A stretch of 63,933 nucleotides of DNA, the filler included, from Folioceros fuciformis (taxonomy: Eukaryota): NCBI GenBank assembly GCA_049999805.1. It is 7 parts of 7 records of this genome, joined end to end, with 100 filler letters (N's around TTAATTAATTAA, not from the genome) between each part and the next. Parts side by side here need not be neighbours in the genome. Positions count along the whole stretch, not along the records: positions 52,699 to 56,592 come from JBNGIO010004057.1; 6 more parts are not named here. One strand, given 5' to 3'. Every line of letters begins with the position of its first letter. Position 1 is the stretch's first letter. The notes below the pieces were generated by a model. That model was not told the DNA's origin. It did not search any database and worked only from the letters and a program-made list of their open reading frames with translations. The translations under genes were made by a program, and so were the position numbers. Below are positions 1 to 63,933 of the stretch, piece by piece.

Positions 1-243
1 GAGAGGACTCTAGCTCATGCCAGTAGGGCTGTGAGTGTCCACTATGAAGTTTAGAATTGGAAGGAAAATTGTAATTGAATATTTAGACAAAGGTATGTTG
101 TGATGAATGTTCAATATACACAATTTCATTTTTCAAGCTTTTAACATAACATGTCATGTTGTCCCAATCCTCCAATGGAGTATTCAGTATGTCTAAAGCA
201 CCCCCTAAACATTTGATGACACCCACTATTCCACCTATTATGG

Positions 244-460
244 CTATGAAACTTAGCCCCTTCTTGTGTTGAGCTTGGCTACCCTAGTCTCATTCTACTT
301 CCAGGCTTTGAAACTTGGCCTCCTATCATGTTTCTCTTGTCTACCCTAGCCTCACTATATTTCTAAGCTTTGAAACGTGGCCCCATGTTGTATTGTTTTA
401 ATCTAGCCTAATCTCATTCTACCTCCAAGCTATGAAACTTGGCCCCATGTTGTGTTCCTC
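244..460. repeat. Degenerate 62-bp tandem repeat, about 3.5 copies
   Basis: TGAAAC(T/G)T(A/G)GCC recurs at 247, 309, 371 and 433 (exact 62-bp period), with similar CCCTAG..CTCA(T/C)T tails. Confidence 0.85.
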
Positions 461-881
461 TACCCTTCCCTTGCCCTAGTCTGTTTCGAAGCAAACAAGC
501 TTAGTTAGCCATATTCATTCCCTAGCTCCACATCCATCCTCTAGCAACACCCTTGCTCAAGACATGAACAACAACTTGTGTCATGACACCTTCAAATCAA
601 ACGATGTGCGATGGTGGGTAGGCCTTTTGTAATTCTACATGATAACATTTTGGGAGTAGTAAGTAGTTTTTGAAAAAGGTGTTGTGCGATGTGGGCTACT
701 AATAAGCCAATAGCCTTCACAAACATATAAGTATTAGAAACACTTCTCCGTTGTGCTTTCTACTAATTAATACCCTACAAATTCCCATTAAAGTAGCTCA
801 GCAATCTCTCTTCGCTCTCCGTGTGCTCGTAGAGATATGTACCTACTTAAGATGAACAAGACATCTCCAGTAAAGTGGAGT

Positions 882-1000
882 AAACACCATAACCTTTGAA
901 AACCTTGAATACACTATAATGCTTGAAATCACTGGATACACCATAATGTTTGGAAGCCCTAAATACACTATAATGTTTGAAAGTAGTGAATAAACCATAA
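882..1000. repeat. Degenerate ~27-bp tandem repeat, about 4.5 copies
   Basis: Recurring (T/A)ACAC(C/T)ATAATG(C/T)TTGAAA motif. Confidence 0.7.
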
Positions 1001-1320
1001 TAGGGTGTATCATTCTTGTGCTTTCAAGAAATCAAGTATGCCTTAGCCATGAGAAAAGGGGCATAAGGAGTTGACCAAAACGCACACAGTGTATGTACGT
1101 GCTAACGTAGAATGCAAAATCAACCTTAGCACACAGCACAAATTGTGGTGATAGTCTTGTTGTGCCCACCACTTGTTGTGGTGGGGCACATAATGTGTTA
1201 GTACTTAAGTTTGCATAATGTTGGTGGTGGATAGTGTGTTGTTCACAACTTAGCTGTGTGCTCATAGTTCTAGGTGTAGGGGCAGAGCCAAGGTTGTTAT
1301 CATCAAGTACCTGCCCAAGC

Positions 1321-1476
1321 GCTCCAATGTCGAGCTAGGCAAGGCTCTAAATGGGCACTGCTCCAATGTCGAGCTAGTCAAGGCTCTAAATGGGCACTAC
1401 GCCAAGTTGATGAGGGTAANNNNNNNNNNGCTAGTCAAGGCTCTAAATGGGCACTACGCCAAGTTGATGAGGGTAA
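1321..1476. repeat. 39-bp tandem duplication, plus a duplicated flank around the 10-N gap (1420-1429)
   Basis: GCTCCAATGTCGAGCTAG(G/T)CAAGGCTCTAAATGGGCACT occurs twice. The ~47 bp on either side of the gap are identical, probably an assembly overlap. Confidence 0.75.
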
Positions 1477-1630
1477 GAATCTAGCCTGTTCTTCTGCTTT
1501 TGTCCACTCTTGTCTTTACATTGATATACAATGCCTTTTACTTGCCATGCCTGGAATGGGCACAAGGATATAGGCATGCACACCCCTCTCCCACACGATG
1601 TCACTTGATGAGAAAAGAAGGCCTCTCCCT

Positions 1631-1950
1631 AGCTTGTGTGTAACAGGAAAGGTGCAAAGATAATGCCCCATGATCTCCTACAATTCTTAAGAGGTAGAAA
1701 AGCCTCCCCACAACTTGTGTGTAACAGGGAAAGGTGCAAAGATAAATGCCCATGATCTCCTATAGCTCTTACGAGGTAGAAAAGCCTCCCCAAAGCTTGT
1801 GTGTAACAGGGAAAGGTGCAAAGATAAATGCCCATGATCTCCTATAGCTCTTAAGAGGTAGAAAAGCCTCCCCAAAGCTTGTGTGTAATGGGGAAAGGTG
1901 CAAAGACAGATGCCCCATGATCTCCTACAGCTCTTAAGAGGTAGAAAAGC
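1631..1950. repeat. ~82-bp minisatellite, 4 copies
   Basis: CTTGTGTGTAA at 1633, 1714, 1796 and 1878; units are near-identical. Confidence 0.9.
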
Positions 1951-4900
1951 AGGAAAAGGGCTCTCCTAACAGGCCCCATAAGGGCCTCCTCTAGCCTATA
2001 AGGGTAGGGTAGAAAAGTGAGATTAAACTCTCCTAAGAGCCTTGCTAAGGCCTTCTATAGCGCATACAAGCAAGTGGAAAGGCATCCAAACAAGCCCTAC
2101 GTAGGAGGCCAAGCCATAGTCCATCCCAAGAGCACCTCAACTGCATCTAATCAACACACTTTGTGTTTCATATTTCGGTGATAGATTAAGTTTATCACTA
2201 ACAAATAAGTTATGTTCAATGAAGAGTGAGTGAGCCTAACATGGCAGCACCACGTGGAAGAAGAACCAAGGATACCGAGTCCTTGGAGTGTTGTCACTAA
2301 AGTTCTGCCCTGCAGGTTGAAGACATACAACACCGGAAATTTTCAATCCCAAATTACATGCTGTTGTGGAAGTTAAAAAGTGCGGTTCAGGTTCCTAGAA
2401 ATACCTTTGCTTGCAGAGTTATTTGGTGGAAGGATCTGCGTGCACGCAAGAGATGGCTCGTGGGATAGGCGAAACCTGCCCTGTAAGACGTGTAGACCAG
2501 GTGACCTGATCTGGAATTCAAGGTACAAGAAGGAAGCCTACCACACGTTCTGACTGTACTGGTATCTTTGAGACTGTGCCTGGACATAGAGCGCTAGACA
2601 GCTATCTACGTGGAGCGAGGAGCAAGAAGCCAGCGAATTCCAGGGAAGGTTTACAGGCGGTCGAATTCAGGGCAGAGTCAGAACATTAATTATGATTTTT
2701 CTGTCCGGCTGACTGCTGCTCAGGCATCTCAGGAAGAGCATTGTATGTATCCATTGTTGCTGATCAAAGGAAGCAGAGCATCTTCTTTCCCACTGTGACA
2801 GGACTGCTTGCTACGGGAACGGAAGGGACCACTCGGAGATTCTCGCCGTCACCGAGGCCGGGGCAGCTGTATGTAGGTTACAAACAGGCTGCCTACCTCA
2901 CGAAGCCTTCAGCATTCTACATTTCCGTGGAGCTGAGCTGAACAGCTAGCCAATGTTGACAGGCAGGGACGTGGGTGACAGCCGAGTAGCAGGGTACAGC
3001 ACAGCATGGTTAGGAGGAGCGGGAGTAAATTAAGCAGGGGAAGAGTACAAGCAATTGTATTGCAGAAGTCTGGAGAACACGCTTCTCTATCTATGACAAG
3101 CTGGGACAAGGGAGGGGATTGGATTGCTGTAGCCTGGAGGCGCAGAGCAAAGTTAAAAATAGGTTTGTGCGGCCACTAATATTCAGTGCTCTGCGCCTGT
3201 CTATGGACTGTGGTCATGTAGCATTGATGGGGAGATGGGCATAGGAGATGGAGGAGGAAAGAACCGATGGAAGGAACCTGGCATGGTGCACGCATGGAGA
3301 AGAAGAGGGCCTGGGAGAGGCATATATGCTTGCGTGAGTCGACTCTCTTCATGCTTCCTGCACCCCATGTTTCCTGCAGCCCATTGGGCGGGGAAATTAG
3401 ATGGTGGGGCGCAGTCAAGATTAATTGCTGCAGCTTTCCGGGAAAGCATTGGAACATGAGAGGCACGAGGGTCAACTTGGATGCGGGATCGCAGGCAGAT
3501 CCCCCTGAAGGAAATGCAAAAGAAAGGGAGGGGGCAGAGAAAGAGGGAGAGAAAGAAGGGCAATCATTGAACGCACTCCACCCAAGGCTAAGGTCCTGCC
3601 TGCAGGCTGCCTTCCTCTCTCTTCTGCTGCTGCTTTCCCCTCTGGCACCTGTGATGCAAGATTCCGTGTAGGCCTCGCTCCTTTCGTCTATTCAATCCAG
3701 AGGGCCGTCGGTGTTCTGGTGTTGGGAGGTGTTTGTGGCGGGGCAGGCCAAGCAGCGAATCCCATCATTGGGCCAAGCAGGCCCTGACTGCTGTTTCCCG
3801 GGTCAATGGCCCGCCAGCTGGAGCTGTCGTCCGGGAGCCATGGCCCATGGGGGACTAGGACGAGTCATCACCCCATTCAAGGCTCCTGGGTGGTGAAGGC
3901 CTTCCAAGTCCCGACAGTCATCGGGTCCGCGTTCGCTGTATGTCTGCATGTGACCAACCACTGTTGCATGGGAAGGGAGGGAGACTGGAGGGCCCAGCTT
4001 TGGGTAGCCTCGATCACTTGAGAGCCAGCATGAGCACCCACCGTGAGCTCAACCGACACTCCCCTTGGTCCATGATCCATTCACAACGCACCGCCTACGC
4101 AGGTAAGCCAACAGGAGCAACCAATCCCATCAGAAGCATGGAATCCCCTGGGTTTTTGTCCAGCCCCAGCAGGCAGTTATTACGACAGATGAGTGCGGCT
4201 GTTGCTGTTGCCGATGTCCGCTCACAGGTAGCTCATCTTCCAAACTGCATATATGCCAATCCAACAAGCATACATACCTTCCACCAGATCGATGGGAATG
4301 ATGCACTTCAGCCAGTTCGTTAGGAGAGCCCAAGGAAAGTACAGCCTGGGTCTGGGCTTGCTGAGCTTTGTCTCTTCCATCACCTTTGTCTTGATCTTTT
4401 TTTGTCCACACCAGCCCTTCATTCTCCAGTTCCCACAAATTGCCACCCTGATGCCGATGATGCTGCCGCAGCAGCAACAGCTCAGCTGTGGGGGAGAGAG
4501 ACAGAGGCCGCCTGCCATGCATGGCTCGTGGGTCAACAGCTGGAAGATCATCATCCCCAATCCACCACCTGCCATGGCTACAGCATGCAGCAGGAAGAGG
4601 CAGCGGTAGAGGCAGAGGCGGGGGCAGAGGCAGAGGCGCACAGGACAGTACCGTCGTCTCAGTCTCCCTGCTTCCAAGCCATAGCTGGCCGCTTCCATCT
4701 CCCGAAGTACAGGCCGTGCCGTGACATGACACCCTCACCCTCTCGGGTGTGAGCTGGTAGAGGAGAATCAACCCCCTGTGGCCCTGTCAGGTGACATGGC
4801 GTTAGCCACAGGGGGGAAGTTGTGTGCGCACCACCCCACTCTACCCCCGTTCGTCCCTCCTCGCTCTGTATCCGGGCAGGCCGCAATGATGTGCTGGTGC

Positions 4901-5864
4901 TCGGGTCCTGGGCTTGGCTTGCCTGGCAGAAGCATCCCATGCTCTGCCCGCCTGGACGTGATGCCAAGTGGCCTGCTCCAGGAGGCAGCGGATTTGCTGG
5001 GGTCCGATCCCCACAGTATCACATAATGTCCACATCGGAACGCAACCAGGAGGACATCACCTACAGAGTACAGGCTACAATAGCAGCGAGCCAAGACTGG
5101 TCCACAGTGGTCACGAAATCCCAGGATGATTCAAGCTGACGGGCCAAGGCACCGGTTGGCAGTTGCCGGCAGACAGCAAGTCCCGGGATTGCCTTCCCTT
5201 CTCTTCCCTCCCTTCGCATTGCCTTACCTTGCCCACTGCCTGCCAGGGACCAAGTCTGGCAACGAGCCGGGGACCACCAGATTTCGTCAATCTGTCCATG
5301 TAGGGTAGACTACAGGAGGGAGGATCTGCCCTTCTGCCTGCGCCCACCCCCCACCGGCCAAGGTGCAGGCAAAGTGGGTGGGCAACACCGCCTTTCGTCC
5401 AGAAAGGCAGCAAACGTGTCCGGACTCCCGAACACAGAAAGGGCACGCAAATCCAAAAGCCGACGTCGCTCCTGTCGGCCACCTTACCGGAGGTCCCGGG
5501 TCCTGGCCTCTGCCAGCGCCCGCTGCCGCTGCACGCCGTTCAAGGCCCAAGTGGGCGGCGGTCATCCTCCCTTCCACACTACGTACATGCATTGCTATCC
5601 TGCAGTCTGTCCATTATCCATAGCCCCCATCTACGATACACCTGCCGCTGCCCAAGCATGAGATTCTCCTCATATCCTCTCCGACTGCCTTACCTCCCTC
5701 CATCAACGTTCTCCCAGACACCCGACATGATCAACAAAGGTAGGTAACACACTCCAGGTGTTCTTCTTGCCTATCACCTACGTTTATTGAATAATCTTAC
5801 GGTAACATTTTATATAATAAACCTGTACATATAATTATATAAATCTTCAGAATTGTATGAATAT

Positions 5865-6515
5865 CTACATTATTTGAAACTTAGGTTTTATCCTCTTTTC
5901 ACAAGCTGGAGGTTGGTAGTCACACACGCTATCCCAAGCTAAAAGCTCTGCATACTCTTCTATGTAGATTTTTCCAGTATCCTTGTCTTTACATGCTCTA
6001 AGCATGACGTTGATTTCGGGCTCAGTGAAAGAGTCTCCTTTTGTCATGAGAAGCTTTTTCAAGTATTCAGGTTCAATGAAGTCACTTCCTTCAAGTGCAA
6101 GTAATTTCAAACAATTTAGTATTTCATCTTTGTTATGTCTCGGGTAGCTTCTGGGATCCTTCCTTAATGTTTCTCCTAACGTCTGCTCTAAATTGACATA
6201 TGTTATGTGACCCTTTGTGGTTTGTGCTACTTCCTGTTCTTTAGCTAAAGATAAAAAATTTTGTAGCTGTTGTTTTGTGGGATTGAAGCCTAAAGCTTGC
6301 AATATGTTAATCACATCTCTCTGATCCAACTCTCCTTCATTTCTTTTTGCCCCTTTCCTTTGGAAAATAGGATATAGACTAGCAAGTTTTTCTAGCATTA
6401 TGGGATCAAGTATATAAAATGTTTCTTCAATCATTTCTTCTTCCGGGTTAGTTGAAGGAGGTTGTTGTTCTGAAGAAGAAGCCTTCTCATCTTCTTGTGC
6501 TGATGATTCGTCCAT
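5865..6515 (-). CDS. DRC8: EF-hand calmodulin-superfamily protein, dynein regulatory complex subunit 8 (DRC8/EFCAB2)-like, 216 aa, intronless
   Basis: Open ATG-to-TAG frame. Motifs ILQALGFNPT (cf. IIRSLGCCPT), DFIEPEYLKKLLMTKGDSFTEPEINVML and DKDTGKIYIEEYAELLA match my recollection of the four-EF-hand DRC8/EFCAB2 pattern. Confidence 0.75.
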   Translation of the reverse strand: MDESSAQEDEKASSSEQQPPSTNPEEEMIEETFYILDPIMLEKLASLYPIFQRKGAKRNEGELDQRDVINILQALGFNPTKQQLQNFLSLAKEQEVAQTTKGHITYVNLEQTLGETLRKDPRSYPRHNKDEILNCLKLLALEGSDFIEPEYLKKLLMTKGDSFTEPEINVMLRACKDKDTGKIYIEEYAELLAWDSVCDYQPPACEKRIKPKFQIM

Positions 6516-9500
6516 ATCTTCTAGTCTTTATTAGTAATTGCTATGTGTTTTAAGTTTTATAGTGTCTAGGTGCAACTATAGCTTCTTTTTCCTTTTTTTG
6601 TTCACAATTTCATTCATGTGATTTATACAGTTTCCTTGTGTGAAGGTTCATGAGTGTTAAGGTTCATTAGATAGAGTTCTATGCAAGCATTTTTATGTTT
6701 ATTGATCTCTGTATCATTTGATTGTGTTTAACAAGCTCAATTGACCTACCTCAAGCTAAGTCAAGGCAAGACAAGATGTTTCAATCTAATCTCAGTTTTG
6801 AATTTACTACACTAAAAGAGCTGCATTAAATGCGAAACAATGTGAGGTCCATACAATCCAAGCTTATGTGCATTGCTTGAATCACACATACAAGGAGCTA
6901 GAGTTATTTGTAAGGCTCAAAGACTCCTTACTTTTCGTTCACTCTTTGATGTGAACAGTCACTACTTACTGGATGCCACAAGCCTAAAAATTGGGCTTCA
7001 ATGAGCAATAAGTTGACTTCAGCTAGTTTGAAATATAAAGCTGTTGACTTTACTTGAATATGCATACATACTTTATAATATTGGATAATATTAGTAAGTT
7101 AAAAAACAATTCATACATAATTAGTATTAATATTTTTATGTGATTAAAATTAGTTTAGATTGTAAATTTTATTAACACATAAAATCTAAGAATAAATCAG
7201 GAATTTGTTTCCTAAACTAAGACACTTAAAATTCTGATGGGCAAACATAAGAGCTTTAACTTAAGGGTAGGAAACAAAATTTTTCTTTGGTACAAGACTC
7301 ATGCATAAAATGCTTCACAACTTAGAAAAGGAGAGAGAACAAGGCTGGACCCGTCTAAGATGAAACTAAGGGAAATCACTTGACGATGAGCATGAAATGA
7401 TCTTATGCCTACCATTAAAAGCCTTTTGAAACCTTTATAATAAGAAGAAAGAGGAATGAACATGAAACTCTATATTGATTACTACCTTTTAATTTCATAT
7501 AATGAAATCGCATAGAGGAAAGCTAAGTTTTTTTTAGCATTTCAATATATATTGTTCCTAATAGTATTTTTGGTCTTAAAGGAGAAAGATCAAGGATAAT
7601 AATCTTTGGTGTTGCAATTCATTCTCTATGATTTTTCTCTTTTTAAGAGAAATTGAATTCAAGTTCATGTTTTGTTTCAAATTTATTGCAAAGCACTAGA
7701 GACCTTGTTAAAGGATAACCTTGTAAAATCTTGTCTTCTTAACAAAATGCCTACTATCATGTTTTAGATATCAACCTTGTAGATATATTATCTTTCATCC
7801 AACAAGCAATGTAGACTTGTGAAGAGAATGTATAGTGTAGATGGCCAGATCAAGTGTTTAGGCTTTTCGAAGGTAAGATGCTTACCCTCTCTCCAATATG
7901 GTTAAGGTCACAAAAATCTAATCTCTAGCTAATACCTCCTCAATGGTTTCTATAACTTAGTGGCAATGTCTATGGGATCCTACTACTTGAGAATAAGAAA
8001 CTACCAACTAAACCCTTGTTTTATAAATCTATGTACTTTGAGCCAAACAACAAGGCTTAAATGCTCAATGTGTAGGAAAGGATAATCCTTAGCAATAACT
8101 CATGGCATGCACAAAGTACACAAAGTAGGTTGGAGGACTTCACATCCACATAAAATTGCTAATAGCAGGGCTGATGAACAAAAGTAAAAGTAGGCTTGTC
8201 ATGTTTAACAAGACTTAACCAAAGACCTATCCAAAGGAAGCAAGGCTAACATTTGCATCCCTACTTGATAATGGCAAGGAACCAATCCTTGGTCATCTTA
8301 GCTTAACCCTCCTCCACACACAATGTCCTATTATGAGAACACTTCTATTCTAGCAGCTCTCTAGTTAGACTAGAAAGTTGTCTTATTGACAACATCCTGG
8401 GAATGAGAAGTATCAAACTAATTTCCATTTTTGCCTCACAAACCATGAACACCATAGATTGTATCACACAAATACCAACACAATGAAGATTTTTAAATGT
8501 AGCAAGCAAATTTAGGTTTCTATTCAGATTGCATTAGGAGGAGGCTCATGGTTTCTTGCACAAGATGAACAAACGATAGACTTTCCTACCAAAAAAACAA
8601 GTCATAGACTTTTAGAAGGGTTAAATTAAGCATTGAAATTGTATACTACAAATGTTAGTTAGCCTTGAAGGAAAGTTGGCTATGGAAGGTGGCTTCTGCT
8701 TCTGCATGGGGTATCTTTATACTATGCTAGAATGAGATTATCTTTGGGTTAACTTTTTTCTTCTTCTAAGAGAAGAAAGTTTCAAATTTAGAGGTGAATG
8801 TGGTGAGTTTTGATTCTAGATGTGGATGCGGTGAGTTTGGAGGGATGTGCAACAATGAAGGCTAGTGAATTCTCTCTTATGTAGGCCATGAGTGTGTTCA
8901 TCCCCTTGCTATAAAGATCTATGAGCTAGGACAAAGAGGAGCAGAGACTTGTCTTTGTTCTATGAGGATTGTGCTAGAATGTGCTTCCATAACATAGACA
9001 CAATTGGCTTCCCTCTTCCTCTTGAAGTGACTTTCTTTAGGCAAGCGGTCTCCATCTCTCTTTTAGAGAACACTGGCTAACACAATGCATAAAATGTCAG
9101 CAAGTGTGGGGGAGACAACATATGTAAGAGTAGAAGTAGATAGACCTTTCTTCATCCTCGAACTAAATATTTTTAAGTTGTAGGTAGACACAAGCTTAAG
9201 CTCGGATGATATAAAGTACATAATATAGTGTAGGGAGATACGGATCCATTTTCTTCTTGTATACAATACTTACCTGCTTATTTTAGATGATGCTTCACTT
9301 ATTGCATGCATTGGCTGTAGGGTGAAGGAAGATAAGGAAGTGGGAGTGAGTAGCTTCTATTAAAATGGGAAAGCAGGGTTGGAGGTAACCGGGGTGCAGG
9401 TTAAAGCTAGCCGGAGTTAAACCTGTCCCGCCTGCTGCACTGCCGAGCGCGAGCAAGAGGTGTCGTCGATGCATCTCTGCTGCTCGCAGTCTGCACCTCC

Positions 9501-9918
9501 TCCGTAAGGTGCTGCTCTCTTGTACTTAGGGCGTGAGTGTGCTGGCCTGGGAGTGAGAGACTGGTCTCTCCTCTGCAAGAGACGCCAATTGGTTCCTGCT
9601 TTCTTGGTTCTGGTCGTGGATGCACGGAGAGTGGCAGGCTCCAGCCTCCCGGTGGGGTTTTAAAGCTAGCCCGAGGTTTTGGGGCAAGACCAAGCCGAGC
9701 TGAGCAATCTTGGTGCCGCCGCTCAGAGGCCTTAAGCTCGGGACGAGGGCACACCAGCATGCTGGCCGCCATGGCTGCCTCCAGCTTGTAGTCGTCCCAG
9801 CTTCGGGAGAGAGAAGGAGTTTTCTTGTTTGGGCGCAGGCCGGCATTCTTGGTGGTAGATGACCTTGTAAGGCTGTGTGGCACTAGTGAAGGGTAAAGTG
9901 CGTTTGAGGGCGGCGGTG

Positions 9919-11472
9919 ATGGAGGTGAACGTGGCCGCGCCCGCGGACGCCGCTGTCTCGTCTCTTGCGTTGCTGCTCTTCGGGGGGCAGTTGAAGGAGG
10001 CCGCCTGCATTGCGGCTGTGGAGCTACTGGCTCGCGAAGCCATTGCTTCTTGGATTTTGGTTTCCTTTGCCCAGGCTCAGTTCGGTGCCAGGTACTCAAC
10101 TCAACTCGTTGTAGCTCCGGAAATTTGGTCGTGCCGCATGGAGTCTCTGCTGCACAAACTTGGGGTATGGTTACGGGGTGCCGGGAGGGAGTGCGGAAGA
10201 GAGTTTAAGGCTTGAAGTGGTGTCGGGCTCCTTACTTGCATATGCTGGTCGGTTGTGGATAGCTTTTTGTTGTTGGTGTCCTTGCGCATGCTGTTAAGTT
10301 AGGGAAAAGGCTGAAGTGTTGTTTGGCTCCTCGTTCATGCTGTGCCTTGCTGCGAGTGTTTACGTAGAATTAGAATTAGTGGTACTCCTGCAATTTGCCG
10401 CACGGCGGCCATGGCACGGGTGTGGCGCAGAAGCTGCAGCTGTGAGCTTGTGAAAATTGTGTACGTTTCCGGTTTTCCTTGAAGGCGATTCTAAATTACG
10501 CGCAGTTTATCTGGTATGTGTTGGCTGCGAGCGGTCGCAAGAACCTGGAAGCGCCAGCTCTTGGAGACTGCACCTGTCAGCTGTGGCTGCAACAGTACCG
10601 CTGCCGTCCGATGTTGCCGCTGCTGCTTGAAGCATCCTCCTCTCGCAGCCCTATCGCAGCGGCTCGTTATTACGCATGTGACCTGAAAGTTGTTGGTGCT
10701 TGCTAAGTGTCTCCTGGTGGCTTATCGTAGAGCTGGCACTTTTGGCCATCTCCTTCGTGGCAATGCTGGAAGGGTGCGGAGGTTGTAGGCTTGTTTCGCT
10801 CTAGTTGTGACTCATCTTGGAGTTCAAGCTGTGTTCGTGGTAACGGTGGGCAGCTGCTAGGGATGTTCTTAGTTATCTCTCACTCTGGTTTTTGTTCTGT
10901 GGAATGTGCGTGGAAGGTAGGTTTGTGTAGCTTGGGCTACTTGCTTATGCTTCCTTTGAACTCTAAGGAGTTGGTTGTGGTGTATCAGCAGCAGCGAATG
11001 TGGAAACGGCCACGATAGAAGTGGGCTGAAGAAGCTATGCCCTGCTTTGGGCGATCCTCTAGAAGAACTAAGGAGGAAAGTGCGGGCCGGTGAGCAAATA
11101 GTTCAAAATGGGCAGGTTGTGCAGCAGGAGGAGGACGCTGAAGACAGTGGTGACGATGATGAAGACGAGGATGAAGACGATGGTGAAGACGATGATCCAG
11201 AAGGGGATGCTGAGGATGATGATGCTGATGAGGGTGATGATGATGGCGATGAAGATGGCGACGATGACGATGGAGATGAGGGTGGCGATGCAGCAGATGA
11301 TGACGATGACAAGGGAGATGATGATGACGAAGATGGGGACGATGACGATGACGGGGAGCCTGATGATGAAGCTGGTCCAGATGAGGATGATGACGACGAC
11401 GAAGATGAGGACGATGACGATGAGGACGAGGAAGAGGACGAGACTCCAAAGTCGAAGAAAACAAAGCGCTGA
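9919..11472 (+). CDS. Asp/Glu-rich acidic nuclear protein (plant family like Arabidopsis AT1G47970), 2 exons, ~218 aa
   Basis: Exon 1 is 9919-10091 (ATG GAG GTG..., donor AG|GTAC). Exon 2 is 10989-11472 (acceptor TCAG|, phase-compatible). The 657 nt total is in frame. The product has a hydrophobic helical N-terminus, an SSSECG junction, ~100 residues of D/E and a C-terminal NLS-like PKSKKTKR. The exon 1 model is inferred; exon 2 is clear. Confidence 0.7.
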
Positions 11473-12829
11473 GAAGCAGCTTCTCTTGGTGGCAAAGTAG
11501 TTGTCTCTAGAGTTGTGTTTTAGGCGTACTTTCATTTCTTTCTTTTTTGTCCTTATGACATGTCCCTGGTGCCGTCCAAGAGAACTGTTAGCATCGATGA
11601 AAGGTCTCGAGCCAGGGCAGCAATGTTCTGGAGAGGCAGTGTTAGACTTAATGCTTCGTTAAATGCTGGCTGTACTCAGGAGGTAGATCCTGCTTTGGGC
11701 TATTAGGTGTCGCTAGTTTTGCATTTGGCAAGGAGTTAGTGAATCTGTGGAGGACTCAATACTAGTGGTAGACAGGGGTGTGGTTTGGAAGCTTACGAGA
11801 CATGAGGTGGTAATGCCATGCCTACCATGGGACCAGTCCGGGCTTAGGTAGAACACCACAACAATACCTGAATCGATTTCCACCACCGTAGTGACCTTGG
11901 CGGTACAGTATTGTTGTGGTGCTCTGTGTGTTGTTTGGATGTTTGATGGCCCTAAATGGTCAACTGCTTTTGCATGTTAGATATGCCCTGTCAATGTCAA
12001 CCTCATAAGTCGGTTGCAATCAGGGTATGTGTGATAATCGAAAATGTTTCTTTACATGTCAGCATAGCAATGTCTCAAAATACGATCAATTCAGATTGAC
12101 GAACTGTAACGTTGATGAGAAACATGCAAGTCAGGATTGAAATGCGGATACTTGGAATATGCCATCTGATTGACTTGGAAGATGGCATCTCATACCGTGG
12201 GATGTCGAGGAAACTGGTGGAGACGAGTCCTGTTGAGTTGGGGAATATCCTCAGAACATCTACAACGAGGGGGTACGATACAATCTTTGTATACATTGGC
12301 ACGCCCTAAAAAACTTTCAACCATCCAACAACATAGACATCTATTGCAATCTTTGCCTCAAAATCAAAGAGGCTGGAATTGAAACATATGAACGGACCTG
12401 CAAGGTCACGAAGTCAATGACCTCCGAAAAATCGCCAGATGTTAGGAAAACTAGGCAGGTTTTCGCGAATCTGGTGTCCTACATAATCTAGGGCCTTCGG
12501 CATCAAATGGCGCAACTTAGCTCACATTCGTTGTGCTTGGCGTGCTACAGTAGATGTAAGAAAAACTTAGACGTAGTGAAACCTTCAAATCCCGCAAAGA
12601 ACATCCCAAAATATGATCTTGGGATCTGAGAGCTGTAGCAAAGTGTCGGCAACGGATGGAATGGGCAGTGACTCTGTCATGGTAACGTTGCTGAACATAG
12701 GGAGGGAACCTGTTGCGACACGCCTGCATAGTCCGTCGAACGGTCGTTGCCATTTTTAGACTCTAGTCTAAAAAAGACAGGCTTGAGGAGGGAGGGACCC
12801 TAGGGAAGGCAAGTTGAGGATTCGGACAA

Positions 12830-14116
12830 TCAGTTACATTGATACGGTGGACGTGAAATCTGCCTACCAGCCTTGGCCGGGCAAGGTGTTCCTCCTGGAG
12901 GGATGAAACAGTTGTACTGAGTACACAAGGAAGCCACGAAGGGAACACTAGAACCTAAGGAAAAAGATGTGAGATAGTTGTGCTGAATGTACAGATTCTT
13001 GAGGGATCCTGCAAGCAAGCCATTTGTAAACTCACCGGGCACGGGCCCAGTGAACAAATTGTTGTTCACATACAAGCTCTCCACTGTTGCTAAATACGGC
13101 GACAGGCTACCTGTGAACTTGTTATTGCTCAGATCGACTTCACTGATTAAAACAGGTCCTGATGGATTGATGGCACCGGAGAACAAGTTTCGGTGAAGCA
13201 GGAGGTAGTTTAGAGGGAAGCTGAAAATTTGCTGAGGCAGGGAGCCAGTGAAGAGATTCCGACCTAGATCGAGGTACTCGAGGTTGGAAAGACCGCCTAT
13301 GACATCAATGCTACCACCCACGCCGTTCTTGAGTACAGAGAAGAAGCGGAGGGAATTGGGGAGGTATCCAGGAAGGGTGCCTGACAGGGCGTTCTTAGAC
13401 AAGTCCAAATGAGACAGCCTGGAGGAGGTGAAAGACGGAATGCTGCCACCAAGATTGTTATGAGCAAGATCGACCGAGATGAGAGACGGGGCATTGGCAA
13501 GACCTTGAGGGATGGAGCCAGAAAAATGATTAGAGCTAAGATCCAGGTACTCCAGATTCTGGCAATTCTGGAGGCTGTTGGGAATGCTGCCTTCGAGGCG
13601 GTTGTTAGACAGGCCTAGAAACTGGAGAGACCTCAACAAGCCGACAGAGTCAGGGATGACCCCCCACACCTGGCCCGGAGCAATGGAGAGCTGAGTGAGA
13701 GCATTGAGGTTCCCAATGGACAAGGGAATCTGGCCCGTTAACCCTCCGTTAGGAGAGCCCAGGGACAGTATCACGATTCTGCTGATGCCGGACGACTCGG
13801 CGCAGGAGACACCCACGAAGAAATTGCAGGGAGCGAAGTCGAAGTCCCACGTCTGCAGGAACTGAGTACCTGGGAGGTCGCTCATGGACTGTTTGATATC
13901 CACCAGCACTTGTAGGTCCGCAGGATTCAGCTGCGCCCGCGCCAGCGGAGCAACCAGGACCAGAGCCATTGCCATCGCCAACATTGGCGCCACGAAACTC
14001 CACCAATCGCAAAATCTGCCGCTCTCCATGCTTCCAATCTGCAGGCAACAAATCAAAGCAAAAGGCAAAACGAGCTTTGAGGCCCCCTTCCCCACGGCAG
14101 CGAGCTCCACCAGCAT
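12830..14116 (-). CDS. Secreted leucine-rich-repeat protein (LRRNT_2 plus plant-specific LRRs, no TM or kinase; AT4G03010/AT1G03440-like)
   Basis: Signal-peptide-like MLAMAMALVLVAPLARA, LRRNT cap (WDFDFAPCNFFVGVSC), repeated LxxLxLxxNxLxGxIP units and the C-terminal LCTQYNCFIPP..CPAKAGRQISRP..QC family motif. The true start may be 14029 or 13984. Confidence 0.93.
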   Translation of the reverse strand: MLVELAAVGKGASKLVLPFALICCLQIGSMESGRFCDWWSFVAPMLAMAMALVLVAPLARAQLNPADLQVLVDIKQSMSDLPGTQFLQTWDFDFAPCNFFVGVSCAESSGISRIVILSLGSPNGGLTGQIPLSIGNLNALTQLSIAPGQVWGVIPDSVGLLRSLQFLGLSNNRLEGSIPNSLQNCQNLEYLDLSSNHFSGSIPQGLANAPSLISVDLAHNNLGGSIPSFTSSRLSHLDLSKNALSGTLPGYLPNSLRFFSVLKNGVGGSIDVIGGLSNLEYLDLGRNLFTGSLPQQIFSFPLNYLLLHRNLFSGAINPSGPVLISEVDLSNNKFTGSLSPYLATVESLYVNNNLFTGPVPGEFTNGLLAGSLKNLYIQHNYLTSFSLGSSVPFVASLCTQYNCFIPPGGTPCPAKAGRQISRPPYQCN

Positions 14117-16543
14117 GCATTCCTATGCGGATGAAACCAAAACCGCAGCAACGCACTTTTAAATTTACCCAATGCGGCACCCGGCTTCTCACCTTCTCCG
14201 CTGGAAGCTTCCGACAATGCAGCCCCGTACGCAACGCACTCCCAGACGCCGCAGCCCGCCCCTTCAAATCCGGCTACAGCAGAAAATTTCGCAACGAGGG
14301 AGCTCAAACAACGCAGGCTAGCAACTGAGTGGGAGCAAAAATCACCAGCCTTCCGCCCCAGCTGAGGTCCATCCACCGGGCCGGGGCTGTGGCTTCAGGA
14401 CAACAACTCAGGCTAGGAGAAGGCAGCGGGGTTGTCAGAGGAGGGCGGAGCAAGAGGAGCAAATTCCAGGAGATGGCCGGGTCTGGAGGCTGCAGACAGG
14501 GAAGCAGCGGGAGGAGAGCGAGGAGCGCAGGCGAGCACGCTGGCTGCCACCAGGGGGCCGTATTGTGTCAGCGGGACAGCGGAGGATTGCCAAGAGAAAA
14601 TTGCAAGAATAAGGCAAAGGCGGAGGATGGGACGAGGCAGGTGGGAGTACACCTCTCTCACACAGTACAGCAGCGATTTGGTGATGTTTGTAAGAGAGGC
14701 TTTTGCGCTTTTGCATAAGCTCAACGCCGTTCCCCGACCTGATTGCAGCACCTGCGAGCCAGCCTTATATGAAGTCTGCAGGGGGGAGGACGGGGTGTCC
14801 GAGCGGCAGGACGGGGCCTTGACGGCTCCCGTTTCGTCCCGTCTCGTTCCGTGGCGCCCGCCCGCTGTGCGTGGCCTCGCGACAGTCCGTGCCTAATTCT
14901 GTGCCGCATAAAACAGGGTGCATAATTCAGCCCCGCGCGGCCAGCGCGGCCACAAACAAACGGAACGGAACAGCAAGTTGCAACAGAGTGAGTGAGAGAG
15001 TACGCGACATCCGGGCGAATCGACCCGTCCACTCAAATCATGATCCCCTACGCGATTATGACGAAATAGCATTCTTCCCGTTACATAATACAGTAATAAA
15101 ACTTAGAACGGCGTCGCGAACGGTCTCGCGGGGAGTGTGTGGTGTGTGAGCTCGCACTGCAGGCGCAGCTACAGCTGGGGCCAGGGCTGGGCCCAGCTGG
15201 TCGGGAGGGCCAGGCCGCCCATCGGGCCTGAGCTACCGACAGAGTGGTGAGGGGCTCGATCGCATCCGGGCCCGGCGCGCAGAGTCTCCCAGGCCAGGAC
15301 TCAAGGACGCAGTCGACGGCGACGACACACTGCCGACCCGATGCGCTCTGGAGCTCAAGCCTGCTGCCTGACACCACCGCCGATGCGGCATGGCATGCGG
15401 CAGTGCGCCTCAAGGAATCGCACAGGCGTCAGTCGGACAAAGGGTTTTACGTAAAGCACGCCAGCTTCGGGAATTGACATTACGCACGAACCTTATCAGG
15501 AACCGCATCATCTCGCACGGCGGCTGGTCAGATTAAAACAAACCCTGTGAGACATTTACAGTACATTCATGCAAGCTCTTCCAGGCATACCATATACCTC
15601 ATATTCTAGCCCTGTATCTGCTCTGGGACCCCAAGCCCTAGCCAGCAGGCCATAGCCGTGGATAGGACAGTCCGGCTCCGCTTCCAAGCCCTGCCTGCAC
15701 ATCATGCCACCATCAACTCTGCAACGGAAAGAAGCTATTCCCTGCTGCAGGAGGTGGTGGTAGTGGTAGTGGTGGCAGAAGAGTGGTGCAGAGCCTTTTC
15801 CACCACGAACGGGACGGCCCAGTTTAGAGCCTCTTAAACTCCCACCTGTCTGCACCGCCAACAGGTGGCCTTCTCTCATCACGCACCACCAGTCAGGAGG
15901 GCCCTCAGGGATACAGCCTGCAGCAGGCTTCTGCAGCTCTGCTTCACATTCACAAATGTGCCACATGCCGCGGTTTACTTCATCGCTGTGCCTCCATGTT
16001 GCTCCAATCAATGGTTATAAATGCAAACAGCAGGAGGAGGAAAGGGCGATGCAGGGCCTGCCTGGCTCTGCTTACCTACCAACCTACTGCACCATCCAGG
16101 CCTCCTGGTGGTTGAAAATGTCAAGAAATTTGTTGGAAGCTCCACCTGTGCACGGGAGGAGATGAGTGGCCAGCAAGGCTCGCAGCTTGCACCGCACATT
16201 CAAACTGGAATTAAAAAAATATTGCTGTGACAAAATCCGCAAAGACAGCAAGGGACATGGGACGGGGCGCTGCTGGCCTGGTTGTTGTTGTTTTGCGCTC
16301 CAAAGCCCGGAAAGCAGCAGAGCAGCAGCTGTCGACGCCGTCCTTTCACCTTACGCCAAGGCTGACGATCTGCCTGCCCCGAGTCCCGCGTCCTACTCGT
16401 CATTCCCTCGCCTCTCTCGGTGGGAGCGTCCAGTAAAGAAACGCGGGCTGCGGCGCGGTTCGAGGTCCGACTCGGTCCGGCCCGGCTGCTGGGGCCGGTT
16501 CCCCAAACGGATGTCCCTATTTGAAAAACTTGCAGCCTGGTTC

Positions 16544-16643
16544 NNNNNNNNNNNNNNNNNNNNNNNNNNNNNNNNNNNNNNNNNNNNTTAATTAATTAAN
16601 NNNNNNNNNNNNNNNNNNNNNNNNNNNNNNNNNNNNNNNNNNN
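16544..16643. other. Assembly linker 44N-TTAATTAATTAA-44N
   Basis: Exactly 100 bp, with a six-frame stop 12-mer at 16588-16599. Confidence 0.95.
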
Positions 16644-16967
16644 ATCCCTCCAATGTTTGAGATCCCAGCCGCCTTTTTGTATACTTTGTATCCTCTGAAC
16701 GTGTACTAAACCCTAATTTCCAACATACGAGCTCGTTTGCATCGAGAATTCGTGACGTGACGAGCATCATTTGTGAACACAACGATGGCAAGGCTTAAGA
16801 TTATCAAAATAAGTGAACTTCAAGGTTCACCTAGGAATTGAAGTCGCAAGATGCCTCTAATGGACATGTATGAATATTATTTGTATAATTATATTATATA
16901 ATATATTACATTTTAGTCATTAAATAGATTCACATCCCAAGTTCAGAATGTAAAATCTTATGCAATT

Positions 16968-17047
16968 GTTCTTTTGTAGTGTGACTCTTGGGCTTGTTCT
17001 TTTGTAAGGTGACTCTTGGGCTTGTTCTTTTGTAAGATGACTCTTGG
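16968..17047. repeat. 28-bp tandem repeat, ~3 copies
   Basis: TTGTTCTTTTGTA(G/A)NNTGACTCTTGGGC occurs three times. Confidence 0.8.
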
Positions 17048-17989
17048 CTATGTTTGCACTATGTCCTTAAGAAGATGGTTTCATTCATTTCCTCTTACCT
17101 CAAGTTCCAAAAGCAGGATAGAAGTCTATCCCATGGAGGACCAAAGATTTGAAACCTGTCTACCCCTCTTAAAGAAAGGGAACAACGTAATGAAGGGCAA
17201 CGGTAGAGGGGAGTCACACACTTCAAAGACAACGAATTGCAAAATGAACTTCATGATTAGGGATGTAAAAGGGCGCACTTGTGCTAGTATTGAAGAAGTT
17301 GGATCTCCCAAGCACATTGTTGTCCTATATGTTGTGTTGGGTCATGCCCTCTACAAAAACATAAACCTTTTTGTGGGAAGAAGGAAACACTACAAGAAAG
17401 GGGAGGCCAGCCCCATTCTGCTACTAAGATATGCCTTAGCGTAGGTCTTAACCAACTTTTAGAAATTCTCACCATGGCTTCATTGAAGACTTGATGGAAG
17501 AGGGATGAAGGCATGGCATTGTCCATCTTACATAAGAGAGTACTTGTGGACCTTAAGGGGGTTTGCACACCCCTCTTGCCATCTAATTTGGAGGGTTAAA
17601 GATAAGATGTTCATTAGCATTGTCATGGGTGGAATCTTTCCAAAAGCTAGTCTATGTCTTATTTTTCTCTCCTTGACCAATGCCCTTTGCATAGCCATGG
17701 AAACCATATGTTAGAAGAAGACAACAATATAAGAAAGCAGAGGAGCTCCATTGTTGAAGCTAAAATATTGCCTTAGTGTAGAGGAGTCCATTCTCATTTT
17801 TGGGGATAAGATACGCCTTAGTGTAGGGGCGGCTACCCCCATTCTTGATGCTAAGATATGCCTTAGCAAACTTGTAGAAGTCCTCACCATTGCTTCGTGT
17901 AAGTCTTGAAGGCAAAAGGAATTGAAGGTGTATACTCACCCTTGAGGACCTTAGCTACCATGTATCCCTTTACCCTCCAACCTAGAGGG

Positions 17990-20090
17990 TTCAGGATGAC
18001 GTACTCAAAGACATTGTCTTGGGTGAACGTTCTTTTGCCACCCTACCTAGAGAATTGAGGATGACATGTTCACAAACACTATCTATGGTGGACATTCCTA
18101 TATCGCCTAGCTTAAGGATGACATGTTTGTAAAAACTGTCATAGGTGGACATTCCTATGCTGTGCACAACCACTGTTAAGGATGAAGTATATGTTCACAA
18201 ACATTGTCATCTCTTTCAAGCCTTGCTTGAAGGGTTAAGGATGACATGTTCATCAACATTGTCTCCGCTGGACATCCCTTGCTGCTCATAACCATTGTCT
18301 CTAGTGGACATCCCTTGCTGTTCACAACCATTGTCCTAGGTGGACATCCCTCTATCGCCTAACCATAAAGGTTAAGGATGATATGTTTTTTGACACTATC
18401 TTAGGTGAACATCTCTGTATTGCCCAGCTCGGAGGGCTAAGGATGATATGTTCATAGACATTGTCTTGGGTAGACATCCATGGCCGTTCACAAACATTAT
18501 CATGGGTGGACAACCCTTTTATCACTTAGCTAGGAGGCTTAAGGATGATCTGTTCATAGACAATGTCTTGGGCAGACATCCATGGCCGTTCACAAACATT
18601 ATCATGGGTGGACAACCCTTTTATCACTTGGCTAGGAGGCTTAAGGATGATTGCCTTTTCGACACTGCCTTAGGTGGACATCCTCTACCACCCAGCTTGC
18701 TTAGATGGACATCGTCTACTGCCCAACTTACTTAGGTGGACATCCTCCCTCTACCATCGAGCCTGCTAAGATGGACATAGTTTACTGCCTAGCTTGCTTA
18801 GGTGGACATCGTCTAACATCTAGCTTGCTTAGATGGACATTTTCTACTGCCTAGCTTGCTTAGATGGACATAGCCTAGCTTGTTGAGGTGGACATCATCT
18901 ACCACCTAGCTTGCTTAGATGGACATAGCCTAGCTTGTTGAGGTGGACATTGTTACCACCTAGCTTGCTTAGATGGACATATCCTAGCTTGCTTAGATGG
19001 ACATATCCTAGCTTGCTTAGATGGACATACCCTAGCTTATTGAGGTGGATATTCTCTACTGCCTAGCTTGCTTAGATGGACATACCCTAGCTTATTGAGG
19101 TGGATATTCTCTACTGCCTAGCTTGCTTAGATGGACATACCCTAGCTTGCTTAGATGGACATAGCCTAGATTGTTGAGGTGGACATTCTCTATCGCCTAG
19201 CTTGCTAAGGTGGACATTCTCTATTGCCTAGCTTGCTTAGATGGACATTCTCTACTGCCTAGCTTGCTGAGGTGGACATTCTCTACTGCCTAGCTTGCTG
19301 AGGTGAACATCACCTACTACCTAGCTTGCAGAGGTGAACATTCTCTACTGCCTAGCTTTCTTAGATGGACATCACCTAGCTTGCAGAGGTGGACATTCTC
19401 TACTGCCTAGCTTGCTTAGATGTACATCACCTAGCTTGCAGAGGTGGACATTCTCTACTGCCTAGCTTGCTGAGGTGAACATCACCTACTACCTAGCTTG
19501 CAAAGGTGAACATTCTCTACTGCCTAGCTTGCTTAGATGGACATCACCTAGCTTGCAGAGGTGGACATTCTCTACTGTCTAGCTTGCTTAGATGGACATC
19601 ACCTAGCTTGCTGAGGTGGACATTCTCTACTGCTTAGCTTGCTTAGATGGACATCACATAGCTTGCAGAGGTGGACATTCTCTATTGTCTAGCTTGCTTA
19701 GATGGACGTCACCTAGCTTGCTGAGGTGGACATTCTCTACTGCTTAGCTTGCTTAAATGGACATCACATAGCTTGCAAAGGTGGACATTCTCTACTACCT
19801 AGCTTGCTTAGATGAACATCACCTAGCTTGCTGAGGTGGACATCATCTACGGCCTAGCTTACTTAGGTGGACATCATCTACGGCCTAGCTTACTTAGGTG
19901 GACATCCTCTATTGCCCACCTTGGAGAATTCATGTTGATGGATTCACATACATTGTTTGGGACCCTCTACTGCGCACCTTGGAGGGTTCAAGATGATAGG
20001 TTCACAAACATTGTTCTGGACAACATCCTTGTAAAGCCTAACCTAGAGGATTAAGGATGACATGCTCATCGATTATTGTCTAGTGGACAT
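17990..20090. repeat. Composite minisatellite: 102-bp units grading into 24/31-bp CTAGCTTGC..TGGACAT units; probably inside a non-autonomous transposon
   Basis: A 102-bp duplication at ~18440-18650. A dense array at ~18670-19910 of CTAGCTTGCTTAGATGGACATCAC (24 bp) and CTAGCTTGCAGAGGTGGACATTCTCTACTGC (31 bp). Degenerate AGGATGACATGTTCA units on both flanks. Confidence 0.9.
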
Positions 20091-22629
20091 GTCATTAGAG
20101 AGTAAGAATAACATGTCTAGCTAGAGACATTATCCTCAATAGAGTCCCCTCCAAAACCTAAACTTTTTGTGTTCCTCTCCCTATGTAAATATGATGTGTA
20201 ATGAAGATAGAAAAAGTCCATGAACCCATAACAAGGAAAAGTAACTAACGAAGAGAGGAAACAAACAATTAATAAAACACTCTAGACTAAGATTTAAGGG
20301 GGACTACTCCTTAATGTTGCGAATTGTGTGACTCCCTAGTGTAGTAAGTACGATGGGAAAGCAATACTGGCCACATATTTCATAATATAACATAGTGTAT
20401 TATAATATAACATAGTGTATTACAATGTATAGCATAATTAAGATACAATTATATTCACGATAAAGGGGCCCACATAGACCCATGGCCCACATAGACTTTT
20501 TATCAGAAGGAGAGAAGAGGGGCCATGTCCCATGGCCCACATGGACTTTTCATCAGGGCGGAGAGAAGAGGCCTGAGACGACACTGTTGCTGTAAAGCCC
20601 TAACTTCGTTTAATGAAGAGATTGAAAAGGGGCACGCAGAAAGGAAAGTAAAAACAGAAAGAAAGAACGAAAGAAAGAAAGGAAGAAGGGAGCAGGGAAA
20701 CACGCAATCAGTACACATCCCGCAGCGTGCGAGGGGCAACGTGGGCTCGTTACGCCGCCGCGGCAGCGTGGACGCCAGCATTGTCTGGGGACCACTAAAC
20801 GCCAGAAAGGAACGGCGGCAGGTGAAAGAGAAGGCAGTACAGTGGAGGGAACCGGAGGAAAGATGCAGGGAAGCTGCGAAGTGGCTCGTAAACCTAGTAT
20901 GGAGGGGATCAGTTTGGGAATCGATTGCTCCCATGGACCGGAGCCGACGATGCAATTGGCGAAGGAGATGCATGTTTATAGAAACCTTGCACATGGCGAC
21001 GAAATTAGGGTCAAGCGATGCACAGCGTGCGATGTTTCCCACTATATGACGCGTGTGGAGTCTGGACCCAGGGAGGAAGGGTGTTAGACCGAACTTGTGC
21101 AATATCTGGGGCCACCGGGTCGAATCCCGGGGTTTCCTTGATCGGCCGCGGCAGCTGTACCAATTGGCTGATTAAGAGCCTCCAGACCTGGCAGCTAGTC
21201 CCCTAGGTTAAAGTGCAGTGAAGCGGTTGGGACTTGGAAGGTCAAATGATGTACTGCAACAAGCTTTGTCCTCTTCACAGCCGGCTGCTTATTACTCTAA
21301 GCTCCCTGGAGTGCGTACTGCAGTGTTTCTGTCATGTTATGAGCCTCCTGATGGAGTGCTTCTGCTTCTGCTTCCGTTTCTGTTTCTGCTGCTCGTCTGT
21401 CTACATGTGCCAGCGGAGTCACATCTTCCAAGCTTTCTTGTTGGGAGAGGACCTGCAGTTTCGAGAACTGTGGAGCGGTTCTCCTTACATATTGCTGCAA
21501 CGGTTATGGTTGTTTCAAGCACTTTGTCAAGTTCCAGTTTTTTTATTCGCCATCTCATTTCCTATTGCTCGTATAATCATAGGATCCCCCGTTTCGATTC
21601 TCAAGTAGGTACGCATGTACTAGTCACCCTCACCATGCCCTAATTCTTTTTCCCTCTCCAAATCCGATCCTAGGAATTTAAGATGCCCCCTTCCTTCTTG
21701 CTTCCTGTGGATGGTTGGTACACCTCCTATTGTCACCTAGTGGGCTGACGATTGTGTTGTGTAGTGTCATGTCCAACAGAATGAGAGAAGAACAAGGATC
21801 CGAACACGGATCCTCTGTCGCAATTAGTTCATGAGACATGAACGTATAAAAATATTTTCTAAGGCGTTCCAGGCAGCGTGATCAAAGCACACTGGTTTAG
21901 TCCTCACCTCCAACATGTAGGCAAGGTTGCAGCTCGACTTCGCAGGGCAAGTGTTTTATGAACCCACAATTTTTTTATGCTTCTTCTTCGCGTGTGTAAG
22001 AAGGACAATGGATATTAAATTTGGGTAAGTGTTTATTTATCCTTTTATAATTTTACACAAGTGTGTTGTCCTTCACTCCTAAGCCAACCCTGCCTTACAA
22101 CAAAAAGATCTAGAGATGCAAGTGATGTAATGTGGTCCTCCCGTGGTTTTTTAAAAGTGCAAGTGGTGATGACCTCCCTCCCCAACAAATGCTAGTGGTC
22201 AAAAAAGTGCAAGTGGCCATATGGCCCAAGCCTGTGTTTCACTAGAAGTGCGCGTGGCCTATTTCCATCTGTGGCTCTGCTTGTTATAGCTGGACTCCTT
22301 TTGGGAAATAGTGTGGACGATCCCCCTGTCGCGAAACACAACGAGCTCTTTTACCTTTTATATCTGGGGTGTTGGCGACTAGGTGGTTGGATATGGACAA
22401 AGAACTATATTAAAATGCCTGCCCATATCTCGGAAAAATACTACTCTATGAATCTACTTTGAGTTCAGAGTCTAGCAGATCCATAACGACAGTTTGTCCT
22501 AGACAAGAATGCGCTCAGAGCTATATTACAGAGCATTGTCCTAGCGTGGGTTGTTGCAGCAGCTGAGGCAGCCTGGGATGTGTCTATGTCTACCTGGAGC
22601 CGCTGGTATTGGAAATGGTGAAAGTCGTG

Positions 22630-24834
22630 TCAGGATGATGGGCATTGAGCCGGAGATGTTCTCGGCTGCACAAGCACCGGCATACCTCCCTTCATGCGGA
22701 CGGTGATGGAGACCTGACATTCGGGGACGTGCCCAGGAGCGGGCTTGAGCTTGAAGCATGGGATGAGGGCAGCAGCCATGGCCTTCATGTGCAGGATGGC
22801 GATATCCTTCCCCAGACACAGCCTGGGGCCTGCATGGAAGGCCGGGAACCTGTATGGGCTGCCTGGACGAAACTCGCCGTCCTTGAGCCACCTCTCGGGC
22901 TTGAACTCCATGCAGTCGGGTCCCCAAATACTCTTCATCCTCCCCATGGCCATGGGGTAGTAGCCTACTCGGGTCCCCTTGGGCACGAAGGTGCCATCCG
23001 GCAAGACGTCGTCCGCCAGAGCTACCCTGGGGATGAAGGGCACAGGGTGATACAGCCTGAGCGTCTCGAACAGGGCGGCATGCAAGTAATTCATCTTCTT
23101 CAGTTCCTCCCATGTGAAGGACGGAGGCGAACTCCAGTCCGGCGCAGTTGCTTCCTCAGAGTCTGCCTTGGCTCCCTGCTTGCCGCCCACAAAATCCTCT
23201 GCCCCATCTTCACCCTTCCCCCCGGTCCTGGCCTGCAAGATACTGCCGATCTCCTCCAGCACTGCCTGCTCGGCCACGGGGTGCTGGTCCAGGAACCAGA
23301 AGAACCAGCACAGTACCAGGGCCGGAGCCTCCCTGCCTGCTATCAGGAAGCTGACGACGATGTCCTTCAGAAACACGTCCGAATCTGAGTACTGCTCCTT
23401 AAGGAGAGCCGTATTGTCGCTCTGCTTGTGCTGCAGCTGCCTGGCCTTGGAGCGAGGCGAGCCCGTGGGAGACGCGTGCTGCTCCTCCAGGAGCCGCATG
23501 AATCGAGAGAGGAGGTCCCTGTGTCCCTGTGCCCCGCTCTGCAGCTCCTGCCTCCTGTTGTGAATTACTCCGTACGCGAAGTTGTCGATGGTCTTGACCA
23601 ACTCCCGGATTCGCCGCTCGTTGCCGATGTTGAAGAATCGCATCGCCCTCCACACTGGGGAGAAAGAGAAGAACCTCCCCAGGCACAGCAGGGCCGCCTC
23701 GTCGAACGCTTCCGCGAAGTCCACCGTCGGCAGCGACTCGTGCAGGCACGCCGGATCCACCCCGAACGACATGGCACACACATTGTCGAATGCGAATCGC
23801 AGCAGCAAGTCCTCCAAGTCCACCTGCTTGCCTGCAGACATTTCGGCCACCCACGAACAACACACTTCGAAAGTGAGAAACACACGACACGACACGACAA
23901 GACACGACACTGCGCACAACAAACAAACATGGAACAAGAGCTGCATCTCATCGATGACACAAGAAAAGGAAAACATGTGGACTCAAATCGTCGCGGTTCA
24001 CGATATCGCACAAGAGGAAAGCGAAGGCAAACGAACAAGAGAGCGCAGGGAGACAAGAATGTAGCACAGATGCATGCATGGTCTCTACAGGAGGAGCAGA
24101 ATGTGATAACCTGCCAGGAGCTACAGAACAACAAACGTGACGGAGACTGTTGATAAGCTGATGGGCGAAGGCAGAAAGGTGGTAGAAGAAAAAAAGGAGG
24201 GAAAAAAAAAGAGGAGGAGGAAGGGAAGGAATTTACCAGTACTTGCAGCGTCGATGAGGATGGGGCAAAGCCGGTCTTCCATCTCCTTCTCCACGCATTC
24301 CATGAGGAGGATGCGGAGCGACTGGGCACCAAATTCGTAGCTGGCGGCCTTCCTCTGCATGAGCCAGCACTCCCCGTTCACGTTGAAAATTCCGTTGCCC
24401 AGAAGGTCACCGAAGATCTCAGCAATGTCCTCGTCCTTCGGGTAGTTGTCGAAGCGGGTTTTGACGAAATGCTTGACGTTGGCGGGGTTGGCGGTCTCGA
24501 TGGAGATGGTGCCGCCGGGCATCACCTGGCGCATGGTGAGAGTGGGAGTCTTCTCAATCTGCTCCTTGGCCCAGTGCATCCAGCGGTGCTTGTTCATGAG
24601 AAAGGAGGGCAGAGATCCCACAAGTGGGTACACGGCGGGACCCGTGTTCTTGCCGTAATCCGGGCTCTCCTTCCACCATTGGTACGCCAGGGACGCCAGC
24701 AGCAACAGGGCCGTGCTGACGAGCACGTAGAAGAGTGAGTGCTTCCATTGGAATTCGGCCGGCAGCATCAGCAGGGACTCAGGGCGGCGCAGGAATCCCC
24801 ACAGATCCACCATGCTCCCTAGCTTTAAAGCCAT
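22630..24834 (-). CDS. Cytochrome P450, CYP86 clan (CYP94-like fatty-acyl/oxylipin oxidase), 2 coding exons, ~599 aa
   Basis: Exon 1 is 24834-24237 and exon 2 is 23831-22630, with a GT..AG intron at 24236-23832 (G|GTAAAT ... TGCAG|GC), 1800 nt in total. The protein has an N-terminal TM anchor, ETANPANV, DLLGNGIFNVNG, LLRFAFDNVC, ETLR, PERW and the heme motif FHAGPRLCLG. A polypyrimidine acceptor at ~24885 suggests an upstream exon. Confidence 0.95.
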
Positions 24835-26202
24835 CCTCAAGCAGTGATCGCCTGGCAAGCTTGCGAGCAGCAAGTGTAGCCGCCCTGAAGGAAGGAGGAG
24901 GAAAGGGAGGGAGAAGGGAGAAGGCGATATTTGCAAAGCTTCAGCCCCGCACAGAGAAGAAACAGACAACACCACACAACAAAAAAAGCAGCAGGCAGCA
25001 GAAAACGCTCAGCCCATAGCGGATGCAGGGAGCTAGAATGGGCAGCACGGCCAGTTCCGGGAGGCGGAGGAAGAGGAGATTTCAGCACTGCCCAGCAGCG
25101 CAGAATTGTCCGCCGCGTGCGTGTCCGGTGGGAGCGGCTGATCTGCCAGCGCCCATAGATTCCCTCTCAGAGCAGGAGTTGCAATTCCTGCAGCAGGAAT
25201 CTGGAGGAGGGGCAGGGCGACGAAATGGCGGCTGCGCTGTGAATGCAAGGATTCCGCGCAGCTGCAGCAGCGGAACTACCGCCGGAGGGCGAGGAGATGC
25301 GGGAAGCAGGAGGACGCAAGCGGGAAGGTTGGAACTGTGAGGCAGAGATGGTGTGGGAATTGGGATTTATGGGCGGGAGAGGAAGCGGGGAGTAGGCGGG
25401 GAGGAGGGCGGAGCAGAGCAGGACAGCAGGGAGACAAGGACAGGAGGACGGGGAGGAGAAGAGGAGGAGGTGGAGAAAGTGGAGGAAGAGGAAGGAAAGG
25501 AGGGGAAGGAAGAGCGTGCCGCTGCCGCTGATGCTGCTGCGCAGTGGCATTTAAATTAGAGAGAGACCAGGATGGAGGGAAGGGAGGGACAAGGAGGGAT
25601 GCAGCGATGGCTGCGGTTGGGGCTCTTGGACGGACACGCAGCCTCGGAAGATGCCAGCTACTGCGGCAATTTCCGTGGAAGCTGCAGTAGCGGCAGAGAA
25701 GGCAGGCCTGGAGAAATGAGCACGGGCTGAGAGAAGTGAGGCGGAAGAAGGGGCGAGGCGAGGGAAGAGCAACGGAGGAGGTGAAGAGAGAGTGGGAGTG
25801 TGTGTATTGGGAAGAGCAAGCTCCATGTACCCAGCCAGAGACGAGGTGCATCCAGGAGGAGGCAGAACACAGCTGGTTTGAGCTGATGAAAGGAGCAGAA
25901 GGAGAATGTTCATCTTTCCTTGAAGCCTGGCTTTGAAGCTGTGGGGGAGAGAAGAAAGAGGGAAAGAAGGTCGCGGGTTGTGACAGCTCGAATGGAGCCA
26001 GTTCACCCGACACACACACGCCGGTGCTGAGCAGCGCAGGCTTGTGCTTGTGCCAGGCCCCCCTGCCAAGTTGGCAGAGGCGGCAGAAGCAGGAAGCATT
26101 CCACATTTCACACAACCGGTTGCAGTTGCAGTAGCAGTAACAGTAACAGTGGTGGTGCCGCTGCTGCTGTTGCTGCTGCTGCCGCTGCTGGGAGTCGGGA
26201 GC

Positions 26203-26241
26203 TGCAGTGCAGTGCAGTGCAGTGCAGTGCAGTGCAGTGCA
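26203..26241. repeat. (GCAGT)n pentanucleotide microsatellite
   Basis: About 7-8 perfect units. Related pentamer runs lie at ~27281-27343 (CCAAG/CCAAA), ~27517-27541 (TGTGC) and ~23880-23910 (ACACG, in the P450 intron). Confidence 0.9.
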
Positions 26242-28029
26242 GAGCAGAGCGGAACAGAGCAGAGGATGCTAAGTTTGGAGCCTCGCTCTGTTTCCCATTT
26301 CCCGTTGCATCTGACAGGGGCAACAGCGCTGGCTGGGTGGCAGGCCGGCCTGTAGTCTGGACCTGCCACGCCTTCGAGCAAGGAGGGAGCAATAAACAAT
26401 GGAGTGTACTTATTATTGTGTGACAAGTGCTTTCCGCTGGCCTGGCGCTCCAACTCTACTGCTGCTGCTGCCCTCTGCCTCCGCCTCTGCCTGTGCCTCA
26501 TCAGCCTCTGGAATCTCTGCGACCGGGCCTCAGGCCTGCAGCGGCGCAGGACAGGCTCCAGAATCAATGGCTTTTTTGGCTCCAGGTACTGCATCACAAA
26601 CCCATGTATGTTATGCGCTGGATCCGAGGCATCGTCATGGCATGCCCAGGGATTTGGCAGGTGAGGTGGCCCGTGGATGTTGCACACAAGCCCTAGATGT
26701 TGCGCACCGTCTGGGTCCAACGGTAGAAGATGAAGAGGAAAGTGGTGGTCGCCTGAGATGGGGTCGCTCGTTCGCTCCAGGAAAGAGGATGATGACGCAG
26801 CCAGCGTGCTGCATGGGCCGGGCATTGTTTTTTTGTTTGTTTTGTGTTTTTGTCCTTGTGCGGCNNNNNNNNNNNNNNNNNNNNNNNNNNNNNNNNNNNN
26901 NNNNNNNNNNNNNNNNNNNNNNNNNNNNNNNNNNNNNNNNNNNNNNNNNNNNNNNNNNNNNNNNGGGATGGGATGGAGCATTGGAGATGGAGGAGCGGGA
27001 GCTGGGGCAGGAGCAGGCAAAAATCTGTTTCTGGTCAAAAGGAGCAAGGGAGGGAAGGAAGGAAGCATGGTAGGAAGGAAGGAAGGAAGAAAGGGAGGGA
27101 GGAATCGAGGGAGGCGTCATCAACTGACCAGGCCAGCATGAAAGCATGATCAAGTTGCAGACGCCGAGAGCATTACGATTATGGCCTCTGTCGGATTGAC
27201 TTCGGAGAAGCACGGAAGATGATGGGTGCCTTGCACAACAGAATGTTATTGTTGTGTACACGCAACCCAAGCCTCGCGAGCCAAGCCAAGCCAGGCCAGG
27301 CCAAGACAATCAAACCCAAGCAAACCAAACCCAATCCAACCCAACCTGAGGGAGGCGTCACCGCCATCACTGCCATGAGATGGAGTAACAATGGCATGGC
27401 ATGATAGCATGGGAAGAAAGAAAGCGTAAGAAAAGAGTTCCCGGCTTCCTGCTTGCATCAGCCTGCCTGCAGGTTGCAGGCGAGTCTGCAGGGTCACAAG
27501 CTTGTGGGCTGCGTTTGCTGTGCTGTGCTGTGCTGTGCTGTCATGCCTCCTGCTGGCATTTCGATCAAGGCAAGGGAAACAACAGCTTGCAGGTGTCTTT
27601 GCCCTGACTGACGCGGGGGATCTGGGAGTTTGCAACAGAAATAGGAATGTCAACTGCAAAACACCTCAGACCCTTCTCCCTCTCCCCCCTCCCCCCATTC
27701 TCTCTCCAATTCCCCCCCACCCAACGCAACCCAACCCAGCCCTACCCATCCTCGTCCCCTCCCTTCGCTGTTTCCCCATACAAAAAGCTGCCCTCTCCTA
27801 AGCGGTTGGCAGCGCCGCTGCCTCTCCCCCTCTGCCTGCCACAGTCGAGGTACGAATACGGAAATGGAATCAATCCCTCGTTGAGCTCCGGACGACATGG
27901 AATCAATCCTCAAACGAGCTCTCCTCCTTCCCTCGCATCCGTTTTGCCCTCCTTCCGCCTCAAGATGGGCCACCATTTGAGGCTACCAGATATGTGTGAC
28001 AGGACTCATCGGTGTGTGCGCAGTTTACC

Positions 28030-28129
28030 NNNNNNNNNNNNNNNNNNNNNNNNNNNNNNNNNNNNNNNNNNNNTTAATTAATTAANNNNNNNNNNNNNNN
28101 NNNNNNNNNNNNNNNNNNNNNNNNNNNNN
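28030..28129. other. Assembly linker 44N-TTAATTAATTAA-44N
   Basis: Same 100-bp structure; 12-mer at 28074-28085. Confidence 0.95.
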
Positions 28130-31100
28130 TTCTCAGACCTGATCTCTATGTTGATCATAGAGGAGAAAAACCTAGGCGAGGAATCATCCTCTAAGCCTAA
28201 GGAAAACTCTGAGCAAGCCTTCTACTCTGGCAGAGGCAAAGGTAGAGCCCAAGGTGGCAAAGGGCAAAGAGGTGGTAGAGGTAGAAATTCCTACCAAAAT
28301 CAGCAACAGAATCAGGAGTCCCAGTACAAGAGTACACGTGGAAGAGGAAAAAAATCTCGAGGCTGGGGGAGTCAAAGAGGATGTGGAAATCAACAACAAA
28401 ATGATGCAAATGCGGACAATAGTGGTTGCTGGACTTGTGGTAGATTAGACCACTTCGAAAGAGACTGTCCACGGAGAAATCAAGGCAACAGGAGGCAGTA
28501 GAACAATTATGCCTCTAGAAGCCGTCAAAATGACTCGGACAACTTGTTTGTCATGCAGCATATGCTTAACTCTGTGTCTGCTAATGGATCCACCAATTGT
28601 GAGATTGTGTGGTATGTGGACTCGGGAGCTTCAAAGCACATGACATGCCATGGGGAGTGGTTCAAAGAAATGCAGGTGCTTGACAAACCTGGATATGTGG
28701 AAACTGGAGATGACACAACACATGCAATTGTGCATACAGGAACTGTACCTTTGAAGATGCAGGATGGCAAAGTGAAGTGCTTGGTAGATGTTCTTCACGT
28801 ACCCAACATCACAAAGAACTTGGTGTCAGTTGGGTAGATGGTTGAGCAAGGACTGCAGGTTAGGTTTACACCTGCAGGACTCTTTGTTGAAGAGTGCAAG
28901 AAAGGCGGTCACCTAATTGCTCAAGGGCAGAAGGTTGGACGGATGTTCACCTTGAACGTGAAGGTTCCTAAGCTGAAGTCAGCCATGTTTGCGAAGGGTA
29001 CAAGGGTAGTGATAGACCTAGAGATGTGGCACAAATGCATTGGACATGTAAATGTGCAGAAGTTGAAGTCCATGCAGCATCCGAAGGTTGTCACAGGCAT
29101 ACCCAAGCTTATAGAAACTGGGCTGCAAGGTGTATGTGAAGCATGTCAACTTGGAAAACAGCCTAGGAATGCGTTTCCCCATGATAAACATGTCAGCAGA
29201 TATGTGTTGGATGTTGTGCATTCACAAATGGGGTCCTACACAGACTGCATCAATCGGAGGATGCAAGTACTATGTGACCGTCATTGACGACCACACAAGG
29301 AAGGTGTGGGTCTATTTCATGAAAGAAAAAGTGAAGTGATCACTCATTTTCATACTTTCAAGGCGATGGTTGAGAAGCAGACAGGTAGGCACATCAAAGG
29401 CCTAAGATCTGATGGAGGGGGAGAGTACTTCTCTAGAGAGTTCAGCAAATTCTTATCAGAACAGGGCATTCAACTGCAGTACTCATGTTGTTATACGCCA
29501 CAACAAAATGGAGTTGTAGAGCGCAAGAACAGGCACATAGTAGAAGTGGCGAGAGCATTGATGACAGAGAAGAAGATGCCTCACTACTATTGGGCTGAAG
29601 TTGTAAACACAGCAGTGTACATCATGAACAGAATTCCTAAAGCAGCGATGCACAGTGTAACACCGAAGGAGAAGTTCACAGGGAAGAAAGCCGACTTATC
29701 ACACTTAAAGGTATTTGGTTGCATTGCTTATGTCCATATTCCGAATGAGTTGCGGACTAAGCCTGATTCAAACGTAGAAAAGTGTCTTCATTGGGTTTTC
29801 TGTTACACAAAAAGGATACAGGTGCTACAATCCCAGTACACAAGCTATGAGAATAAGTAGAGACGTAGTCTTTGATGAAATGGCTAGTTGGTACTTTGAA
29901 GTACAAGCAAGTGGTGTAGCTGATGTGCATGAAACTGAGGTAACAAGCAATGCAAGTCAATAATCACAAGTGTTGAGTGGACCGCAAGCGTCATCAAACT
30001 CGACAAATGTTCAGAATCAATGGAGTGGCAGGTTGCGAGGTAGTGTGAGCCCTACGAGCTCCACAGCTGTGTCTTGCAAAGGGAAGGAAAAAGTCCGGGA
30101 TTCAAAGATACCAGGCCTAAGTGCAGGTGCAGATGATTCAAGTGACTCTAAGCAGAGCTTGGATGAGGAATTCGGTGTACCGAAAATAGGAAACACCCGG
30201 TGCAAAAGAGGTTCAATCACCCCCTGGAAGTGGTTCAATCCCACGGATATTTGGAAGGCAAAAGGTTCCAATGCAGCGGTTGACCTATGATAGCTATGTA
30301 GCTAGGCATTGTGCCTATATGGCAAAGGTTGTGCAGGATGTGGAACCAAGAAGCTTTGAAGAAGCTATTGGAGACAAAGTGGGAACATGCCATGGATGAA
30401 GAAATGAATGCATTAGATCAGAATGCAACATGAGACCTAGTACAACTACCTGAAGGCAAGAACCCAATAGGTTGCAAATGGGTGTACAAGGTCAAACACA
30501 ACGCAGATGGTAGTGTCAGCAGGTACAAGGCAAGGCTTGTGGCCAAGGGATATGCCCAGACATATGGAATAGATTTTGAGGAGACGTTCAGTCTAGTTGC
30601 CAAAATGGCAACAATTCGAACCGTGATCGCACTAGTGGCATCGAAAGGTTGGGTCCTACATCATATGGATGTGAAGAATGCGTTCTTCCATGGAGAATTG
30701 CTGGAAGAAGTATACATGGACCAGCCATTAGGTTATGAGGATTTGGATCATCCAAATCATGTGTGCAAGCTGAAAAAAACGTTGTACGGATTGAAGCAAG
30801 CCCTGAGGGCTTGGCATGAGTATCTTGCTCAGCATCTAATTCACATCGGATTCAACATGGCAGATGCGGATCATTCGTTGTATGTGTGCATAAGTACAAA
30901 AGGACTGGTCTTTGTGATCATTTATGTGGACGATCTAATCATTGGAGGTAATCAGTTGGATCAAGTGGAGCAGATCAAGGAACTTCTGCAACAAGAGTTC
31001 AACATGACGGACCTAGGTGAACTGAAATTCTTCTTGGGCATTGAAATTATACGAACCAACAAAGGCATTTGGCTGCCACAGCGGAAGTATGCATTGGATG

Positions 31101-32172
31101 TACTAACTAAGTATGGTATGGTTGAGTGCAAGCCAATCTCGAATCCTTTGGATCAAAATCTGAAGCTCAGTGCTCATGATGGTGAAGCACTTGAAGATCC
31201 AACAGTGTACAGGAAGATTGTGGGTAGCTTGATATATCTCACTCTATCCAAACCAGATTTAAACTATACAGTGGGACTGTAGAGTCAGTTTCTGCAGGTG
31301 CCAAGAAAGCCACATTTGGATGCAGTAAGGCGAACGTTGCGCTATGTGAAGGCAACTATGAATCATGCTCTCTTTTATGCTGCAGATTAAGAATAAACTT
31401 GTGTGGGTGCACAGATGCAGATTGGGCAGGTAGTGTTACGGATCGTAGATCTACAAGTGGATTCATATTTTCACTTGGGAGTGCAGCAATAACATGGAGT
31501 AGCAAGAAGCAGCCTACAGTGGCTTTGTCTAGTACATAAGCTGAATACAGAGCCGCAGCAATGGCAGCGTGTGAAGTGACTTGGATTTGTAAGTTACTTG
31601 GAGATTTTGAATTGCAGGTCAACGACAAGGTTGTTATCTACTGTGACAATCTTAGCAGCATACAATTGGCGCAAAACCCATTGTTTCATGTCAGGACGAA
31701 ACACATTGAGGTACATATCATTTTCTTCGAGAAAGGATTTTATCTGGAGCTATTGATCTTGTGTATGTCAACACAGACGAGCATATAGCCGATATATTTA
31801 CTAAGCCAATAGGAGCAGAGAAGCTAATGAAATTCCGAGCTATGTTGGGCATACAGATGTTATGTTGAGCTCGAGGGGGAGTGTTGAGTTATCGAGCTCT
31901 ATATAAGCTAAACTCATGTGGTGTTAGTTATCCCGGTTGGGTTCATATTAAACTAGTTCTAGTTATTAATGAACTTAGGATAGTGTAGATTATCCCATAT
32001 TGAACTTGGAAGTTGTGTAGCCCTAAATGTACTACTTAAATGGAGACCTCGGACCTCCATAGTAAGACAGTGGTGATGTGTATTGTTTTTGGTTGTGACC
32101 ACCAATACCACCCTCTCTTCTCTCCTCTCCTCTCCTACACTTGCACATAGACTGGAGTCGATCATATTGACA
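28130..32172 (+). mobile_element. Ty1/copia LTR retrotransposon A (decayed; 5' end lost in the gap)
   Basis: Gag zinc knuckle CWTCGRLDHFERDC, protease WYVDSGAS, integrase (LRSDGGGEY, TPQQNGVVERKNR), RT (RYKARLVAKGY, IYVDD) and RNase H (IYCDN) in copia order, with stops and frameshifts. PPT GAGGGGGAG at 31873-31881. Confidence 0.95.
31882..32172 (+). repeat. 3' LTR of copia A (291 bp, TGTTGA...TTGACA)
   Basis: Begins immediately after the PPT. Its 3' end matches a second copy at 56693-56758, which also ends in TTGACA. Confidence 0.85.
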
Positions 32173-33760
32173 ATTTCTTATGGTGCACAGGATGCTACAT
32201 ATATAGCCTTTAGGTGGGGCAACCCTCAATAAGGTAAGCCTTAGTCTCGAGGGTGCAATATCCCGGTATATCCTGATATATCTTGAGAACACTTAGGTGG
32301 TAGATAACTACAAGTTCAATATGGGATAATCTACACTATCCTAAGTGTTGTTTGCTCTTAATAACAATTCAGTTAGAGCTTGATTTCTAACACTCCCCCT
32401 CAAGCTCCGACTATTTGTAACACTCCAAGTAGTTCATGAAAGTGTAAGAACTTATCTCTACCTAGTAACTTAGTAAAGATATCTGCTACCTGGTCTTTGG
32501 TCTTCACATGCCGTAGATCTATCTTCTCAGATAATACCACTTCCCTGATGAAATGATAATGTACTTCTATGTGCTTTGAACGAGCATGAAACACAGGATT
32601 AGTAGCTTAACTCATGCTACTCATGTTGTCACAGTAGATTGTGACCTTGTTGTTCACTATATTTCCAAGATCATGTAGCAACTTCTGCAACCAAGTTGCT
32701 TCACAGGCTGCCATTGCAGCTCCTCGATACTCTGCTTCTGTGCTTGACAAAGCAACTATCAATTGTTTCTTGCTTTGCTAGCTGATCATACTACTTCCCA
32801 GACTAAATGCATATCCATTGGTTGATCTTTTGTCATACGCACAACCAGCCCAATCAGCATCTGTATATCCTGTCAGATCAAGATGCTTCCTATGCTCATA
32901 GAGCAATCCAAACTCAGTAGTTCCTTTCACATATCTCATGATTCTTCTAACTGCATCCAAGTGCGGTTTCCTTGGGTTCTGCATGAATTGACTAATCAGT
33001 CCTACTGCATAACTTAAGTCAGAATGTGTGATAGTCAGGTAGATCAAACTTCCGACCATCTGTCGATACATGGTCACATTTTCTAGCTCAATTCCTACAT
33101 CCATTTGTAGCTTGACGTTCTGCTCCAATGGTGTATCCATCACTTTGCAATCTGCCATGCCATACTTCTACAGCATATCCTTAGTATATTGCTTTTGCAA
33201 TAGCCAGATTCCTTGAGGTGTAAACACAACCTCAATTCCTTTTAAGTATCTGAGTTCACCAAGATCCTTCACCTTGAACTCTTTTTGCATATTTGCCTTG
33301 ACATTTGCAATACCATCTGCATCATCTCCTGTGATGATCAGGTTGTCAACATAAACGACAAGACACACTGGTCCTACCTTGGTTTGTTTACAAACAGACT
33401 GTGATCTGCATCTCCAATCGCAAACCCTTGCTCCTTTAAATAGCTTGTGATACGAGCATTCCATGCTCTAGGTGTCTGTTTGAGTCCATACAATGCCTTC
33501 TTCAGTTTGCATACATATGTTGGAAACTTAGGATGAACATAGCCTTCAGAGGCTGTTCCACGTACACTTCCTCCTGCAACTCACCATTCAAGAAGGCATT
33601 CTTTACATCCATTTGCCATAACTTCCATCCTTTAGCTGCTGCTAATGCTATGACTGTCTTTACAGTTGTCATCTTGGCTACTAGACTAAAGGTTTCCTCA
33701 TAATCAAGACCATACTATTGTGCATATCCCTTTGCAACCAACATGGCCTTGTAACGCTCC

Positions 33761-36700
33761 AACTTCCCTTCAAGGATTCCTCCCCTACTCGTGCTTGTCG
33801 CCTTCTTGGAATAGTCCATTCTGACATTTGTGGACCTATGAGTACAGCATCCTTCGGCGGCCACTCATATTTCATCACATTCCTTGATGAGTGGAGCCGC
33901 TTCTGCCATGTCTATTTTTTACGCCACAAAGACGAAGCTCTCTCACGCTTCCAGGATTTTCTCCTCATAGCTGAACACCAAACTGGCTTCAAGTTGACCA
34001 CCCTACGAACAGACAACGGGGGTGAGTACACTAGCCACTCCTTTCAAGAGTTTTGTAGGTCAAAGGGCATCCTCAGACAGCTAATAGTACCCTATACTCC
34101 ATCTCAAAACCCCTTTGCAGAAAGACTGAACAGATCCCTTCTCGAAATCTCCCTCTCTCTCCTTAAGCTTTCAGGTCTTACCAAGGGCTATTGGGCCGAA
34201 GGTGTCTGTACTTCCAACTCCCTTAAGAATAGACTGCCTACCAAAGACCTTCCAGTTGTTACCCCCTTTGAACGATGGAGTGGAAATAAGCCTCGAGTCT
34301 CCCATCTCAGAATTTTTGGAAGTCCCGCCTTTGCCCACATCGCCGATGAAACTCAAAAAAAGTGGGACGATAAGGCCCGAAAACTTCTCTTTGTAGGTTA
34401 CTCAGACCAGGTCAAAGCCTACAAACTTTTCGATCCAACCACCAAAGAGGTCATCCTCTCCCGTAGTGTCCACTTCAATGAGTCTCACCTACTCCAAGCT
34501 TACCTCACTTCCTCCCTTACTTCCACACCTCTGCCTGCTCCTAGCTCTTCTAGTCGTCAACCTGCTGAATCCCTTGTTGCTCTTGAGGGGGCCACTACAT
34601 ATGATGCCGACCAAGACCCACAGGTTCCTCAGCAGGTCACTCCACCTCAACCAGGCTTAGCCACTATCCTGCCTCCTACTGCAGTGCCTTTACCTACACA
34701 ACACAACCCTGGTTCAGGTCAGGACATAGGAATCTCAAACCTCCCTGAGGCACTTGCTCCCGTTGTAAATCTACAACCCCAGATTCAGAACCTACCAGCT
34801 CCAACGCAGCATGTGCCTAGGAGATCAACTCGGCATCGCCCTCCTAGAAGTGAATGGAAGGAACCACCATATCTGCCTGGAGACACCCTCTCATCTCGGA
34901 GCACCTCAAGACGACACTACACCGAAAATCCATTTGTACACGAGCATACTCATCAGCTTTAACTTGGCATTATATCAAGCTTTATCTGCCATCAAAATGC
35001 AGAATGTACCTCAATCAATCAAGGAAGCCTTTAGCACCCCCCAGTGGACAGAGGCAGCCAAGTCATAGTTTGATTCACTAATAACAAACAAAACTTGGAA
35101 GCTCATTGACTTACCACTTGGCAAGAAACCCATCTCCTGTAAGTGGACTTTCCGGAGGAAGTTGAACCCCAATGGTACAATATCTAGGTACAAGGCAAGG
35201 CTTGTAGCCCGGGGCTTCAGTCAAGTCCTAGGCTTCGACTATGAGGAAAACTGACTTTACAGCCCAGTGGTAAAATCAACATCTATCAAAATTCTACTTG
35301 CGTTTGCTACTCAATATCGTCTTGACACTCACCAGGTTGACGTCAAGACAGCTTTCCTCTTCGGCACCTTGAATGAAGATATCTACATGCTCCAGCCACC
35401 TGGCTTTATCAAGGATCACAGAAAAGTTTGTAAGCTCATCAAGTCACTATATGGACTGAAACAATCAGCCCAGGTCTGGAATGAAACCGTAGATTTATTC
35501 TTAAAAAATGTGGTTTCTTACCTCTTACCACAAATTGCAGCATCTACCTCCTTAGACAGAAAGAGCATTTCGTAGTAGTCACCCTCTACGTCGATGACAA
35601 CTTCATATTTGGCAGTAGTCTTGAAATTATCAAGTATGTCAAAGACCTGTTAGCAAAAGAGTACGATGTTGTAGATTCATGACCCCTCAAATATGCCTTA
35701 GGTGTCCAGTTCGAACATAACTCAATCGACCACTCTTTCTTTATCCACCAACAACACTATGTGGATCAGCTTCTAGATAGGTTTAACCTGAAAGATGCTA
35801 GGCCCATATCTACACCAATAGCTGCAGGAGAAAAGGTGTTAGCGGAAGATTGCTCTACCACACCAGAGGAAGCAACAGAGATGGAATCCATTCCCTATAG
35901 TGAGGCTGTAGGCAGCCTCCTATACTTATCAATCTGGACCCGTCCGGACATAGCCCAGGCCATCAACATAACATCCAAATACATTTCAAACCCAGGCAAG
36001 GCTCATTGGACGAGCGTCAAGAGGATCCTGAGGTATTTGAAGGGAACCAGGTCTCTAGGGCTAGTTTACAAGCGCAATAGCTGCACGAACCTCATCCTCA
36101 CATGTTACTCAAACGCAGACTGGGCTGGAGACCCCGATGCTAGGAGGTCTACAGCAGCCTACTGCACCAAGATAAATGGGTCTACCATCTCTTGGACATG
36201 TAAGAAATTATAGACAGTCTACCTCTCCTCTACGGAGGTAGAGTATGCTGCTACTTCCTTAGCCGCTAAGGAGGTTCTGTGGATTCATCAGTTCCTGCAA
36301 GACATAGACGAGCAACAGCATCAGCCAACTAAATTAAAGTGCGATAACCAGTCAGCTATCGCTATGACCATGAATCCTGTGCTACACGCTAGGATTAAAC
36401 ACATGGAAATCCAACACCACTTCATCCGTCAGGTGGTGCACAACAAACAAACCAGCTTGAGCTATGTAAGCACATACAATAATATCGCCAATCTGTTAAC
36501 GAAGGGACTGACAAAGGCAATCCACGAAAGACATGTTGAAGGAATAGGGCTCGTGGCCAGAGAGGTATCTGGGTGTGGACAGCAAAGCCGTCCGCGTTGT
36601 AGATTAAGGGGGAGCTACTCAACCCCAGTATAAGCATCTGCAAGCCTTCAATCGTCCGGCAAGGGCTGCAACACTGCCAACTGATCAGGTGACTCGCAAC

Positions 36701-37045
36701 CTAGAGACACCACCAGACGCTCAACAGCAAACTAAGAAGGAACTAGAGTAGGGCGTGATCGAACAACAGCCATGGCCGAAAGGACTGAACGCAGCCGAAT
36801 TCTCGCCGAGGGGGAGTGTTGCGAAACAGGCGTGTTTTGATGTGCCTGTGGATTAGGGCTACAATTTAGGGCACGTTTTAGAATATATATAAACACTTTA
36901 AGGAGAATAACAGTTGGAGCAGTTAGCTTAGTATAGTTAAAATTGTTTAACAGTTTAGCAGTTACAACTGCTTAAGTTCGTGTATAAAACCAAGCGTGCT
37001 TAATGAAATACTTATCCAATCCTATTCCGGCTAGCATTTCTTTAA
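33761..37045 (+). mobile_element. Ty1/copia element C (5'-deleted: integrase-RT-RNase H-3' LTR), nested antisense in B
   Basis: VHSDICGPM, LRTDNGGEY, LFVGYS, YVDD, YSNADWAGD, CDNQSAI. PPT at 36808-36816; LTR from TGTTG at 36817 to ~37045, where the gag of B resumes. Confidence 0.9.
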
Positions 37046-37925
37046 TGCATCCTTTGGAGACTCACATCCTGTGATCTGTATGACCATAGCATCTGAAATA
37101 CTTAAGGAGAGCTAGTGTAACACTTTACATGTTCTCTCAGTCCAATGCTTGTGAGCAGTTTTCTGCTCTTGTGATGGAGTACGATCGATCTATGGTTCAC
37201 TCTCATCACCTGTGCAGAGGTCCCAATAGCCTCTACCTACCAAGAAGTTCTTCATCCCGAACTTCCACAAAGCAAAATTCTTGTTATCCAACTTCTCTCC
37301 CACAACCTGAGAGATATTGTCTGATCCTAGCACGTTAGCTATGATTCAGGCTCCTTTACGCACCAACACTTGTCCTGCACCTCAATTTAGTTGCCTTCTC
37401 TTGCTTGCTGTGCCACCAAGTCCCTTGTGGACAGATTGTCAAAACACTTTCATGCGTCTTCCAACAGATGTTTTTGACAATCTTGAGTGCAACTCCCTGC
37501 ACTACTGCACAGCTCTAGCACTCCACAAGCCTCAATCAGATCTCAACAATTCCTGAATGTGCAGTTGACTCTTCGCTAAGCGAAAACAGCCTTTGCTCAA
37601 GCTTTCAAAAAACAAAATAAAAGCAGAACATTGTTTGCCAAGTTTAGGCCTTCCTCCTTGCAAATCCTGGGCCTGCTGTGACTTCCACGGCCTGGTTGCC
37701 TCCAGTAGTTGCTGCTCCTCTTGAGTCTCTCTCCCTCTCGCACCTCTCGCGCGCTCTTGTGCCTGTGGCGCCTATTACAGCTTCCTACGCCGCCTACGCC
37801 GCTACGCCTCCTACGCCTCTCAATGGCTTGCATTGCCACCCACCTTCACGCTCACAGCCATAGCCTCAAACATAGCCCCGCCATAGCCACAATGGCTGTT
37901 GGCACTCTCTCTGGCTCTGATACCA

Positions 37926-38176
37926 TGTTGAAATAGCACCACTAGCTTAGATGGACTCCACAGTACATTTCTTATGGTGCACAGGATGCTACATATATAG
38001 CCTTCAGGCGGGGCAACCCTTGATAAGGTAAACATTAGTCTTGAGGGTGCAATATCCTAGTATATCCTGATAACACTTAGGTGGTAGATATCTACGAGTT
38101 CAATATGGGGTAATCTACACTATCCTAAGTGTTGTATGCTCTTAATAACAATTCAGTTAGAGCTTGATTTCTAACA
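37926..38176 (-). repeat. 5' LTR of copia B (251 bp)
   Basis: TG...CA termini next to the PBS. Aligns with 32173-32392 at ~13 substitutions plus one 10-bp indel over ~210 bp. Confidence 0.9.
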
Positions 38177-38961
38177 CCAATCCCGAATCTACCAATCCTG
38201 CAACATGTCCAGTCAGTAAGTAGGCACCATTCCTTCACTTGGAAGGGCCCCAGTACCTCCCCCTACCGATTTCTACCTCCCTACACTTAATAGCTTTTCC
38301 TCACAAGGCTCCCTACAACACCTTCCTCAACCCCACAATCTAGTTGGTCGTCTCCCTACCCCCAACAACCAACAAGTTTTCCTCCGAGCCTGCTTAGCTC
38401 CCTCCAACTATGTTTATCGTTCACCTACGATATTCAACTTTCCCTATCGCATACCTTCAACATGTCCAGTAAGTAGGAAGGCACCATTCCTTCACTTGGA
38501 AGGGCCCCAATACCTCCCCCTACTAATTTCTAACTACCTGCACCAAACACCTTTCCCCACATGTCTCCTCACAACACCTTCCACACGATCCAATTGCTCG
38601 TTTCCCTACGTTCAACACTCCCAACCAAACACTACAAGAACCTTTGTGATCGGCAATAGAAAGGGCACTTGCAGCTCCCCCTTCCGCCAAGATGTCCACG
38701 CAGGCTTAGGAAAGTTGGTTCACTATTTGTCACGAAACACTTACAATCCAAAAACGGCCATCTGCTCAAGTCCTTTGTTCTACTTATATAGGATGGCAGG
38801 CGGCTTCCTACCTACCACTAGCCGCCTCCAGCTTTAACTACGCACACCTACCAAGAGGCTAAGAACTACCAATAGTGGCTAGGGCAGTGTGCACCGATGA
38901 AGATTAGGACTATTCGTGCCGCCATAGAAGATTCATTGACCCCCTTTTCAAAAAGGTGTGG

Positions 38962-41276
38962 CTAGGATGGCTCTTGAAGGGAGGCAGAGTCTGAAGGCTG
39001 AGCTACTGGGCCCCCCTCCATTATTGGGATTCGCCTTCTCTTGGGTCCACAAACTTCCACCGTACCTTCCTCTGTGTGGATCTCCTGGTGTATCCCTTCA
39101 CCACCACCTACAGGTTTGGTAGGGGAGGGATCCACTTGTTCCTCAACTTGAGGCTCCTTCCCTATGTAGGGTGAGAATGTTCCCTTTGTAGGTAGGGTCC
39201 CTATTGCTCCCTTCGTAGGTAGGGTCCCTATCATTCCTTCCCCTCCTCTCGTAGGTAGGTTGCCTACCCCTCCTCTTGTAAGTAGGTTCCCTATGGGAGT
39301 AGGTCCCCCTTGTTGCGTGCTCTTCCTAGCCCATAACAGCTCCTCAGGTTCCCATTGCAAGCTCTCCAGGTCCATACTGCTGTCCTCTTGAAAGTCCGTT
39401 AGTAGGGGCACTACCTCCAGGGCCTCACGGTCATCATCATGTGGCCCAAGATACCTTTGCCGTGCGAATTCTGCCAGTTCCTTGTGATGAGCGAGTACAC
39501 GTTGGTGTAGGTGGAGGTTGCGATTTTGTTGAGCTAGATCTATGGTATCTATGTCAACAACCCAATCCCCACCCTTGCATCTACTCTTGTAGATATCCCG
39601 TTCATCCTCCATCACCCCTACCTTCAACTGTAGGTCAAGGTTTTCTTGATGAGTTGCATGAAGCTGGTCATGCACCCCGTCAAGTAGGCATAGTTAGCAT
39701 GAAACCTACGCGCTCGAACCACCAGCATCATGTGAATCTTGGCCTGGTGCTCAGCTACTTGTTGTGCTTTCTCCTACCGAAGGTCTTCTAATTGGATGGT
39801 CAATTGTTCCCTCTCCACTCGCTCTCATTGCCCTACTTCAAGGCATTGCTGGAGTTCCTGGTTCGCTTTAGCACTCTGTGCCTCCAACTCATCTAGCTTG
39901 CCTTGTAAATCCTTTGCAAGGTAGACTTGTTCCCGTAACTGTTCCTCCACCACCTTCCTAGTTTTCTCAAACTGAGAGAGGTCCCTTCGACATGCAATGA
40001 TCTCATATGATAAACCTTGTTGGGAAGTTTGCAACATGGTCACCTGCTGGGTCAACTTCTCCAGTTCTTGCCTTTGCTCACCATCCTTGAGGAGATACTG
40101 TTCTCGCTCCTTCTCCAATTCCTGCACTTTGGATTCTAGTCGTGCCTAGTCTGCATCCCGACTTATGTCCTCCTATAGTAGGGCTGCAATCATTGCACGG
40201 GCCTCTCCCCTTTTGTAGCTGTTGGCCACACCGAATGATGTTGCCCCACACTCCCAACGAAGTGTCGTTACCTTGGCTTGTGGCGTGTGCTCCCTGGCTG
40301 CCTCTCAATTCATTGGGCTCCTTCTCCCTAGATCTAGTGCTCCACTCTGTGCTTGCACTACTGGTGTCATTGCCAAATCCCCTCCCTGGTACCCTACTTC
40401 AACTACTGGCTGGCTTAGTCCAAGGTCCCTTACTGCCTCCATCTCAAATGGGGTGGAATCTAGGGCTACAGGGGTGGTGATTGATGGTAGCCCTTGGTCC
40501 CTTTGCTCCTCCCTAGGTCTCTATATCAACGGGGTGTCATCATCTTCATCATAGGCCACCATGGCTGATTCAAAATCAAGTGGGGACTCATCCGTAAGAG
40601 GAATCGACACTCCACCAGAGATAAAAGCCTCCCCTTGCAACGTGACAACTACAAAAGGTTGTTCCACCTCCTCCAACTCCTCTTGGGTCAACAACCCTTC
40701 TGTCTTGCATAAGTGCACTAAATAATCGAGAGGTAGCAGGGATGTGCACTCCCCCCCTTCCTTCTGTTCGACTTGAGCAGCTTCGGCTGTTCTCCCTGTG
40801 GTAGGTGTACGCCTCATACATAATCAACCCTCATTCTGGCTTTGCTCCTTGAGTCACTCTCCAAAGGAAGTGGAGGAAAACATTGCTGAAATATGAGGTA
40901 CGCTGATAGTTCACTAATTCAAGTACCACCTTAGTGAACAACCACCATTTGAGCTCCTTCATCCTCTCGGTCCTCCACCCGTTCTTGGTTCTTGCTAGGT
41001 CCCCTCCCAACATCAATTCTAGTGCTCTGGGTGGTAGGGTGGTGCTAGGTGACCTCCGCCCATCTATAGTTTTATCCAGGATCCCAATACCATTGTTCTC
41101 CTCTTCCAACCTATCGTACACCTGTCGGATGCTCCGGACAGTCCAACACCGAGGGTCAGTCCTCGCGTTTCTTGCAGGTAGGGCTTCCAACTCCTCCTTC
41201 GGTTGTCGTAGATTGGCATAGCACCCCTTCACCAAGCCTTCATGAACATACGACTAGTGTCTGCCATGTCAGGCCA
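38962..41276 (-). pseudogene. Decayed accessory (extra) ORF of a Ty3/gypsy-type element: plant-transposon-like N-domain plus long coiled coil
   Basis: Collinear broken frames at 41235-40831, 40817-40521, 40127-39825 (E/Q/K/L coiled coil) and 39675-38962. LVKGCYANL resembles the LVREFYAN motif of Athila/Tat-type extra ORFs. An imperfect ~70-bp duplication (38201/38458) lies in the adjoining non-coding part. Confidence 0.5.
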
Positions 41277-44200
41277 TGTTGATTAATTAGTGTATCTAAT
41301 TAATCAAATATATATAATTAGGCTAATTGCAGATAATTAGTTTAATCATATAATTGAATAGATCAGAGATAGCTAGGTAGGGAACGTGTGATGCATTTAG
41401 GGCTCAGGAGGGCAAGAAGCATTATTGTGCAAAATGGTTGGGAGGTTATGAGCGTAGGCGGCATAGCACCGACGAAGAAGACGAGGACTGCGGGCAACGA
41501 CCAAGAGCAAGGGTGATAGATAAGTGTTGAACTTCTAGGCTCAGTTGCACAGTTGTTAGAAGTCCTCTCGTTGAACCTAAGCCTGCTATCAAGGTGGCTG
41601 GTCAAGGAATTGCTTGTAAATCCACTACTCAGAAATCGGAGTGAAAACGCTGATGAGTCGCAGCGCGGTGTGTGTGCATGTGGCTAACAATCTGAGTGTG
41701 ACAAGTCAGGGCTAGGTGGAGGACTTACTGCAACTTGCAAACACAGTCACTAGGATTGCAGGACGAGGGTCTTGCTCACGAATCTCAGGATTCGCCGAGG
41801 AGGGTTCACAAATGTCGTGGTGTTCTGTCGCGGGCATCAGAACGGCACCAGTGAACGACAATGTTGGACGTTGAGCTAGGGTTCTCAGCTCGAGTACCAG
41901 GAAGGCTCATGAGTGCTGTGGTGTCCCGTCGCGGGCATAAGAGTAGCACTAGTGCACATCGGCGTTGGGCGTTGGGCTGGTGGACACCAACAAGCTGGTG
42001 TGTGTGAGAGCCAGGAGCTGGGTAGGGAAAACTCCACCGAGTGCAGACTGAGACTCTTCATGAATTCAAGCTGACTGTGTGGAAGGCTAACTCACAGAGC
42101 TACGGATGCGACTGCGCGGCTTGTGACCCACATGGGCATCCAGGCAGAGCTAAGCTCGCTTAGTCGATTGTGAACTGGATCTGGTGCAAGCAAATTGTGT
42201 GAGCGGGTGCCAACGTTTGTGTGAGCGGGTGCCAACGTTTGTGTGCGCGCAAGGCTGCAGCTCCCATTTCTGGGGCCGAGAGGCTGGGGAGGTAGCGCTG
42301 AGCCTGGATCGTGGCACTAGACTGGCCTAAGCAGGCTGTGAGCCGAGTGAACTTGAGTCGCGGACGGATGTTGTGAGAGCGGTGGTGAGCACCAACAATG
42401 CAGCCTGTGGAGACCACCACCGAGATTAGAGTCGACAACTGCAGGGTCCCCGTGGTGGCACTGACATGTGCAGCCATTCGTGTTGCGCATGCTGGGTGTG
42501 AATGGAAGTTTGAGGTTTAGCCAGTCGATGCCAGACAATCGCCCTAGCTGGACATCACCTAGAAATGTTGTGAGTCTAAGACTGTGTAGCAGCGGTGACG
42601 CTTTTGTGCGATGCTACTTCTAAGAATTGTCCTGAACTTTGTGGCCATCAATTTGGTGTGCTGCGGGCTTTTGTCCATAAACGTATGTGGTTCTGGCTAT
42701 GTGCACAGAGAGACACCCGCCCGTCTTTGTTAAGATCAGGGTGTGGACTCACCGTGCTAAAGTTTTGGTGAGCTAGGAGAAAGATAGGATACTCACCTTA
42801 ATGGGTATCTGGTGGAGAGTGGTACATTGACTGCTAAGCTGTAAGTGCTGGTTTAGCCTATACCCTGAGTGAGTAGAGCTTCAGGCTAGTGGACACTTAG
42901 CTGTCGATAGCATAGTCCTGTTGATGGTCTAGTAGGGAGTCAGGGTCAGTCAGTAGGCACAGGTTGTTGTGCACCTTCATGTTCTTACTTTTCTTAAGTC
43001 ACTGCTAATTACCGACCTTGTTTGGTTTCTGCATGGACTATATATGCCATCTGATGGGAGTGATGAGGAGCCAACCTACCATCTGAGAAGTAGGACCATT
43101 CCATGGCAACCTTGGGTGCCTCGGCGGAGGGCACAGTGTTAATGGACTGCCAGACCTAGTACATCGGAACAAAGACCAATTGAGGAGCCAAATGACCGCC
43201 ACTCTAGCCAGAGTGTCACAGACCAAGGTAGCATTGGGGAAGCGTTTGGACCTGCTAGGGCAGTAGGAGTAAGTTGGTTGCCTCTATCGGTCATTGTCCA
43301 GGCTGTAAGTGGAGACACTAGCTGGAGGAGAAGGAATCTGAGGAGTCTGACACCATGGAGGGGTCTGGAACATCTGTTCACAAGTTTGAGAAGTTTTCTG
43401 GTAGGCCAGGGACATAGACTCTTAGAGATTTCAAGTTGTTTTATGGGTTCTTAACTAGCCATGTTAAGTTTAAGCATGGAACTACTTACACCCACAGGTA
43501 CATGTTTGAACATCTACTTGGGTATCTAGCTGATGAAGCCTTGGACTTGTTCAAGATTCATGCACTAGAGATGTTGGCAGTGGTAGAGAAGCGCAACCCT
43601 GCTGACACGACAACCTTACAAGTGGCATACAATAGTTTGCTGGCTACTATGGTGGCCACTCACTAAGCAGGGATTGCAGTTAGCACCATTGCAACATCAG
43701 TCCCACCACCTACGGTGGTGAACATGACTCAATAGGAGATGGCTACTGCCACAGCTAGTATCCCGGACAAGTTGGACGTGCTTAAGCACGACAACCCCGT
43801 GGAGGATTTCTTTGTGATTCTGGACAGGGCTTTTCCAACCAAGTCCCCGGAAAAGATTGCGGAACTTGCAGCCTTTGCGTGCAAGAAGGGTGACACTGTC
43901 CAGATGGCCTTTAGGCGATTGCAGAAGCTAAGAGATGGTACGGGCATGCTGACCGACCAAGAGGTGGCTCAAAAGTTTCTGGCTGCCTTAGAGATTGATC
44001 CATTATTCCACTATCAACTGTTTACTACCTTGGTTGACAAGTATGGGGACAACTACACACTGGATCAGGTCTACCAAGAAGCAAAGAGGAAGAAACTGGC
44101 TTTTTCAACGTATGCTTCTCAGCATACGAAAGCCTTTCACCATTACCAACAGATGTTTTCAGGGAAGAGTAGTTCGGCAACCACTCAGGGTGTTGCCAAC

Positions 44201-45480
44201 AAGGGTAGGGAGGCTAAGCCTGCCAAGGTTGGGGCAGCAACTACTTTTACCACACTTTGTAACTGGTGTGGCAATGCTGACCATCTCCAGCCTGCATGTA
44301 AGGTGGTGTTGACTCTTTACGTTGCACTCACTGCCAGAAATCAGGTCATGTGGAAGTAGTCTGTTTTTCAAAGTATTCGGAACGACAACCGTGGAAAACA
44401 GGGGTAGGTTCCAGTGTTACCACCACTTCTGCTACTAAGCCTAATAATGCTGCGAGAGCAAGTGGTTTAGGAAGTGCTTTAGCAGGGGCAGCTACAGGAG
44501 GGAGTCTTGTCAGCAAGAGCCAAGTGAAGCGTGACAAGGCTCAGCAGAAGACGGCTGCCCAAGCGGACAAATTGACTACCCTGGAGACAGCCATGGCGGC
44601 GTTGACCACTCAGGTTAGCACATTGGCAGCCAACTTGAATGCTGCCAAGTCCGCCAGTGTGGTAGAACTGGTGGCTACCAAGGCATCAACTGACCTTGAT
44701 GAAGATTATGGTCTAGTCATGGAAGCTTGCGCAGCACACACGGAGCATTCAGGGTTTGGGCCGTCTCATGGCAAAGGCCTAGAGCAGTTAGATCTGTCTA
44801 GGGCTGGTGAGCAGCTGCCACAAACATGGTTGGGTCATGGTTTGGGGACAGTTGCCATTACCACACGGCATCAGGGTGCTAGGGCTGCAATACCTAGGTC
44901 ATTCTAACAGCTTCCAACAGGGTCCAGCATACTAGTAAGGGGCAGATCACTTGCACATCAGTGGATGAGGTGAGTCAAGATTACTTTGAAGCCCAACACA
45001 GTGGATGAGGTGAGTTAAGATTACTTTGAAGCCCAACACAGTGGATGAGGTGAGCTTAGCGGTGCGCTGCCTAGTCACAAGGGCCACCAATTATGACATC
45101 CTGTTGGGATAGGAATTTTTATTCCCTCCAGGAGTTTCCATTGACAATTGGACAGAACAGTCCTTTTACAGGCCAAATTGGAAGCAAGGGGGAAAGCGCA
45201 TTGCTTACCTGCCCCTGGATTTGCATGGTGCCACACAAGCAGCTGAGGCTACGCTGGTGGTAAGGCAGGCCTGCATGGCGCAGATCGAGCCATGGGAGGA
45301 TGGGACAATGCCCTCATTACTACCAGACCATTGCGCTCAAGTATAACTAGCTGAGTGTGGAGAGGACGAGGACGTTCTTGTCCCTGATCCTAAAGAAGAC
45401 AAGCTCGGAGACGCAACACACATGCATAACCGGCACACACTGTTGTATCCAAGCAGGGACAGCCTGAGAGAGCTTGCAAA
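41277..45480 (+). mobile_element. Ty3/gypsy-type retrotransposon 5' remnant (probable LTR/leader, gag with two CCHC knuckles, protease remnant)
   Basis: Starts abruptly with TGTTG. Gag-like HKFEKFSG..FEHLLGYLADEAL from ~43378; CNWCGNADHLQPAC (44258-44299) and CTHCQKSGHVEVVC (44323-44364); protease C-terminal NYDILLG at ~45089-45109. A 40-bp tandem duplication lies at ~44959-45055. Confidence 0.65.
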
Positions 45481-46156
45481 GTGACAACTTGCCCTATAGG
45501 CTCCCCTGATCTTATAGGAGCCTCTCTCTCTAACTTCACCTCTCTCTAGCTTGACAAATATTATTTCAATAGGACCACTAGCCTAGCCGGCTGTCACCAG
45601 CCATTTATTTAGACTTTCCTAGCACATCCTGCCGCTAATGAGCTGGCCCTACAACTTGCTAACCCTACCACCACAAGTATCTACCACCTCTTAAATTATC
45701 CTAAGACTTTGAAGGATGCCTCATCTTCAAAGATCTTGCGGACACCGCTTCTTCCTTGCTGGATGGCCGCTCGCAAAGCCTTCCCTTGCAACTATTCCCC
45801 CTTGGTGGTTGAGGCTCCTTCCAAGGGAGGAGTATGAGCAGTGGGAGAAGATAGGGAAGAGCTGGGATTAGCAGCCAGAACCGGGCCTGAAATTGGCAGC
45901 TTATTCAGCAGAATCGGCTTCCAGCCAAAATGGTTCCTCAGCCATGAAAAGGTGACCCCGGGGTGATGGGATAGGCCCCAGACTGAGAGGAGAAGAAAGC
46001 AGGTGAAAAAGAGTTGAGTTGGAATTTCTGGAATTAAATCTAGAAAATAGAAAAGGGAAACAACGAGGAACGGAGCAGAATGGCAGCGGGAGAAGGAGGG
46101 CTATCCAGATCAAGCACCGCGGAGGGGGAAATCACCACCAGCGGTGATCCTACAGC

Positions 46157-46256
46157 NNNNNNNNNNNNNNNNNNNNNNNNNNNNNNNNNNNNNNNNNNNN
46201 TTAATTAATTAANNNNNNNNNNNNNNNNNNNNNNNNNNNNNNNNNNNNNNNNNNNN
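46157..46256. other. Assembly linker 44N-TTAATTAATTAA-44N
   Basis: 12-mer at 46201-46212. Confidence 0.95.
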
Positions 46257-49200
46257 TAGTTGACACTTACCAGGTCAAAAATGTCTGCACCTTGATTCAT
46301 GTTTGAGAACAATTTCACAGTCTTAGGATGAAGGAAGGGGATCCTGTTGGAACCTATGTCACAAAGTTGAGGTACCTCCGGGCACAACTGTTTGCGGTGG
46401 GAGCCAAGACGATTGATGTGGAGATGGTTCCTCAACTGTTGACCGGCTTGCCTCCATCCTATCAGACTTTTATCTCAGGACAGAATGCTTCCTTGCGTGC
46501 TGCCTACCAAGCAGCAGCCAGTGGACAGCCTACTACCTTGGACTTGAATGAAGTCATTGGAGCGCTCCTACAAGAGGAGCACAGCAGACACAAGTTAGGT
46601 GGCACTCATCTTCGAGGTGAGAAGGTCCTGTTTGCATCGAAAGGCAAAGGACCTTGGAAGGGGAAAGGAAAGAAGGGCAACTCATCTCAAAATCAACATT
46701 CCTCGATGCCTGTTGCACCAAAAAGACAAGGTAACTGCAACTAGTGTCAAGTGCTAGGCCACTAGGAAAGTGAGTGTCGCAGAAAGAAAGCTAGCGAGGC
46801 CAAGAGGGAGATTAAGCCTGAGGCTCATGTCACATCCAATGTGAAGATTAATTCTTCGAATCAGCAGAAACCCAAGAGCAATAGTTCTGTATTAACAGTT
46901 TGCTTGACGTCTTACAAGGAAACTTCATCTTCCTGGTTTGTTGATTCAGGTGCCACTGCACATGTCTGTAACAACCGTCAGCTGTTCTCCACCTTTCACA
47001 ATCAGAGGTCCCCACAATTAGTTTTTGTTGGGGACTCTAAAGGTGTAGAAGTTAAGGGCTGTGGAGATGTAGCCATACCTTTGCTAGGAGGTGCGTTCTT
47101 GTACTTGGAAGATGTCTTGTACGTTCCTGAAATGAGCTAAAATCTGCTGAGTATTAAGGTTGTGGCACAAAGTCAGCAGTATGGCTTCCGTTTTGAGGAT
47201 AGGAAATGCTACATTTATGAGCTTAGCAACCCACAAGACTATGTAGCTAAAGCCATACTTGCAATGATTCATACCAACTAGTCACAGTTACCAAGTCTAG
47301 AGCTAGTGCTCTAGTTGTTGCATCATATGCACAAGCTAATCTTTGGCATGCAAGGTTGGGTCATGTCAATAAGTTTAAACTGAATGTCATGGCCAACTCA
47401 GATTTTTATAGGGAGAAATTACCTTCCTGCTTCAAACTTTTAGAGTCTTGTAGCTCTTGCATTTTGTCCAAGCAGAAGGAGCTACCATTTAAGAACAAGA
47501 CGCCTAATCGTGCCAAGCCCTTGCTCGAACTTATACACGCTGACATTGCTGAAAAATCCAGGTCAAGTCATGAGGAGGTGCTGAATACTACCTAACATTG
47601 ACAAACGATTTTTCAAGGTACACATGGACATTTCCCATTAAACATAAGAGTGAATTGTATGATCAGATTGCTTCTTGGATACCTATGGTGCAACGCCAGA
47701 CAGGCCATTTGGTGAAGTGTTTTAGGACTGATAATGGAGGAGAGTTCATAGGCCAGAAGTTTGATGATCTCTTCCAGCAGTTTGGAATTATTCACCAACT
47801 CTCCGTTGCCTACACACAGCAACAAAATGGGGTTGCTGAGAGGAAAAACCAAACACTTATGGGAATGACCAGATGCATGTTATCCTATGCAGGGCTGCAT
47901 AAAAGTTACTAGGCAGAAGCAATTGTGACAGCAACTTACTTATTGAACAGAGTTGTCACATCTACTCTACCTGGAAAGACACCTTATGAAGCCTTATGGG
48001 GAAGGAAGCCAAGCCTGTCCCATCTCAAGGTCTTTGGGTCACCAGCCTTTGCCTTCATACCTGAAGCAAACCGTAAGAAGTTAGATGACAGAGCTAAACA
48101 ATTGGTGTTTGTTGGATACTCAGAGGAGTCAAAGGCCTACAAACTGTTTGATCTAGCAACGTCTAAAACAACTCTGTCCAGAAGTGCAACTTTCAAAGAG
48201 CTTGTCCTCCCAGGCTGATGTGAACACTGGAGGTCCTGGCAGTTCGTCTCATTCCAAATCACTGCTGGACGAGCAGCCTCTCATAGTCCTAGTTAATTAT
48301 CCTCAGTCTGATGGAGAATCACCACAAGCTGATGATTATGCAGTTGTGGATGATATCTTGAATCCTCTTGCTCCAGTTGCTCAGCTTGATCAGTTTATTC
48401 CTCAGAACCCTAATGAACAGGTAGCTGATGATGATCATTCAATTAGTGTAGGTCACTCCGAGCATGATGACAGAGAAGATGAACCTCTTGTAGATGATGC
48501 TTACCTTGAATCAGATATGGATGCAGATGCTGCAAGTGTTGTAAGCCACAGTGATCCTGGCTCTCTTGGATCTCTTGGTTTGGATGACCCTTTGTTGAAT
48601 ACAGATCATACTGTTGAAGAGGGAGCACCTCCTGCTGCTGCAGTGGGGGATACCTCTCCTCGGTATCCTATTCGTGAACGCCGTCCAAGGGCAGAGTGGC
48701 AGGAGCCCCCGTACCTGGCTATTGATTTTCGTAGACCAACAGCTCATGTGACAGATTTACATTTGCCTGAAGTTAGGCTTGATCCTTAGAGTTACAAAGA
48801 CGCATTTGAAGGGCCTGATGCTAAACACTGGAGGATTTCAATTGATGAAGGGTATAACTCGTTGGTCAAGAATAATACTTGGGAACTTGCAGATTTGCCT
48901 CTTGGCTGGAAACCTATCACCTGCAAGTGGGTTTTCAAAACTAAGTTAAAGGCAGATGGCACAATTGCAAGGTATAAATCACGACTAGTAGCTCAGGGTT
49001 TCTCTCAGATANNNNNNNNNNNNNNNNNNNNNNNNNNNNNNNNNNNNNNNNNNNNNNNNNNNNNNNNNNNNNNNNNNNNNNNNNNNNNNNNNNNNNNNNN
49101 NNNNNNNNNNNGATCAGCTTGAAGGGTTTGTTGATAAACAATTTCCTAATAAAGTTTGCAAGTTATTAAAAACCATATATGGGCTCAAGCAGAGCCCTTG

Positions 49201-49733
49201 TGCTTGGTACAAGAGGATCATGAAGTTTCTCAAAAAGCATGGCTTTGTACAATCTCTGCAGATTCCAATTTCTTTTACCTCTATTCTGACGGGCTGTTTG
49301 TCATTCTTGCTCTTTATGTCGATGATGCAATTTTGTTGAGCAATCACCCTAAGCAGCTTGACGCAGTGAAAGCTCTTCTTCGCTCTGAGTTTGAAATGAC
49401 AGATCAGGGGCCACTTGCTTTCTGACTCGGGATACAAATCCTACGGGACAGGCCACATAGCACCATCATGTTACACCCGACCAAATACATCAAAGAAATT
49501 CTTAAGAGGTTTCATCTGGATTCTGCAAAGCCTGTTTCAACACCTATAGTTGTGGGGGAAAAGCTTACCTTGGACCAGGCACCACAAGATGCTGTTGATG
49601 AGGCTATGATGACTGGAGTTCCATATGTTGAGGTTCTAGGTTGTTTAATTTTTCTGGCCAACTGGACTCGCCCTCATATTAGCTACTCTGTTAGTGTGGT
49701 CTCGCAGTTCATGAAGGCACCTGGCAAAGCACA
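46257..49733 (+). mobile_element. Ty1/copia element D, internal region (gag to RT), decayed and truncated by a LINE
   Basis: Gag (LLTGLPPSY, LLQEE), WFVDSGATAHVC, FRTDNGGEF, QQNGVAERKNQ, ITCKWVFK and LYVDD. It breaks at ...KAH into a T-tract at 49734. Confidence 0.92.
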
Positions 49734-50960
49734 TTTTTTTTTTCGCGAAGAAAAGAGTTCTGATTAATATTGGTCTCCTCTTACAATACTAAGGGGATCC
49801 CTGCCTACATATTTACATAACATGAGTACCATGCTCGGGTGAAAAAACCGACCCCGTGTCCAGCATTCTGGACAGGACCCGGACAACACTCCCCACCACC
49901 CTGAAAATGGCAAACTGCTAAGAACCACCAAACTTTCACCTCACCTTCATCCGGGGGCCAGGGGGGTTCACCTACCCCAAGGGTAGGTATGGTTCCACTA
50001 ATCGTCGCTCCCAGAAGCTAGGAAACCGGCCAACCTCCAATCACTCCGCTTGAACTGTTTCGGATAAGCCTGCTTCAAACTTTCTGCCGCAATAAGCAAA
50101 TGCTCCAAGGTGCGCCATAGTAGAGCCTTAGGGAAAGCTGGCACATTACCACCATAAACCACGGCAGACCAGTTGACCCAAAGATGAAACAGGCACGAGG
50201 ACCACAGTAGACCCCACCATTGCGACTGAAGTAACGCTTTGCCCGAGGTAGCATCCAGTCCAAATAAAGCAATTTGCTTTGTGATTCTGAGGTTGGAGTC
50301 AAGGAGAATCCTCTGCAACCAGCGACCCACCTCGCTCCAAATCTATTGGGCAAAACAACAATGGAAGAACATATGTTGGCTTTTGTTTGGGGCGCCAAAG
50401 GAACACAATCGACACTGGTCTTCTCCAATGGCAACCAACAACCTATCCCATTGATCCGCGTTAGGTAAACAAGCTTGAAAAAAACACCAAACCGTTGTCC
50501 TAACCTTGGGAGGAATTCCTACTGACTTCCCAAGCAGCATAACAGCCTCCTTTTGTCATCGCACAGAGAACTGTAACCTGGGAGCCATTGGTTGCCGTTG
50601 CTTGAGTTTCTGCGTTCATACCATCCAAAGGAAGAGGTCCGCCGTTGGAAGGTTGAAGAAAGACTGAGGTTTTACCGCCTTGCGTCCTGGCCCCCTGGAC
50701 CATTTGTAGAGATCTGGTCTTAAAGCCAAATCACAATTTTCCACTAGTCAAAACCAGCACCTTACGGCTGGCTTGTCCGAGGTTTGTGGCCTACTAGGAC
50801 GCTCATCTTGAGTGCACCATCGCCCTGCGTGATTAGACTTAGAGAGGACCGTGATGGCCCTTAGTTCCCCTCTACGGATATCTCCTTCATCCCTGCCCTG
50901 ATCTGCCAGAAGCCCTTCTGGTGAGCAGACCTTAAAGGCCAATTTACCTTCCTAGGGGAG
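49734..50960 (-). mobile_element. L1-clade non-LTR retrotransposon 3' fragment (zf-RVT region plus poly(A))
   Basis: The minus frame IPPKVRTTVW...CLP...CRLC...HMFFHCCFAQ*IW is the L1 zf-RVT CCHC signature. The ~10-T tract at 49734-49743 is the poly(A) tail on the minus strand. Confidence 0.8.
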
Positions 50961-50964
50961 TGGT

Positions 50965-52380
50965 CTACCTCATGCCCATGAGTGTCCAAGCTTGTGCGAA
51001 TTGCTCCGAAGAGAGCCCCTTGGTAAGAACATCTGCAGGGTTCTGACTGGTGTGAACTTTGACAAGCTGTACCCTCTTGTCTTCCAACACCTCTCGAATG
51101 AAGTGATACTGCACTTCCACATGTTTGGTCTTCGAATGAAACACTGGATTGTTTGCCAATTGAATAGCACTCTGGCTGTCACAATGCAACACTGGCAGCT
51201 CAACCTTGATCCCTAAATCTCCCACTAAACGAGCAAGCCACATGGCTTCCTTGCAAGCCTTAGTCGCTGCAACATACTCGGCCTCCGTGGTAGATAGCGT
51301 TATGCATGATTGCAAACGAGATCGCCATGAGACTGCCCCTCCTGTGCACATGAAGACGTAACCTGATGTGGACCTCCTTTTGTCCATATCCCCTGCATAA
51401 TCAACATCCGTATATCCCACGAGAGATGCATCTTCACTCCCAAAACATAAGCACAAAGCTTTCGTACCATTCAAGTACCTTATAACTCTTTTCACTGCCT
51501 CCCAATGCTTCCTGCCAGGGTTTGACATAAACTTGCTAACCACTCTCACTGCAAAGGCAATGTCAGGACGTGTAGCAATCATTGCATACATCAAACTCCC
51601 TACAGCTGATGAGTATGGAACCTTCTCCATTTCAACTTTGTCCTCCGCAGAGTTTGAGCAATCCTTGCTCGACAGTTTCACATATGGAGGCAACGGAGTA
51701 CTTAATACCTTCCCCTTCTCCATATTGAAACGTTGAAGCACCTTGTTAATGTATTCAGTCTGAGACAAGTACAACAAACGCTTCTGTCTGTCTCGACGAA
51801 TACGCATGCCAAGAATATGGCTTGCCTCTCCCAAGTCTGTCATGTCAAAGCGACCATTCAACTTTGACTTCAACGCTGAAATCTCATCACGGTTAGTCCC
51901 AGCAAATAGCATATCATCCACATAGAGGACCAGAATGAGCAAGCTTCCATCCTTAGCTTGCTTCGTATAGAGGCAATGATCCTCTTTGCTACGCTTGTAG
52001 CCTTGGGAAAGCATAAATGAGTGGAACTTGAAATACCACTCCCTGGGTGCCTGCTTCAAACCATAAAGGCTCTTCTTTAACTTGCACACCAGATTCTCTT
52101 TGCCCTTCTCAATGAAACCCTCTGGTTGTGGCATGTATACCTCTTCCTGGAGATCATCATGCAAAAATGCCGACTTCACATCCATTTGGACAAGTTCCAT
52201 GTCGAGCCTCGCAACCAGACCAAGAACACATCGCAAGGTGGTCATTTTGACAACCGGTGAGAAAATCTCATCAAAGTCAATACCTTGCTGTTGCTTAAAC
52301 CCCTTCGCAACCAATCGTGCCTTGTACTTGGGTTTGCCATAATGGGGTATGTCCTTCATCTTATATACCCATTTGCATGG
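50965..52380 (-). mobile_element. Ty1/copia element E, RT-RNase H fragment (Tnt1/Tork-like), uninterrupted 464-aa frame
   Basis: PCKWVYK, YKARLVAKGF, QMDVKSAFL, LYVDDML, GYTDVDYAGD, LHCDSQSAI and NPADVLTK. No stops. No PPT or LTR is seen after the stop codon. Confidence 0.93.
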
Positions 52381-52598
52381 TGTGAACGAAAAAAACTTTC
52401 GGAACCCCCATTTTGAGCAACGGAATGAGCAGGTTGTGATTTTTTTTGTGAAGGGACAGGCGAATGGGCTTAGTAGGTAAATAGGACTAGGGAGTTTATG
52501 CCCAAAGTCCCTCTTGGGCTTCGGGGTTTGGGGTGTACTGGAGACCGGGATAAGGAGGGGGAATGAGCGAGTGCCTCCTTGGCCCTCGGGTCATTGAG
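52381..52598. mobile_element. Terminus (TGTGAAC...) of a probable LTR element inserted into copia E; cut by the gap
   Basis: The copia RT codons end exactly at a TG start. The same TGTGAAC terminus interrupts the integrase at 59218. Confidence 0.55.
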
Positions 52599-52698
52599 NN
52601 NNNNNNNNNNNNNNNNNNNNNNNNNNNNNNNNNNNNNNNNNNTTAATTAATTAANNNNNNNNNNNNNNNNNNNNNNNNNNNNNNNNNNNNNNNNNNNN
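52599..52698. other. Assembly linker 44N-TTAATTAATTAA-44N
   Basis: 12-mer at 52643-52654. Confidence 0.95.
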
Positions 52699-54497
52699 GG
52701 CGGCACATATCCTCTGGGAGGAGCCACCCAGAACTTTTGCTCCTGGCGCGCCTGATCCGGGGGAGCCTGCTGAGGAGGAGACTGCTCGGCAAGCGGCACA
52801 TATCCTCTGGGAGGAGCCACCCAGAACTTTTGCTCCTGACGCGCCTGCTCGGGAGGAGCCTGCTGAGGAGGAGACTGCTCGGCAGGCGGCACATATCCTC
52901 TGGGAGGAGCCACCCAGAACTTTTGCTCCTGACGCGCCTGCTCGGGAGGAGCCTGCTGNNNNNNNNNNNNNNNNNNNNNNNNNNNNNNNNNNNNNNNNNN
53001 NNNNNNNNNNNNNNNNNNNNNNNNNNNNNNNNNNNNNNNNNNNNNNNNNNNNNNNNNNACATATCCTCTGGGAGGAGCAACCCAGAACTTTTGCTCCTGA
53101 CGCGCTTGCTCAGGAGGCGCCTGCTGAGGAGGGGATTGCTCAGGAGGAGATAGCTGCGCAGGAGACTGCTCAGAAGGCGGCACATATCCTCTGGGGGGAG
53201 CAGCCCAGAACTTTTGCTCTTGACGCGCTGGCTCAGGAGGAACCTGCTGACGAGGAGACTGTTCAGCGGGAGGCGCATACCCTCTAGGAGGAGCATCCCA
53301 GAACTTCTGATTTGGCGACGCCTGATCAGAAGTAGGCTGTTGAGGAGGAGACTGCTGAGCAGGCGGCACATATCCCCTAGGAGGAGCAACCCAAAACTTT
53401 TGGTCTTGGGGAGTTTTCTGAGGAGGAGATTGTGGAGGAGAAGACTGCTCCGCAGGTGGCACATATCCTCTGGGAGGAGCAACCCAAAACTTCTGCTCCT
53501 GAAGCGCCTGCTGAGGAGGAGACTGTTCAGCAGGCGGCACGTACCCTCTGGGAGGAGCAACCCAAGATTTCTGCTCTTGACGCGCCTGCTGCGGAGGTTC
53601 CTCATCTTGAGGCGCCACATATCCCCTGGGAGGAGCAACCCAGAACTTTTGCTCAGAACGAGGCTGCTGAGGAGGAGACTGCTCTTGAGGCGGCACATAC
53701 CCTCTAGGAGGAGCAACCCAAAACTTCTGCTCTTGACGCTCCTGCTCAGGAGGAGACGGCTGAGGAGGAGACTGCTCTTGAGGCGGCACATATCCCCTAG
53801 GAGGGGCAACCCACAACTTTTGCTCGGAACGAGACTGCTGAGGAGGAGTCTGCTCTCGAGGCGGCACATACCCTCTAGGAGGAGCAACCCAAAACTTTTG
53901 CTCTTGAGGCTCCGGCTGAGGAGGAGGCTGCTGAGAAGGAGACTGCTCTTGTGGCGGCACATATCCCCTAGGAGAAGCAACCCAGGACTTCTGATTCGTA
54001 TGCGGCTCCTCAAGAGGAGGAGGAGGCTGCTCAGGGGGCGGAACATAGCCTCTGGGAGGAGCAACCCAATACTTGTTCTCGGTAGCAGGCTGCTCAGGAG
54101 GTGGCGCGTATCCCCTTGGGGGAGCAACCCAGTTTTTCTGGGCGGAAATTTGGGTCGACACCTCCGGCTCCTGAGGGGCTCCATCCGCGGCACCTCCCTC
54201 CCGTTCGAACTCTACTTCCGGTACTTCGAAACCGTCCACGACGCCGTCTCCCCCCTGCCCTGACACCGCCGCGTAAGGGAACGCATTGGCGCTGGACGCG
54301 ACATCCACCGGCCTGACCCAGCAAGCTCCTCGCCATCCCGGAACCTTGGCACCATTCCTAAGAAACAGTCTTTGCGGGGGAGGAGCAGATTTCGACCCCG
54401 AGCCCGGCCCCGGCACCAATCCCGATCCGGACTCCGCCCCCGCCCGATGTAAAGCGGAGGTGAATCCCTGCGCGAGAAGGGAGACGGTGACACTCAT
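52699..54497 (-). CDS. Uncharacterised tandem-repeat protein: transit-peptide-like N-terminus plus at least 16 x QKFWVAPPRGYVPP; 3' end missing in the gap
   Basis: ATG at 54497 and no stop up to the gap at 53058; the repeats continue at 52958-52699. Synonymous codon variation within the invariant PRGY core. GC-rich upstream region with telo-boxes. Confidence 0.85.
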
Positions 54498-54839
54498 CCC
54501 TCCCCGCTGCCGCTGCTGCAGGCGCAGCTGCAGACAATGCCCGTCCCGACGTCAACAATCTGGTCCCCATCACAAATACGCACAATAAGATGAGCTCAAA
54601 GTGCAGCGGCGAAGACAAAGCTAAAAGAGCGAAACCCCAGCACCACGACCCAACTCAACACACACATATCCAAGCTCGAGTCTGGTGAAGGCTGATAACA
54701 GCACTGACTCACTCACGTTCCCTTCCCTGCCCAGCCCTGCCGAGCCGGCGTCAACAACAAGCAACCGCCTGGAGAATCCCCGACACAAGCTCCAACCGAC
54801 ACCGGCCAGCAGACACCGCTACCTCCATGATCCTCACGC

Positions 54840-55072
54840 AAACCCTAACCCACGAGCCACGAGGAATCCCCAGCACGCCGTGACACTCTGCGAGCAGTCC
54901 GACAAAGCAGCGGACCCGGCTAAGCGAGGTGGCAGATTCGAGCACGACCAATGAATCAGACAGGGCGCGCCGCGCCGGGCGCCCTAGCCTGGCCTGGCCC
55001 AGCCATCCCATCTCCCCGCCCTCTCTAACACTCCTCCGTCTGCCCTCACCGCTCTAAAGCCCTAAACCCTAA
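54840..55072. promoter_or_regulatory. Two telo-box motifs (AAACCCTAA) in the GC-rich promoter island upstream of the repeat-protein gene
   Basis: Exact AAACCCTAA at 54840-54848 and 55064-55072, within CpG-rich, non-decayed sequence. Confidence 0.4.
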
Positions 55073-56592
55073 CGCCCAGCCGCCCCGCCCGCCAGTTTCG
55101 CCCGGCGCAACGGCTGCGGTTGGAGGTGGAGCCTCTATCCATTCCCTCGCGCTTTCTACCTTGCGCGCTTTCTGCTTCCTGGGGGATAGATGTCTATCTA
55201 CTGTATCTATCTATCTATATATCTACACTAGTTCCGCTACCCAGCGTCATCTCGGCTGTGTGTGGGGCCGAGGAGGAGCGGTACACCCACAAGCAGAGGC
55301 ACAGGCACAGACCCAGGCCAATCAGTCACCACCTTTTTCACCTTCGTATCTTCCTCCACATTCCATTATTCGTGTACCATCTGCTTTGCTCGCACAATGC
55401 ACGGCGATAATATTCACGCTGACGCCCTCTTCTCGTCACACGCAAGCATTCTACCAGGGCAACAGCCTCGCCCAACACGAGGACACCACCACCATCCTCG
55501 ACACCCTTCTCCCTCCCATAAATCCTTGGACCAGCAAGAGCAAAAGCAAAAGGAAAAGCATCCATCCCCGGACGACCAAGACCAAAAGGAAAAGCAACCC
55601 AAGACAGCGCTCACTGCTCCTTTCCCGGATCACGCTCCTTCTCCTTCTCCTGCTCCTGCTGCCATCCCCAAGAAGGCAATTGATGGATTGTCACATAGCC
55701 AACATTCAAAAAGGAGGAAGACTAACAAGCACAAGACCAAATTTGTGCATCACAACACACGCACCAGCAGGCTTACCCTTCACATGAATTGGTTTCTTCA
55801 TGGCTTGAATTGTAATGAAAAAAAGTGGGCAAACTTGTGTTGGCACATCCTTCTAAAACAAAAATCCATCCATTCAACTAATCTTATTCTCTAATGTTCA
55901 AAACTTTTATGCATTTTTCCAACTCTTTTTCTTTCTATTTTGACTAGACATACACACAAGAGTATATTTTGTATTAAACAACATCCTGTAGTTATTTTAT
56001 GATATATTTATTATATTCAATAATATAAGTAATTTATTATTATTATTATAAAATAATAAATATTTTGAGTGCGTAGAGAGATACTTAGATTTAAAGAGTA
56101 AAGATCTCTTTTATTTAGTTTCTTGTTTAGGAGGGCAAAAAATTTCATTCTTGAACCCCTTGGTAAAACAAGATACTTGAGCTTGAGTGTTGTCCAAGCT
56201 TGATATTTGAGTTCCAACATCAGACCACCTCAAAGTTGCTTCTATCAATAGCATGTGTTGTTGAAAATTTAGCATTTTCCAAATCCAATCTCCAGCAAAG
56301 TAGAGCTACCAAAGGGGTTGTGATCCTTGTTTAGGATTAGGACTAGAACAAGGATTTGTTTTTTTCTTACCAAAAAAAAAGTTGAAAAAGGATGGATCGT
56401 GAATGAAAAGGTTGCCAAAGATGGTGAGAGACAGGCGGCGAAAGAAGAAGGATTTTGCTTACGAGAAGCGACGACCTCTCGTATTAAACAGCGCAACCTC
56501 TTAAAAAGGTAAAACAGGTGTAACTGGGGGAGGAGTGTGGAGGGAGAAGGCAAGGAGTTGGGTGGTAGCTGCATACTCATACTCTGTAAGGG

Positions 56593-56692
56593 NNNNNNNN
56601 NNNNNNNNNNNNNNNNNNNNNNNNNNNNNNNNNNNNTTAATTAATTAANNNNNNNNNNNNNNNNNNNNNNNNNNNNNNNNNNNNNNNNNNNN
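56593..56692. other. Assembly linker 44N-TTAATTAATTAA-44N
   Basis: 12-mer at 56637-56648. Confidence 0.95.
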
Positions 56693-56758
56693 ACCACCCT
56701 CTCTTCTCTCCTCTCCTCTCCTACACTTACACGTAGACTGGAGTCGATCCTATTGACA
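56693..56758 (+). repeat. 3' end of an LTR of the copia A family (3' or solo LTR)
   Basis: Near-identical to 32107-32172, ends in TTGACA and is not followed by a PBS. Confidence 0.85.
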
Positions 56759-56845
56759 ACTCCATCATGATCGTGAGCGCATTAGGCGTGTTAGAAACCT
56801 ATGGGGTTTGTGCAACANNNNNNNNNNTCGTGAGCGCATTAGGCG

Positions 56846-59217
56846 TGTTAGAAACCTATGGGGTTTGTGCAACATATCTACATTAGAGTCTAGAGATTAT
56901 ACCTCAAGGTATATAGAATAGCACCACGATTGAGGTAACGTTTACCCTTTATCGAGTTATAATCATGCTTGAAGGCAATATATGTACCCATGGACTATCA
57001 ATCTAGATGTACTGAGCTAAGGCTTATCTTGGGATTCACCATTTTTCTAACATGGTATAAGAGCCCATGTTCTAAACCCCAAGTCCCTTAGCTCAGCAGA
57101 TGCGTAGAGTACTTGGTATTGACTTGTGTAGGACTATCTCGTCTTCCTTTGCATTGTGTATTGGGCTACGCAGACTATGTGTATGTAAGAGCTTGTGCAA
57201 GTTAGAGGAGCTTTGTGATAGTTATCGGTGTAAGGACGTGATCCTGTTTAGCCGCGAAGGACGGGAGCATGGAGACACGTTTTCTCAAAAATTTGTGCAG
57301 TGAAGAAGTTTGGAGGCAAGAACTTCACATTGTGGAAGTTGAAGACGAAGATGCTTCTCATTGAGAAAGGAGTATGGAAATTTGTCGATAAGGGCCTCGA
57401 TGATATACCCACATAAATAGACCTTGACAAGGATGGACAAACTTTGGCAACAATCTTGTTGAATGTCTCAAACAACATTCTCTCTCAGTTGAGTGAATGT
57501 GCAACGTTGAAAGAAGCTTGGGTCACCCTCTACAACACATATGAAAAGAGAAGTATGGTGAGTGCGATGCTATTGGAGCAACAACTTGCGAACTTCAAGA
57601 TAGCCGAAGGCGACACCATTCAATGACATGTCAACAAGTTGAACACCTTGGTGGAGCAAATGAAGGCGATGGACATCAAATTGACCGACGAAAGGATCCT
57701 CGTACAGTTGTTGAGTAGCTTACCATCAACTTACAAGCCCTTCGTGTTGACTTTCAAGACATCGGTGGCAATGTGTCCAAGTGACAACCCACCGTCGTTG
57801 GATGAGGTGGTTGGGTTGCTTTTGCAGGAGGAGTTGGAGATTTCACCCAAGCAAGCAAAGACTGATGACGCAGTTCTCTTCTCCAAGAAAGGCAAAGCAA
57901 AAGCGAAGTCCAAGCCTAAGGACGAGTACAAGTCCAAGTCAACAAACGAGACGAAGAAGGACGATACTAGTTGTACAATGAAAGGATCCTCCTATTATTG
58001 CAGGAATCCAGGTCATCATACAAAAGAATGCTGAACGAATCAAAAAAGGATAAATCACCTCAAGCCAATCAAGTGAGTGAGCCGACTCAACAAGAACAAA
58101 CTTTTGTGTGCTCCAGGGACAGGAATCGAGCTACTTCATTGCAGAAGGACGAGAGTCTTTATCTTGACTTTGGTGCATCTCAACATTTCAGCTACCACCT
58201 TCCCTGGTTCACCGGCTACACACGACTCCCAAAGGGCCATACGGTGGCACTTGGTGAGAGTATGTCACATGATATCGAGGGGAAAGGAGTCTTACAAGTT
58301 CAGTTGCAGGGCGGAACCTGTGCACGTATTGCGGATGTGCATCATGTACCCAATCTCGCGAGGAATCTTCTTTCTGTCATGCGGACTGTAGATGCAGGTC
58401 GTGAAGTCGTGTTCAACTCTGTAGGCTGTTGCATCAAACCTGTGTACAGCTTGAGCTGTCACAAGTGGCTGCTCGGGGTGTTCGTGTGGGCAATCTGTAC
58501 AAACTTTGTGCTTTCCTGGGACAGCAAGCTTGTACGTTCCTGATTAGTTCACACGACAACATTGGGTCCGTCGATTTATGGCATCAGCGTTTGGGCCACA
58601 TCGAAGCAAACAAACTCAAGTTGATGACAACTCGCGACATGGTGACCGGCTTGGATTTAAAGGAGATCACTACGACACGGTTATGTCTAGGATGTCAAAT
58701 GGGGAGGCTACATCGCACGAAGTTCCCTAAAACCATGGCACATCGCGTGCAGAAGGTGTTGGAATTAGTCCACACTGACGTGAGTGGGCCCATGAGGAAC
58801 CCTACCCAGGGAGGGAACCGCTACATGCTCATCTTTGTCGACGATTTTACACGGAAGACATGGGATTTCTCTGTTTGAAGGAGAAATCTCAACTGTTCCA
58901 GGCTTTCAAGGATTGGAAGACTTCGATCGAGACCGAACGTGGTGAACGCTTTAAGATGATTAGGAGTGATGATGGAGGGGAATATGTTTCTTCTGAGTTC
59001 CAAGTTTTTTGTAAGGAGAACGGCATTCAACGACAACTCACAATTCCGCACACTCCGCAGCAAAATGCAGTTGTAGAGCAGAAGATACGGGGCCTTGTGT
59101 AAGCAGCCAAGTCCATGTTGTTTCACATTGGCTTGTATGTCAATTTTTTGGGAGAGGCTATCGTGATAGCAACCTACGTGTTGAACAGAGTTCTAATAGA
59201 GGCCGTACTTGGTATGA
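56846..59217 (+). mobile_element. Ty1/copia element F, 5' half (LTR 56846-57052, PBS, gag-protease-integrase)
   Basis: TGTTAGA...TCTAACA LTR and PBS TGGTATAAGAGCC at 57053. Coding motifs NFTLWKLK, LLSSLPSTY, YLDFGASQH, WHQRLGH, VHTDVSGPM and IRSDDGGEY. Confidence 0.92.
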
Positions 59218-59567
59218 TGTGAACCTCCAAAGTTTGGGGTAGTAGTTTGTTTTGGTTGAAAAAGGGTTAATAGTGGTATGGTTTGGTTTTCTTTTTCAAC
59301 TTATTTTCCCTAATTTTCCTTGATTTTCTGGTCATTTTTCCTATTTTTCTTTGTGTTAATGAGGTTAATTGACCGGGAAATAGTTAGCTTGGTTATAAGA
59401 GTGGGTATAGGTTTGGTCCCAGACCTGGGGAGGTTTAGGTTCGGTACCGGGCCATAGGGTTGGGTGATTAGTTTAATATTAATTAAGGATATATAATATT
59501 AAATGATTAAATAATAATATAATAATATTAAATAATAAAAATAATATAATAATGGTTTGAACATAGG
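59218..59567. mobile_element. Terminus (TGTGAAC...) of an element inserted into the integrase of F; cut by the gap
   Basis: Integrase codons (..VLGM) stop at TGTGAAC and T/AT-rich LTR-like sequence follows. Confidence 0.55.
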
Positions 59568-59667
59568 NNNNNNNNNNNNNNNNNNNNNNNNNNNNNNNNN
59601 NNNNNNNNNNNTTAATTAATTAANNNNNNNNNNNNNNNNNNNNNNNNNNNNNNNNNNNNNNNNNNNN
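59568..59667. other. Assembly linker 44N-TTAATTAATTAA-44N
   Basis: 12-mer at 59612-59623. Confidence 0.95.
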
Positions 59668-62281
59668 CTGCGCGTGTTTGGGTCGACGGTGTATGCTCAA
59701 GTACACCAAGACCTGCACAGGAAGTTCGAACCAAAATCAGATCGCTGCATTTTTCTAGGATTTACTGATGGCATCAAAGGCTACAAGATTATCAATTAAC
59801 ATACCAAGCGGGTGATGCATTCCAAGGATGTTGCGTTTGTAGAGGACGTTGAAGCCAGTCAGCCAGTGGGAGCTGCCTTGTCCGATGACTCAGAGGATGA
59901 CTCCACAGTAGAGGTGGAGGAGATGATGGTGGGACAAATCCCGGTACCTCTTCCGGGACCCATTCCTGTGCCTGCACAAACTCAAACTCAGGTGGCACCA
60001 GCTACAGCATAGTCCCCTGTAATGCACACACCCCTACGACCATATGGCCGTGTGCACAGTAACCGCAGCTTGTTTGAGTCACCATCTGTCCTTGATTCTG
60101 ATGCATCAGAAACAGTTATTCCTACTGCTACACCTGAAGGGCAGCACAGGAGGAAAGCCAAGTTTGCTCACCTCGAGCCTCGGCGATCACTTCGAGCTCA
60201 GAAGCCTCCTGATATGTATGTGTCAAATGATTTCAGGCACCCTAAGACTAATTTTTCTCATTGCCTAGCTGTGAACACCTTGCTCTATGAACCCCCAACC
60301 TATGAGGCAGCTCTAAGTTGTCCAGATGCTGAGCACTGGCATGTGGCCATACAGTCGGAGCTGGCATCCTTGCATGAGAATAATACATGGGTTATTGTAA
60401 GCTTGCCTGCAGACAGGAAGCTAGTGGGGTCCAAGTGGGTGTTTAAGATCAAACTGAAGGCAGATGGGAGCATAGCACGCTACAAAGGCAGAGCAGTAGG
60501 AAAAGGGTATTCTCAAATACTTGAAATCGACTATGATGACACGTTTAGCCCGGTGGTGAAGCTAAACACATTGCGGATGTTCGTAGCACTAGCAGCTGTC
60601 AACAATTTAGAACTGGACCAGCTTGACGTCACCACGGCCTTCCTGTACTGCAATCTGCAGGAGGAGATCTATATGCAGGTTCCCCCAGGAGTGGCAATAC
60701 CCTCTAATATATCTCGTCCAGCTTGTAAATTGTTGAAAACCCTGTATGGGCTCAAATAGAGCCTGTGAGCATGGTACGAGAGGATTGATGCATACCTACA
60801 GCAACTAGGCTATGCAAGCTTGCACGCAGACAGTAATGTGTATATTAAAAGAGAGGGTACTAATTTTCTAGCTCTTGCTATATACGTTGACATCATAGTG
60901 CTAAGCAATTCTAGAAGGATGATTCATGAGCTGAAGGAACATATGAAAAGAGAGTTCAAGACAATTGAAGCTGGAGCTCTTGCCTACTGTCTGGGCATGC
61001 AGCTCCTCGGGAACAGAAGCGCAGGCACCATCTTCCTGCATCAGCACAAATATGCATTACAAATCCCTGCATCAGCACAAATATGCATTACAAATCCTGG
61101 AGAGGTACGGCATGTCTAGTTGCAAACCTATTGCAACACCTGTAGAGCAAAATGTGAGATATGTTCAGCAAGTCGGTGACATACTTGAGGAGGACGTGCC
61201 ATACGTGGAGCTCTACCCTTCCAAGAATGGCAGTGTAATGCACCCGATGATGAGCAGCAGGCCCGACTTGGCGTTCAGTTCTGGACTGACTTCTAGATTC
61301 GTTTCCAACCCCAACAAATCGCATCAGGACCTCATGACAAGGGTCTAGTGCTACATAGCTGGAACAGCGGACTGGGGTATTATGTATAGCACCAAGGAGA
61401 AGGATGCCCTACGCCTGATGGTCTACAGTGATGCTGACTGGGCAGGAGACCCAGACAGCCATAAAAGCATCAGCAGTTATGTCATGTTGCTAGCAGGAGG
61501 AGCCAGATCCTAGAGCAGCCGGAAGTAGTCAACCATCACTCTTTCTTCGACAAAAGCGGAGTACAAAAGCTTGACAAAGGCTTGCAAGGAGATTACATGG
61601 TCAGTGGGGGCACTCAGAGAGCTCGGAATTTAGCAGCAACTTCCAATTGACCTGTTTAGTGACAACTAGAGCGCCATAGTGCTCTCCATCAATCCTCGCT
61701 TCCATGCCAGGACGAAGCACATCGAGATAGAGCACCATTACATTCGGCAAACCATAGCTCAAGGGCTGGTGAGGATTTCATACTGCCCTACCGAATCCAT
61801 GACTGAGACATCTTGACAAAAACGCTTGGGCACATCAAACACTATGAGCACTCAAGCGCTATGGGGCTGCGGTCAGCACAAGGACCTCTGAGGTGGAGCT
61901 TAGTGCCCGATCGGCATTCCAGTTGGGAGGTCGGCAGGAGCTCGAAGACTCAAGCAGAGCGTGAAGACTGACGAGACTCCGACACCTGCTCAGGGCTGAC
62001 GAGTTTCTTTGCAGGATTGTCGAGTTTCCTTTTTAGTTAGGTTTTACGTTTCATAGAAGTTAGAAGTAAACAATATAAACATATATATATATAACTATAA
62101 AATACAGACTCTACACGTCCTAACTCTAGACCTGAGTGGGAGTGTTAGTATAGGTATGTCTAACCCTAGTATAGGTTAGCTATCCAAGTCATAGGTTAGT
62201 CTTTCAAAGAGCCTTGTCACAATGCTTGTACCAGTGTTTTGCACTTTGCCTTAGACCATACAAACACTTGATTAATTGACA
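59668..62281 (+). mobile_element. Ty1/copia 3' half (integrase tail, RT, RNase H, PPT, 139-bp LTR)
   Basis: LRVFGS, VGSKWVFKIK, QLDVTTAFL, YSDADWAGD and FHARTKHI. PPT GAGTGGGAG at 62134-62142; LTR TGTTAG...TTGACA at 62143-62281. Confidence 0.9.
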
Positions 62282-62668
62282 TACGTGATCGGGATGTGCA
62301 GGGTCAGCATAGCCTTCAGGTCAGCATAGCCTTCATGAAAGCTGCTCCATGTACATGTACAATTCTTCCTCAAGAATGCCATGGAGGAGCGTAGTACAGA
62401 CATCCATTTGCTGCAGTTCGAGATCATACTCAGCTGCTAAAGGAAATATCAGCCTGAGAGATTGTGCACGAACTACAGGATAAAATGTCTCCTGATAATG
62501 AGAGATTGTGCACGAAGTACAGGATAAAATCTCTCCTGATAATGAGAGATTGTGCACGAACTACAGGATAAAATGTCTCCTGATAATCAAGGCTAGGTAT
62601 TTGCGTGAAGCCCCGATGCTTGGATAGCGTTAGAACTAGGTTAGAAAGGTATTTGCGTGAAGCCCCGA
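62282..62668 (-). mobile_element. Short copia RT fragment with internal tandem duplications (44 bp x3 at 62455-62586; 52 bp x2 at 62595-62698)
   Basis: RGFTQIPSLDYQETFYPVV...QQMDV..LHGILEEELYM on the minus strand. Confidence 0.8.
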
Positions 62669-63933
62669 TGCTTGGATAGCGTTAGAACTAGGTTAGAAAA
62701 CCAAGATGCAGAATCTCAAATTACGAGCGCTTAAACAAGGCTCTAAAACAAAATAAATTGGGGAACTCAAAAGCTCTCAAAACAACAGCATAATACAAGT
62801 AACGAGGGTGGGGGTTAGACCACACAAACTAGGTTGGTTCATTCCTCCTTTTATGGACCTAAGTGTGGCACTCTTATTTCATGCCCAATATGGGATAAAT
62901 GCTCCCAACCCTAAAACACCCTAAATGCTAATCACTCTTAGCACACTAATTAAGAAAACTCAATAAGNNNNNNNNNNNNNNNNNNNNNNNNNNNNNNNNN
63001 NNNNNNNNNNNNNNNNNNNNNNNNNNNNNNNNNNNNNNNNNNNNNNNNNNNNNNNNNNNNNNNNNNNAGACCACACAAACTAGGTTGGTTCATTCCTCCT
63101 TTTATGGACCTAAGTGTGGCACTCTTATTTCATGCCCAATATGGGATAAATGCTCCCAACCCTAAAACACCCTAAATGCTAATCACTTTTAGCACACTAA
63201 TTAAGCAAACTCAATAAGCTGGATTATCACTAATTACTCTCAGCACTAATCACTCTTAACACTCCCACCTTAGCGCATGTGAGTTTGCTTCAATCCAAGC
63301 AATCCTTTGCATTTCTCAAACTTGAACTTGCTAACTGCCTTGGTTAAAAAGTCTGCGGCCATTTCCTCCGTTTGGCAATACTCAAAGGCAATCTCCAATA
63401 GCTTCACCTTCTCGCGCACAAAGTGATGTTGAATATCAATATGCTTGGTCCTCGCATGGTGTACCGAGTTCTTGATCAAAGCCATGCTTCCTTGGCTATC
63501 ACTTCTAAGAGTGGTTGGCTGCTGCTGCTTATAACCAATGTCCTCCATTAGCTTTCTCAACCACACGGCCTCCTTGGTGGCTTGAGTAGATGCCATGTAC
63601 TCAGCCTCCACAGTGGATATGGCGACAGTGTGTTACTTCTTGCTGTTCCAAGTGATGGCCCCTTCTCCTAGGGTAAAGGCGTATCTGGTTGTTGATCTTC
63701 TATCATCTAAATCACTTGCCCAATCTGAATCACAATACCCAACAAGATTGTGGTCTTTGTTTGCACCTGAAAACTCCAACCACATGTTGCTTGTACCTCT
63801 CAAGTATCGCATGATCCTCTTTACTGCAATCCAATGTTATTTTCCGGGATTCTACATAAATTGGCTCACTACTCCCACTGCTTTTGCAATGTCCAAACGC
63901 GTTCCTATCATGGCATACATCAAACTTCCAACT
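62669..63933 (-). mobile_element. Ty1/copia element G, 3' end (RT end, RNase H, PPT, 3' LTR ~62669-63261); runs off the window
   Basis: GYCDSDWA, STVEAEYMA, LRSDSQGSMAL and HARTKHIDI. PPT AAGGTGGGAG at 63271-63262, followed by TGTTAAG. Confidence 0.9.

Follow-up and report, generated by a model that had tools for sequence, protein, structure and literature searches.

What would hold a short aromatic, arginine- and proline-containing motif constant through at least 16 copies of one protein, and what would such a protein do? The question is raised by an open reading frame on the minus strand, in the part taken from record JBNGIO010004057.1, one of seven parts, joined end to end, of the 63,933-nucleotide stretch of Folioceros fuciformis DNA (assembly GCA_049999805.1) that was analysed here and is called the window. 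The neighbouring genes point to a land plant and a P450 tree places the host outside the seed plants, which bears out the seed-free plant host assumed in the original prediction. The ORFs of the window that were scanned included no highly conserved gene by which the lineage might be narrowed.

Layout and transcription of the repeat gene

The reading frame begins with an ATG at 54497 and reaches the edge of a gap at 52699 without a stop codon, so that the C-terminal end is missing. From 5′ to 3′ of the gene the locus is composed as follows:

54717..55017, minus strand: 5′ UTR exon 1, matched over exactly 54717-55017 by 301 nt of an X1 contig
54560..54716, minus strand: intron in the 5′ UTR, 157 nt, GTGAGT...CAG, from the splice joint of the X1 contig, border sequence checked
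54498..54559, minus strand: 5′ UTR portion of exon 2; a stop in the frame of the ORF precedes the ATG (translation of 54559-54498)
54273..54497, minus strand: leader, residues 1-75, transit-peptide-like by composition, pI and hydropathy
54144..54272, minus strand: acidic Gly/Glu/Val-rich segment, residues 76-118, with 10 D/E per 43 residues and a pI of 4.05
53059..54143, minus strand: older repeat array with 13 stickers K-x-W-V-A-P-P-R-G-Y-V-P-P and Pro/Gln/Glu spacers, from motif count and DNA repeat comparison
52959..53058, no strand: assembly gap of 100 N within the array, hiding repeat units, from the sequence
52699..52958, minus strand: young 3′ copies with three stickers, the 93-nt unit being present 2.8 times, ORF open, from motif count and DNA repeat comparison
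52599..52698, no strand: scaffold linker, 44 N + TTAATTAATTAA + 44 N, the C-terminus of the gene being missing, from the sequence

The repeat gene is transcribed from the minus strand and a GT..AG intron is spliced out of its 5′ UTR. A contig of run X1 joins 54559 to 54717, skipping 157 nt with the ends CT..AC on the plus strand, and this joint is absent from all contigs of the DNA runs X2 and X3. All transcript evidence stems from X1, a single, presumed RNA run of a single study. Contig cover in X1 stops at 55064 while the DNA runs X2 and X3 continue above it, a difference that, coming from this one study, is not taken to mark the transcript start. The spliced X1 contig thus supplies the transcript whose absence was originally named as an argument against the prediction. 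Exon 1 of the 5′ UTR contains three upstream ATGs, none of which (0/3) extends the main ORF. The leader is always made because M1 is the sole methionine of the visible protein.

The inner gap at 52959-53058, which interrupts the array, had gone unmentioned in the earlier reading of this DNA, and no contig among runs X1, X2 and X3 spans either this gap or the one at 52599-52698. The linker of 44 N + TTAATTAATTAA + 44 N recurs at six further sites of the window, and contigs adjoining in the window may be joined arbitrarily; the copia element beyond the 52599-52698 linker need not be a true neighbour of the repeat gene. In X1, X2 and X3 alike the contig depth of the three young 3′ units is 4-10x that of the unique part, a measure that gives no copy number and with which a few extra hidden units would fit.

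Conservation of the sticker and search for relatives

We counted 16 visible copies of W-x-A-[PS]-P-R-G-Y, two of them adjoining N gaps, in agreement with the at least 16 spacer-separated aromatic/Arg/Pro motifs first reported. The W, the third-place Ala, the second Pro and the R, G and Y are each present in 16/16 copies, and variation is confined to the V (14/16, with one D and one A) and the first Pro (15/16, with one S). Synonymous codons are used for the invariant residues, namely AGA 11 / AGG 5 for Arg, GGA 11 / GGG 4 / GGC 1 for Gly, TAT 14 / TAC 2 for Tyr and CCC 9 / CCT 6 / CCA 1 for the second Pro. The PRGY core is therefore constant in peptide and not in codons, just as had been noticed from the sequence, its P, R, G and Y each occurring in 16/16 copies with 2-3 codons. 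Repeat units are 21-41 residues long, chiefly 26 or 31, corresponding to DNA periods of 78 and 93 nt, and the DNA copies are 70-89% identical in the older array and 96% identical in the young 3′ units. There are four Pro per 11 residues in the sticker and 116 Pro among the 448 residues of the repeat region, with SPP, APP and VPP units and one Tyr per unit. The visible protein has an isoelectric point of 6.35, which falls to 5.35 when the leader is left off, and the repeat region by itself has one of 8.81.

The stickers are under purifying selection and the spacers are relaxed. Between the 16 copies of the core WVAPPRGY, pS is 0.408 and pN 0.021, giving a pN/pS of 0.052, whereas the first eight codons of the spacer (14 copies) reach 0.686 and the two shifted reading frames give ratios of 3.6 and 1.6. 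Over the 13 older copies the pN/pS of the core is 0.06, with differences at 40% of synonymous sites. Since the core stands at 0.05 against 0.69 in the spacers, and the other frames exceed 1, selection acts on the peptide and the array is not a DNA satellite. This is what had been proposed from the codon changes, and the bias of variable sites towards third codon positions (62, compared with 15 first and 15 second) is in line with it. Fixed stickers next to drifting spacers are the expected picture for docking motifs on tethers.

The protein appears to be an orphan with no detectable relatives, although it could in principle be identical with one of the published hornwort linker candidates (an EPYC1 analogue, PPP1 and PPP2). 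No relative was found in Pfam, the PDB or 1.84 billion representative proteins, the best match of a motif profile search had an E-value of 0.97, and the protein atlas gave no usable match for either the whole protein or residues 1-122. Full-text searches turned up no printed match of the motif, and Rfam found none within the window. WVAPPRGY had at first been recognised as none of the EPYC1, PYCO1 or Tic62/TROL motifs, and the protein, profile, metagenome, genome and full-text searches returned neither a relative nor a printed motif. A few weak matches were set aside. Three representative proteins with E-values of 1e-5 to 7e-5 are Ser/Arg-rich, YVPP/QQ-rich or GY-repeat sequences, all without the motif. 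Pattern scans gave 41 stretches in metagenomes, one of which passed tblastn as a lone AAPPRGYVPP in a 60-residue ORF, and 24 stretches in prokaryote genomes, one of which passed as a lone WVAPPRGYVPG at a Nonomuraea contig end; both are taken as chance matches because they are single motifs without repeats.

A putative organelle scaffold and its alternatives

The leader has the make-up of an organelle-import sequence, with plastid targeting suggested by its composition. Residues 1-75 (S10 A10 G10 P8 V7 L6 R5) include 2 D/E and have a pI of 10.9, and are followed in residues 76-118 by 10 D/E in 43 residues at a pI of 4.05, which matches the original description of some 75 S/A/G/R-rich, acid-poor residues preceding an acidic segment. 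No Pfam family was found for the leader. Its maximum Kyte-Doolittle means are 1.95 over 8 residues, 1.36 over 12 and 0.78 over 19, the longest uninterrupted hydrophobic run is three residues by inspection, and by hydropathy the visible protein contains no transmembrane-grade stretch. On the other hand, this Ser/Gly/Ala/Pro-rich N-terminus could be merely further low-complexity sequence.

The visible protein is predicted to be intrinsically disordered, a single-sequence model being weak evidence in this respect. AlphaFold2 on the single sequence gave a mean pLDDT of 43.1, with 0/479 residues reaching 70 and 392/479 below 50, and no secondary structure, helices included, was called in the model. 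When a fragment with two stickers was modelled as a complex of four copies, the score was 0.00, which speaks neither for nor against self-association. No folded domain passes in Pfam; the sole hit, PF24507 Ig_CFAP65_4th (E 5.6e-09), has 0 stretches that pass alone and is regarded as repeat or compositional noise. The view that the visible part lacks a folded domain has thus held, both in Pfam and in the AlphaFold2 model.

We tentatively prefer to regard the protein, which is encoded by a nuclear gene, as an organelle-imported multivalent sticker-and-spacer scaffold; import, binding and multivalency as its function are what we infer. The leader of ~75 residues, judged by its transit-peptide make-up, would direct import into an organelle, with the plastid as the likeliest destination. 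Behind the acidic segment, each of the at least 16 copies of K-x-W-V-A-P-P-R-G-Y-V-P-P could be a short linear motif to which a partner docks, its shape probably being extended and polyproline-II-like, and the fast-evolving Pro/Gln/Glu spacers of ~12-27 residues would act as flexible tethers only. It would follow from repeated docking sites on flexible spacers that one molecule can bind a folded and probably oligomeric partner many times over, as a linker, a tether or a condensate scaffold. Rubisco is one candidate partner among several and not the favoured one. This reading would change if the lost C-terminus turned out to carry a BURP domain, a membrane anchor or an enzyme, as it could. The sticker-and-spacer signature is unusually clean, with at least 16 stickers at a pN/pS of 0.05, free spacers and an import-like leader in a land plant. 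A location in the plastid would suggest an unrecognised multivalent assembly in embryophyte organelles and provide a new non-helical sticker chemistry, and if located elsewhere the protein would still be a well-defined orphan array of short linear motifs whose receptor could be fished with a 14-residue peptide.

Disorder, repeat anatomy and the selection pattern would fit equally well with a nucleo-cytoplasmic multivalent protein whose N-terminus is no targeting signal and whose stickers are ligands of proline-recognition domains or aromatic/Arg drivers of condensation. In each unit a sticker that is basic and aromatic alternates with a spacer that is acidic and rich in Gln/Glu, a pattern typical of phase-separating polyampholytes. 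However, the leader is nearly devoid of acidic residues and switches abruptly to the acidic segment, and the motif fits no WW, SH3, GYF or EVH1 ligand consensus known to us, so that we hold this location to be unlikely, if worth keeping in mind.

The proline content of the repeat region (116/448), its SPP, APP and VPP units and the one Tyr per unit, together with 16 uncharged and moderately hydrophobic residues at the very N-terminus, recall a secreted proline-rich or hydroxyproline-rich structural protein of the cell wall, in which one would expect hydroxylation, glycosylation or cross-linking at the Tyr and Pro-Pro units. We find this improbable. By hydropathy no canonical signal-peptide core is apparent (top 8-residue mean 1.95, longest hydrophobic run 3), a long Ser/Gly/Arg-rich stretch occupies the place where the mature protein would start, and the array is rich in Gln/Glu rather than Lys. 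SPPPP and PPVYK are the canonical classes of cell-wall repeat unit, but neither type occurs here, the units consisting of QKFWVAPPRGYVPP with Gln/Glu/Pro spacers and the Pro runs in the listed units not exceeding four.

Tandem conserved short Tyr/Trp units within a long precursor are also a feature of burpitides, and the array might belong to a precursor with many cores from which modified peptides are released, for instance burpitide-like Trp/Tyr cross-linked or signalling ones, with the motif comprising core and recognition sequence. The cited portions of PMC11253845 describe plant RiPP precursors with several Tyr- or Trp-rich cores (four copies of VLFYPSY in a BURP protein of Selaginella, three of FLWGY in coffee), Tyr-O-Pro cross-links, and a recognition sequence that as a repeating unit demarcates the cores. 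A BURP domain could sit in the lost C-terminus of the repeat protein, but neither BURP nor any other domain is found in its visible part, there was no BURP in 25 other ORFs scanned in the window, and hydropathy reveals no clear signal peptide. Moreover, the spacers differ from one another both in sequence (pN/pS 0.69) and in length, unlike a demarcating recognition sequence, and at least 16 cores of 11-14 conserved residues are longer and more numerous than the examples given in those portions (PMC11253845). We consider such a precursor quite improbable.

Finally, the lack of relatives in any search and the recent expansion implied by the 96% alike 3′ copies might suggest a young, expressed, lineage-specific ORF whose array grew by slippage without specific function, but this is highly improbable since drift would not keep the core at a pN/pS of 0.06 across 13 older copies that differ at 40% of their synonymous sites.

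Comparison with known sticker-and-spacer systems

Proteins of the sticker-and-spacer type organise algal carbon fixation and are being transferred to crops for synthetic pyrenoids. To our knowledge, all those found to date are lineage-specific and were missed by homology searches. EPYC1 of Chlamydomonas, CsLinker of Chlorella and SUPA1 of Ulva are lineage-restricted, with no homologues beyond their order according to the parts cited of PMC11570498, PMC13655443 and 10.64898/2026.07.16.738900. Like these proteins as there described, the scaffold proposed here would be disordered, with conserved stickers set at even intervals among low-complexity spacers, although its large predicted disorder comes from the weak evidence of a single-sequence model. 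A FLIPPer-type screen, as outlined in the cited part of PMC11570498, asks for at least three repeats spaced 20-120 residues apart, and the repeat protein has 16 visible stickers in units of 21-41. The algal linkers are described in the same parts of these sources as having 4-6 helical, positively charged stickers ~40-60 residues apart and a pI above 8, the latter being demanded by published Rubisco-linker screens as far as they are cited here. In contrast, the Pro-rich stickers of the repeat protein number at least 16 and stand 21-41 residues apart, no helix is predicted anywhere, and the pI, calculated with the C-terminus absent, is 6.35 for the visible protein or 5.35 without the leader and exceeds 8 only in the repeat region taken by itself (8.81). 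No sequence similarity to EPYC1, CsLinker or SUPA1 was detected. The near-neutral to acidic pI, the Pro-rich non-helical stickers and the 21-41-residue spacing argue against a classical Rubisco linker.

There is some resemblance to PYCO1 of the diatom Phaeodactylum, for which the cited part of PMC10288592 describes the stickers KWSPRGGS and GTGYNP in 6 + 5 copies, binding to red-type Rubisco, aromatics that drive both self-association and Rubisco binding, and a comparison by its authors with positively charged mussel foot proteins. The repeat protein likewise has a Lys/Trp/Pro/Arg/Gly sticker with a Tyr close by, K-x-W-V-A-P-P-R-G-Y looking like a fusion of both PYCO1 stickers. This likeness spans 4-5 residues and may be due to chance, and no homology to PYCO1 was detected. 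The multivalent scaffold of the original prediction is supported in part, by the selection pattern, the transcript and the failure to find domains or relatives. The pI of 6.35 and the Pro-rich, helix-free stickers argue against a close analogy with EPYC1, CsLinker, SUPA1 or PYCO1.

Within vascular plant plastids, Tic62 and TROL tether FNR by repeated Ser/Pro-rich motifs of polyproline-II type with aromatic and basic residues, few in number and placed behind a dehydrogenase domain or accompanied by a rhodanese domain and a membrane anchor. The visible part of the repeat protein has neither of these domains and no membrane span, and its sticker presumably differs from the Tic62/TROL consensus. 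Among land plants, according to PMC13655443, a single Rubisco-condensing element has been described to date, RbcS-STAR, which the hornwort Anthoceros agrestis carries as a helical coiled-coil tail of its Rubisco small subunit; the protein encoded here is a separate repeat protein whose ORF has no RbcS resemblance in Pfam. It is a long shot, but the locus might encode a multivalent linker of polyproline type that acts in the plastid of a land plant as a protein of its own, the first of its kind. Each of its W/R/Y stickers, numbering 16 to 20 or more, would then dock onto an oligomer of the stroma, be it Rubisco, FNR or some other abundant enzyme, so that this is collected in a condensate or at a membrane, and the linker would have an origin independent of EPYC1, CsLinker, SUPA1, PYCO1 and RbcS-STAR.

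Structure and transcription of the repeat-protein gene

Translation of the window gives the following layout for the gene:

54497 (ATG) to the Ns at 52698, minus strand: open reading frame, unclosed at that point
Residues 1-75, minus strand: leader rich in Ser, Ala, Gly, Pro and Arg, with two acidic residues, pI 10.9
Residues 76-118, minus strand: acidic segment, D/E 10/43, pI 4.05
Residue 119 onward, minus strand: repeat array, units of 21-41 residues, commonest lengths 26 or 31
52959-53058: 100-N gap within the repeat array
52599-52698: end gap, a linker of 44 N, TTAATTAATTAA and 44 N

The start at 54497 is the sole methionine of the visible protein and is preceded by an in-frame stop in the same exon. 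Each unit of the array consists of a core, K-x-W-V-A-P-P-R-G-Y-V-P-P, followed by a spacer of Pro, Gln, Glu and Ser. Of the 16 visible cores, two abut gaps. Six residues (W, A, second P, R, G, Y) are invariant, at 16/16 each, whereas the first P is kept in 15/16 and V in 14/16. Translation, counts and composition thus bear out the original prediction as to the coordinates of the ORF, its leader and acidic segment and the presence of at least 16 motif copies. The pI of the visible protein lies in the near-neutral to acidic range, at 6.35 (5.35 minus the leader, 8.81 for the repeats only), values from which the C-terminus is missing.

A single-sequence AlphaFold2 model contains no secondary structure, with a mean pLDDT of 43.1 and 0/479 residues at 70 or above. 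We found no membrane-grade hydrophobic segment in the visible protein (top 19-residue hydropathy mean 0.78). No Pfam family passed on stretches of its own: the sole family listed for the visible protein had no passing stretch, and the first 119 residues matched none.

Contigs from the three public sequencing runs covering the stretch (X1, RNA by guess; X2 and X3, labelled DNA) were aligned to 52699-55400. One X1 contig joins 54559 to 54717, omitting 157 nt that end in CT..AC on the plus strand, equivalent to GT..AG on the minus strand (borders GGGAAC/GTGAGT ... GACCAG/ATTGTT), and this joint is absent from the contigs of both DNA-labelled runs. The omission is a canonical 5′ UTR intron spliced from a minus-strand transcript; pieces of the X1 contigs cover the coding region and 54717-55017. 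Lack of a transcript had been named at the outset as grounds against the proposed scaffold; a spliced one is found in X1, in evidence that comes from one run of one study, RNA by guess, and supports the existence of the spliced transcript only. The 5′ UTR exon (54717-55017, minus strand) carries three upstream ATGs with frames of 86, 16 and 25 codons, which could make translation of the main frame less efficient. Farther from the gene, at roughly 0.8-1.3 kb upstream, the GC content falls sharply to 23-28% (55850-56300), next to a promoter and 5′ UTR region that is GC-rich (54-65%).

Constancy of the core peptide and search for relatives

Tandem Repeats Finder detected periods of 78 and 93 nt in the array DNA, with a similarity of 96% among the last 2.8 copies and of no more than 70-89% among the older ones; the 3′ end of the array is still expanding. 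In 14 clean copies, minor bases in the ORF frame numbered 62 at codon position 3 and 15 and 15 at the other two. We then compared the copies by Nei-Gojobori counts.

Table. Divergence between array copies (region; copies; pS; pN; pN/pS)
Core WVAPPRGY; 16; 0.408; 0.021; 0.052
Core WVAPPRGY, older copies only; 13; 0.405; 0.025; 0.061
13 codons, two before W through final PP; 14; 0.432; 0.059; 0.137
Spacer, first eight codons; 14; 0.348; 0.239; 0.686
Core DNA, frame shift 1; 16; 0.039; 0.142; 3.6
Core DNA, frame shift 2; 16; 0.083; 0.132; 1.6

The array is more than a DNA repeat: as the third-position variation and the core pN/pS of 0.052 against 0.686 in the spacer indicate, the core peptide was kept constant while codons and spacers drifted. 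Selection on the peptide rather than a DNA satellite, as proposed from the sequence, therefore holds.

A word-indexed search among proteins of similar length scored 8000 candidates, none of which reached E 0.001. Three matches (E 1e-5 to 7e-5) were returned by phmmer from 1,835,955,588 representative proteins; all are low-complexity repeat proteins that lack the motif and are unrelated. With a profile built from 12 two-sticker rows, the lowest E over 6809 candidates of 82-2000 residues was 0.97, and the PDB gave no match at E up to 10. Pattern scans for the motif matched 41 stretches in metagenome contigs and 24 in prokaryote genome contigs, tblastn passing one of each, and both contain one isolated motif. 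At the end of a Nonomuraea lactucae contig (L002:3001-3090), a lone WVAPPRGYVPG lies in an open frame of this GC-rich actinomycete; being a single copy without repeats, it was set aside as a chance match. The motif core was not found in published full texts, where only the string 'wvapp' matched, the titles listed being unrelated. The novelty suggested by the original prediction stands in the protein, profile, PDB, contig and full-text searches, and the blank protein search carries some weight for annotated land plants since the P450 search showed the library to be rich in plant proteomes.

Linkers and neighbouring genes

The window contains seven identical copies of a 100-base linker (44 N, TTAATTAATTAA, 44 N), including those at 16544-16643, 28030-28129, 46157-46256, 52599-52698, 56593-56692 and 59568-59667. 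The window also has 100-N and 10-N gaps and resembles short contigs strung together. Given these linkers, the joins, and hence the gene neighbourhood across them, may be arbitrary. Other features are:

5868-6527, minus strand: open frame that weakly matches an EF-hand pair (E 8.2e-06, under Pfam's cut-off)
12833-14122, minus strand: open frame encoding leucine-rich repeats and a plant LRRNT_2 cap, probably an ectodomain exon from a receptor-like kinase or receptor-like protein
22633-23982, minus strand: CYP94-like cytochrome P450, intronless 450-codon open frame (Pfam p450, E 4.5e-50)
30434-31279, 33685-34959, 47574-47909, 57971-58540 and 60013-60756, plus strand: Ty1/copia-type fragments
50968-52590, minus strand: copia reverse transcriptase (RVT_2, E 3.7e-65)

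Ty1/copia-type fragments (RVT_2, rve, SH3_retrovirus, Pol_BBD) occupy much of the window. The reverse transcriptase at 50968-52590 lies just past the 52599-52698 linker and for that reason need not be the gene's neighbour.

The P450 is 47% or less identical to its best 120 listed matches, which come from conifers, Ginkgo, the lycophyte Diphasiastrum, Sphagnum and other mosses, a liverwort and angiosperms. In a quick maximum-likelihood tree of this protein and 40 of those 120 rows, chosen by lineage with the other 80 omitted, its branch is long and falls outside the seed-plant clade (SH-aLRT 87), among mosses, liverwort and Diphasiastrum in a group of poor resolution; it has one sister sequence only, a join flagged as a possible long-branch artefact. 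This position agrees with the seed-free host supposed earlier, within the limits set by paralogy in the P450 family. We take the host to be a non-seed land plant for which close relatives with annotated proteomes are lacking; a hornwort would be compatible with this.

Proposed mode of action and comparison with known linkers

The anatomy reads as that of a sticker-and-spacer scaffold, with many motifs of 11-14 residues that appear constrained at every position and flexible, fast-evolving, polar spacers between them. Ala, Pro and Gly are kept as strictly as Trp, Arg and Tyr, which points to stereospecific docking of the motif on a folded surface and does not resemble generic aromatic/Arg stickiness. 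With Pro at 4 of 11 positions, the motif is more likely to bind in an extended, polyproline-II-like conformation than as a helix.

In chloroplast transit peptides, an uncharged N-terminal part that ends in Gly is followed by a hydroxylated stretch free of acidic residues and then by an Arg-containing end. The leader fits this description, with a possible cleavage site (...FPYA/AV...) near residue 75, and this likeness favours import into an organelle. We tentatively read the protein as a multivalent tether or condensate scaffold that is imported into an organelle, probably the plastid: the leader would import it, the stickers would bind a partner, and multivalency would itself be the function, many stickers per molecule tethering or condensing that partner. 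An array of the same motifs acting in the nucleus and cytoplasm is unlikely, and a secreted Pro-rich wall protein more so. A multi-core peptide precursor of the burpitide-like kind, as outlined in an excerpt of PMC11253845, is slightly less probable still. The plastid-scaffold function is plausible on the sequence; that this would be the first stand-alone polyproline-type plastid linker in a land plant is very doubtful.

According to excerpted accounts, EPYC1, CsLinker and SUPA1 carry 4-6 positively charged helical stickers ~40-60 residues apart (PMC13655443; 10.64898/2026.07.16.738900; PMC11570498; 10.1101/2024.06.26.600872), and screens for linkers of this type require a pI >8 (10.64898/2026.07.16.738900; 10.1101/2024.06.26.600872). 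The repeat protein resembles Rubisco linkers in predicted disorder and in spacing but differs from them in predicted helix content and in pI, and it has no sequence in common with EPYC1, CsLinker, SUPA1, PYCO1 or RbcS-STAR. For these reasons we do not assign it to the classical Rubisco linkers. In the excerpt on PYCO1, the Trp and Tyr of the stickers KWSPRGGS and GTGYNP drive self-association and Rubisco binding (PMC10288592); the likeness of K-x-W...P-R-G-Y to K-W-S-P-R-G-G extends across a few residues only. In the hornwort Anthoceros agrestis, the excerpted reports state that neither co-IP nor genome scans turned up a separate linker and that RbcS-STAR, a small subunit of Rubisco bearing a coiled-coil tail, is now held responsible (PMC13655443; 10.1101/2024.06.26.600872), an earlier 'EPYC1 analogue' reportedly having stayed inconclusive (10.1101/2024.06.24.596764). 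By analogy, this putative sticker-and-spacer scaffold, for which the searches found no sequence relatives, would act as multivalent linkers generally do, with stickers of a different chemistry.
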